The notes below the pieces were generated by a model. The model ran no database searches and had not been told where the DNA came from. It saw only the letters and a program-made list of their open reading frames with translations. Made by a program: the position numbers and the translations under genes. 64,000 nt of DNA from Eledone cirrhosa (Eukaryota): NCBI GenBank assembly GCA_964016885.1, contig OZ024742.1, forward strand, positions 284,208,001 to 284,272,000, written 5' to 3'. Below, in pieces: positions 1 through 64,000 of the stretch (position 1 is its first letter; each line of letters starts with the position of its first letter).

Positions 1-198
1 ATAATCCAGTTGTATAATGAGGCAGGTAGTTGGGCATAAATCTATTGCATGTATGTGTGAGAGTGTATGTTGATGTAAATCTATGTGAATGTGCTGTGTT
101 TTAATAGTATCTGTGTGTGCATGTGTGTGTGTATATATATATATGTGTGTGTGTGTGTGTATGTATATATATATCATCTAGAAATTGATTGACATATA

Positions 199-480
199 TC
201 ATCATCATCATCGTTTCACGTCCATGTTCCACGCTTGCATGGGTTTGGACGGGGGTTTTCCCACTTGAGGCAAGAGTGGTTGTCTTGCTCGCATAGAACT
301 GTCTGGCGGGTTTTCTACAGTTGGATGCCCTTCCTAACACCAACCACATTTACAGTGTGGGGCTGGGAGGTTTTTACCGTGTTGCCTACACGGCCACATT
401 ACAGCGTGGACTGTGTGTTTTTTGTCGTGACCCCTACACGATCTCATTTGTTTCGGCCTGGATGTTGTGGCACCAACATA
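199..480 (-). mobile_element. SINE fragment with RTE-type 3' tail ending in (GAT)n
   Basis: Reverse complement ends ...aacccatgcaagcgtggaacatggacgtgaaacgatgatgatg; contains the ggaagggcatccaactgtagaaa body motif seen in many other copies in the window. Confidence 0.75.
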
Positions 481-495
481 ACTTTACATTGAAGG

Positions 496-3480
496 GGGCA
501 GTCCAGTGACATTGTCTTGGAGAGGTGTAAGTGTGTGAGGTCGGAATTTATCAGCTCATCCCAGGTTTTTCTGGGTCTGCCTACTCCGTGGCTACCATCT
601 ATCTTTATTGCCCTGCACTTTGTTATACAGCTGTCGTCTTTCATGCGCATCACGTGACCATACCAACGTAGCCTTCTCTCGAGTAAACAACATCTGATCC
701 CTCTTATTTCTAATTTTTTCCTTAGTTCGTTTATGCTTTGCTGTTCACGTATATTACTATTACACATCCAGTGGAGCATGCAAGCTTCGTTCCTCTCTAG
801 TCTGCGTATATCCTCTGCACACAATGCCCAGGTCTCACTGCCATGCAACATTGCTGTTCATATGCAGGCATCATACAACCTGCCTTTCATTTTTAGGGAG
901 AACCCTTTAGCGGCTAATAGTGGTATAAGCTCTCTGAACTTTTTCCATCCAGTTCTGACTCTAGCTACTGTACTTTCAGAGCACCCTCCCCCACTGCTGA
1001 TTTTGTCACCCAGGTAACGGAAGCTGTCGACTATTTCTATAGAACCCTCTGCGCAATTGAAAGAGCTAGTATTTTGTGGGCACTTGCTGCTACTTATTGC
1101 ACCAGAGCACCGGCCACATGTAAAATCTATGTTCTTAGTTAGCTTACCTGTGATCCCACTACATCTTTTATGCACCCATACTTTGCATTTGGGACATAAA
1201 ATGGAGTTTCTACCTACGCCTTTCCTACACACTGAGCATGGCCATTTCCCGGAAGGGACCGCCGCCTTATTTTCTTTCCTACAAACTAGAACTTTAGTCT
1301 TAGCCAGGTTAATTTTAAGGCCTTTTGATTCTAGGCCGTGCTTCCATGTTTGGAATTTCTTCTCTAGCTCGGTCATTGATTCAGCTATGAGCGTTAGATC
1401 ATCTGCGTATAGGAGTTCCCATGGGCAGCCGGTCTTGAACTCCTCTGTTATAGCCTGAAGGGCAATAATAAATAGTAGGGGGCTAAGAACAGAGCCCTGA
1501 TGGACACCAACTTTTACGCTAAACTCTTCACTATATTCGTTGTTAATTCTAACCTTGCTGACTGTTTCTTTATACATGGCTTGTATAGCTCTCACAAGCC
1601 ATTCGTCAACACCTAGTTTTCTAAGAGCCCACCAGATAATGGAACGGGGGACTCTGTCGAAGGCTTTCTCCAAGTTAACAAAAGCTAAGTATAGGGGTTT
1701 ACTTTTAGCTAGGTACTTCTCCTGTAGTTGTCGTACAATGAAAAGAGCGTCTGTGGTACTTTTGCCTGACACAAACCCGAACTGCATTTCATCTAGATGA
1801 ATTCTCTCTCTGATTAGTTGCGCTATTACTTTTTCCGTGACCTTCATGACCTGGTCGATTAATTTAATGCCTCTATAGTTACTCCTATCTAGGGCATCTC
1901 CTTTACCCTTGTAACAGTTAATGATGATGCTGCTACGCCAGTCCTTCGGAACAACCCCATTCTGTATGACTTGGTTTACTATCCGGGTGACCATGGTGTG
2001 TCCCACCGTTCCAGAGGCTTTCAGCATCTCAGCAACTATTTCCGAAGGCCCAGCCGCCTTACCCGTCTTCATATCTTTGATTGCCTTACTTATTATACTA
2101 CCTTCGACTAACACTGCTGGTCCCTCTATTGGGTCGATGTGGGGGAGACTGTCTTTCTCCCATTTATTCTCCTCATTTAGAAGCCTTTCATAGTGACACT
2201 TCCAAGCTACCTTCTTATCAGCGTCAGTGATGGCAAGTATGCCATCATCATTAAGTACACACTTCTCCCCGACAATATCACGGTTTTCCTTGACACATTG
2301 CCTAGCAATCCTGAACACCTCACGTTTTTGGTCCTCGCGTTGTAGAACATGCTTGAACTTTCTTTCCTCTGCTTCCCTTCTTGCGAAGTACACTTGTCTC
2401 CTAGCTTCCCTCTTGGCCACTTGGTAGTCTTCTCTACTTCCCCCATCCCGCCATACTTTCCAAGCCTGCTTTTTGGCCTTAATTGACTCCTCCACCTTAC
2501 TGTTCCACCACCATGTTACTCTCCTCCTACCTACAGGCCTGCTCCAGCCACAGACTTCATCTGCCGCCGTCAGCAGGTTCGCTTTCAGGAATTCCCACTG
2601 TTCCTCTATATTATACGACTCTAATTGCTCTTCCTTACTGTCGAAAGCATCAAGTAATATGCTTTGAAATTTATTTCTGGCTGTGGGGTCCTTTAGCTTC
2701 CATATTTTTCTCCTGAGGATAGTCCTCTTCTGCTGTCTAGTACGTCTCGTCCTGACTATGAGGTCGCTAATTATCAGTCTATGTTGGGAGGTGCATTCTT
2801 CATGGGGGAGGGATTTAGTGTTAACAACAGACACTCTGTTACGTCTTCTGGTAAGGATATAATCTACCTGGCTTGTGTGTTCCCCCGATCTATAGGTGAT
2901 CAAGTGATTGTCTCGTTTTTTGAAGTTAGTGTTACAGATAGTTAGGTTATTTGCGTCACAGAATTCCAGGATTCTGGAGCCTTCCTCATTTCTAGTACCG
3001 AACCCATAGCCTCCATGGATTCCGTCATAGCCGTCACAATGTTGTCCAACGTGACCATTTAGGTCGCCTGCAATAATTATATAGTCACTGTCGGTTATTT
3101 GGGAGGTAGTGAGTATCAGTGTCTCATAGAATCTGTCTTTTATAGCGCCGGGCAGTCCGGATTGGGGTGCGTACGCAGATATTATTGTCACCGTAGTTCT
3201 ATTGAGGACAAGTCTTATTTTAATTATTCTGTCGTTCACTCTATTTACGTCTATTATCTTATCTGCCCACTTTTCTGCTAGCATGATTCCTACTCCACCC
3301 AGCCTATTGTCATTTCCCACCCAGAAAAGTTTATAGTATCGTTCTTTACCCACGATGAATCTAGCAGACCCTCCCCTCCACCTGGTCTCTTGAATACAAC
3401 AAACATCGACCTCCTTACGTTCAAGCATTTCTACAACCTCGTTAGAGCAACCCTTTAAGGTGCCTACATTCATGGTACTA
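496..3480 (-). mobile_element. Near-full-length RTE-clade LINE (APE endonuclease + reverse transcriptase + PHD-like insert); one in-frame stop and a D->N change in RT
   Basis: ORF 858..3542 has APE motifs (NVGTL, IQETRW, AYAPQ, GDLNGH, DYIL, SQHR) and RT motifs (QFGF, QGSVLSP, YADD, YLG). ORF 444..851 continues in the same frame after TGA at 858-860 (RLRWYGHVMR, GRPRKTW). FVDLEK motif reads FVNLEK (1674-1676). Region 3481-3542 is AT-rich flank. Confidence 0.95.
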
Positions 3481-3642
3481 TATATAATATATATATATTT
3501 AAAATAAACACATGAAACAATCACAGGGGATAATTTGTACATATTCTACAGTGGATATAGCGCATGTCTCAGACATGACTCCTTTAATTTAATTTAATTA
3601 AATCTATTTTGGATATATGGATATATATATATATATTTTAGG

Positions 3643-4922
3643 AATTACAGGAAAAGTACCTAGCTAAAAGTAAGCCACTCTACTTGGCATTTGTCGACCT
3701 TGAGAAAGCCTTTGACAGAGTTCCACGTGCAGTAATCTGGTGGGCTCTTAGAAAACTAGGAGTAGATGAATGGCTTGTGAAAGCGGTACAAGCCATGTAT
3801 AGGGGAGCAGTCAGCAAAGTTAGGATTGGCAATGAGTATAGCGAGGAATTTAGCGTACAGGTTGGGGTCCACCAGGGCTCTGTTCTTAGCCCTCTCCTGT
3901 TCATCATAGTCCTGCAGGCAATAACGGAGGAGTTTAAGACCGGATGCCCATGGGAACTCCTGTATGCTGATGACCTCGCACTCATAGCTGAATCTATGGT
4001 AGAACTAGAGAATAAATTCCAAACCTGGAAGCAGGGACTAGAGAGAAAGGGCCTCAAAGTCAACATGACAAAGACTAAGGTCCTTATAAGTAGACGAGAA
4101 AACAGAACCCAGATCCCCTCAGGGAAATGGCCTTGCTCAGTATGTAGGAAAGGTGTAGGTAGGAACTCCATTCTTTGCCCCAAATGCAAACAATGGGTAC
4201 ACAAGAGATGTAGCGGGATCTCAGGAAGCTTAATTAAGAATGTAGGATTCACATGCAGCAGCTGTGCTGAAACAGCAAGCAAACAGCCACAGGAAACAAG
4301 TACCACCAATCTCTGGGAGGGCCCTGTAGAAACAGTAGACAGCTTCTGCTACCTAGGTGACCGAATTAGCAACGGAGGTGGGTGCTCAGAAAGTACAATA
4401 ACTAGGGTAAGAACGGGATGGAAGAAGTTTAGGGAACTACTACCACTGCTAGCTGCAAAAGGCTTCTCCCTCAGAATGAAAGGCAGACTGTATGATGCGT
4501 GTATCCGAACAGCGATGTTGCATGGTAGTGAGACCTGGGCGCTGAAGGTGGAAGACTTACGTAGATTAGAGAGAAACGAAGCCTGCATGCTCCGATGGAT
4601 GTGTAACAGTAATATACGTGAACGACAAAGCATAAATGAATTGAGAGAGAGACTGAGCATAAGAGGAATCAAATGCTGCGTGCAGGAGAGGCGGTTACGC
4701 TGGTATGGACATGTGATGCGTATGAAGGATGACAGCTGCATAAAAAGGTGCAGAGCACTAGAAGTTGATGGAAACCGCGGAGTGGGGAGACCCAAGATGA
4801 CTTGGGATGAGGTGATAAAAGCCGACCTTACCCAACTACACCTCTCAAAGTCAATGACACACGACCGTGACTTCTGGCGTCACGCAGTAATACAGGGTAC
4901 CCGACCTCCCATGGGTACATGC
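3643..4922 (+). mobile_element. 5'-truncated RTE LINE (RT C-terminal half, open frame), head-to-head with the preceding copy
   Basis: ORF 3684..4925: FVDLEKAFD, QGSVLSP, YADD, PHD-like Cys cluster, RLRWYGHV. Homology begins at LQEKYLAKSKPL (~3645). Confidence 0.95.
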
Positions 4923-4954
4923 TGAAGCATATAAACAATATCCCCCCCCCCCCA

Positions 4955-5226
4955 CCGCAAGGTGGTCGTGGAGGTGCCACGGCAAAAAAGCACCCAGCCC
5001 ACACTGTAAAGTGGACGTGTAGGCGCCACGAAAAAGCACCCAGCACTCACTGTAAATGAGGTTGGTGTTAGGAAGGGCATCCAGCTGTAGAAATCAAGCC
5101 AGATCAGTTCCTGTATGAGCAAGGCATGGTCAGCCGACCAGACACTGCCCACAACAGGACAACCCGTCTAACCCATGCTAGCGTGGAAGAACGGACGTAA
5201 AACGGTGATGATGATGATGATGATGA
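4955..5226 (+). mobile_element. Young RTE-tailed SINE-like element (twin at 42749-43023)
   Basis: Starts ccgcaaggtggtcg, has internal aaaaagcacccagc..cactgtaaa repeats, ends aacccatgctagcgtggaagaacggacgtaaaacgg(tga)n; appears identical to 42749-43023. Confidence 0.85.
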
Positions 5227-5479
5227 TATTTATATATACATACAACACACACAGAGCTGTATAAAAAGGTGTAGAGCGCTCAAAGTTGACGGTAGCCATG
5301 GAGTAGGCAGGTTTAGGAAGACTTGGGATGAGATAATAAGAGCTGACTTTGCTGAATTACACCTCACTAGGGTGATGACACAGGACCATGACCTCTGGTG
5401 CTATGAAGTATTACAGAAGAGCCGCCCTCTATTATTCTCAGGCTGAGGCATATTCCTAGTAGGCAACAACATTCCCTAC

Positions 5480-5535
<56 letters not shown>

Positions 5536-5544
5536 ATGTATATA

Positions 5545-5653
5545 ATTGTTTCTACATTTGGCACAAGGCCAGCAATTAACCAGTGTATTACTGGTACTTT
5601 ATTTTATCGACCCCGAAAGGATGAAAGGCAAAGTTAACCTCGGCGGGATTTGA
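5545..5653 (-). mobile_element. MetaSINE-like tRNA-derived SINE fragment
   Basis: Reverse complement carries caaatcccgccgaggttaactttgcctttcatcctttcggggtcgataaaataaaagtaccag, resembling the Meta core domain as I recall it. Confidence 0.7.
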
Positions 5654-7252
5654 TGTAAATAATTGTTTGTGGTGTTTTTAGATATGTGTATTTGTGTATG
5701 ACGATGATGCAAATATTTGTGTATGTATGTGTATAGCAATGTGGGGGCATACATATGTGTGTGTCTATGTTAATGTAAATCTATGGACATAGTTTGCTTT
5801 GAAATCATTAAGACCTGGGTTGAATCCCAGTGAGTGACATCTTGAGCAAGTGTCATTTACCATAGCCTCAAGACAACCCATGCCTTGTGAGTGAAATTAA
5901 GTCCACAGAAATTGTTTCAAAGCCTGTTGGTTGAACTGTATCTGTACTTCAAAGGGCCAGCCATGTTACAAACAATGTCACACTGAATCATCATCATCGT
6001 TTAACGGCCATTTTCCATGCTAGGATGGGTTAGACGGGTTTGTCCCATTACAGGCAAGTTGTGTTGTGACAGTGTCTTGCTCATATAGGACTGTTTCTGA
6101 CTAGATTTCTACGGCTGGATGCCCTTCCTAACGCCAACCACGTTTACAGTGTGGGCTGGGTGCTTTTAGTTGCGACACTTACACGACCACTTTACAATGT
6201 GGCTGGGTGCTTTTTGTCGTGACACCTACACAACCACCTTAAACTGTGGACAGTGCTTTTTGTTGTGACACCTACACAACCACTTTACAGTGGCTGGAAT
6301 ATTCCTGAGAATTACAGTATGTGTACACATATCTGTAGAATGCTCAGCACTTACATGTTAATTTCTTGAGCAGGCTGTTCCATTGATAAAAAAACTAAAA
6401 CACTCGTCATTGAAACTAATAGAGATCCATTCCAATGTTAATTTGTATGTGAATGTGTGATATTTTAAATTGTGCGTATATGCATGTTTGCGACATAGAT
6501 ATGCTTATGCGTGTATGTGTATAGCTATGTAGGTGAAAAAAGTGTGTGTGTATAGTGATGAAAGTTTGTATGGGGGTCTGTATTGTTTTAAGAATTGGGT
6601 GATAGATTTAATCCGTCACAAGGTTTACTATGACCACCTGGTCCTTTGGTGCCCTTAGTAGAGTCCATTCTGTTGGAAGCATTCGAGCTGAGTCTCAAGT
6701 TTAAAGATACCTTCCTCCCTCCCTCTCATAGATATGAAAAGGGTTGGAAGCATTGCATTTCTGTCCCTAACTAACTAATATAATTTTTAAAAAGGCAAAT
6801 TGTAAGTAACTGTGAGTGAAGATATGAGGCCTAGAGGCTAGGATGTTAGTCTCACAATTATTAAATCATGGGTTTGATTTCTGGAGTGGTTCTGTGCACT
6901 ATATTATTCAACACAATGTTACTTTTCATGATAGGACTGGGACCCCCATCATTACAACACCCGAGAAATCTCCTATGAGATACAACCTATAAAGGGACCA
7001 ACTAAACCTTCATGGATGTGAGCTGTAACATTTACAAGTAATTGCTTATGTAAATATGTGTGTGTGTGTGTATGATAGTGTAGGCCTCAGTGTATAAGTA
7101 AAAGGAGAGAGAGGGAGAGAGAGAGAGACAAATGAGAAGATAAGGACAAAGATAAAGACATAAACTGAGTTTACGTTGACCTGCCATTTGAAACAAACAG
7201 AGATTTAAAAAATAGCACATTAAAAGATCAGGTCTCCCAGTACGAATAATAA

Positions 7253-7367
7253 GGAGAAATTTAATTGTCCCTATATTTCGTTCCTCTCCGACAGATAACT
7301 TTCCCCTCCGGAAAACCCACCAGTTGATGGATGTGAATCCGAAATATAGGGACAATTAAATCTCTCC
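7253..7367. repeat. 28-bp inverted repeat (1 mismatch) with 59-nt spacer
   Basis: ggagaaatttaattgtccctatatttcg (7253-7280) vs cgaaatatagggacaattaaatctctcc (7340-7367). Confidence 0.85.
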
Positions 7368-7589
7368 CAAGGTAACTCTACCTCGTGTTATTATTTTTAT
7401 TTTTTACGCTCTTTCCTACGTTCCTCTACACACTACACATCTCATTCTACACTCCCTTACATCTCTCTCTTCACCACCGGATTCTGTTACCTGGAGATTT
7501 ACCCATCTGCATTGTTGAAGCTTCCAAAACGACCAAAAAAAAATCTTATTATTCCACAATGCTTCAAGCAAACTTCAATACTCTCATAT

Positions 7590-7923
7590 ATCATCATTTC
7601 ATTTTTACGTCCCCTTTTTCCCTGCTTGCAAGGGTGGGACGGGAACTGATTTTGGCTTGGTTTCTACAGCTGGATGCCCTTCCTAACACCAACCTCATTT
7701 ACAGTGAGTGCTGGGTGCTTTTTTGCGTGGCACCTGCACGACCACTTTACAGTGGAATGATAGGGACCTCAGTCCCTATCATCTCATTTCTACAGCTGAG
7801 TAAACTGGAGCAATGTGAAATAAAGAGTCTTGCTGAAGGAAACAACACATCACCCAGTCTGAGAATTGAACTCACAACCTTTCGATTGCAAGGCCAATGC
7901 TCTAACCACTAAGCCATGTGCCT
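7590..7923 (-). mobile_element. Full-length tRNA-derived SINE with RTE 3' tail
   Basis: Reverse complement starts ggcacatggcttagtggttagagc (A box) ... gagttcaattc (B box) and ends in the RTE tail; near-identical to 53601-53905. Confidence 0.85.
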
Positions 7924-7970
7924 TCATATATATACATATATATATACATACATACATATATATATACATA

Positions 7971-8621
7971 CATGGTGGCTGCCAACTCGTTTTCGAGTAC
8001 GGCCACTACTTTATATCCATGTAGGAGAACCCCTACCGATGCGCTGAACGAGTGACTTTTTAGTCCAGCCAGCGACTTGAAAACTCTGGTACAAACACTA
8101 CACCTGTGACAATTATTGACACATAGTGCTGGGCCCATGGTACCATGTGACGACAAGTGCAGAGAGATCTCCAGATATAAAGCAATGCCTGTGCCGTGAA
8201 GCTTTTATAGTGAGCAAAGGCACTGCACAAAGCCAGTCCCACTCTCTTAACCAAGATGATATTTACCAAAAAGAAGAACAAGTCAACATCATTGGATACC
8301 ATCAGGGTTGCAGGTATTATATCAGAGTTTTCCTTCTCCTAGAATTCTGCCTTGACAAAGGCTAAGGGGTCATCTCTCCCGGTGATTTTGGATGGCCATT
8401 GACTCTTAATAGCTCCTTTGCCCTTTGACAGGTTTTGTTTTTAGTCCTGCAGGATGTCCAAAGTCACCCTCCTCACCAAGAAACCTTGGTGGGGTTGCCA
8501 GTTTAGTCGCCAACGACCCGACCATGAGACAGGTTGTACTGGGATACATGTTACCAGTAGCACCAACTGGTGACTTGACATATATACACATATATACACA
8601 TACATATATACATACATACAT

Positions 8622-8690
<69 letters not shown>

Positions 8691-8859
8691 CATATACATA
8701 CATACATACATACATACATATACACATACATACACACATATACATATATACACATACATACATACATATATATACATACACATACATATATACATATATA
8801 TATATACACATACATACATATATACATATATACACATACATACATATATACATATATAC

Positions 8860-8894
<35 letters not shown>

Positions 8895-9735
8895 TGGTGG
8901 CTGCCAACTCGTTTTCGAGTACGGCCACTACTTTATATTCATGTAGGAGAACCCCTACCGATGCGCTGAACGAGTGTGACTTTTTAGTCCAGCCAGCGAC
9001 TTGAAAACTCTGGTACAAACACTACACTTGTGACAATTATTGACACATAGTGCTTTGCCTTTGGTACCATGTGACGACAAGTGCAGAGAGATCTCCAGAT
9101 ATAAAGCAATGCCTGTGCCGTGAAGCTTTTATAGTGAGCAAAGGCACTGCACAAAGCCAGTCCCACTCTCTTAACCAAGATGATATTTACCAAAAAGAAG
9201 AACAAGTCAACATCATTGGATACCATCAGGGTTGCAGGTATTATATCAGAGTTTTCCTTCTCCTAGAATTCTGCCTTGACAAAGGCTAAGGGGTCATCTC
9301 TCCCGGTGATTTTGGATGGCCATTGACTCTTAATAGCTCCTTTGCCCTTTGACAGGTTTTGTTTTTAGTCCTGCAGGATGTCCAAAGTCACCCTCCTCAC
9401 CAAGAAACCTTGGTGGGGTTGCTAGTTTAGTCGCCAACGACCCGACCATGAAACAGGTTGTACTGGGATACATGTTACCAGTAGCACCAACTGGTGACTT
9501 GACATATATACACATATATACACATACATATATACATACATACATACACATATATATATATATATATATATACACATACATACATACATACATACATATA
9601 CATATACATACATACATACATATACACATACATACACACATATACATATATACACATACATACATACATATATATACATACACATACATATATACATATA
9701 TATATATACACATACATACATATATACATATATAC

Positions 9736-9767
<32 letters not shown>

Positions 9768-10449
9768 GGTGGCTGCCAACTCGTTTTCGAGTACGGCCAC
9801 TACTTTATATTCATGTAGGAGAACCCCTACCGATGCGCTGAACGAGTGTGACTTTTTAGTCCAGCCAGCGACTTGAAAACTCTGGTACAAACACTACACT
9901 TGTGACAATTATTGACACATAGTGCTTTGCCTTTGGTACCATGTGACGACAAGTGCAGAGAGATCTCCAGATATAAAGCAATGCCTGTGCCGTGAAGCTT
10001 TTATAGTGAGCAAAGGCACTGCACAAAGCCAGTCCCACTCTCTTAACCAAGATGATATTTATCAAAAAGAAGAACAAGTCAACATCATTGGATACCATCA
10101 GGGTTGCAGGTGTTATATCAGAGTTTTCTTTCTCCTAGAATTCTGCCTTGACAAAGGCTAAGGGGTCATCTCTCCCAGTGATTTTGGATGGCCATTGACT
10201 CTTAAGAGCTCCTTTGCCCTTTGACAGGTTTTGTTTTTAGTCCTGCAGGATGTCCAAAGTCACCCTCCTCACCAAGAAACCTTGGTGGGGTTGCCAGTTT
10301 AGTCGCCAACGACCCGACCATGAAACAGGTTGTACTGGGATACATGTTACCAGTAGCACCAAGTGGTGACCTGACATACACATATATATACATACACATA
10401 TATATATACACACACACACACATATATACACACATATATATACACACAT

Positions 10450-10482
<33 letters not shown>
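7971..10482 (-). repeat. Three tandem ~610-bp units (internally deleted RTE derivative), each followed by a (TACA/TA)n tract
   Basis: Units at about 7971-8580, 8895-9503 and 9767-10375 are near-identical. Minus strand encodes [17 protein letters not shown] (C2H2-like RTE C-terminus) and carries the ctaggagaaggaaaactctga motif that resembles RTE 5' UTRs. Confidence 0.85.
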
Positions 10483-10488
<6 letters not shown>

Positions 10489-10550
10489 CATTGTTTAATA
10501 TCCACTTTCCTTGCTAACTAGGGTTGGGTATAAATAAATATGAATATATA

Positions 10551-13235
10551 TCATCATCATCATTTTACGTCCGCTTTTCCCTGCTTGCAAGGGTGGGACG
10601 GGTCTTATTCAGCACAGCATTTCTCCACTTGTCACGGTCCTTTGTCATCTCCACCGTGAGCTTCAGCAATCTGAGGTCTGTTCTCACCACCTCCGCCCAT
10701 GTTTTTTTTTCGTCTACCTCTACCACGTCTTCCTTCAACTGGCATATCCTGGCACTTCTTCACCTATCGGTCATCCTCCATGCGCATCACATGTCCATAC
10801 CACCGCCGTCTCCTCTCTAGCATGCTACATTCTATCCCTCTCAGACACAGTTTCTCTCTCAATACATCCATGCTGGGTCGTTTACGCACATTGACATTGT
10901 ACATCCAATGGAGCATGCTTGCTTCATTTCTCTCCAGCTATCGCATATCCTCTGCAGTTGCTGCCCATGTCTCACTACCATGCAGCATTACGCTCCTCAC
11001 ACAGGCATCATATAACCGGCCTTTCGTACGCAGAGAGAAACCTTTCTTCGTCAGCAGAGGAAGCAGCTCCCTTCTACTCATCAACAAATTTGTCTTAGCT
11101 AGGTTCACTCTCAGTCCTCTTGCTTCCAACTGCTGTTTCCATAGCCAGAATTTATTCTCTAGCTCCTCTACTGATTCTGCTATAAGAACCAGATCATCAG
11201 CATAGAGAAGTTCCCATGGACAGCCAGTCTTAAACTCCTCTGTTATGGCTTGGAGGTCTATAATGAACAAGAGCCGGCTGAGGACCGAACCTTGATGTAC
11301 TCCTACTTGTATCTGGAATTCCTCACTAAACTCCATTCCTACCCTGACTTTACTGACAGCACCTCTGTACAAAGTTTGCACTGTCCTCACAAGCCATTCC
11401 TCAACACCTAGTTTCCTTAGGGACCACCAGATGACAGATCGGGGTACCCTATCAAAGGCCTTCTCTGGGTCAACAAAGGTTAAGTATAATGTCTTATTCT
11501 TCTCTAAGAACCTCTCTTGTAATTGTTTCACCAAGAAGAGAGCATCTGTTGTACTTTTCTCAGGCACAAAACCAAACTGCCTCTCATCTAGTTTGACCCT
11601 TTCTCTAATTAGTTGTGCTAATATCCTTTCTGCCACTTTCATAACCTGATCCATCAGTTTTATATCTCTATAATTGCTCCTCTTCAGAGCATCCCCTTTA
11701 CCTTTGTAGCAATTTATGAGAATACTGCTGCACCAGTCTTTGGGTATGACACCACCATATATAGCCTGATTGATGATGCGTGCAACCAGTTTAATGCATA
11801 CGTCCCCTGATGCCTTCAGTATCTCAGCAACTATCCCCGACACTCCAGCACCCTTACCATTTTTCGTTTTCTTAATCCCCTCTTGGACCCTATATTTGTC
11901 AATCTCAATAGCTGGACCCTCTGTCGGATCTACTGAGGGTAATTTCTCTCTCTCCCATTCGTTCTCCACATTCATCAGTCTCTCATAATGACATTTCCAG
12001 GCCTCCTTTTTTTGATCATTCGTGACACTAAGTACACCGGCATCATTCCGGACACATTTATCTCCAACAACATCCTGATTTAGATTGACACACTGCCTTA
12101 CAATGTGGAACACCGCACGCTTCTTATCTTCCTGTCACAGAACATTGGAAAACCTCCTACTCTCTGCCTCCTTGCGTGCTAAGTACACCTGACGTCTAGC
12201 TTCTCTCTTAGCGGCTGTACATCTTTCTCTACTCCCACCCTTTTTCCAAGCCTTCCATGCTAGTCTTTTGTCTCTAATGGCCCTATCTACTGTGCTGTTC
12301 CACCACCAGGCCACTCTCTGTCTGGTTGGAGCTCTGCCTCAGCCACAAGTTTCATCAGTAGCCTGCAGTAAGTTGTCACGTAAGAAATTCCAGTTACTAT
12401 CTGTCATTCGACTCTAAATAATCTTCTTTTTCGTCATACACATCTTGAAGGGCTTTCCTAAATTTGTATTTTAGTGAAAGGTCTTTTAGCTTCCAGACCT
12501 TTCTTCTCCACACCTTCCTGTATGTCTCATTCCATCTCTTGCTTACTGAGATATCACTAACGACTAACCTATGCTGTGGGGTACATTCTTTCCCAGGATA
12601 TGCCTTGGTATTTGACACCATCTGCTTGTCCCGCTGCCTAACTAGTAAGAAGTCAACCTGGCTTATGTGCTCGCCTGATTTGTAGGTTATTAGGTGGTTG
12701 GCAGGTTTCTGGAAGTTAGTGTTGCAAATAGTCAGTGTACTTGCATCACAAAATTCAAGAAGTCTTACTCGTTCTTCATTTCTTGAGCCGTAACCGTGCC
12801 CACCATGTACCCCAGTGTAACCATCCTGGAGCTGTCCAACATGACTATAGAAGTCCCCTGCTAGCATAACGATGTCTCCGTTCTCTGTCATTGCGGCTGT
12901 TTGTAAAAGTTGCTCGTAAAAGCAGTCTTTCTCTTCTTTGCCTAGGCCTGCTTGGGAGCATAGGCAGAGATGATTGTCAGTAGTCTCCTGCCTACAACTA
13001 TCTAAGCTTAATTATTCGATTATTAACTCGAACCACCTCTATTGTCTTATTGATCCATCTCTCAGCCAGGAAAATGCCTACTCCCCCTAACCCATCATCC
13101 TTACCTACCTAGAAAAGCTTATAGCTAAGATGTTTGCCTGCGACTAGTCTCGCAGAGGCACTTCTCCATCTCACCTCTTGCACGCAGCACACATCCACAT
13201 GCCTTCTCTCCAGCATCTCCACTATTTCACCAGAT
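10551..13235 (-). mobile_element. Degenerate near-full-length RTE LINE with internal deletion of the PHD-like region
   Basis: ORF pieces 13109..13294 (VQEVRW), 12397..12891 (GDF, VDFLL, PQHR), 10938..12113 (RT, YADD); 3' tail (GAT)n at 10551; junction NLAKT-NLLMSR-RELLPLL near 11070-11095. Confidence 0.92.
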
Positions 13236-13778
13236 ATTTTTGTTGTTCCTATATATTTGTTGCTGTGCTCATAATTGTTTTGGCATTGATACACTAGTTG
13301 GATGCCCTTCCTAACACCAGTGCGACCTTACAGCATGGACTGGGTACTTTTATTCGTGCAACCAGCACTAGAGAGGATGTCTTACTGGACTCATGGGCCC
13401 TCTCTATCCCTCCATTTTACAGCATGGTCATAACAAAAAAAAAACAAAAAGAAACAAAAAAAAAAACACCACTTATTGACACTCACGGCACTCACACACC
13501 AACACTCATGCATACAAACACACACGCCACTCACACACCAACACTCATGCATTCAAACACACACACACCACTCACACACACACACACATACATATATTAC
13601 CGTCAGTACTGATACAAGATCATATATATATATATATATATGTAAATGCAAAAGTTCTATTTAAGGTTGTTGGGATACAACAAGTAAATATTTTTGTAAC
13701 TGATATAAAGCACTCGACAAGTTTTTGGAGTAGATATACGATATTAATAAATGGAAACTATATTTATAAAACCATATT

Positions 13779-13843
13779 TATTTCATTATACATATTTCAG
13801 GGATACCATATTAAATTATGGTATGCCTTCATCAGACAAAATA
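13779..13843 (-). ncRNA. Candidate minimal type I hammerhead ribozyme (Penelope-type), left arm
   Basis: Reverse complement: tattttgt-CTGATGA-aggcataccata atttaa tatggtatccct-GAAA-tatgtata-atgaaata; core and 11/12-bp stem II visible. Confidence 0.6.
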
Positions 13844-16800
13844 CAATATATAACAGTTTTATAAATAGCTTTGACGTACCCTTTTAAAATACAACCATTA
13901 CTTTCGGAGGCTGTCTGGATAGTGAATTGTTTATATTGTTTTAATAAGTTGTAGTGTTAAGCACAATTAGAAAAAGACAGAGATAAAGAAAAAGAAAAAA
14001 GACGGAGAGAGAGAAAAGAACAAAGACGGAGAGAGAGAAAGAAAGAAAACCTGGAGAAATATCGGAGAGAGAAATGTATGGAGAAAAGAAAGAGATAAAT
14101 AAAGATAGGAGGAAATAAAAAATAAAAATAAAAAAAATTAAAAAAAAGGAAGAAATAAGAAAAACAAAGGAAAGCAACAGAGAGATATCAAGTCATCATA
14201 CAGAGAGAAAAACTCAAGAGAGAGAAATACTATAGAGAGAGAGAGAGGGGGGGGGGGGGGGCAATGAAAACTTTACGTCATGTCATATTAAGTTGAGTTA
14301 ACAATTTATATGAAATGAATAATAAAAATATAAGTATCAATATTCATGAATGGGACATAGATATATAATATGAGAAATTAAACATTGATCAATAATGACT
14401 ATATGTTTAGTTTAGAAACTTGAGATCAATATATCAAAATCTGAGTTCAAAATGTACTCTTGCTATAGAGATCAGTATTTTATGCAAAGACATAGAAATA
14501 CATATGTATATATATATACATATAGATACGCACGTCCTGAAAATAGAAATTATGTTTACTCAAGCCAACAATATAGCCATACAAAACGTAAATGATTTCT
14601 CTTAATCACTGCTATACATTCTTTGTGTTATAAAAATTTCACAGTATATATATACAAATATATACGATTAACATTCATGTCCTCATATATACGATTACCA
14701 TTCATGTGTCTAATATTATGCATATCTGCAATATACCTCCCAACCACATAGATATATACACATACATATGTATAAATAAATATTTGCGTGCGTTGTCACG
14801 CATCACTCATGTATATATACAGACATATATAGACACAAAAAAAATCTATAACACTTTTTATGCATGTTAATATACACATATGCATTTGCATAGAGATAAT
14901 CAAATATCAATATTTCACTAAAGGATTATAAACATAACCACAACAAAATAAATTTAAAATACCAAAGGAGTATATTTTGGAAATGCAGCTATATCAGTAT
15001 AGACAAAAGAAATCTATAATATCAAAGCATTAAATATCTTTAAAACACTATAGAGTATCTTAAGTTAAAATAATATGTTTTATATATTTAGTATAGAAAT
15101 TTATCCTACGTATATCTCAATCAAGATATTGAAAGGGTAGACATATGAAAGTTATGAGAAGCTATCATAATCAAAACAAATAAATAAAAATAATTTAAAA
15201 GATTTTAAAAAAACCCAATGATTCTACAGATAACCTTATATTTAGTATAGAAATTTACCTTACGTATATTTTATTTAATACATTGGAAGTATAGACATTT
15301 TAGAGTAGTTTATTATATCCTTGTTTATATTTAGGAAGAAAGTTTAAAAAGAAAAAGGTGAAGGAATCTAATGATTTATCGACAGGTTCCATATATTAAC
15401 TAAACTATATATGGAACCTGTCGATAAATCATTAGATTCCTTCACCTTTTTCTTTTTAAACTTTCTTCCTAAATATAAACAAGGATATAATAAACTACTC
15501 TAAAATGTCTATACTTCCAATGTATTAAATAAAATATACGTAAGGTAAATTTCTATACTAAATATAAGGTTATCTGTAGAATCATTGGGTTTTTTTTAAA
15601 TCTTTTAAATTAATTTTATTTATTTGTTTTGATTATGATAGCTTCTCATAACTTTCATATGTCTACCCTTTCAATATCTTGATTGAGATATACGTAGGAT
15701 AAATTTCTATACTAAATATATAAAACATATTTTAACTTTAGATACTCTATAGTGTTTTAAAGATATTTAATGCTTTGATATTATAGATTTCTTTTGTCTA
15801 TACTGATATAGCTGCATTTCCAAAATATACTCCTTTGGTATTTTAAATTTATTTTGTTGTGGTTATGTTTATAATCCTTTAGTGAAATATTGATATTTGA
15901 TTATCTCTATGCAAATGCATATGTGTATATTAACATGCATAAAAAGTGTTATAGATTTTTTTTGTGTCTATATATGTCTGTATATATACATGAGTGATGC
16001 GTGACGACGCACGCAAATATTTATTTATACATATGTATGTGTATATATCTATGTGGTTGGGAGGTATATTGCAGATATGCATAATATTAGACACATGAAT
16101 GGTAATCGTATATATGAGGACATGAATGTTAATCGTATATATTTGTATATATATACTGTGAAATTTTTATAACACAAAGAATGTATAGCAGTGATTAAGA
16201 GAAATCATTTACGTTTTGTATGGCTATATTGTTGGCTTGAGTAAACATAATTTCTATTTTCAGGACGTGCGTATCTATATGTATATATATATACATATGT
16301 ATTTCTATGTCTTTGCATAAAATACTGATCTCTATAGCAAGAGTACATTTTGAACTCAGATTTTGATATATTGATCTCAAGTTTCTAAACTAAACATATA
16401 GTCATTATTGATCAATGTTTAATTTCTCAAATTATATATCTATGTCCCATTCATGAATATTGATACTTATATTTTTATTATTCATTTCATATAAATTGTT
16501 AACTCAACTTAATATGACATGACGTAAAGTTTCATTGCCCCCCCCTCTCTCTCTCTCTCTATAGTATTTCTCTCTCTTGAGTTTTTCTCTCTGTATGATG
16601 ACTTGATATCTCTCTGTTGCTTTCCTTTGTTTTTCTTATTTCTTCCTTTTCTTTCTTTTTTCTTTTTTCTTTTTTATTTCCTCCTATCTTTATTTATCTC
16701 TTTCTTTTCTCCATACATTTCTCTCTCCGATATTTCTCCAGGTTTTCTTTCTTTCTCTCTCTCCGTCTTTGTTCTTTTCTCTCTCTCCGTCTTTTTTCTT

Positions 16801-16948
16801 TTTCTTTATCTCCGTCTTTTTCTAATTGTGCTTAACACTACAACTTATTAAAACAATATAAACAATTCACTATCCAGACAGCCTCCGAAAGTAATGGTTG
16901 TATTTTAAAAGGGTACGTCAAAGCTATTTATAAAACTGTTATATATTG

Positions 16949-17013
16949 TATTTTGTCTGATGAAGGTATACCATAATTTAATATGGTATCCCTGAAATAT
17001 GTATAATGAAATA
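16949..17013 (+). ncRNA. Candidate minimal type I hammerhead ribozyme (Penelope-type), right arm
   Basis: Stem I 16949-16956 pairs with 17006-17013 (2 G-U); CTGATGA 16957-16963; stem II 16964-16993 (11/12 pairs, 6-nt loop); GAAA 16994-16997; near-palindromic stem III ATATGTAT; predicted AUA cleavage after 17005. Confidence 0.62.
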
Positions 17014-17052
17014 AATATGGTTTTATAAATATAGTTTCCATTTATTAATATC

Positions 17053-17087
<35 letters not shown>

Positions 17088-18118
17088 TATATATATATAT
17101 ATGTATTATATACACACACACACACACCTACATACACGCATATATGCATACACACACATAATACATGCACACGTCAATAGTTCAATCAATATATTTATTA
17201 TTTCAAGGTCATCCTATTTAACTTTACCCTTTACCAGAGTTGGACTAGATAGTGGTGGTGGTGGTGGTGGTGGTATCTGAGGATTTACATACAGGAGAGG
17301 GCTGTTATCTCGTCATATTGTGGAAGGTCTGTGTGTTAATTTGTTACATAATGAATGCATTTTCTAATAATTCATTATATAGTGAGGGTGTGTTAGTTGA
17401 ATATATGTGGAATACAATTTTATAGTGAGAGACATATTTCCCGATTTTTAGAATAGGTACACTATACCCTTGTATGTCCTTAAAGGCAAATACAAAGGTT
17501 GACATCAGAAAGGTCATCCAGTCATAAAATATTATCTCAAACCACCCCATCCAACCACATGCCAGCATGGAAAAGTGGTCATGAAAACGGTGATGATATA
17601 TATATACCATATATACTCAAATATAAGCCGACCCACCCAATTTATGTCGGAGAAATGGGCAAAAATCCAAACCATGTTTATTAGCTGAAGCAGCTAATCA
17701 ATATATTTTTAGATGGAAATCTCAGGTGTATAAAATATATTAATGACACTTTAATATTTTGATGTTTAAAATGTTTTAAGTTTTGTTTAGTATATAGTTT
17801 CTATTTCACAACTTCATTATATAATGCTTTTTTTTTTACTATTTCATCCATTTTATAAAGTTTCAACAAGTTTCTTGAATTTTTGTTTACTTCCAGCTAT
17901 ACAAATGCTGGGGTAGTTGAAAGAAAAGATTGAGTAAGAGAACATTGTATAGAGATTCATAGAGTAGAAGAGGAAGAGAGACAACAAGAGAGGGAGAGAG
18001 GGGGGGAGACAGAGCAAGAAAAAGAGAGAACAAGAACAATAACACACAAATAAGAAATAAGATTTCAATCTTATGTAAGATTGAAAGAAAAAGTATTAAG
18101 TCAGAGAAAAACAGTCAG

Positions 18119-18166
<48 letters not shown>

Positions 18167-19327
18167 ATATTTATGTATTAAAAAGTTCAAATCGTAAAGA
18201 TTTGTTGGAAATATTTTCAATGGAATGCATAAATAATATTCATGACAATCTAGGATATTTAGAAAGCAGTGTTTTCATTGTAATATAATTGATCTAGATA
18301 TTTTAACACTTTATTTAGGTACAATTTGAAGTTAGTGAAAATATTAACCTTGAATATAAGCTGACTTCCCATTTTACTATCAATGTTTTTATCACATATT
18401 TCTCAGCTTATATACGAGTATATATGGCATACCTACATATATACGTACATAATAACCATTTAACGTAGATTTTTCCACACTAGCACGGGTTAGACAAGTT
18501 GTCCTGTTGTGAGACAAGATCAGATGCTCATGATATACTCAAACAGAACTGTTTCTGGCTTCTACGGCTGGATGCCTTTACTAACAGCAACCACATTTAC
18601 AGAGTGGACTGAGTGCTTTATTTTTTGTGGCCAAAATGACCACTTTACAGTGTGGACTGGGCACTTTTTGTCGTGTCACCAACACAACCACTTTACAGTG
18701 TGGACAGGGCACTTTTTGTCATAGCTCAAAACAACTACTTTACAGTGTGGATTGGGCGCTGGGGTGGGAGAGGTGTATGTATGTAGGATGGGAATTAGAG
18801 AGGTAGGTCTACAGTGGGGCACTTAACTAGTGAAGAGTGGAGTGTTACGACATGGGTGGTGTGTGGAAGGGGGAGAGAAAAGTGGTGCATAATAGCGACC
18901 ATTAGATACCACTAAATACATACATTATATATATACATATATATTGCTAGTTGCTGTGTTGTTTGACTTCTTGTTGATAAACATGTGTAAGCAGGTAAGA
19001 GCAGTCAACATTATGTATCTATAGAGCTTAAGGGTGGCATTCAAACATAATGGAGTTACCATGTATGAAATAAACATTATGACAAAAGTTACATAAGCAT
19101 ATTTATTAATTAGCATGAAACTGTGGAGCAATTATTACAATAACAACCGGCACCACAATTGTGTTGACATTTCATGATGTCACACCTGTGCATGTAGCTG
19201 TTGTAATGACTGCACAACACCACCATGCTGGTGTCACAAATATGTATAATTAATAAATATGATTATGTAACTTCTGTCTTAATGTTTATTTCATATATAT
19301 ATATATATACAAATATATATATATATA

Positions 19328-21567
19328 AGGAAAGCCGTTCAAGATGTGTATGACGAAAAAGAAGATGATTTAGAGTCGTAGATAATAACTGGAATTTCTT
19401 ACGTGACAACTTACTGCAGGCTACTGATGAAACTTGTGGCTGGAGCAGAGCTCCAACCAGACAGAGAGTGACCTGGTGGTGGACCAGCACAGTAGATAGA
19501 GCCATTAGAGACAAAAGACTAGCATGGAAAAAGGGTGGGAGTAGAGAAGTATATACAGCCGCTAAGAGAGAAGCTAGACGTCAGGTGTACTTAGCACGCA
19601 GGGAGGCTGAGAGTAGGTGGTTTGCCAATGTTCTGCAACGGGAAAATCAGAGGTATGCAGTGTTCCACATTGCAAAGCAGTGTGTCAATGCAAATCAGGA
19701 TGTTGTTGGAGATAAATGTGTCCGGAATGATGCCGGTGTACTTAGTGTCACAAATGATCAAAAAAAGGAGGCCTGGAAATGTCATTATGAGAGACTGATG
19801 AATGTGGAGAACGAATGGGAGAGAGAGAAATTACCCTCAGTAGATCCGACAGAGGGTCCAGCTATTGAGATTGACAAATATAGGGTCCAAGAGGGGATTA
19901 AGAAAATGAAAAATGGCAAGGGTGCTGGAGTGTCGGGGATAGTTGCTGAGATACTGAAGGCATCAGGGGACGTAGGCACTAAACTGGTTGCACGCATCAT
20001 CAATCAGGCTATATATGGTGGTGTCATATCCAAAGACTGGTGCAGCAGTATTCTCATAAATTGCTACAAAGGTAAAGGGGATGCTCTGAAGAGGAGCAAT
20101 TATAGGGGTATAAAACTGATGGATCAGGTTATGAAAGTGGCAGAAAGGATATTAGCACAACTAATTAGAGAAAGGGTCAAACTAGATGAGATGCAGTTTG
20201 GTTTTGTGCCTGGGAAAAGTACAACAGATGCCCTCTTCTTGGCGAGTCAATTACAAGAGAGGTTCTTAGAGAAGAATAAGCCACTATACTTAGCCTTTGT
20301 TGACCCAGAGAAGGCCTTTGATAGGGTACCCCGATCTGTCATCTGGTGGTCCCTAAGGAAACTAGGTGTTGAGGAATGGCGTGTGAGGACAGTGCAAACT
20401 TTGTACAGAGGTGCTGTCAGTAAAGTCAGGGTAGGAATGGAGTTTAGTGAGGAATTCCAGATACAAGTAGGAGTACATCAAGGTTCGGTCCTCAGCCGGC
20501 TCTTGTTCATTATAGTCCTCCAAGCCATAACAGAGGAATTTAAGACTGGCTGTGTATGGGAACTTCTCTATGCTGACGATCTGGTTCTTATAGCAGAATC
20601 AGTAGAGGTGCTAGAGAATAAATTCTGGCTATGGAAACAGCATTTGGAAGCAAGAGGACTGAGAGTGAACCTAGCTAAGACAAAAGTGTTGATTAGTAGA
20701 AAAGAGGACAAAACTGATTCCATCAGGGAAATGGCCATGTCCAATATGCAGAAAAGGAACTGGCATAAATTCTATAAAATGCACACAATGCAGATCCTGG
20801 GTACACAAGAGATGTAGTGGGATAGCATGAAAACTAACAGGTAGGGAGAAATATGTATGCAGTAGATGTACAGGGAAATTAGACAGTAGAAGTCGCATTG
20901 AGAGACACATTTTTCAAATGCAGACAGGTGCTATAGAAGTGGTGGATAGCTTCCGGTACCTAGGAGATCAGATTAGTATGGGAGGCGAGTGTTCCGAGGC
21001 CATAGTATCTAGAATAAGGACGGGTTGGAAGAAGTTTAGGGAGCTGCTTCCTCTGCTGACAAAGAAGGGTTTCTCGCTGCATACGAAAGGCCGGTTATAT
21101 GATACCTGTGTGAGGAGCGTGATGCTGCATGGTAATGAGACATTGGCAACAACTGCAGAGGATATGCGACGGCTGGTGAGAAATGAAGCAAGCATGCTCT
21201 GTTGGATGTGTAATGTCAATGTGTGTGAACGACCCAGCATGGATGTGTTGAGAGAGAAACTGTGTCTGAGAGGGATAGAATGTAGTGTGCGAGAGAGGAG
21301 ACTGTGGTGGTATGGACATGTGATGCGCATGGAGGATGACCGATAGGTGAAGAAGTGTCAGGAAATGCCAGTTGAAGGAAGACGTGGTAGAGGTAGACCA
21401 TGAAAAACATGGGTGGAGGTGATGAGAACAGACCGCAGATTGCTGAAGCTCACGGTGGAGATGACAAAGGACCGTGACAAGTGGAGAGATGCTGTGCTGA
21501 ATAAGACCCGTCCCACCCTTGCAAGCAGGGAAAAGCGGACGTAAAATGATGATGATGATGATGATGA
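19328..21567 (+). mobile_element. 5'-truncated degenerate RTE LINE, inverted twin of 10551-13235
   Basis: ORFs 19468..20817 and 20918..21346 (RT, frameshift near 20715); tail cccacccttgcaagcagggaaaagcggacgtaaaa(tga)n; shares FVDPEK and VLSRLL variants with the 10551-13235 copy. Confidence 0.93.
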
Positions 21568-21582
21568 TATACCATATATATA

Positions 21583-21880
21583 TCATCATCAACATCATAT
21601 GAAGAGGGTGATCCATGTTGACTGCAGGCACATTCATGACCGTTCAGGCTAATATGGGACAGGCAGGCACGGTCTCAACTGAAGGTAAGTCCGTGCTTGA
21701 TGACTTGGTGTTGTGGTTCTTCGTCCTGTGCCTCCTGTCCTTGACGGTGGCTCTGCAAGTGTTTTCGAGACAGCATGGTTGATGTTGACATGCCAGGCAT
21801 CACAGTTCTCAACTAAGGTAACCACTGGCAATGGTCAATGTGACAAGCACCAAGGGATTTTTTCAAAGTCCTTGTATCAT
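21583..21880 (-). mobile_element. Old RTE-like LINE 3' fragment
   Basis: Minus translation WHVNINHAVSKTL..GGTGRR resembles the RTE C-terminal WFGHV..SKTIL..G.RRRGR pattern; (GAT)n-type tail at 21583-21597. Confidence 0.5.
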
Positions 21881-21930
21881 TTCCTTGATACACACACACA
21901 CATACGCATTCATATATACATATATATATA

Positions 21931-22183
21931 TATGGTGGCTGCTAACTCGTTTTCGAGTACGGCCACTACTTTATATACATGTAGGAGAACCCCTACCGAT
22001 GCGCTGAACGAGTGTGACTTTTGAGTCCAGCCAGCGACTTGAAAACTCTGGTACAAACACTACACTTGTGACAATTATTGACACATAGTGCTGGGCCCAT
22101 GGTACCATGTGACGACAAGTGCAGAGATCTCCAGATATAAAGCAATGCCTGTGCCATGAAGCTTTTATAGTGAGCAAAGGCAC
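21931..22183 (-). mobile_element. 5'-truncated fourth copy of the 610-bp RTE-derived unit
   Basis: Matches the first ~250 bp of the 7971/8895/9767 units; encodes [22 protein letters not shown]. Confidence 0.85.
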
Positions 22184-22361
22184 TTTGTATATATACAATT
22201 ATATACACACATGCACACACACACACATATAAATACATATATACATATATATACACTGACACATATATATATTCTATTATTCTACTGTGTTCCAGCCGAC
22301 TGGCTGATGCCATGCAGGGGTACCGCCATTGATACTACACATTCTACAGCCAGCGATATAT

Positions 22362-22702
22362 AAAGCCTTCAGCTATGAATTTTGGAAGCTGATGGCTAGC
22401 GCCATCCAGTGAATTCCAGCAGAAGCAGGAGAGGGTAACGACCATTTCTGACTGATGGTTGTTATCAAGGATAGTACTCCCCTCACCCTGCTGGAATTCA
22501 GGCTAATCACCTCATGCACATAAGCGTCAAAACTATACATTTTCAACTAGATTAAAATCTAGCAGAGAGCAGGGTTGGGGGAGTACTACCTTGATAACAG
22601 CCATCAGCCAAAAACAGTCATCAGTAGTTACCCTCTCCTGCTTCTGCTGAAATTTTAGATGGCGTTAGCCATCAGCTTCCAAAATTCATAGCTAAAGTCT
22701 TT
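22362..22702. mobile_element. Foldback MITE with ~125-bp imperfect terminal inverted repeats
   Basis: agctatgaattttggaagctgatggctagcgccatc..cagcagaagcaggagagggtaac.. mirrors ..gttaccctctcctgcttctgctg..gatggcgttagccatcagcttccaaaattcatagct. Confidence 0.8.
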
Positions 22703-22811
22703 CAAATGTTTATTTGTAAACATATCGTATATCATTAGACATACAAAATACACATACTATATTTATACAACTGTGTTGGAGTGAAAACTTTAATTCTCTC
22801 TCTCTCTCTAC

Positions 22812-22845
<34 letters not shown>

Positions 22846-23017
22846 GTATGTGTGTGTACATGATATAATATATTTCATTGTTATATATAATGATATTTGT
22901 TCAATGGAATTAGGACAGAATAATATTCCTTGAGATATACAATGATATATTTTATTCATGTTATAAATATAATCATACCACACCATAAATGTAACACACA
23001 ATGTTGCAGGAGATATA

Positions 23018-23337
23018 CTAATGCCCTTGCTTTTGTTTGAACATTGGTGAAGGTGGTGGTGTTTGTTCTGAGGGCAATATCTGAAAAACTTCTGATGCAG
23101 CAGTACTGCAACGAGTGGTATTTATTGGCAGTGTTAAAGACTGTACTGACGTAGTGGTACTGGTGTAGGGATGTTTATCGACAGTGTTACAGACAGTACT
23201 GGTGTAGTGGTACTGCAGGGAGTTGTGTTTATTGGCAGTGTTATAGATAGTACTGGTGTAGTGGTACTGCAAGGAGGGGTGCCTGTACAAATTGAGTCTA
23301 GGACTGTCATAGTAATTTAGGTTACTACAAGTAGTCA
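23018..23337 (-). CDS. Probable terminal exon of the tandem-CABIT gene (Ser/Thr/Pro-rich tail)
   Basis: Acceptor catttctag at 23338-23346; phase 1 matches the donor at 35052; open to the stop at 23018; AATAAA ~60 nt downstream (22951-22956); internal ~57-nt repeat SLQYHYTST. Confidence 0.5.
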
Positions 23338-23569
23338 CTAGAAATGTAATGGTAATTTAACATTTTTTATACTAAATTGTCTGAAACAACCCCTCTACCT
23401 CAAGATACCACAGAAATTTGATTTTCTCCAGACTGAACCTAGATATGTGGTTATTTCTATGTCCATCTTTCCATGTTGGCATGGGCTGGATGGGAGTTTT
23501 GTATGGCTGGATGCCCTTCCTGATGCCAACCCTTTTTTTTGTCACTTCTTATGACATGCAGGGATATAT

Positions 23570-23840
23570 AACAGCAATTTAAGTTGCCACAGACTGTATC
23601 TGGATGTATCATAGCAGTTTAAGTTGGCACAAACTGTAACTGGATACTTAAAAGCAATTTAGGTTCCCACAGACTGTAACTGGATACTTAAAAGCAATTT
23701 AGGTTCCCACAGACTGTATCTGGGTACTTAAAAGCAATATAGTTTGCTACAGACTGTACCTGAGTACTTAGCAGCAATTTAGGTCGCCACAGATTTGACC
23801 TGGGTACTTAACACCAATTTAGTTTGTCACAGAATGTAAA
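23570..23840. repeat. ~40-bp minisatellite, about 7 units
   Basis: agcaatttaggttcccacagactgtaactggatacttaaa repeated with variants. Confidence 0.85.
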
Positions 23841-25065
23841 GAGCTGTGACTGAATATTATAAAGCATTTTGTCCAACATACAAACTATTCTACCAAATTG
23901 CTGCTGTAATCATCATCAACAACAACAAATAAATAAATAAATAATTGAATAACAATAATATAAACACATGGCTAGATAGAAATAGCTAGATAGAAATAGC
24001 AATCAAATTTACTCCAAAAAAAAAAAATCACCCTACACCTTGAAATACCAGCCAGGTCAAAACTGGCTCTGGTTCTATGAAACAAAACCCATCTTAAAGT
24101 GTTCCTATATAAATTAAATCTTTCAGTTTAATTTTATAAAAGAACGATATGTTAAATTACTATCTTTGTAATGAAATAATAATTTTAGTAAATATTTCGA
24201 AATTCTTCATTAACCTATTTGATGCCAAATCTGAACTCACACTGGTTCTATGATACTAAGCTGTTTATATTTATCTAAAAACTTCCATCATAATTCTATA
24301 AGTTATGCTCCAAACACCAGCTTAATAATGAGAAATTTATATTACTATATCTCTCCAAATACTTGGTTATTTGAAAAATCACAGGCAGTGTTTTTCATTA
24401 GAAATATGGTAGAGAAAAGGGTTAGTGTATATTTCATTAGAAATGTAGTCATGAAAGGATTGAAGGATAGTAGAGCAACAAGAGAATCAATCTTGTGATG
24501 AAAGAAATCAGGAGTAAAAACAGAATAAGTTGGAGAAAAGTAGGAGGTAAAAGAAAAATGTGAAGAAAAAAAGGAATAGAAAGAGGAGGAGGGAGATAGA
24601 AAAAGGTTCTACAAAAAATCAACAGCAAGCTTATGAGTTTCTAGCCAGTCCACTTCATCTGGTAGAAACAGCAGTCAAATCACCCATAAACAACACTACT
24701 GTTTTTTGTTTTTTTTCAGTAGGAACATGTTGGATAATGTAGTCCTAGATACAGATATACAAAAAGGCAAGATGGTCATGAGCAGACCTGAGACTAAATA
24801 ACATCAAAGCTCCAACAATAGAACTGAGATGTGAAGATCATTTTTAGCCAGGGAAGGTTGTTTTTTTTTATCAAAGATTAACTTTATATTTTCAAAGTAG
24901 TTTAGGATGAAGCCAATGACACTAAGTGATTATGATGATGATGATGTTGATGATGAATGATCCTCTGACAATGGATCAGCATTCAGTTGTTCGATCAACT
25001 GAATGTCTCACTGGACTTTTGAATTACTGGTACTGTCCATCTTGTATTATATAATAAAAATAATG

Positions 25066-25392
25066 ATGAAAATTACTGTGTACAGTGCTCAGGTGCACTA
25101 CAACTTATCAAAGGTGCATGTATAATACATAGAATAATGTACAAATGTTAGGAAAGTGAAAAGCGTATGCATCATGATATACACACAGATACATGTATGC
25201 ATGTGTATAGAGAGGGAATATCAGGTGTAGTGTTGGCGAATTTCGGGAAGCATGGAAGTTTTGAAGGATGCAGTGTCCTGACAGCTAACAACCGATGCAG
25301 GTAGTTTGTTCCATGCTTCAGCAACTCTGAGTGTGAAAAAATGTTTCCAAAAGTCATGGGAGCTGTACTATTTTCTGACTTTGTAGGCATGC
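25066..25392 (-). mobile_element. CR1/L2-group LINE 3' end fragment
   Basis: Reverse-complement twin of 40790-41158; encodes HFFTLRVAEAWNKLP; (ATT)n tail. Confidence 0.8.
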
Positions 25393-25724
25393 CCAGTATA
25401 AATGATTGAGTTTTGCATAGACATGTTTACTCTGTAACATAATTCTCAGGCAGAATCAGCATAACATAATATGTAACAAGGCTGAATGTTTGAATTATAG
25501 ATACAATACATCTGACAGGCTTCCACACAGTTTCTGTCTACCTAATTTTATTCACAAAGCTTAGCTCGACTGTGAGGCTTTGATAAAGATATTTACCCAA
25601 GGTGTCACACAGTGGGATTGAACTGAGGACCTCATTGCAAAGTGAAATTCCTAACCACTTAACCATGCCTGCATCAAGCAGAGATAGCTCTCTAGAAGTA
25701 GGTGATAGCTTATCTTACTTCAGC

Positions 25725-26275
25725 TTTTCTGAAAACATAGTAGTCAAAGTATGAATGGATTGGAAAAAATTCAGGAAGCTATAACCTCTGTTGGTGACAA
25801 AGAGTTTCTCTCTTTAAGTGAAAAGCAGGTTGTATGGTGCTTGTGTACAAAATGTGATACTGCATAGTAGCAGGCCATAAAGTTTGAATGAAGAGGATTT
25901 GCGAAGACTAGAAAGAAATGAAGCAAGCATTCTCCACTAGATGTGTAATGTTAGTGTATATGAACAACAAAGCATAAATGTACTGACAAAAAACCTTGGT
26001 ATAAGAGAAACCAAATGTAGTGTGCAAAAGAGAAGACTGTGTTGGTTCAGGCATGTGAATGCGTGGAAGATGACAGCTGTATAAAGAAGTGCAGAGCATT
26101 CAAAGTGGATGGAATCTGTGGAAGAGTGAGACATAGAAAGATATATGATAAAGTGAAGGTTGATTTCAGGATGCTGAGCCTCAAGAAAGAGATGACAAAG
26201 GACATTGATTATTGGCAACACAATGCAGGAAAAGATCTGTCCCCACTGTATAAGCATAGTAAAACAAACATTAAA
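25725..26275 (+). mobile_element. Decayed RTE 3' fragment
   Basis: Homologous to RTE C-terminus (GWKKFR.L, DLRRLERNEAS, EDDSCIKKCRA). Confidence 0.8.
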
Positions 26276-27029
26276 AATTGTGGTAGTGGTGGCAGCGGGG
26301 TCTCTTAGCCAATAAAGTGGTTGACAAATGAGTGGAGACAATATAGTCAAGAAGACCCTATAGTGCTTGTGCCATAATAAAATGCACTCAATAGACTCTG
26401 TAAAGTGATTGGTGTAAAGAAGGACATCCAGTCATATAAACTATGCCAAAAGTGGAATGTATGATGAAGACATGGTTCTCTGACACATCTAGGAGGGCCA
26501 TAACTCTGAATAAGAACTGATTCAAATTGACAACCCATCCAAGTATGGAAAGTGAATATAAAATGATAACAATGATGATGATGTGGAGCATATTTTAAAC
26601 ATAACAACTGGTGACTGTGAGAAGTGAACCTTTTGTATGCAGTGAAAAGGTGAGATGAAAGGGATTTGGAAAAAAAGGCGAGAATAAAATTAGGAGGCAA
26701 AGTAGATGGTGAAAAAGAATGTAATAGAAGTCATTAGACTATGAGCGATGTTATACTTTGTTAGAAGAGTTAGTCTGTAACAGCAGGACAGCAAGTGTAG
26801 TTGTAGAAGCCTACAGAATTTGGCAGTTTGTTCAGAGATAGAACTGGAAAAAGAGAAAGGGAAGAGAAATGAGATAACTGAGAAATAATAAAATTAAAAA
26901 TATAAGACAAGATTTCATGAAATACAACTTTTAAGACCAATTTTTCAGCCTTGCAAGGCCTCATAACAGGCTTCATACTCATCATGGAGTTCTTTTTGAA
27001 GAAATATTTTATGGTTCGATGCCCTTTTT

Positions 27030-27392
27030 ACAAATCATATAATTTTATACAAACCACAAAATTTCCTGCAAACCACAAGATTCCATGCAAGTTACAAGAT
27101 TTCATGCAAACCACATGATTTCAGGGTAAAATATAAAATGTTAGGCAGACTACAAGATTCATGTAAATCTTAAGATTTCATTCAATCATAAGATTCCATG
27201 CAATTCCCAAGATTTCATTCAATCATAAGATTCCATGCAATTTCCAAGGTTTCTTCCAACCATACAATTCCATATAAATAAGATTCTATGCAAATAACAA
27301 GGTTTCTTCCAAATCATAAGATTCCATGCAGATTATAAAGTTTTTTCCAATCATAAAATTCCATGCAAATTATAAGATTTCTTCTAATAACA
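27030..27392. repeat. Degenerate ~19/38-bp minisatellite
   Basis: aagatttcatgcaaatcat / aagattccatgcaattccc units. Confidence 0.75.
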
Positions 27393-27394
27393 AG

Positions 27395-27960
27395 TTAGTG
27401 AAACAATATTAAATAGAGAATTATACACTGATATATTCATAATAAATTCGACTAGCACTTCAACAAAACAACATAAAAGTGAGCTACAATTGCACAATAC
27501 ATATATCTCATGCCATTAATAAATATAACGTAAAAATGTGGCAAACAAGCATAGAACAAAGGAAGATGACATGCAACTACCAAAATATAGAATTCTGCCC
27601 ACTGAACAGCTAATGATTAGAGAAAATCATTATATACCATGGTGATTTCTCCAGCAGCAACACATCAATAAGCTACATAGGGCTTACAGAGCACTCCTTC
27701 AAAAGCTGCTTGCACCAACAGAAAATCATCACCTGGAAAACACCACAGCACTTTCAAAGTATATTTGGAAATTGGGAGATGAAGAAATCACCAACATCAA
27801 ATGGGCAGAGTTAGATATGTCACAGGTATTTAGAAATATTTCAAATACCTACAATGTCCATCTTTTTAGAAATTTTGTTTCATTTGCCACCATTCACCAA
27901 TCGTAAATAAAGAGTGAATTAATATTAACCTCCTGACACATGACCAAATTCTTCCTTGAG
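27395..27960 (+). mobile_element. Penelope-like element remnant (GIY-YIG endonuclease region)
   Basis: Fragments translate as IKVSYNC, FCPLN, IIY, YIGLTEHSFK, TALSKYIW, in the order expected for PLE GIY-YIG domains; stops and frameshifts present. Confidence 0.75.
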
Positions 27961-28225
27961 AATTTCAATGAGGTCATTCTCACTTATGTATGACAACTGA
28001 TAATTTACACTGTTTACATCTCAAAAAATATTACGTGTATATATATATATATGTATATATATATACTAGCAGAGGTACCCGTTGTTCGGGAATGAAAGTG
28101 GCCTTTACATACGAGAAGAAAGTAAAAAATATAATATTGAAATGAGTTATTGTAAATTCCATTTATTCTTCAATTGATGGGATATTCCGCATGTGTAATT
28201 CTCAGGGAGATTCAGCATGTGTACA

Positions 28226-28727
28226 CTATATATATATATAAAACTGAAGATGTCTGTCTGTGTGTGTGTGAGTTTGAATCCCTAAAACTAGAGAACCACC
28301 CAACCGACTGTTTTCAAACTTTACACATGTAATACTTATGTTTCAGGGAGTGTTCTGAGCAAAAAATATTTCAAATTTTCAATGCCCTGGGGACCGCATT
28401 CGGCGATTTAGCGATCTCTCTCTATAATTCTTAATCTTTCTCTTTTTAGATAGATACATACATATAATGTCGCGCCCTTATAATATCTGTCTGTAGCCTC
28501 CGGTTATTCTGCCATGCTTGCTCAAGAAAAATCTCACACACATTCCCCAAACAGTTGGTAAGTGCACACAACTTCTTCCTCACGTTTTAAACCACAGTGT
28601 TGCTTACTTACGTACCACCAGACCCTTACTTCTTTGCCAGCCGTGGTTGTGGCAATACTAAGCTTAGCTAAGGCGGTTATATATTTCACAATACCTTATC
28701 CCGTGCAATGCCGGGTACCACTGCTAG
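28226..28727 (+). mobile_element. Non-autonomous Helitron
   Basis: 5' ctatatatatatataaaactgaagatgtctgtctg; 3' hairpin cccgtgcaatgccggg followed by taccactgCTAG|T. A second Helitron-type 3' end lies on the minus strand at 28066-28090. Confidence 0.7.
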
Positions 28728-28744
28728 TTAGTTATATTTATATA

Positions 28745-29030
28745 TACAGTAGTCCCCTGGTATTCACGATGGTTGTGTTCCTACAGCTCCCGCGAAGAGT
28801 GAAAAACTGTGAATATTGGATGTGGTCCATAAAAATGCCTATAAACATCAAAATATAACGTAAATTATAATAAAAAAAGAGGAAGCAAAGGGGTGTCCAA
28901 TAGGCTGGCAAATACAGTATATTGTTATTAATAATTTAGCATTAAAAAATATATATTGCCACCAAAAAAGCCATTAAAAAATCGTGGAAGATATTTACGA
29001 TTCCGCGAATATGTGGTGGTTTCCACGAAC
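28745..29030. mobile_element. Possible pogo/Tigger-type DNA transposon remnant
   Basis: TA|cagtagtcccctggtattcacg start resembles Tigger-like TIRs; other end not clearly found. Confidence 0.4.
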
Positions 29031-30099
29031 AATTATTAGTTAGGAAATTTCTGCAAACAAACAGGACTGAAAATGCCAGGAATACACTAGATATATGCAT
29101 ATATATACATGACAAACTTGCCTCTCTCTCTCTCTGCATCATCATCATCCATTACAACGTGTAGAGTGATGCACTGACTCCCTCTTTCTTTCTTTTGCCT
29201 CTTCCTTTTTTTGCTTTCACGCATGTAAAAATATAAATATATTAAATCTTCTTGAGGCAAATGGTGAATATATGAAATCTTACAACTAAGACCATGGGTT
29301 TTATATTCCTATCCTCTCTCTCTTTCTCTCTTCCTTAACTTTAGTTCCATGTATTCATTTATTTATTAATAACCTCCGTTATATTCTTCACGATAGCTTT
29401 TAATTCTTCGCCTATTTATTAATCTTTCAGCTATTTACCACAATATGCTAGCTATCTACCTATTTCTTTCTGACGCTGACTCTGGATTCCTCTCACTCAT
29501 CCCCTATCCCCCACCATTCAACTAGCTGTCTGTCAGACATGGCCCTGTGCTCTTACCCTTTTCCCTTCTGCTAACACACTTACACACACCAATATGTATC
29601 CTCCTACATCACGAATCTCAATTTATTACTCTGTGAACCGTTTAATGACTGCACAGAGCAGATGTGGACTCCACAAGCCATAGTGAAGGCAACCCACCTA
29701 GGAGAGTAGGCCCTCCGACTAAAAACAACTGCACGAGGTAGATGTGGAGCCTGTAAGCCGTAATGAAGGCAACCCGTCTAGGAGAGTAGACACTCCAAAT
29801 AAAAACTGGTACAGAGTGGCAAGGACTCTTGAGTCTGGTAAGACAACCTCCCTAGTACTGGTGGCATGAACAATGCACCCAGTCCACACTGTAAAGTGGT
29901 TGGTGATATGAAGGGTATCCAGCCAGTAAAACCCAGCCAAAATCATGAAAAGCACGGCCAATATGATTTCCACTAGTTGCGAACACAGGGCTGACACTAG
30001 TCATGTCAGTGCTGCGCACGGCAGTGAGGTGTCTAGAGCAACCATATGTGAGAACCGCTCAACCATCATCAAGCAATCAGACAACCACTTTCCCTTTCA

Positions 30100-32216
30100 G
30101 GTACATAGAACCTCTAACCGGAGAAGTAACAACTATCAAGGTACAAATCTCAGGACTACTACCCTCAATGTTTGTACCCTGAAAGACAAATGGACTGTAA
30201 TAAATACTAAGGCCTTTCTTGGGGAAGAATGCACTGTCCAGCACAAGTTAGTTATTAGTGACACCAAAATAAACAAAAGACAGAAGACATGCAGGAAAAT
30301 ATGGAGATGGAGGGTTTGGAAACTAAAGGACCTCTCGGTTAAATATAGGTTTAGAAAGGCCCTACAGGATGCACTTGATGAGTGAGATGATGAGCTAGAT
30401 ACATACAACAAAGAGGACAACAGGAAATTTTTATGCGACAACCTTTTGCGAACTACTGGTGAGACTTGCAGATGGAGTAAAGCACCAGCTAGACAGAGGG
30501 TGACCTACAGCCATTAAAGCCAAGAGACAGGCATGGAAAGACTGGAAAAATGGGGATAGCACAGACTGGTACCAAGTAGCTAAGAAAGAAGCTAGGTGAC
30601 AGGTATACACAACTCAGAGAGAGGCTGAAGAAGGTAAATTTGCCAATGTCTTGAGGCGTGAGGATCAGAGGCATGAAGTGTTCCGTATTGGAAGGCAGTG
30701 TGTTAGTGTGAATTGAGATGTTGGGGGAAAATGTGTTAGAAATGACGTTGATGCACTTAGCACCACTGATGCCCAAAACAAAGAGGTCTAGAAATGTTAC
30801 TATTAGGGATTAATGAATGTAGAGAATGAATGGGAGGAAGAGAAACTACGCCAACTTACCCGAAGGAAGGACCAGCTATTGAAGTTGATAGTTTTAGGGT
30901 CAAAGATGCAATCAAGGAGATGAACAGTGTTAAAGCTGCGGAACCATCAGAAATAGTTGTTGAGATGCTAAAAGCATCGGGAGAGGTAGGAGTGAAAATA
31001 ATAATCCAAATAGTAAATCAAGTAATACATGACAGAGTCATACCCAAAGACGGGCGCAGGGGTAGAGTCAAAATAGGTTAGATGCAGTTTGGTTTCATAC
31101 CTAGAAAAATACTACAGATGTCCTCTTCTTAGTGAGACAACTACAAAAAAAGTTCCTAGCCATAAATAAACCACTATATTTAGCTTTTGTTGATCTAGAG
31201 AAGGCCTTTGGCAGAGGTATTTAAAACTGGCTGTCCATGGTAACTTCTTTATGCTGAATTCATAAAAGAACTAGAACATAAGTTTTGACTACGGAAACAG
31301 AATTTGGAATCAAAGGTCTGAGAGTAAACATAGCCAAAACTAAAGCGCTAGTGAGTAGAGAAGATAGAGCCTTGATTACTTCAGGGAAGTGGTCCTGCTC
31401 AACATGTAGAAAAAGAGTAGGCATAAACTCCATACCATGTACGCAATGTAAATCTTTGGTACACAAAGGATGCAGTGGGATAATGGGTAGACTAACAGGA
31501 AGGGAAGACTTTGTATGTAGATGCACAGGGGTAATTGAAGGGAAGAGCGCCAGTGATATAAACCTTTTCCAGTCAGAGCAAGTGTCCATAGAAGTGGTTG
31601 ATAGCTTCTGCTATCTAGATAACTTAATTAGCAGCAGAGAAGGGTGCTCTAAAAGCATAATAGCTAGAATAAGGATGTGATGGAAAAAGTTTAGAGAGCT
31701 ACTCCCACTGTTGACAAAAAAGGTTTCTCCCTATGTACAAAAGGACAACTGTATAATGCATGTATGTGAAGTGTGATGCTGCATGGGAGTAAAATATGGG
31801 CAGTGATTGCAGAGGATATGCATAGACTGGAGAGAAATGAAGCAAACATGCTTCACTGGATGTGCAATGTAAATGCGAGAGAAAGACAGAGCTTGGATGA
31901 GCTGAGGGAGAAACTGGGTTTAAAAGGAATACAAAGTGGTATGCAGAAGAGAGACTGCATTGGTACGGACATGTGATGTGCATGGATGATGATTGCTGGG
32001 TGAAGAAGTGCCAAGAAATGCCAGTGGAAGGAAGTCGCAATAGAGGTAGACCAAGAAAGATCTAGGCAGAGGTGGTGACAGCTAATCTCAAATCGCTGAG
32101 GCTCACAAAGGAGATGAGGAAGGAATGCAGTGAGTGGAGAGATGCTGTGCTGAAAAAGACCTGACCAACCCATGCAAGCATGAAAAAAACGGACATAAAA
32201 ACAATGATGATGATGA
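30100..32216 (+). mobile_element. Heavily decayed RTE LINE with internal deletions
   Basis: TTTLNVCTLK, EECTVQHKLV, EGPAIEV, SGKWSCSTCRK, MLHGSK..RLERNEA fragments; RTE tail and (GAT)n at 32160-32216. Confidence 0.88.
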
Positions 32217-34664
32217 TATATTACTAGTTGTCATTTGTCATGCTTTAGGGGGATGTTCTTTCTAACCCTTTTGATACCAAACCCCTGGTTCTATGATACA
32301 AAACTTTGTTTCAAAGTGTTTATATTTATCTAAAAGTCTTCTATCATAATTTTATGTAAGAACCATTGTTAAATTATGTTTCAAACACCAGATAAATAAC
32401 AAGAAAGTTAGGTATATTACTAAATCCCTTAAAATTCTTGAGTATTTTCAAAATGATTGGAAAATCATAGGCAGTGACTTTCATTAGAAATATGGAAAGC
32501 CTTTAAATTCTCAAGAAAGAATTTGGGCATATATCTCAGTAGGAGTTAGGTTTCTATTGTTGTTTTCCTATTCTCCTTACAACTTTCTGTTACCTCAGCT
32601 ACTATTTCATATTTGTTGGCCTCTAGTCATACAGGTGCTATTGTGAGACACTTTAAACCTGGCACAGCCCATTCCCTCTCTAGGTCTGAATACAGTCAAT
32701 TTCTTCAAAAGAAAGTTAAAGAGAAGAAGTGAGAAAGTGATATAGAGGAAGACCCAACCACATTACCAGTCTAGTACTCTTTTTTACTGAACTCGAAAGG
32801 ATGAAAGGCAAAGTTGACCTGGGTTTTGATCGCAATGAATTGAAGCAAATACTCCAATGCATTCTATCTGACATCCTATCGATTTATTGTTTTGCTATTT
32901 GCATTAGTTTCCCCTTTATTGCCTATTTTCATCACCCTACATTTGTTGTTATGGCTCACACCTGCATAGGTTTCACTTCCCCCTATGAGGTCATATCTCA
33001 TAGGAGATATCTTAGGTGTGATAATGTCTGGGAGCTTCCACCCTCTCATATTACTATTTTTCTGGTGACAGGAGGCAGGATTTGAACACAGAATACACAG
33101 AGCCAAAACAGATACCACTAATGATTACACCAATCCACTGCCTAGGGCTGATACTATATCGAACTCAAGAGAATAAAGGGTAAAGTTTACATTGGTTGGA
33201 TTTGAAAGAGCACAAAGAATAGGAACAAATACTGCAAAGCAGTATGGTACCCTAATGACCCTGCCAATTCCCTGCCTTATAGTCCTGCAGTAAATATTAC
33301 ATAGCAGTTTTCTAGTTACAGAATACCCCTAACTCCTTGTGTATGTAGTAAAGGCTTAACAGACAGACAGATACAAGATAATATATTATAAGTCTGACTT
33401 GTCAATAATTGTTTCTACTTTTGGCACAAGGCCAGCAATTACCCAGTACATTACTGGTACTTTATTTTATCGACCCCGTAAGGATGAACTGACTTGTCAA
33501 TAATGACAATACATTATAAATGTTTGATATAGCAATACCAAATGACTATAATGTAATGTAGAATTGAAGTGAAAAGGTCAGGAATTACACTGACTCAGCT
33601 ATTCAATTAAAACTGCTATGGTATTCAAGACACATGACTATTATCTCAAGATACACAAGCATGTCTGTAAAGTCATAGACAGATTACCTAGAATAATAAC
33701 TATATAAGGATATGTAAACATTGCTAAGATATTCTCACACTGTATTTCTTAACTTTGATTATTTCTAAGTACTGTTCAAAGACATAGCTAATTAATTTTT
33801 TTTTTTGTAAGGAAATTCTTGATGTATTTCTCAAATCATGAAAAATAATTGTTTCTACTTTTGGCACAAGGTCAGCAATTATCACAGTGTATTACTGGTA
33901 CTTTATTTTATCGACCCCGTAAGGATGAAAGGCAAAGTTAACTTCGGCGGGATTTGAACTCAGTGAAAAATAATAATAATGATTAGTAGTAGTAGTAGAG
34001 GTGGTGGTGGTAGATTCTAAATTTAACACAAAGCCAGCAGTTTTTGGATGAGGAGAAAGCTAATTAATTTGACCTCAGTACTAGACTGGTACTTTATTTA
34101 TCGACCCTGAAGGGATAAAAGGCAGGGTTGACTTCAGTGAGATTTGAACCCAGAACAAAAAGAGCAGGAACAAAGACCATGAGACATTTGTCCAAAATCA
34201 CAACAATAATAATGAAAATAATAATTTCTAACAAAGGCACAAGGTCACGATTTGGGGGAAGGGTATAGTTTTCAATAACTCAGTTTAGTATTTCACTGGT
34301 ACTTTATTTTATTGACCCCAGAAAATTGAAAGACAAAGTTGATCTCGGTGGGATTTGAACTCAGAACGTAAAGAGCCAGAAAAAATACTGCTAAGCATTT
34401 CTCTGACACTCTAACGACTGTCAATCCACAGCCCTTAATGCTTCCTAAATAATAATAAGTTAATAGGTTATGATTTCTTTATTAGCTCAAATGATCGCAT
34501 ATCAAATAGTAAACATCATAAACATAAGGATTACTATACATGTGGGCTGGACAAACAACGTTATATAAAACAAGGGCAGAGGCAGATGAATTAAAATTTG
34601 ATAAAACAAGAAATAAGTATAAAACATACAATAATTAATGCAAGATATATGGAAAAAAACATGT

Positions 34665-34883
34665 TTAACCCTTTAGCATTTAAACCGGCCATAATTCTTT
34701 CACCTCTTTCTATTCAAACCAGTTGCAACTGGCTACTCATACTGATGTTAAGGTATTGTTCTCAAAATAAATAATATCAAAATCTCTTAGATTCAATATT
34801 ATGTGAGATATTCAATATTATGTGAGACTTTACCACTAAAATACAATAGTATATATAGAGTAATGTAAATGCTAAAGGGTTAA
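34665..34883. mobile_element. piggyBac-type MITE (TTAA TSD, CCCTTTAGCATTT TIR)
   Basis: ttaa|ccctttagcattta ... taaatgctaaaggg|ttaa; relatives at 49369-49577, 60179-60371 and 63896-end. Confidence 0.8.
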
Positions 34884-35051
34884 CAAAAGTACAAACCACA
34901 CATTTTGAGAGAGCATATAGTTGGTTAACTCAACCCAGGAACTATCTTTTGAACTCCAGAAAGAAGAAAAGCAAAGTTGACTTCAGTAATATTTAAACTT
35001 AGAACAAAAAGAAGAATAAGAAAAGGAATTTTATTTTCCCTTAGAGTATAC

Positions 35052-35236
35052 CTGATTCAACCTTCACCACTTCTGATCCTATCATACTTGAGGACTTTTG
35101 TCTTCTTTTGGTACGCATGCGTGAAAAACTTTTCCGTAGTTTGTTGGCTTTATTGATGCTGAAAGTCGATATGGACCTTTTCATGTTGGCCAGCTGTGGT
35201 ACGATATTGAAATCTCGTTTCCATATAGATCTTGTA
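35052..35236 (-). CDS. Second coding exon of the tandem-CABIT gene (basic/Ser-rich)
   Basis: Acceptor tctacag ending 35237; phase 2 joins AG+T from the 37350 donor in frame (S-TRSIWKRDFNIVPQL..KVES); possible donor tcag|gtatac at 35052, otherwise reads to TAA at 35041. Confidence 0.7.
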
Positions 35237-37349
35237 CTGTAGACAACAATAATAACAATAATCATAATGATTTCTGATTTAGGCACAAAGCCAATAATTT
35301 TGGGGGAGGGAAAGTTGATTAAATTAACCCCAGTGCATTACTGGTGCTTTATTTTATCGACCCCGTAAAGATGAAAAACAAAACTAACTTCGGCGGGATT
35401 TGAACTCAGAACGTAAAGGAACGTAACTCTATGCTGCAAAGCATGGTGTTCGACGCTCTACCGATACTGCCAACAATAATTATAATGATGATTTCTCACA
35501 TAGGAGAATAGAAGGGATCAGATTTAGAGGATGGGAGAGGAATAATCAATAAGATCTGGTACTTTATTTTACTGATGCTGGAAAGATGAAAAACAAAGTT
35601 AACTTCAGCAGGATTTTAAATCTGAATGTAAAGGGAACCAACTTAATGCTGCTAGGCATCTTGTTAGTCACTTGCCAAACGAAGCGCCGGGGAGACTCTT
35701 TAGCTGTGTCAAAGACATGACAACCACCCTAGTGTTGGTGATTTACACGATAAACATACCCAGGACACTCTGTAAAATGCTTGTTGATAATAAGGGTATT
35801 CAGTTATAGAAAACCTCCCAAACAAAGGGTTGGGAGGACTCTTCAGCTGTGTCAAAAGACATAACAATCTCCCTAGTACTTGTGCCATGATAAAATTCAC
35901 TTGGTAGAACAAGGGAAACTTTTTTGTAAGCATGAGATATGCTCCCGGCCTGCCTGAACACCCAGTACAGAACAGAAACATTAATGAGAGAGACAGACCC
36001 CCTGGCCCATCTGTGAGGACAGTAGCTTCACCAAAGACTAACTTCGTCTGCAGCGACCTGTCCAATCCTTACTAGCAGAGGAAACTGATGTTAATTGATG
36101 ATGATGATTCTATCAACTATACCTACCCCCTAGCAAAAGTTTCAAGGAGGATCCATCAACTCAGTGAAAGGGAGTCTGTCTAAGACCTGGGCTACTACTA
36201 AGGCTAACTAGGCAGCTGCTATGACACAAACCTAAAAAAAAAGTACATTACTGAACCTTAAAAAAATATTCTATACAATTAAATTAAATATATAATTTCC
36301 TGCAATAAATAAATCACAAAGCATTTTTGCCATGTTGCAGCATTGTGGAAATATCAAAAACAGTAGAGGTTGTATGGTGTTATGATTTGGCATGGGTGAA
36401 TTTGGACTATAAAGTAGAAAATGCAGGCCTAGTAATTTTCTTAATGGGACCAGAGCAAGTGTTTGATACACTGGCTTGTCAGTGTGCCAAACAGTAAATT
36501 GAAATTATTTTATTTGGGAGAATGAGATGCACATTGTAGGAATTTCCTAGGGCGCTAAATACTCAGGCCCTGGTCATGTGTAAAGTTATGGCATATAAAT
36601 ATGTAGGTTTAACTGGCCTCCTTCAAGGCTGTATCTCATAGGAAGTTTCTCAGTTGTTTTAATCACAGGGGACCCCATCCTATCATGAAAAGCAATATGA
36701 AATGAACTGTCATGCTCAAGAACACAACACGCTGTCTGGTCCAGGAATCGAACCCATGACTTTAGGATGTTTCCAACATCCTAACCACCAGGTCATGTGC
36801 TTTCTCAGTGCTCATAGTGTACTTACAAGTAACTGAACAGAATAAAAGAACTAGAATTTGAAGTGAGTATGCCCTCCACAACATCATAATCCCATACCAA
36901 CTGGCTCCACCTCTGATCTGGACATAATGGAATACCACAAAGCAATGTGTTCATCTCAAAACTGATTCTGCCACCTCAACAATCTTTAATCTTGATTTTT
37001 TTTAATAAGTAGGTACAAGGTCACAAAATTTAGGTAGATGTATAGTCGATTATATCGGCCGTGGTACTTTACTGGTACTTTATTATATCAATCCATAGAA
37101 GGATGAAATGCAAAATTAACCTCAGAGGAATTTGAACTCAGAATAACAATAATAATAATTTCTTACATCGATACAAGGTCAGCAAATTTAGGGCATGGGA
37201 AAGTTGATTAAACCAAGTCCCAGTACTTGGCTGGTATTTATCGATACCCGGAAGGAAATGCAAAGTTGACCTTGGCGAGATTTGAACTAAACTCAGTACA
37301 ATAATAACAATAATTGTTTCTACAATAATAACAATAATGATATAAATAC

Positions 37350-39313
37350 CTCATTGACATTTGACGTGGAATGGAGCCTCCAAAATACTCCTCACTTTGG
37401 AAACGGAGATGGTAAGTTTCCATGTAAGAATAGGTCTCTTCGAATACTTCTTCAACATCCAAAGCTATCCGTTCAATTGGAGAAGTGAAAGATGTTGGCA
37501 AGGCAGCATCCTGTTTAAGATCTACAACCATTTTGTAACGGCTGGGTACTTCAATACACAGTTGGCTCGAAGTTGCCATTCCTGCCTGGTTTTCTTGACA
37601 GTTAGACACAACTACGACAGAGTCTCGTACAAAATTTTCCAAAGTTAGTATCGTGTTCGATGCTACACTCGGATAGAAATCCCCTGCTTCTACCTCCATG
37701 GGTAATTTTGGCCTACGGTAAAATATTTCGGATACATACCACCTCTCTCTTTCTTCCTTCGCAATCATTTCAACTAAACCGATTTCTAAATCCACAGGTA
37801 ACTTCAGCTTTTCGTATTTTCCCCGAGAATTTAGCTTCTCGCATTTCAGCACTTTACACTCCATTTTATAATCGCCGCTTCCGAATTTATAGACAATTGT
37901 CTGGAAGTTTGGAATTCGGATGATATCTCCCAACCTCAGGCTAATTGGTTTCGGGTAGTCCGTAGCTACATCTTCCAACACCTGTAACTCACAGCCAGCC
38001 TTACAAATACTTAATTCGGAGACATTCTGAAATCTCCGTGGCAACACAGAGAGCCTTTTATAAAGATTAGGTCCGATAATGAAAAATCTGTCATCAGTGC
38101 GGGCAAGAATTTTATCGATGTGTTCCACTCTTCGAAAAATTACTTCGGATTTTGGTTTAATGTAATTGACGAATTCGTGAGGAAGATCAGGATAAGACAC
38201 AATTTGGGCTAGAACTGGGAAGAAAATAAGGGGTCGGGTGTATTCTGATGCCACTTCCCACAATGTACGGCGGTGTTTGTAATTTTTAGGTTGTTCATAA
38301 TTTGGGATGGATATACATTTAACAAGTATGTCTGAACTGACAGGAATGAGCCATCTTACGTCTGAGTCATTGTTCTGTGAAGGATCAGTGACTGAACTAA
38401 CTGTAGGGTCACTGGTAAGATAAACCTGGACAAAAATCTCAGGTATGTCCATATAAATAATATTCCGTCCGGATAATTTCGCAGAATGAAAACTATCCCG
38501 TGGATGGTGAAAATTGGATTCAGACTGGTTGTTTCCAGTCGTGTCATTCGTGTCGTTGAAAAATGGATCGTCCGTGAACACTTTCATATTGGTATCATTT
38601 CCCACATGAATGATGCTATCTTTGTAGTCACTGTAGTCAACCAACTCATCGGCTTGCCAAAGATATCTGGGCATGCGATTCGCTTCAAGAAGCTGCTCCA
38701 CAGTGTACGTGGTACTAGAATCAACAACATAAGAAAAATCCCCCTTACATGACCAAGGTAGTTCCATAATACGGCCGTCTTGGTGTTGGCATTGTAAATA
38801 TTTCCCGAAAAATCCATCACGAACGATTTTCAGAAACTTGAATGTGTCTCCGGCCTCGAAGTTATTTTTTTGTATTTCTCCGTCGAAGTTTTGTTGCGAG
38901 AAACACGATGAACAGTTAGCTTTAAATAATGGCGGTGATACCGTTAGCAAGTCGTTTATTGTTTCATAGATTACATCTGGCTCCTGTTCGTCGTGTGGCG
39001 GTGAAAGAACAACATATCGAGCTGGGTAGTCAATGGGTACTTCGATGGTATCGTGGTCCGTGAGCGGAGTCTGTGCGGCTGGATCACAGTTTGTGTCCCA
39101 CTCTAATTCATCGTCTGCCTTACAAGGTGTCAGCAATACTCTAGGAATAACAGTTTTATGCAAGCGCAGCCACTGACCTTCTTCCACGGCACGATTCGTC
39201 TGACGCTTGCCTCGTGACACAACTGAAACGGTTTGTGGAAGATCAAAATTGTCCAGGAAACTTTTCAGTGAAAACACCTCGTTATTTTTTAACGACTCTT
39301 CCGAGTCCGCCAT
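37350..39313 (-). CDS. Large coding exon of a tandem CABIT-domain protein (Themis/GAREM/serrano-like)
   Basis: ATG at 39313 (MADSEES); two repeats of a CABIT-like pattern (SLKSF..LPQTVSV..G.WLRLH..VPIDY..F.AGD.F..LQC..LP..C.G.F..YTVEQL..MPR, and ..FPVLAQ..LRLGD..LKC..KLP..G.VE..VSEI..LP); donor atgag|gtattt at 37350. Domain call is by pattern recognition, not HMM. Confidence 0.85.
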
Positions 39314-40577
39314 TTTTCTTGTTGTCAATTATTTAGCCAAGCTTTTTTTTTATACTCACCTGTCGCATCAGACAGTAAAGCTGACTGACGGAACAACTCT
39401 TACTATGGATGGCCGCTACGGCAACAATCAACAAGTGTTAACATTTTTTCTTTTTACAGGTGTGCTCTTTTTATCAAATTTATTTGCATTCCTACTTGTC
39501 AGCCTACCTACCTACTACCTTATATATATAACAAGTTAGCTGTCTAGTGAGCCGGTGGCCAGATAAATTGCGATAGAGGTGACATAGAGAAAACAAATTA
39601 AAACGAGAAAATAGTCAAATATACACATTAATGTATGTCTAAAAAAATATATTTACATATTCTCATATATAACAAAACTCTCACATACATAGATACACAA
39701 ATAAAGATATTCATACATATAATTTTTATTTCTTAATCGGGAAGAACAATGCTTACAACCTTTTTTTTTTTTTCCTGGACCTCTGAAATTGATGGGAGGG
39801 AAGAAGGTATCCTCAAACTGATGACTTGCCCCGAATGCTTTCACCAGAGTAAAGTACGTAAAAGTACCCCACATGCTATGTGGTGTTTGGGCGATAGATT
39901 AAGTGTTCACCCAAGTAGGTCACAGCAGGATCTGAAGTCAGAAAACAGAGCTGGAATAAATACTGCAAGCATCCTTTCCGAAGCATTTCATCGTGGCACC
40001 AGCACTATCGAGTGTATTATGTGCATTCTATCATGGCACCACCAAATAATAATCAAACTCTTTAAATCATTATAGTATAGTCTCCAGCCCACACTGTAAA
40101 GTGGTTGTAATGGCGACACGGCAAAAAGGCACCCAGTCCACACTGTAAAGTGGTCGTGTAGACGTCACGGCAAAAAGCACCCAGTACTCCTTATAAATAA
40201 GGTTGGCGCTAGGAAGGGCATCCAGCTGTAGAAACCAACCCAAAACCGGTTCTGTATCAGAAAGACATGATCACCTGACCTGGCATTGATCACAACAGGA
40301 CAACTCGTCTAACCCATGCCAGCATGGAAACATGGACGTTAAACGGTGATTATAATGATCATTCTTCAGTTGGTATCCCAGTAATTTGTCCAGCTGCAGC
40401 TTTCTCATTCATTATAATTTCAAAATAACTTGATATGCTTTAGATAATAACTCAAGGAATCCAAGGAATTGTGTTACATCTTGTTGATATTATAATCATT
40501 TTATGTGTCATGTATACTGTATAAACTGTGTCACAGATGACTGATTCCCAACCTCTTGCAAGAAACCTCCTATTTAT

Positions 40578-41312
40578 TTAATTCTTTTGATACCAACCCT
40601 GGTTTTGTAATACAACACTTTATTTTAAAGTGTTTATATTTATCTAAATACCTTCCAGCATAATTTTATCCAAGAACCTTTGCTAAGTTATGCTCCAAAC
40701 ACCACTTTAATAATGAGATAGTTACATTATTAATTCCCTCAAATCCTGCCGAGATTAACTTTGCCTTTCATCCTTACTTGCCAACAACAACCATGAGCAT
40801 CTTTTTGATTTCCATGTGTCTAACACACGTGGGCATGCCTACAAAGTCAGAAAGCAGCACAGCTCTCATGACTTTCAGAAACATTTTTTCATGCTCAGAG
40901 TTGCTGAAGCATGGAACAAACTACCCGCACCGTTGTTAACTGTCGAGACACTGCATCCTTTAAAACCTCCATGCTTCCTGAGATTCGCCAACACTACACC
41001 TAATATTCCCCCTCCATACACACGCACACATGTATTTCATGACTCGTACACTGTTCATTTTCCTGAAATTTGTACATTATTCTATGTACTATTCATGCAC
41101 CTTTGATGAGTTGTAGTGGACCTGAGCACTGTATGCAATAATTTCATTATTATTATTATAAAATAAAGCACCAGTAATGCACTGGGGTAATTGCTGGCCT
41201 TGTGTCAAAAATAGAAACAATTATTAATTCCCTCAAAATTCTTTATTATTTTCAAAACAATTTTAAAATTCTAGGCAGTGTATTTCATTAGAAATATAGT
41301 AACAAAAGGGTA
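40578..41312. mobile_element. Nested insertion: piggyBac-like MITE containing a MetaSINE fragment that contains a CR1 3' fragment
   Basis: 18-bp TSD attattaattccctcaaa at 40726-40743 and 41220-41237; SINE halves ~40741-40778 and ~41160-41222; CR1 piece RGHAYKVRK..HFFMLRVAEAWNKLP at ~40790-41158. Confidence 0.75.
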
Positions 41313-42659
41313 AAATGAATATCCCCACATACATCGGGCTTTGAAAGATCTGTCTACTAAACAAGCACATGGAACCCCAAGTACTATCTGTGCAAATTTC
41401 CAGGGATATGCAGACCTCAGGTTAGGATACACTAAGATAACTACAAATACTTTCTCACATCCACCCTTCTCATAATTCCTTTCATTACCATATTTCTAAT
41501 GAAATATATGGTATTTGAATTAATTAATGAAAAATTTGAAAGGATTTACTAAAATTATTAATTATTTAATTAAGATGGTATTTGTAATATGATTTAAAAG
41601 GTTTTTATATCAAATTATGTTGTATTATTCTAATTTAAATATGAACCTTTTAAAATGGCTATTTTTGTTTCATAGAAACAGAGATTGATTTGAGCAGGTT
41701 GGTATCAAAAGAGTTAAGATTCATTGTTCAACTTCCTTAAGAGATACAAATTTTGATGTCCATTTTCAGTGGACAGAAAGTAACATAGAAATATAAGAAG
41801 TGATGGAAATAGGTGTTTGGGTATGCAGAGGGATGCCATTTCCCTACTTTTCAGCCCCCCCCCCCCCCCCCCAACACATACACACACACACTTCTTCCTA
41901 ACCTCAGCATCATGGACCTTAGTTTACCCCTAATTCCTACAAATCAGTGGCTGGCATAGCTCTCTTTTTTTTTCAGCAGTCAGATCCTGGATGTTCCACT
42001 AGATCAGTGGTTCTCAACATTTTTTTTTTACCTGCAAGCTTTAATTACTATTTTGCTTTGGTGGGCTCCCATAATCATTCAGATAATTCTAAGGTAAAAT
42101 TTAGAATAAGCATATCATCTTAAATTTTTTCAACAATTTCTTTAATTTATGACATAAACATCCATTATGAATTTTGAAAAAAATGTTTTTCAAAATTTCT
42201 ACTTTTTAAAGCACCTCCTCCTTTACATGTCCCTGTACACATTCGGCAGTAATGATTTCATTTTTTTTTTTTTTTCACGAAAATTCTTTTAGAATTATAT
42301 ATATCAAACATCACAGATGAGGGTTGAGCCAAAAAAGTTTTTTCTTGTATCCCCATTCAATTCTTCTCTATTTCAGAGTATGTAATTAATGGACCGTAAA
42401 ATTGTAAACCAAAAAATTCCAATTATGGAAAATCTGAAGAATTTCTTACCTTTTCCAATAAAAAAAAAAATCAAGTGCTTTGGGAAATAAAACGCAGCCA
42501 ACTAGTTGCACACGTAGCACTAATGAGTTTTGATCCCTCACACTTACTCATTCTCTCCCTCCCTCTCTCTCTCTATCTATATACTACTAAAACTCTGATC
42601 TTGATTGTTTGCTTGCTTGCACACACTTTCTCTATATATATATGTTCATATTTGTGTAT

Positions 42660-44998
42660 ATACAGGTTGTCACCCCAAAAATGTATACCCACTTTGATTG
42701 CCTATACATGCATTATTTGTTAGGATGGTGTATACATTTTTAGGGACCCCGCAAGGTGGTCGTGGAGGTGCCACGGCAAAAAAGCACCCAGCCCACACTG
42801 TAAAGTGGACGTGTAGGCGCCACGAAAAAGCACCCAGCACTCACTGTAAATGAGGTTGGTGTTAGGAAGGGCATCCAGCTGTAGAAATCAAGCCAGATCA
42901 GTTCCTGTATGAGCAAGGCATGGTCAGCCGACCAGACACTGCCCACAACAGGACAACCCGTCTAACCCATGCTAGCGTGGAAGAACGGACGTAAAACGGT
43001 GATGATGATGATGATGATGATGATATAGTGTCCCCGAAAAATGTATACACACTTTGATTACCTGTACAGGCAAAATATATATTAGAATGATGTATACATT
43101 TTTAGGGACCCCGGTATATATATATATATATATGGTGTCCCCGAAAAATGTATACACACTTTGATTATCTGTACAGGCAATATATATATTAGAATGGTGT
43201 ATACATTTTTAGGGACCCCGGTATATATATATATATGGTGTCCCCGAAAAATGTATACACACTTTGATTACCTGTACAGGCAATATATATATATTAGAAT
43301 GGTGTATACATTTTTAGGGACACCGGTATATATATATATATATATATATATATGGTGTCCCCGAAAAATGTATACACACTTTGATTGCCTGTACAGGCAA
43401 TATATATATTAGAATGGTGTATACATTTTTAGGGACACCGGTATATATATATATATGGTGTCCCGGAAAAATGTATACACACTTTGATTACCTGTACAGG
43501 CAATATATATATTAGAATGGTGTATACATTTTTAGGGACCCCGGTATATATATATGGTGTCCCCGAAAAATGTATACACACTTTGATTACCTGTACAGGC
43601 AATATATATATTAGAATGGTGTATACATTTTTAGGGACCCCGGTATATATATATATATATGGTGTCCCCGAAAAATGTATACACACTTTGATTACCTGTA
43701 CAGGCAATATATATATATTAGAATGGTGTATACATTTTTAGGGACACCGGTATATATATATATGGTGTCACGGAAAAATGTATACACACTTTGATTACCT
43801 GTACAGGCAATATATATATTAGAATGGTGTATACATTTTTAGGGACACCGGTATATATATATATATATGGTGCCCCGGAAAAATGTATACACACTTTGAT
43901 TACCTGTACAGGCAATATATATATTAGAATGGTGTATACATTTTTAGGGACCCCGGTATATATATACATTTTTCAGGACCCAGGTATATATATATATGGT
44001 TTCCCCGAAAAATGTATACACACTTTGATTACCTGTACAGGCAATATATATATTAGAATGGTGTATACATTTTTAGGGATCCCGGTATATATATATATAT
44101 ATATGGTGTCCCCGAAAAATGTATACATACTTTGATTATCTGTACAGGCAATATATATATTAGAATGGTGTATACATTTTTAGGGACCTCCGGTATATAT
44201 ATATATATATATATGGTGTCCCCGAAAAATGTATACACACTTTGATTACCTGTAGAGGCAATATATATATTATAATGGTGTATACATTTTTAGGGACACC
44301 GGTATATATATATATGGTGTCCCGGAAAAATGTATACACACTTTGATTACCTGTACAGGCAATATATATATTAGAATGGTGTATACATTTTTAGGGACAC
44401 CTGTATATATATATATATATATATATATGGTGTCCCGGAAAAATGTATACACACTTTGATTACCTGTACAACCAATATATATATATATTAGAATGGTGTA
44501 TACATTTTTCAGGACCCAGGTATATATATATATATATATGGTGTCCCCGAAAAATGTATACACACTTTGATTGCCTGTACAGGCAATATATATATTAGAA
44601 TGGTGTATACATTTTTAGGGACACCGGTATATATATATATATGGTGTCCCGGAAAAATGTATACACACTTTGATTGCCTGTACAGGCAATATATATATTA
44701 GAATGGTGTATACATTTTTCAGGACCCAGGTATATATATATATTGTTTCCCCGAAAAATGTATACACACTTTGATTACCTGTACAGGCAATATATATATT
44801 TGAAGGGTGTATACATTTTTAGGGACCCCGGTATATATATATATATATATATGGTGTCCCCGAAAAATGTATACACACTTTGATTACCTGTACAGGCAAT
44901 ATATATATTAGAATGGTGTATACATATTTAGGGACACCGGTATATATATATATATATGATGTCCCGGAAAAATGTATACACACTTTGATTACCTGTAC
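42660..44998. repeat. Tandem array of ~20 Tc1/mariner-type mini-MITE units (~85 bp) separated by variable (TA)n
   Basis: Unit ggtgtccccgaaaaatgtatacac-actttgattacctgtacaggcaatatatatattagaatg-gtgtatacatttttagggacacc has ~23-bp TIRs; starts near 42664, 43028, 43134, 43237 ... 44853, 44958. Confidence 0.92.
42749..43023 (+). mobile_element. Young RTE-tailed SINE-like element inserted between array units 1 and 2
   Basis: Appears identical to 4955-5226, including the 5' start. Confidence 0.85.
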
Positions 44999-45036
44999 TA
45001 GACTACTCGTGATGCAACGGGTCACGAGTAGTCTAG

Positions 45037-45067
<31 letters not shown>

Positions 45068-46479
45068 GGAATTGGCTGCAACAACGATAACACCTAGATC
45101 ACAGGCCGTCCATGAATCAAATATTTTTTCTGTTTGTGTATGCTGTAATTCCTTTATTGTTTAACTAATTATGCAATCTGCATCTGATGAAGTCTGCAGG
45201 ATCTTACGTATCCAGACCTTTGAAATATATATAGTATTTTTTGCAACAATAAAGCTTTAAAGGAACATCACCAGTCTGGCCTCCTGTTGAGTTAATCAAA
45301 CATTTTTTTTGTGGTTTGAGAGACTCCTAGTCTTCATTAAGATGTCTCTCTACGAGAAGGTCACTCTGATATAAACCCTGCGACTTGGTTTGGATCCAAT
45401 GGTGTAGACCAGTTCTTTTTTTGGGGGCAAATGCATTTGATGTTCAGAAAGTGGGATTGGCCCTGTGCAAAGCCTTACCTCATTTAAAAAAGCTTCAAGC
45501 ACAGACATCACTTGATATGTGAAATTCTTTGCGATGTATTGGCTGGCCATAGGCAAGTCCCTAGCTCATGCTTAAGTATCAAGCAATAGCATTACTTGAA
45601 ATTGAGTTGCAGCCATCATATATATATACACACAAAACACACCCAATACTCACTGTAAATGAAGTTGGCATTAGGAAGGGCATCCAGCTGTAGAAACCAA
45701 CCCCAAATCAGTTCTGTATGAGCAAGACATGGTCACCTGACCTGATATTGCTCACAACAGGACAACTCGTCTAACCCATGCTAGCACAGAAAAAAGGACA
45801 TAAACATTGATGATGATGATAATGACACAAAACAAATACATATATGTTTATGTATTTGTCTTGCAAGATTTTTTATGTGAAATCGTGTATTGAAACCAAT
45901 ATTATTATATTTAGGGATGGTCCTGTTGCCAATAAAAAGGAACACACGCCATATGATTTTCACTTTAGCTTTATTACTAATTATTTGTTAGTTTGTCAAA
46001 GATGTTTCGTCTCACATTCTGTGACTTCCTCATTGACTATCTGTTCTCTTTTGTGCCTCCTCTTCTTTCTGGTCTTAATCTGCTACTCCAGCTTGTCTTT
46101 TGTTTTGTAGCGCATTTTTCATGATTCATATCTGCACATGGTTTTGCACCTGCACCTTCGTCTGTGTGCCATTGAAGTATTGGAAACGGTTAGGATTTGT
46201 GGTAAGGGTGTTGAACTTATGATCATAATGTCATGGGTTCCATTCCTGGAGTGGGTTGTGTGTTGTATTCTTGATCAAAACATTTCATTTCACATTGCTC
46301 CAGTATACTCAGCTGAAAATGAGTACCAGCAAAATTACTGGGGGTTTAACCCTGTGATGGACTGGCATCCTGTCCAGGAGAGAGTCTTGTACTCTCTGTC
46401 GCTTAACAGCACAGAAACCGGGATAACCATAGGCCTGATGAGCCTCTGGGCTCAAGACAGACTTTAGGCTTTTTTTAGA

Positions 46480-46845
46480 TATCATCATCATCATCGTTTT
46501 TATGTCTGCTTTTCCATGCTTGCATGGGTTGGATGGGTCTTTCTCAGCACGGCACCTCTCCACTTGTCGTGTTCCTTTGTCATCTCCTCAGCCTGTCTTA
46601 GCAATTTGAGGTCTGCTCTCATAACCGCTGTCCAGGATTTTCTTAGTTGTCCTCTATTGTGGCTTCCTTTCACTGGGATTTTCTGGCATTTCTTCACCCA
46701 TCGGTCATTGCCCATGCATATCACACATCCATACCAATGCTGTCTTCTCTCCTGCACACCATTTTGAATTCCCCTTAAACCCATCTTCTCTCTCAGCTCA
46801 TCCAAGCTCTGCCTTTCTCTCACATATTCATTGCACATCCAACCA
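46480..46845 (-). mobile_element. RTE LINE 3' fragment
   Basis: ORF 46500..46853 WMCN..RERQSLDELREK..WYG; RTE tail and (GAT)n. Confidence 0.85.
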
Positions 46846-47046
46846 TTGGTCAATCAATGAGAAATATTGATTGCCAGATAAATTAACTATGGAGATATAA
46901 AAGATACAGAAGCAAAAACCAATCCAAACCAAACAGTGATTGTGTTTTATTATTATTTTTGGCAATATCATAACAATATAACCCTCTCCAAGTATAACAA
47001 TATTTGTTTCAACACATGATTTCATATAAAAAAAACCTTGCAAAAC

Positions 47047-47077
<31 letters not shown>

Positions 47078-48377
47078 CATATATATATATATCTGATGGG
47101 CCTCTGCACTTTCCATCCACCAAATTCCACAAGGTGTTGGCAAACTCAAAAATATACTTGCCTAAGGTGCTATGCAGCAGGACTGAACCTGGAACCACGA
47201 TGTTCTGATGTGAATTCCTTAACAACACAGCTATGCTTGCACCTGTTGAAATCTTCAAACACCAAGGCCATTAAAGTGATCAGGTCATAGAAAGTATAAT
47301 ACAAGATTTGACACTACAAAATAATGAAATGTTATATGGATATTTCACTTTTATTGTTGCTTTTTTTTCCTTTTTGAAACAACTCTTTCACATTGTAATT
47401 GCTTCAATCAACTGACTTGTCAGACAAGTACAACAATGGATTTCTTGTATCAATCCTACGCCTAGTTTCTTTCTACAAAAGTGTTATACCATTATTTAGC
47501 CATTAACAATAACCAAGTTTTCAATTCTCTCACTATTTATGGTTACAATTATTTTCATGTTACTCTCACTGCTTAAGGAATTCATTTTTTTATGTGCTTT
47601 TAATCCAATGGTCAAGCCTGGTTACACACTGTATTTTGCTGATTTAGTTTGGAAATTATGTCAAATATACACATGTCTGTGAAATACTCAGTCAGTTACA
47701 TGTTGATTTAATGAGCCAGACAAAAAATGTTTTAAATCCTATGCTGTAACAAGTCTTTATGGAGAGAGAGAGAGAGAGAGAGAGAGTATGGTGATGGAGG
47801 TGGTAGCAGCAATGCTGAAAATGTTTTTGTTAAAATCCCAGATGATCATATTATTCATAAGGTACATCATAACTTATAAATAATATTAATAATTATTATA
47901 TATATATTGACTTAGGAGTTAGGTTGTAGCTCATGATAGTAAGGCTGTGAGTTTCAATCCCAATGACATACGGTGTCCTTGACCAAGGCACTTTATTCCA
48001 CATTGCTCCCGTCCACTCAGCTGGCAAAAATTAGTTGTATCTGATTCAAAGGGCTGAACATGTCATGCTGAATCTAAACTATAATAAAGTAAGGAGTGCG
48101 GGACTGCATCTAGAATATATTTTTTTTTATCCCGTTTGTAAAATAAGTTGGATTACTGTACCTGAGAGAATACTCAGCCACTTACATGTTAATTTCATGA
48201 GCAGGCTTTTCCAACTGGAATATTCATTTTTATAATTTCCATTTTTTTTGTACATAGGTATCCAAAAATATTGAGAAAAACCATTTAAAACACCTGATAG
48301 AATACATATTTACAGGTACCTTGGGTAAGTGTTTTCTACTGTAGCCTTTATAAGTGGAATTTAGTAGATGGAATACA

Positions 48378-49030
48378 TATGAGGTTGTCCCAAAAGTAAG
48401 GATACTGATGTTTTATTCAAATGTATATTAGATGCACATGAAATTACAAGTTATCTATTTCAAAATACAACACTTGGGAAGTCAGACAGTGGTTCCAACA
48501 TTTTTCCATTGATTGTAGCAGTACCAGAAGTCATTTTCTATGAGTGTCCTTAGCTCATTGGTTACAATTTTTTGTATGTTTTCCACAGTCACAAAATGAT
48601 GAACTTTGATTTTAACTTAGGGAAGAGATAGAAATCACACAGAGTTGTAGGGAGGATGTGGATGAGTGAGAAAGTTTTTTCTAATTGAATTTGCTGTGTG
48701 AACAGGTGCATTATCGTGGTGCAGTACTCAGTCTCCTACAACGTCCTTTAGGACTCACTGTACCCATTTTTGAAGTCGTTCCAAGATATCTTTGGCCTGT
48801 GCCGAAAAAAATGATAATCATCATTTTCACTGGATCTGCTTGTGCGTGCTTTCTTAGGATGAGGAGAATTTTTCAGGTGCCACTACCATTTTGTCTGGAT
48901 TGTTCTCAAACATCCATGATTTATTTCCTCTTATCCAAGAAATCTGGCTCAATTTTGAGTCATTCAATCAAATCTTGACAAATTTTCAATCGGTTCGCTT
49001 CTTGCTCCATGGACAAGTGTTTGAGCACTA
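48378..49030 (-). mobile_element. Decayed mariner-type transposase/TIR remnant
   Basis: tatgaggttgtcccaaaagtaag resembles a mariner TIR; minus strand at ~48612-48642 reads CDFYLFPKLK, the motif following YSPDLAP in mariner transposases. Confidence 0.6.
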
Positions 49031-49368
49031 TCTGTGAACTGCATTTTTATCCAAGCCCATTTCTTCTGCAATCATCCTAATACTGTTCACCCAGCCAGGT
49101 GGTAATGGAGGTACCACAAAAGACAAATCCTGTACATATGTAAAATAATACTGCTCTGCTTACTGACAAATAGAAAAAAAATATACACAATGTTCGCTTG
49201 TCCATACTCAACATTAAATGATGATGATGATTATATTTAATTCATTGTTTTCTTTTAACCGCTTAGTAGGAAAGACAGCAACGTCTTATGTCCCATTATT
49301 GATACCAACCCAGTCAAAATCGGTGCTGGTTCTATGAAACAAAATTACCCATTTTAAAGGACTCCAAT

Positions 49369-49577
49369 TTAACCCTTTAACATTTACATTACTCTATATA
49401 TACTATTATAATTTTATGGTAAAACCTCACATAATATCGAATCTATTAGATTTGATATTATTAATTTTGAGAACAATACCTTAACATCAACACGAGCAGC
49501 CAGTTACGGCTGGTTTTAACAGAAAGAGTTGAGAGTATTCTGGCAGGACACGGCCAGTTTAAATGCTAAAGGGTTAA
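49369..49577. mobile_element. piggyBac-type MITE nested in a second MITE family
   Basis: ttaa|ccctttaacattt ... aaatgctaaaggg|ttaa; flanks rejoin to match the element near 24045-24130. Confidence 0.75.
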
Positions 49578-50056
49578 ATTAAAATCTCCGAACATAATTT
49601 TATATAAGAAGCTATAAGTAACAAAATAATAATTTTAGTAAAATCTCTGTAGAAAAGATTTAAAATGATGATAAGGATGATAATAGGATATAAATTAAAA
49701 AACAATACAAAACAAACATTGCTGTATTTATTTAACAATCTTTTATTTCATTTTTGGTTTTCTTTCTCTTTCAGCTTATTTTCCACAAATTTTGGTTGTT
49801 TTATATTTTCATTAATTTTTTTTTTCAATATATCTTTTATATTATTTATAATATATACAGATAAATAAATAGATTGTTCAATACATATCGACAACTATGG
49901 TCACTATACAGGGAGAACACAACCATTACAGACAGCTTGCTCCTCGCAGAAGGACAACAAATCTTGCGACAATTAATCCTTCCAAATTTGGTAACAAATT
50001 ATGCATAATATACATATGTATATATGTATGTATGTGTGTGTATATGTATGTGAGTG

Positions 50057-50090
<34 letters not shown>

Positions 50091-51639
50091 TATATGTGTA
50101 TGTAAATACATATATATTTGTGTATATATATATATCCACACATACATACATGCAAAATAATCAATAATGATGATAATAATAATAATAATGATGTAATGAT
50201 ATACCCGTAGAAAACAGAAAAAAAAAAGGTTTTCTAATTCATAAAAAAATAATCTTCAATTTTATGTGTATGTGTTTATGCATTTATTTGAATGCGTTTG
50301 TATGACAACTGTGATATGTACATATATGCATGAGTATGTATATGATTGCATTTTGTTTTTCTTGATTGTTAGTGTTTATATGCATATGTATGAGTGTGTG
50401 TATATATATATACACACACTCGGACCCCGATGTCTGAGCTCTTGTCGTTTCAAACTAGCTGTTGAAACAGCAAGAGCTCAGCCGTCGGGGTCCCGATTCT
50501 TTCATATTACCACACTCTACTACCCCAAGTATCAAGTACTCTGGTGAGTAATGGTCTAACAGGTTTTTACTGCACCCATTTTGATTTATATATATATATG
50601 CATATGCACATACACACACAAGCGTGAGTTGGAATCTGGCACTAACCCTAGCAACTGCAAAGCAAAATAAATTGTTGAAAAAGAGAAAATAGAGGTGGCA
50701 AGGGGAAAATTTCCTTCTTGTTTAAAATATACACTTTGTAAATACCCCCACATGACCAAAAGCACACAGAAAAAAGTTCCAGAACATTCCTTTCAGAGTT
50801 TTTATCCATTTTTAGGAGTTGGAAAAATGGACTTAAAAAAGATAATTGTATGTATATATATATAACTACCAATAATTGACATGAACCCTCCACCTCATAC
50901 CCCCACCCATACATGCCAGTATATTTGGCTGCCCCCCTCACTCATCCTGATAATAAAAAAATGTTTCTCCACTTCTTCAACATTCCAACCTTTCTCCGAA
51001 CTTCACTCTTTTCTGATGATGAAAGACTAATGTCCAATACATTGTCATTTTAACTTTTATTTTTTCCTAATAAGCGTGAAACTAATAACACGTGTTATTG
51101 TATTTCTGTGTTCACCTTGTTTATTTTGAACTATATATATATATATATATTTATTAAAATAACAGATTAAAGTTTAAGCAAAGAATCGCTGCTTTCACCC
51201 GTGAAACTTTAATCTCTTATTTTAATAAATATTTGTTCTATGGTTTTTATATATATATGATTATCCTTATTGAGCCCTCTTCGGATTTTAGTCTTCACAT
51301 TTATTATTATTACTATATATATAATCATAATCATCTTTTTTAAGTCCACTTTTCCAACTCTTAAGAATGGATAAATATATACATACATACACACACACAC
51401 ATATATATAGAAAGAGAGAGGAGAGGAGGACAGACCATATGTGGTCGCAAGATCTGCAACAAATATCAGTCAAATAGCTCCCCCATATTAAACCTTGGGC
51501 TAACTTAATAAAGAAGAAAAATACATTTGATAATGTAGTCCTATGTACACTATGCCCTCCTCATTAAAGGTCACATCTTAATATAATTTTAAGCTCTGTT
51601 CAATCAATAACATTTTCACCACCAACACCACTCTGGATC

Positions 51640-52890
51640 TGAAATGTGGTAAGAGATTCTTCTTCGGCCACTTATTTCTGAGAGGGTTGTAGGGGCAGAG
51701 TCTTCAAAGACTCCTTCCAGGGGGTCCTATCAGAAGCAACCGTTTCCAACTAATCCGGTTGGATCCCCAAGTGAGACTGGCTGAGCTCTTAGATGTTATC
51801 CAACTATTTTGCTCTGGCTGCCGGTTGGTTTTATCCGTAAAATCTAGAGAAATAGTGACTCTACGATCTTTGATCTACGCACTCTATCAGGTAATGCTAC
51901 TCAAAAGACCCTTCGAAGTAACCCCATTTCGGCCACTTGTATTCGCGATCATATTCTTTCGGTCATTACCCAAGATTCATGACCATAGTTAAGGGCTGGC
52001 ACGAATACTGAATTGGAGATATCGAGTTTGGCCTTTACACCTACCTTCCTTCTTCTAATTATCGAATGCTGAAGCTAGTGCATTACTGCACCAACTCCTG
52101 CAATTCTTGCACTTAATTCAGCCTCCTGTCTTCCATCACTCATGAATATGGCCCTTTAACTTCTCCACCTACTTCAGTAGAACTTCATTAACATGTAGAG
52201 TGCACTGCGCAGGCTTCCTTGAGAGGGTGAGTACCTCAGTTTTCGTCGCACTGATTTCCATTCCAGTCATGCAGCACTTAGCATCAAACCTATCAAGTGC
52301 CAGTCGGAGATCATTATCTGCTGAGTTAAGTAATACCATGTTACCTGCAAATTCCAGCTGACTGATTCTACACCTGCCAGTCAGGATACTACTTCCAACC
52401 TGGCTGCGCATGTCAAACCTGTTCATGTAAATAATGAACAGGAGAGGTGACAGTATGTACCCTTGGCAAAGTCCAACTCCCACATTGAAAGGCTTCAATT
52501 TAGCACCACTTATCTGAACCCAAATACGCGAGCATTTGTATAGAGACATCATGGCACCAAAATATGTCCGTTGATACCATACTCTTGCAGAACCTTCCAC
52601 AGAAGGCCCCGTGGAACGTGGTTATATACCTTTTCAAGGTCTGCAAAGGAAGACTACACCTCTTGGCAATACTTCCACGATATTTGGTCAGCTGTGCTGC
52701 GTCTCGGGTGAAAACCACACTATTTATCAGCTAGTTTGGACTTGACCATCTCCCTACATCTCTTTGCCAGACACTTAGCAAAGTCTTTTTACCAGGGAGG
52801 CTTAACAAGGAGATCCCTCTATAATTGGAGCAATCTCTCTTGTCTCCCCTTTTGAAAATTGGGATTCCCGGTTGCCATTGCTTTGGTGCC
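51640..52890 (-). mobile_element. Decayed non-LTR retrotransposon RT (different RTE-like family)
   Basis: ORF 52169..52600: PFNVGVGLCQGYILSPLLFIIYM..LEFAGNMVLL..GMEISATKTEV (RT motifs with degenerate ADD). Confidence 0.8.
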
Positions 52891-53600
52891 TTTCCAGAGA
52901 TCCAGGCCACCCGGAGTCACTGGTGTGAATAAGACCACCCAAAACTGCAATATAGCTAGAGGTAAGAGATTTATAATAAGAAAAAATTAATTTACAGCTC
53001 CCACCTGGCCTCCTTGAGGTTGCATCTGATAAAAGGTTTCTTGGGTGTTTTAATAATAGGGATCCCAATCCTATCATAAAAAGCAACGTGAAATGAAGCA
53101 TCCTGCTGAAGGACCCAACATGCCATCTGGTCCAAGAACTGAACACATAACCTTATGGCCATGAGCCCAACACCATAACTACCAGGCCACACACTTTCAC
53201 AAAGAGATGTAGATATAAATAATCTGAATGATGAAGCTGGATCCACTATTCTATGAATATAGCAAAAGAAGAATGTTTGCGCTAGCCACCATGTTACTAA
53301 GCATGGCAAACAAGACAAGATATATTAGACAGAGATAGACAACCTTTAGTTGACATGAACTGATGAAGAAGTGATACAAGATCAGTGCCTGTGTCAGTAA
53401 ACTAGTTAGGATAGGGTTCTTTTAAAGGTTATTTTTATAGCCTTTTATCAACGTAGCTACCCTATTTATAATGTCAGGGCCACTGATTGACTCTGCTCTA
53501 CCTTCTGACCCAGACCTCCAGCAGTTGGCATTTCATAGAAAGGAAAGAAAGAAAAAAAAAAACAACGAAAATGCAGATAATAAATAAATATATACATAGA

Positions 53601-53905
53601 GGCACATGGTTTAGTGGTTAGAGCATTGGGCTTGCAATCGAAAGGTTGTGAGTTCAATTCTCAGACTGGGTGATGTGTTGTTTCCTTGAGCAAAAGACTT
53701 TATTTCACATTGCTCCAGTTTACTCAGCTGTAGAAATGAGATGATAGGACTGGGGTCCCTATCATTCCACTGCAAAAAAAGCACCCAGCACTCACTGTAA
53801 ATGAGGTTGGTGTTAGGAAGGGCATCCAGCTGTAGAAACCAAGCCAGAATCAGTTCCCGTCCCACCCTTGCAAGCAGGGAAAAGCGGACGTAAAATGATG
53901 ATGAT
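53601..53905 (+). mobile_element. Full-length tRNA-derived SINE sharing its 3' tail with the RTE LINE
   Basis: A box tggtttagtgg, B box gagttcaattc; ends ccgtcccacccttgcaagcagggaaaagcggacgtaaaatgatgatgat, the same as the RTE end at ~21507-21556. Confidence 0.88.
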
Positions 53906-56766
53906 AGAAGAACAATAGCAAACAATTGCCAATTGCAAAGTGGTTGCTTTGTAGCTAACTGTACTGCAATGAGACAGATAGTAGTACGAGGTATTCTGTA
54001 TACTCTGTAATATGGGGGGGGGGGGGAGCATATTTTAACCCTTAACCCAAAGAAGAACTAAAATGCTTTCTGTCCATCCCACTTAAAGTCTTTTCAAACA
54101 TGAATTATGAAATAAATATTGTTTTTATTTTCAGTCTTTGGGAGGTGAAAAAAAAAAGAAAAACACCAGAGGGAATTGATAAATAAAAATTCTTTCATCA
54201 GGTAAAATTCAGGTGATGTTATTTAAATGCACCTGGAATAGTGCTTGTGCTTGACTCTTGAATTCACGTCCCTATCCTCCTAGTTAAGCTTTGCAGTTGC
54301 TACTATATGTTTTCCAGAATGATGATAAATAATGTGAAATTTAGTAGATAAAAAAAAGCCTACATTGAATGATGTAATCCTATCCCTGATACCTGTTACA
54401 TGCAGAACAATGATACTTTCTAGAACATGATACTGCTATTGCAGTTTTGTGAAATAAATGATGAAATATTGAGGTTGAATAGTTTAGGATATTGTTGTAT
54501 AATTATTTGTAATGAAATGAGGTCTCGTGTAGTGTTACATAATGTGTGGTGTAATGTTATTTTAAAATTGTAGCATTGCATGATATACTGATTTCTTTAA
54601 AGCATAGTGGAGAAGTATTTAGTATATAGTATAGTGATTTCATTTTAACGCACTGTACTATTAATCAAGTGCCACATAACAATGTAGTGCATGCAGTGGG
54701 GCATAATGTGGTGCAGTGTGGCATACAGTTTCAAGTGTTGTTGCTATATTGTTTTGATTTGCAATGACATTTGTTTCTGCTGCAAGGCTACAACACGTAT
54801 TGGTTGTTTGAATTGTTTCATCGATAGATAAGTCCTTTCATGTGACACTTTGTAGAGGTAAATATATGATGATAATGATGATGATGATGATGACGCAGAT
54901 GATGTTAATGATATAATACAATGTGCCAATTTTGTTGTGGTTGTTGTTCTTAAGGTACATACTAACCATGAATTTTATAGTGCATTAATTGTTGTACAGA
55001 TGCCCTTAACACCATTAATGTCTGTAGTTTAGTCTTACAATAACACTCCAGCAGTGTCTGCATTGTTGTCATATATTTTGTCCATTCTCTGTACTGTGAG
55101 TAAACTCCCAATGGTGTCTGTACGGTTTTGTTAAGATACTCCAGTTGATGAGTTTATACTGAGAGTACACAGCCACTATTGTCTGTTCAACAGGTGGGAA
55201 CACTCCTCTCTGCAATACTGTACTGCTGTCAAACAACCCACCACTAGAGGCTGTACTCACATCGAACACTCCATCATGTTCTATTATCATAGCAAACTCC
55301 ATTTTCACTTGAATCTCTTTTCTTGTCGAATACTCCACTCTCAGCCCTTCTTCATCTTGGAAGGTTAAGTGTGATGTCAGCTTTTGTCTCAACACATGTC
55401 ACAACATATCTTGCACAGCACCAAGGATAGTAAGTGTCTTCTACCAAATGTCGACCATTTCCTCCAAGAATCTTGGTCATTATCACAAGACTGGTCAACA
55501 ACTTTGGTCAGAAGTTAAATAACTGAGTTGCAAGGGGTGATGGGAGTGGTTAAAAATTTAGGCACAATAATCCGGTTGGCAAGGATGATATTTTTTGCAT
55601 TTATATACCTGCAAATATAAAAAAAATACAATAAATATTATAAGATTTGTAGTGCACCTGAGTACTTTACACATTAATTTTCCTTATTTCATTTTGCTGT
55701 GCTGGAAAAAAACCTGTCCAACCCATGCAAAGTCAGTTGTGAAAATGATGGTAATGATGAATGTATAGTCATTAGAAACTCATTTCGTAACTGTTTTGTT
55801 TTATATTTATGTGCTTTGATAACCTTTCTAGTGTTGAAGCCATAAAATTCACCTAGGACATTCTGTTAAGTGGTAGTGTTGGTGCCACAATAATATTCAC
55901 CCATTACAACCCCATACTGTGTTAGTGCTAGTTCCATGATAAAATGCATTCACTACACTCTTAAAAATTGAAGTGATGGGGGGCACAATAAAATTCACCA
56001 AGTTGTAGAAACCATACCAAATATGAAACATAGGAGCGAAGACATGATTGCCAAGCAGACTAGTTATGGACTGTAACGACTTGTACAGCTCATACCAACA
56101 TGGAAAGTCGACGTAAAAATGATCTCAACTCCCTTCTCTCTGGAAGTTATCTAAAATCTTCAACTCACAAAATTTCGAAAAATAAAAAAGCAATTGTTAT
56201 AAAAAAACAAACTACATTAAATCTCATAAAAGCCATATTCAAAGGGAGATAAACCATTCTTATAAAGGGACATAACTCTGACACCCCCCTCGCCTTTTAC
56301 CAAACACTTCACGTTTTAGTTTTACTTTTAATGAAAGAGTCTCTATATAGTTATTTAACTAGATAGAAATAACAACTAAAATATAATCTTGATTAGGAAG
56401 AGGTGATTTTTCAGACACGTCTAGTCCTGGATTGTGACAACCAATTCAACCTATGTTAGTATGGAAAAAAAAACACGTAAAATGAACCCAGCTGTCTCTG
56501 TAAAGTGGTAGTATTGGTGTCATGATAAAATGCAAAGTCCATGCTGTAAAGTAGTTGGCTTTAACGAAGTGCATCTAGCCATAGAAACCAAACCAAAATA
56601 GGATATGTGAACAAAATATGGTTCTCCAGTCAGCCTAGTTTTGGACTGTGACAACTCATCCAACTGATGCCACATGGAAAATTAACATAAAATGATGATG
56701 ATGATTGCACTTGTAGTGCTTTCAACTTACTTTTTTTGTTAAATACTTCTATTTTTTTCTATTTTG

Positions 56767-56852
56767 TTATTTACTGCCATCTGAGTCTGAACTATCTTGG
56801 TCTTTAAGCTTCCGTCTTTTGCTTTTGTAACTGTGTTCTTGCTCTACAGCAC
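56767..56852 (-). CDS. ptc: patched last coding exon (GAVEQEH...DSDGSK*)
   Basis: ctccag acceptor, phase 1 consistent, TAA at 56767-56769. Confidence 0.8.
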
Positions 56853-59800
56853 CTGGAGAGGAATAAGTGATTACAATTAGAACATTGTATACTGGTAAAG
56901 TAGAATATAACATTCTGTAATATTGGAACATCAACCATTTCGATATCATATTTCGAATGAAAGAGATGGACTTTGATTTTTAAATTGTTTTGAAAATATT
57001 TAATAATTTGTAGGGATTTAGAAACATAACAAACGTTCTCATTATTAAGCTGGTGTTTGGAACGACACTTAGCAAAGATTCTTACATAAAATTATGATGG
57101 GAGGTTTCTTTTTTTTAGATAAATACTAACACTTTAAAAAGAAAGGACAAATTTGGAAGAGTTAATAACTTTTTCATTTAACAAAGGTTCTTACATAAAA
57201 GTTTTTCAAATAAATAAATACTTAAAAGAGGTTTTGTATCATAGAAACAAGAGTGGTTTCAGGCAGTTTAGTATCAAAAGGGTTAATACATATCATTTCT
57301 ATCTATGGGAAAATTTGAGGTGAGGGGATTGAATGTCTAGAAAAAGGTTATCTTTGCTTACCTGGTAAAGGTGTGTGCACTTCAACTTTGACTGTAGCTG
57401 TAGCTTTTACTCTGGTTATATGTTTGGTCGGGGCTTGGGGTGTGTTGTAAGGGAAATTCTGAAAGTAGAAATAATAACAATAATAATTATGGTGATTTTT
57501 TCCCCCTAACATAGGAGAGGTTAGTCGATTAAATTAACCCCAGCTGGATCAAAGGTAAATCATTTGTCCGACTCTCTAACAATTCCGCTAATCCACCACC
57601 CTTATAATAATGGTTTTTAATTTAGGTGCAATGGCAGCAATCTGAGGGGAAGGGGAAGTTGATTATATCAATCCCAGTACTTGACTGGTACTTCATTTTA
57701 TTGACCCCAGAAGAATGAAAGGCAAATTTGACCTCGGCAGGATTTGAATTCAGAACATATAAAGAGCCAGAAAAAATACCAGAAAGTATTTAATTATAAT
57801 ATGAAAGGAAGAAAATAGTGCCCTTTGGTCATAAGTGGCCATAGATTTTGCATTTGTGACTGGCTGAACATGGACTTGTTTCTCCAAGACAAGACTGAGC
57901 AAGGTGTTTTGTGGAAGACCAGCAGTTGCCTATGCATGCCAGTCTCTTTTCTCTCCTACCACTGATGTTGTCTAAGGAGAAAGGCAAAAACAATGCAGCT
58001 TAGCACCAGTGTTGTCGCAACTCATCTCTTCCAGCTGAGTGGACTGGTACAAGTGGAAATAAAGTTTCTTGCTCAAGAACACAATGCACTGTTCCAAGAA
58101 ATTAATGACAAGCCTCTTCCCCAAAATAGTCATGTCCCATTCTATGGCCAAAATAGCACATTAAGAATTGTGATGTCCACCATAGAATTCAATGGACAAC
58201 CACAAGCTAGGGTGTGTGTGTTGGTGAGTTGAAGGTGTGGAGATAGTACTTACATTATCACAAAAGTCTTTTTTGGTCTGTGTTGACGATGTGGTGATAG
58301 GAATGGTGGTAGTTTCGACAACCACTTCTGGCTGTACAATGATTTCATGTGAGGAATACTGGGTTGGTTCTTCTGTAATGGTGCTTAGTGATATATCAGA
58401 AGGCATTCGAGGATATATATGCCTGCTAACTGACTTGATAGGCCTTTCTCTAGGCCGTGGGGAGGGCTCTGGAGTAGGAGGATCAATCATGTCCCCATTG
58501 TCTTTGGGTACAATCTTTTAAGTAAAAAAAAAAGTCATCAGGTTAAAACAAAAGCCACAGCATCAATAAAAACAAAATAGATGAGAATGAAAAAAGTAAA
58601 GGAAGCAAAATGGAAAAAAAAAAATCAGCAGAGTGTTTGCTCACTGCAAGCTTACCTCGCCTGGTGGTCCAATCACAGACAAAAGCACAGGTAAGAACCA
58701 TAAACCATTTAGTAAACCTAAGATTACCAACACTGATAAAACATTGAAGATATATCTGAAAGAATGAATGAAAATAATGAACACATAGATTTAAAAGAAA
58801 AAGGACGTTTTCTTATTGATCCTAAGAATTAAAATTAAAAGATAAAATTTAGAATATAATATTTTCAATATTTGCAAGTCTTTAGCTTAATTATTTATCA
58901 CATTAATAAGAACATTGTGCATGTGTGTGTCTTTCTTATAAATAAATATATATGGTTAAGAAGTTTACTTTATAATTATAGGATTCTGGGTTCAATACCA
59001 CTGCATGGCAAATAATGTCTTTTCCTGTAATCTCAGGTTAACCCAAACATTTATGGGTGAAACTGCCTAGACAGTAAAAGTGAGGAAACCCATCAGGTAT
59101 GTATACTGTACTTGTAATTAATTAAAAAAAGCCAGCCTAGTCACACACCATCACACAAGAGTCAATCATATACCAGGGCTTAGATTGCATATGTTGTTAT
59201 GAACTCCTATATTTGTTTGCATGTTGGTGATTATTCCTCCTCCTCTTCCTACTACTACTACTACTAATAATAATAATTGTTTCTACTTTTGGTACAAGGC
59301 CAGTAATTATCCCAGTGCATTACTGGTACTTTATTTTATCGACCCCCCCATAAGGATGAAAGGCAAAGCTAACCATGGCAGGATTTGAACACAGAATGTA
59401 AAGAGCCATAACTCTATGCTACAAAGCATGCTGTCTGACACTCTACCGATTCTGCCAATCCATATCGCCATACTAATAATAATAATAACAACAACAGGTA
59501 AGAAAACTTACTTAATAATAAAGTCAAACTCCGCTCCTATTAACATAATGATCCCTAATAATGTTGAGATCCCACCATGGACGACGGGAACAAAAGTATG
59601 TTCCAATGCCACCAACATTCGTCGATCCCGGCTGCCCACAGATGTGATGAAACCCTGTAAAAATGAAAAACATTGTCATTATTTAACTCACATCAATCCT
59701 CCTCCACAACATTCAACCTCTCACAACTCTAGAAATATGATTAGTACCACCAGCTATGATCAGTGTTATCAGCTATAATCAGCATTATCAGCTATAATCA

Positions 59801-62800
59801 GTATTACCAGCTATGACCAGTGTCATCAGCTATGATCAGTACCCCCCAGCTATGATCAGTGTTACCAGCTATAACTACTAATGACAATTACGATCAACAT
59901 AAACTGACATAAACTATGCAATCAGATAGCAAACAACAGACATATATAATAAATGCTGCTGCAGCAGCAATACTTACTATGCATACATGTGCAATAAATT
60001 CCATGCCAATACCCACAGCTATGACCAATGTAACTGCAGGGACTGCACTTAGCTTGATTCCCGCAATACCCATAAAACCAAGGAGTTGTAAAACTAAACA
60101 AAGAAGAATGACTACCTGGAAAAGAAAGAAAGAAAACATCAGATTAAGAACATATAGGATGTAATTATAGAGAATTGTTTAACCCTATTTCTATATTTAT
60201 TATTGTATTTTCATGGTAAAGGCTTTATTTCACATAGTACCAAATCTACGAGATTTTGATATTATTTATTTTGAGAACTATACCATAACATAAATACGAG
60301 CAGCTGGTTTGAATAGAAAGAGGTGAGAGAATTCTGGCTGGATACGGCCGGTTTAAATACTAATGGGTTAATGATGAGGTAATGTGAGTGTGTATGCACA
60401 CAGGTATACACAACATACACATGAATACATATTTCACACAAGTACATGATGAATGTCTGTATATGTAGTAGAATACACATGAAAATGATGCCAGATCTTC
60501 TAGACACACTAACAGAAGGAAGATCTATCCGGGTGCTATTTCTACCAGGTCGAGCATCCACGTAGAGGTTTCTATGTGTTAGTTCAATTTTAATTCTACA
60601 GAAAGGTGCAATCATTGTGAAGATATTGAAATAAATAAAGGAAGGAGTAAAAAAAAACAAAAAAAAAACAAATGTACTCACCACAATGAGGGCTAGCCAT
60701 AGGTTGACCAGTATTATAGCAATGACCAGAAATGTAACAACAAGGATACACAGAATGGACAAGGAAAGGTACATGCGAAGGTGCAAATATTGCTCCCAGT
60801 AGGTGAATGGGACACCACGTGGATAGTTAGGCAGTCCTTTCCCTTCAAACTCTTTACATATGGAACGGATATGCTGTAAAATACATGGATAAGAATATAG
60901 ATGACTATGGCCTCACATTGGTGTGAATTGGAGAGTAGTGAAACAATATTCAATATCATTTACCAAAGTGAAACAACATTAAATCAAAGCTGAGTCTTTG
61001 TGAGCAGTGTCACAACTCAAAATTTTGCATTCGTTATCTTAATTAAACTTGGAGTGTATATTCTTTTCAAGATGTGTTTACTATATACACCTACTTTCTA
61101 CAGTATCTTTTATCACCATCGTCATCACCACAGTTTTACGTCCATTTATCCATGCTTGCTTGGGTCAGACGGGCCATCCGTATTGAAAGACAAGCCTAGT
61201 CAGGACTGGCCATGCTGTACCTTGCTTCGATGGGACTGTAAATTTGGTCGTTTTTTTTTTTTACAGCTGGATGCCCTTCTTAACACCAACCACATTTACA
61301 GTGTGGGACTGAATGACACCGCTATGAGGAGGGACAGGCCTATTACACAATGTTAGGTAGACAGTGTTAGGAAGGGTAATCAGCTGTAGAATCATGTCGA
61401 AAATAGAATGTATGAGTTAAGATGAAGCCTTCTAACCCATCTAGGAGGTTAGTAATAAAAAAACAGCATAGAAAGCAGACTAAAAGTGACAATAGCGACA
61501 ATGATGATAATGATAATATTGAAGAGACTATTTCAGTAACCATAATACAGTAATGTGTTACAAACAAACCATCAGTATAACAGTAGTATAACTTCAATAA
61601 GAAATAACATTATAATAATGGCAGCTTCTAATATGGTTAGACTATGAAGTCTGAGGCATAAAAAAATAATGTGAACTTACTCGTACAGTTTCAATCATGT
61701 CACTGGTGTTGGACAAATTAGTTAGGTAAAATGGCAACTGAGCATACTGTATTTGGTGAGATTTGAACACTGAAAATAGTAAAAAATAGTAAATTGTAAG
61801 ATTGTATGTGGGGATGAAATGGAAGAAATATGAAAATTGTGAAGTCAATGGACAGAAGAACTCTGTCAAAGAATGTGTTAACAATGAGCATTTTAAGGCA
61901 ATTTTCCCTGTTAAGTTGGAGTTAAGTCTTGCAGGACCCCATTATAAACTATATATTTATCATTGGATCTGTGTTGAGGCAATGTTTTAGAGTGAGATAC
62001 CCTTTCTGGCTGCAACCCTTTTACTTGTCTCTTATATGGGATATGGTGTACCTATTCTAAATCAGATACATCAAGGTCCTATCAAAGTATATATTAAAAG
62101 AAAAAATGTTGTCTCAAAATATGGCTAAATTTTGCTGCAGGTTGAACTACCATATAGAAGCTCCTCACTGGCTTGCCATGGGTAAGGAGTATAGAGTTGA
62201 GGTATGATCTTGACAAACTCTTATTATAGTCAGCACAATCTCGCCCATAGGTGCCTTTAAGCAAACTCTATTCTGTTGAAAGCATTTGAACCAGGTTTTC
62301 AGTTGAAGGAAACATTCCTTCCTCCTACCAATTGACTAAATAAAATAATAAATTAAAAACAAAGCTCACCTTCTAAGCTTACATCTTGGTAGTCATGGAT
62401 AAAGGCCTTTACTGGTGGGTAGAAATCACCCATAGATGAGTCATACGCTAACACATCAGCGCCCCGCCATGCTGATAGATAGTTATAGAATCCTTTAGGG
62501 TTGATGATGCCATCTTTAACAAGTCGTACTTTGTGGACCTGCAAATACAAAAGGTGACAATAATGGTCACAATATGGTTTAGTTAGCTGCTTTGGGTGTG
62601 AATCTGTACTGTATGGCAGGACTGTGTTGGTAGTAAGTAGCTGTAGTTTGCAAATTGGTAGTCATTAGGGTGTTGAGTTAAATGCCCCAGTATTTATTTT
62701 GGCTTACTGCATTCAGAGTTCAAATCCCGCTGAGGTCAACTTTGCCTTTCCTCCTTTCGGGGGTTGACAAATATAGTTCCTTTCGGGGGTTGACAAATAT

Positions 62801-63733
62801 AGTATCAGTCTAGCAGAATTGTTTGATAATGATGTGGCTAATAGATGGGATCCAATGCAGTATCTGATCTGGATCTGTGCATTATAAGTTTAAATTGTAC
62901 CTCCTGTTAGGAGTTGTGACCATCAGATAATATCAGCATTGGAAAGATCACAAGAAACATAGTTGCTTTTGTCTGACCAAAAGATAAGCTTGTTTCCTTT
63001 CTTTTTTAGGCATGTATTGTGTATACTACCTATACAGTTATGTATTAATTCTGCATGCGTATATATGTGTGTGTGTGTGTGTATATATATACACACACAC
63101 ACAAATAAACCTTATACATATATAGAATAAATGCAAGCAATCATTGGAATGCCCTATGTGTATAAAAGGCACTTGGAAAACAGCCAACAATAAACAAAAC
63201 ATCTAGTAGACAAGACCACCAGATTCCAATCTCATAAAAATTACATTCGTAAAAACCGAGCCAATTGAACTAAATGTCTATGTTAGAGCTAAGATATCCC
63301 CCTAAAATCCCTACCTCAGACATCATTGATATATATACTATGTAACAGGTACCATGTAACATACACTATATTGTATTACAGTCTACAGTAGCTATGCACA
63401 ACACTGTACTTTGTGAGTGTGCTTTGTTTTTCTTACTTCTTTTTCAGATTTCAGTCATTAGTTTGTACCATACTAGAGTATGATGCTAATTATAGTAAAA
63501 TCCTTAGAGTGATGTTCCAGTAAAGCTCCAATCCAATGATTGATATCTGTAAAAGTATTTTAAAAAAACAACTTTATCAATCCTTACCTGATTGACATCA
63601 TAGGGATCATCAACGTTGCCGGTCTGGGCAAGAAGTCGGAAAGCCAAAATACCATTCTGAGAGGCATTCTGGTGCCACCTCTTAGGTCCAATGCAACTAT
63701 TAGCTACATCATTATCAAAAGATTCTTGTAAAT
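56767..63733 (-). CDS. ptc: Patched (Hedgehog receptor), 3' part; ten coding exons, gene continues beyond the window end
   Basis: Spliced translation gives GIINPKGFYNYLSAW, QYAQLPFYL, GLPNYPRGVPFTYWEQY, GIKLSAVPAVTLVIAVGIGMEF, EFDFI, LNGL..LPVLLS..GPP, DISLSTITEE, TRVKATATVKVEVH. All junctions GT-AG with consistent phases. Confidence 0.95.
57362..57458 (-). CDS. ptc: patched C-tail exon (NFPYNTP...ATVKVEVHTPLP)
   Basis: tttcag acceptor, cag|gtaagc donor, 97 nt. Confidence 0.88.
58254..58514 (-). CDS. ptc: patched C-tail exon (IVPKD...PPTPEP...FCDN)
   Basis: Weak AAG acceptor (ttaaaag), aat|gtaagt donor, 261 nt in frame. Confidence 0.85.
58656..58755 (-). CDS. ptc: patched exon (YIFNVL...GPPGE), last TM helix
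   Basis: ttcag acceptor, gag|gtaagc donor, 100 nt. Confidence 0.93.
59512..59654 (-). CDS. ptc: patched exon (GFITSVGSR...EFDFII)
   Basis: ttacag acceptor, aa|gtaagt donor, 143 nt. Confidence 0.93.
59748..59875. repeat. 19-bp intronic minisatellite, about 7 units
   Basis: cagctatgatcagtgttat repeats inside a patched intron. Confidence 0.85.
59978..60115 (-). CDS. ptc: patched exon (VVILL...KLSAVPAV...HVCI)
   Basis: ttccag acceptor, ata|gtaagt donor, 138 nt. Confidence 0.93.
60682..60873 (-). CDS. ptc: patched exon (HIRSIC...FTYWEQY...LALIV)
   Basis: ttacag acceptor, gtg|gtgagt donor, 192 nt. Confidence 0.93.
61681..61769 (-). CDS. ptc: patched exon (FKSHQIQYAQLPFYL...TVR)
   Basis: tttcag acceptor, cga|gtaagt donor, 89 nt. 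Confidence 0.92.
62370..62538 (-). CDS. ptc: patched exon (VHKVRLV...DVSLE)
   Basis: ttgcag acceptor, aag|gtgagc donor, 169 nt. Confidence 0.92.
63588..63733 (-). CDS. ptc: patched exon (DLQESFD...PYDVNQ)
   Basis: tttcag acceptor, cag|gtaagg donor, 146 nt, phase 1 to 0. Confidence 0.9.
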
Positions 63734-64000
63734 CTGAAATTAAGAGGTAAAAAACAATCAGTAAATGATAAAAACTGCCCATGATTTTCAAATAATTAAG
63801 AATATTTGGAGCGATTTAGTAATATAACTAACTTTCTTGGTGTTTGGAGCATAACTCAACAAAGGTTGTTAAATTAAATTATGTAGGTTTAAATGTTAAC
63901 CCCTTAGACTTTAAACCGGCCATATTCTCTCACCTCTTTCTGTTCAAATCAGTTATAACCAGCCACTCATATTGATGTTAAGGTATTGTTCTCAAAATAA

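What the first reader, a model, noticed from the sequence alone, without database searches (positions are those of the whole stretch)
13734..17058. 3.3-kb near-perfect palindrome capped at both ends by hammerhead ribozyme motifs
Seen: two ~1.66-kb inverted arms around a 10-nt loop, no credible ORF, flanked by (TA)n tracts. About 45 nt inside each outer end is a complete hammerhead core (CTGATGA, 11/12-bp stem II, GAAA, near-palindromic ATATGTAT stem III, 8-bp stem I), oriented outward. Known: minimal type I hammerheads with palindromic stem III are typical of Penelope-like elements and non-autonomous retrozymes and act as dimers. Inference: this may be a non-coding foldback retro-unit whose transcript from either strand forms a ~1.6-kb dsRNA hairpin with a ribozyme at its 3' end, a potential ADAR/Dicer substrate. 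In a full hairpin the ribozyme would be masked by the opposite arm, a built-in switch. Substitutions between arms (e.g. aggcatacc vs aggtatacc; cgttgtcac vs cgtcgtcac) argue against a pure fold-back read artefact but do not exclude it.
Basis: partly seen in the sequence, partly recalled or inferred. Interest (0 to 1): 0.85.

Follow-up and report, generated by a model that had tools for sequence, protein, structure and literature searches.

The report
Head-to-head Hydra-clade Penelope retroelement insertion
The 3.3-kb palindrome is two mirror-image copies of the non-coding 3' end of an abundant Penelope-like jumping gene, a published and ordinary insertion pattern, although the near-universal "one tailed arm, one tailless arm" rule among its relatives suggests both arms are likely copied from one RNA primed from both DNA strands.

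Summary
The palindrome and both hammerhead (HHR) motifs are in the sequence as described. It is not a free-standing non-coding unit. Each arm is the 3' UTR of a protein-coding Penelope-like element (PLE), cut 19-27 nt after the stop codon. An intact copy elsewhere encodes a 745-aa telomerase-like RT plus GIY-YIG-type endonuclease with the Hydra-clade motifs. Head-to-head 5'-truncated PLE copies with HHRs and a one-sided tail are published, also for Hydra. The scan noted the same architecture in another genome (e1-7789743). This genome holds about 39,800 related HHR cores, with compensatory changes in stem II.

What may be new: among resolved units, 65 of 67 (24 of 26 not selected for a tail) and 21 of 21 in sister subfamilies have exactly one tailed and one tailless arm. 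The arms share lineage variants, and often neither arm is contained in the other. This argues against fold-back and favours priming at two fixed RNA sites from both target strands. No reads or RNA data could be examined. Verdict: new member of a known kind, interest 0.3.

The parts
13622..13646 (.). Left (TA)n target flank, with a short interruption next to the tail
13647..13733 (-). 87-nt 'tail' from site A to site B. In tandem copies this sequence continues to the ATG about 43 nt further on. Present on the left arm only
13734..15404 (-). Left arm: 5'-truncated 3' UTR of the Hydra-clade PLE, starting 19 nt after the ORF stop of the reference copy
13779..13843 (-). Minimal type I hammerhead of the left arm, predicted cleavage at 13787
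15405..15406 (.). 2-nt insert at the head-to-head junction
15407..17058 (+). Right arm: 5'-truncated 3' UTR starting 27 nt after the stop and ending at site A (TATAT 17054-17058), no tail
16867..16871 (+). Inr-like TCACT at the upstream edge of the family's 5'-truncation hotspot; inferred transcription start (mirror 13921-13925)
   Evidence: motif named in PMC3846280 passage
16949..17013 (+). Minimal type I hammerhead of the right arm, predicted cleavage after 17005
17059..17112 (.). Right (TA)n target flank

Best explanation
This is one insertion of a Hydra-clade Penelope-like retrotransposon, made of two 5'-truncated copies of its 3' UTR joined head-to-head in a (TA)n tract, and both arms were likely reverse-transcribed from one RNA primed from both nicked target strands. 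Shown: element identity, structure, the one-tail rule and shared variants. Inferred steps: (1) the RT-endonuclease, possibly a dimer, nicks both strands of (TA)n. (2) One 3' end primes at site B (end of the tail) and the other at site A about 90 nt upstream; both sites are UAUAU motifs matching the target. (3) Both cDNAs run toward the RNA 5' end, the trailing RT displacing the other cDNA or stalling at it. (4) The two cDNA ends are joined through microhomology or small inserts and filled in. In this copy both cDNAs stopped within 8 nt of each other, which gives the near-perfect palindrome. The HHRs are the ordinary pseudo-LTR ribozymes, copied intact, so the template was likely uncleaved RNA.
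For: Identity: other copies run on from the palindrome centre into an RT/GIY-YIG-type ORF. L113 holds an intact 745-aa ORF whose model (pLDDT 82) best matches telomerase RT, with the Hydra motifs. One-tail rule: 65 AB, 1 AA, 1 BB and 22 unresolved of 89 junctions; 24 of 26 resolved among units not selected for a tail, p about 5e-6; 26 of 28 pairs of exact ends in genome order on C1 (the AA pair proved to be two AB units); sister subfamilies 21 of 21 resolved, 1 more at a locus edge. Same source: arms discordant at 0-6 of 18-55 units per variable column against 15-62% expected; the window's arms share 15 uncommon variants. Not fold-back: in 28 of 55 non-tandem AB units the tailless arm reaches more than 20 nt further 5' than the tailed arm. 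Joining: 29 of 41 insert-free junctions overlap by 2 nt or more, against 19% by chance. In vitro, an anole PLE nicks and extends both strands and starts RT at two sites that delimit the tail (PMC11167929).
Against: Shared variants cannot separate one RNA molecule from two RNAs of the same source locus held in an asymmetric dimer. For this copy alone, fold-back of the tailed cDNA fits equally well, since the tailed arm is 8 nt longer. Symmetric truncation outside the hotspot is not significantly enriched (3 vs 1.7 expected, p = 0.23). Some 3' ends have no inverted partner: 4 of 20 unresolved or solo and 5 of 30. One BB unit stands (L244). [quoted passage not shown] Junction overlaps come from BLAST ends and may be slightly inflated. 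No read-level check of this locus exists.
Confidence: 0.6

Rival explanations
1. Same PLE insertion, but made by a protein dimer carrying two RNAs from the same source locus, one committed to site A and the other to site B. The RNAs could be paired through the palindromic HHR stem III.
For: Explains the AB rule and independent arm lengths without strand displacement. Stem III stays palindromic across subfamilies. A few units are discordant at a lineage-variable column (6 of 55 at the most variable one). Dimer folding of PLE HHRs is proposed in PMC4209133.
Against: Needs an unexplained asymmetry. Short tailed arms cluster near tail length (8 of 55 at 57-98 nt, then none until 141), as expected if a cDNA stalls at the second primer on the same RNA; this is suggestive only. 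The predicted stem III duplex is weak (-2.2 kcal/mol).
Confidence: 0.2
2. Same PLE insertion, made by cDNA fold-back or self-priming (or an antisense template, as proposed in PMC3846280), the second strand ending at site A.
For: Fits this copy: near-symmetric arms, tailed arm longer, 2-nt insert. Symmetric units are somewhat enriched overall (10 of 54 vs 4.9 expected, p about 0.01). Self-priming is the published reading of such palindromes.
Against: Cannot make the 28 of 55 units where the tailless arm has extra 5' sequence and the other arm has the tail.
Confidence: 0.15
3. One reading: a non-coding fold-back retro-unit that is amplified as a palindrome and works as a dsRNA/ribozyme switch.
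For: Long perfect hairpin potential and intact HHRs.
Against: The arms are the UTR of a coding PLE. All 89 junction pairs are distinct. Arm lengths range from about 40 nt to over 4 kb.
Confidence: 0.03
4. Assembly or fold-back-read artefact.
For: Arms are 99% identical, and no read check was possible.
Against: The tail is on one end only, as in the family rule. The flanks differ. The arms differ by 12 substitutions, each arm carrying some of the uncommon letters, two of them CpG-type transitions. 89 analogous junctions lie across many contigs.
Confidence: 0.02

Closest known systems
Hydra clade of C-terminal EN+ Penelope-like elements (Craig et al. 2021, PMC8557442; e.g. Hydra-1_Obim, Penelope-13_HM)
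   Same: RW(K/R), DKT, CxCX5C linker, no CCHH, C-terminal CxxC/CxH, (TA)n targets, type I HHR near the 3' end. Penelope-13_HM is listed with a 5'-truncated inverted copy and an HHR on both strands.
   Different: Unit about 3.95 kb with a 1.6-kb 3' UTR, against generally <3 kb. Tail about 90 nt, against 30-40 nt for PLEs in general. The HHR differs from that of Hydra-1_Obim, so this looks like a different family. About 39,800 related HHR cores in the genome.
Inverted pLTR/tail structure of Penelope (PMC3846280; PMC8557442 Fig. 2 legend)
   Same: Head-to-head inverted 5'-truncated copies with junction palindromes; tail often at only one end.
   Different: Here the one-tail pattern is counted as nearly strict, and the arm geometry argues against the published self-priming reading.
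PAc (Poseidon, Anolis) in vitro TPRT (PMC11167929)
   Same: Two internal RT start sites that delimit the tail; both target strands cut and extended; uncleaved RNA is the template.
   Different: PAc sites lie inside the ORF, about 30-40 nt apart, without homology to the target. Here they lie upstream of the ATG, about 90 nt apart, each at a TATAT motif matching (TA)n. The parts read do not link the two sites to inverted insertions.
L1 twin priming (recalled, not read here)
   Same: Second target strand primes on the same RNA, giving an inversion joined by microhomology.
   Different: In L1 the inverted piece is non-overlapping upstream sequence. Here both arms overlap and start at two fixed sites.
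Non-LTR retrozymes (PMC7229834, abstract start only; bioRxiv 2026.07.22.740005, first fifth)
   Same: Type I HHR, PLE ancestry.
   Different: Retrozymes are short head-to-tail tandem repeats without a coding body. This is head-to-head and part of a coding element.

Membership tests
EN+ Penelope-like element | Single ORF with telomerase-like RT | tested here: met
   745-aa ORF with GLYRDD in L113. The top 8 Foldseek hits are all telomerase RT. Pfam gave no RT hit for P0003 and only a weak one for a homolog.
EN+ Penelope-like element | C-terminal GIY-YIG endonuclease | tested here: inconclusive
   VVY...YVG aligns with VIY...YIG of the homologs. No profile or fold hit specific to this domain was obtained.
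EN+ Penelope-like element | Partial-tandem pLTRs, inverted 5'-truncated copy, tail at one end | tested here: met
EN+ Penelope-like element | Type I HHR in the pLTR | tested here: met
   41 distinct copies: 96.9% of cells paired, 3 stem II pairs with two-sided changes in 40 cells, above shuffles and slid controls. These 41 were picked by a core-containing pattern. In one search, 77 of 87 ends anchored outside the core carried a full HHR pattern.
EN+ Penelope-like element | Ribozyme self-cleavage | not testable with these tools
   The active monomer fold scores -8.9 against an MFE of -24.3 kcal/mol. The genomic test for copies starting at the cleavage site was inconclusive.
Hydra clade | RWK and DKT motifs | tested here: met
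   RWR in several family copies (RSR in P0003), RWK/RWR in homologs, SDKT in P0003; definition.
Hydra clade | CxCX5C linker, no CCHH in EN, C-terminal CxxC and CxH | tested here: met
   CNCRNKSNC; no Cys pair between VVY and YVG; CDLC and CRH.
Hydra clade | Insertion into (TA)n | tested here: met
   2331 exact A ends and 3545 exact B ends run into TATATA; flanks.
Hydra clade | Short element (<3 kb, described as 'generally') | tested here: not met
   Unit is 3951 bp. A tendency in the paper, not a diagnostic.
Hydra clade | Phylogenetic placement with reference Hydra RTs | not tested
   Reference proteins were only read in the supplement and compared by eye; no tree was built.
Neptune clade | CX2-5CxxC linker and CCHH in EN | tested here: not met
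Non-LTR retrozyme | Short non-coding head-to-tail tandem units | tested here: not met
   Head-to-head arms contiguous with an ORF in other copies.

The most novel reading that the evidence does not exclude
The inverted, one-tailed insertions that typify Penelope-like elements are made by obligate twin priming: one RNA, two fixed UAUAU start sites about 90 nt apart, each annealed to one nicked strand of a (TA)n target, with strand displacement. The many short palindromes would be run-offs at a pLTR transcription start near window 16867. This Hydra lineage has thereby seeded some 40,000 hammerheads, many as head-to-head pairs able to form dsRNA, through a likely cephalopod genome.
Probability: 0.5. 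Interest if true: 0.6.

Novelty: new member of a known kind. Interest (0 to 1): 0.3.

Why it matters
The locus itself is an ordinary transposon remnant. The family statistics matter more. How PLEs build tandem and inverted structures is named as an open question in PMC8557442. Here a young family with an intact ORF (L113), two mapped end sites and a near-strict one-tail rule gives a direct prediction for the existing in vitro assay. Many head-to-head insertions could also supply long dsRNA in a lineage known for heavy A-to-I editing (recalled); this is untested.

Tried and rejected
Rfam: no hammerhead match, only microsatellite and hairpin noise. Pfam on the element's proteins: no informative hit. 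PDB sequence searches: none. Neptune membership, my first guess, was rejected on motifs. Sequencing runs: no RNA holder listed, which is no evidence on expression; no read layout was obtained, so long-read support, coverage, RNA ends and editing stay open. A 63-nt own-genome DNA query returned nothing and was uninformative. Test for copies beginning at the HHR cleavage site (633 matches vs 317 upstream and 11,818 downstream control): confounded by sister-subfamily variants, so inconclusive, with no sharp peak seen. One search had stem I one column off; one search is the valid count. The promoter scan is bacterial and irrelevant. Excess symmetry outside the hotspot was not significant. Literature searches for the mechanism: 'twin priming'+'Penelope' (3 listings, none on PLE mechanism by title), a head-to-head/tail/target-primed search (0 papers) and a broader one (5 listings). 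Subscription papers and bioRxiv supplements were not visible, so the model may be in print.

Full report
OBSERVATION. The arms 13734-15396 and 15407-17058 are inverted repeats with 12 substitutions in 1647 aligned positions and a few indels. Each carries an outward-facing type I hammerhead (16949-17013 on +, 13779-13843 on -), with predicted cleavage after 17005 and at 13787. Rfam does not detect them. Two corrections apply. An 87-nt extension (13647-13733) belongs to the element on the left only. Eight of the ten loop bases continue the element, leaving a 2-nt insert.

WHAT IT IS. The window lies at G000:C3:284208001 in a 3.0-Gb genome. It is likely an octopod, an inference from the only named homolog among the 120 listed, an Argonauta hians protein at 39%, and from recalled SINE look-alikes. 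The arm is a large repeat family: 2182 and 1410 first-look candidates, 40 scored each. Of 30 copies examined upstream of the palindrome centre, most share sequence for a further kilobase or more, and this sequence is an RT-endonuclease ORF. Among 20 long copies, L113 has an intact 745-aa ORF. The unit is 3951 bp: ATG at 44, stop at 2281, 3' UTR, HHR, end site A, about 90 nt of tail, end site B. The window's arms begin 19 and 27 nt after the stop, hence no ORF. An AlphaFold model from 17 aligned sequences (pLDDT 82) has telomerase RT as its top 8 matches. The motifs RW(K/R), DKT, GLYRDD, CxCX5C, no CCHH and terminal CxxC/CxH are those that define the Hydra clade (PMC8557442 section 11). Its supplement lists an Octopus Hydra family, and Penelope-13_HM with an inverted 5'-truncated copy and HHRs on both strands. 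No tree was built, and the endonuclease domain had no profile hit of its own.

THE RIBOZYME. Sister subfamilies surfaced. An alignment of 41 distinct HHRs (39 of the 47 found plus the window's two, with gapped or rearranged rows left out) keeps 96.9% of cells paired. Three stem II pairs change on both sides in 40 cells, stem I alternates G-U and A-U, and stem III stays palindromic. Relatedness inflates cell counts, so read this as three or so events. A degenerate core-plus-stem pattern matches 39,769 times against 1 in the control. Activity is untested. The monomer active fold is far from the MFE, PLE HHRs cleave poorly in vitro (PMC4209133), and my genomic test for copies starting at the cleavage site was inconclusive.

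THE ARCHITECTURE IS THE FAMILY NORM. In 119 merged segments I found 89 head-to-head junctions, all with distinct breakpoint pairs, and arms from about 40 nt to over 4 kb. Ends fall at site A (tailless) or site B (tailed), both at a TATAT motif running into (TA)n; there are 2331 and 3545 exact ends genome-wide. Units were 65 AB, 1 AA, 1 BB and 22 unresolved. Among those not selected for a tail, 24 of 26 resolved were AB (19 unresolved); among tail-selected ones, 34 of 34 (1 unresolved). In genome order on the first 114 Mb of C1, 26 of 28 head-to-head pairs were AB against 45% expected; the AA pair was two AB units. Of the first 20 tailed ends on C1 lacking an exact tailless partner in that list, 15 were AB, 1 BB (the same BB pair) and 4 solo or unresolved (read by eye). 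Sister subfamilies were 21 of 21 AB, with 1 more at a locus edge. These samples overlap in part and should not be summed.

MECHANISM (inferred). The arms of a unit share lineage variants: 2.1% divergence within units against 4.4% between, with discordance of 0-6 units of 18-55 per column against 15-62% expected. The window's arms share 15 uncommon letters. In 28 of 55 non-tandem AB units the tailless arm reaches further 5', in 16 the tailed arm does, and 11 are within 20 nt. In the 28, neither arm can be a copy of the other, so fold-back fails. Junctions show microhomology (29 of 41 insert-free ones overlap by 2 nt or more, against 19% by chance) or short inserts, some copied from nearby element sequence. 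An anole PLE nicks and extends both target strands, starts RT at two sites delimiting the tail and uses uncleaved RNA (PMC11167929). The simplest model is twin priming on one RNA at sites B and A, with strand displacement and end joining. Two RNAs in an asymmetric dimer remain possible, and for this single copy fold-back also fits. 5' ends pile up at unit positions 3661-3696 (25 of 70 ends in the tail-selected sample; seen again), next to an Inr-like TCACT (window 16867-71), which suggests run-off at a pLTR transcription start. BLAST ends are imprecise and no RNA data exist here. Symmetric arms are enriched overall (10 of 54 vs 4.9) but not outside this hotspot (3 vs 1.7).

ARTEFACT. No reads could be examined, and no RNA run was listed. 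The one-sided tail, different flanks, arm-specific substitutions including two CpG-type transitions, and the many analogous units make an artefact unlikely.

COMPARISON AND NOVELTY. Inverted 5'-truncated copies and a tail often at one end are described in PMC8557442. Head-to-head palindromes, read as self-priming, are described in PMC3846280. HHR pairs 100-700 bp apart on opposite strands are described in PMC4209133. An earlier scan note on another genome reached the same reading (e1-7789743; unchecked here). This is therefore a new member of a known kind, unusual in its 1.6-kb UTR, roughly 90-nt tail and copy number. I did not find the twin-priming explanation in three searches, but subscription journals are missing from the library.

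What I saw of each paper. PMC8557442: abstract, sections 3 and 11, passages, supplement part 2 and search hits. PMC11167929: parts 1-2 of 4 and passages. PMC4209133: parts 1-2 of 4. PMC3846280: passages and Discussion. bioRxiv 2026.07.22.740005: part 1 of 5. PMC7229834: listing only. L1 twin priming and cephalopod RNA editing are recalled.

VERDICT. Real and largely explained. Interest 0.3. The novel case (single-RNA twin priming as the general source of PLE inversions) has probability about 0.5 and interest 0.6 if true.

Noticed in passing
window 10550-12459 and 19328-21559: Two 94-95% identical LINE copies (RVT_1; RTE-like by recall) sit head-to-head on either side of the palindrome, not centred on it; apparently unrelated to it.
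   Followed up: partly
window 43023-44998: About 19 copies of a 103-bp tandem unit with internal inverted halves and TA spacers.
   Followed up: no
window 7926-10147: Three direct repeats of about 900 bp (97-98%) with CA/TA microsatellites; a weak tRNA-like hit at 7855-7918 suggests a SINE.
   Followed up: no
window 37238-39328 (-): 696-aa open frame with CABIT domains.
   Followed up: partly
window 58161-63815 (-): Exon-like frames resembling Patched (recalled); the one exon tested had no Pfam hit.
   Followed up: partly
L122:2-1120 (-): A second RT ORF with an SDKG motif (Pfam RVT_1), probably another PLE clade, right beside a Hydra copy.
   Followed up: partly
P0003 residues about 475-520 and 585-600 (L113): Asparagine-rich, low-confidence inserts in the ORF, recalling the N-rich inserts of Adineta Penelopes.
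   Followed up: no
G000:C2:338324032-338456061: Four identical truncated copies about 44 kb apart, likely a segmental tandem duplication.
   Followed up: no
L134, L147, L262: New insertions cluster next to older ones, probably because each insertion leaves (TA)n flanks as targets.
   Followed up: partly
window about 16911-16918: A splice-donor-like motif lies between the putative start and the HHR; PLEs often carry a 5' intron. Not tested.
   Followed up: no
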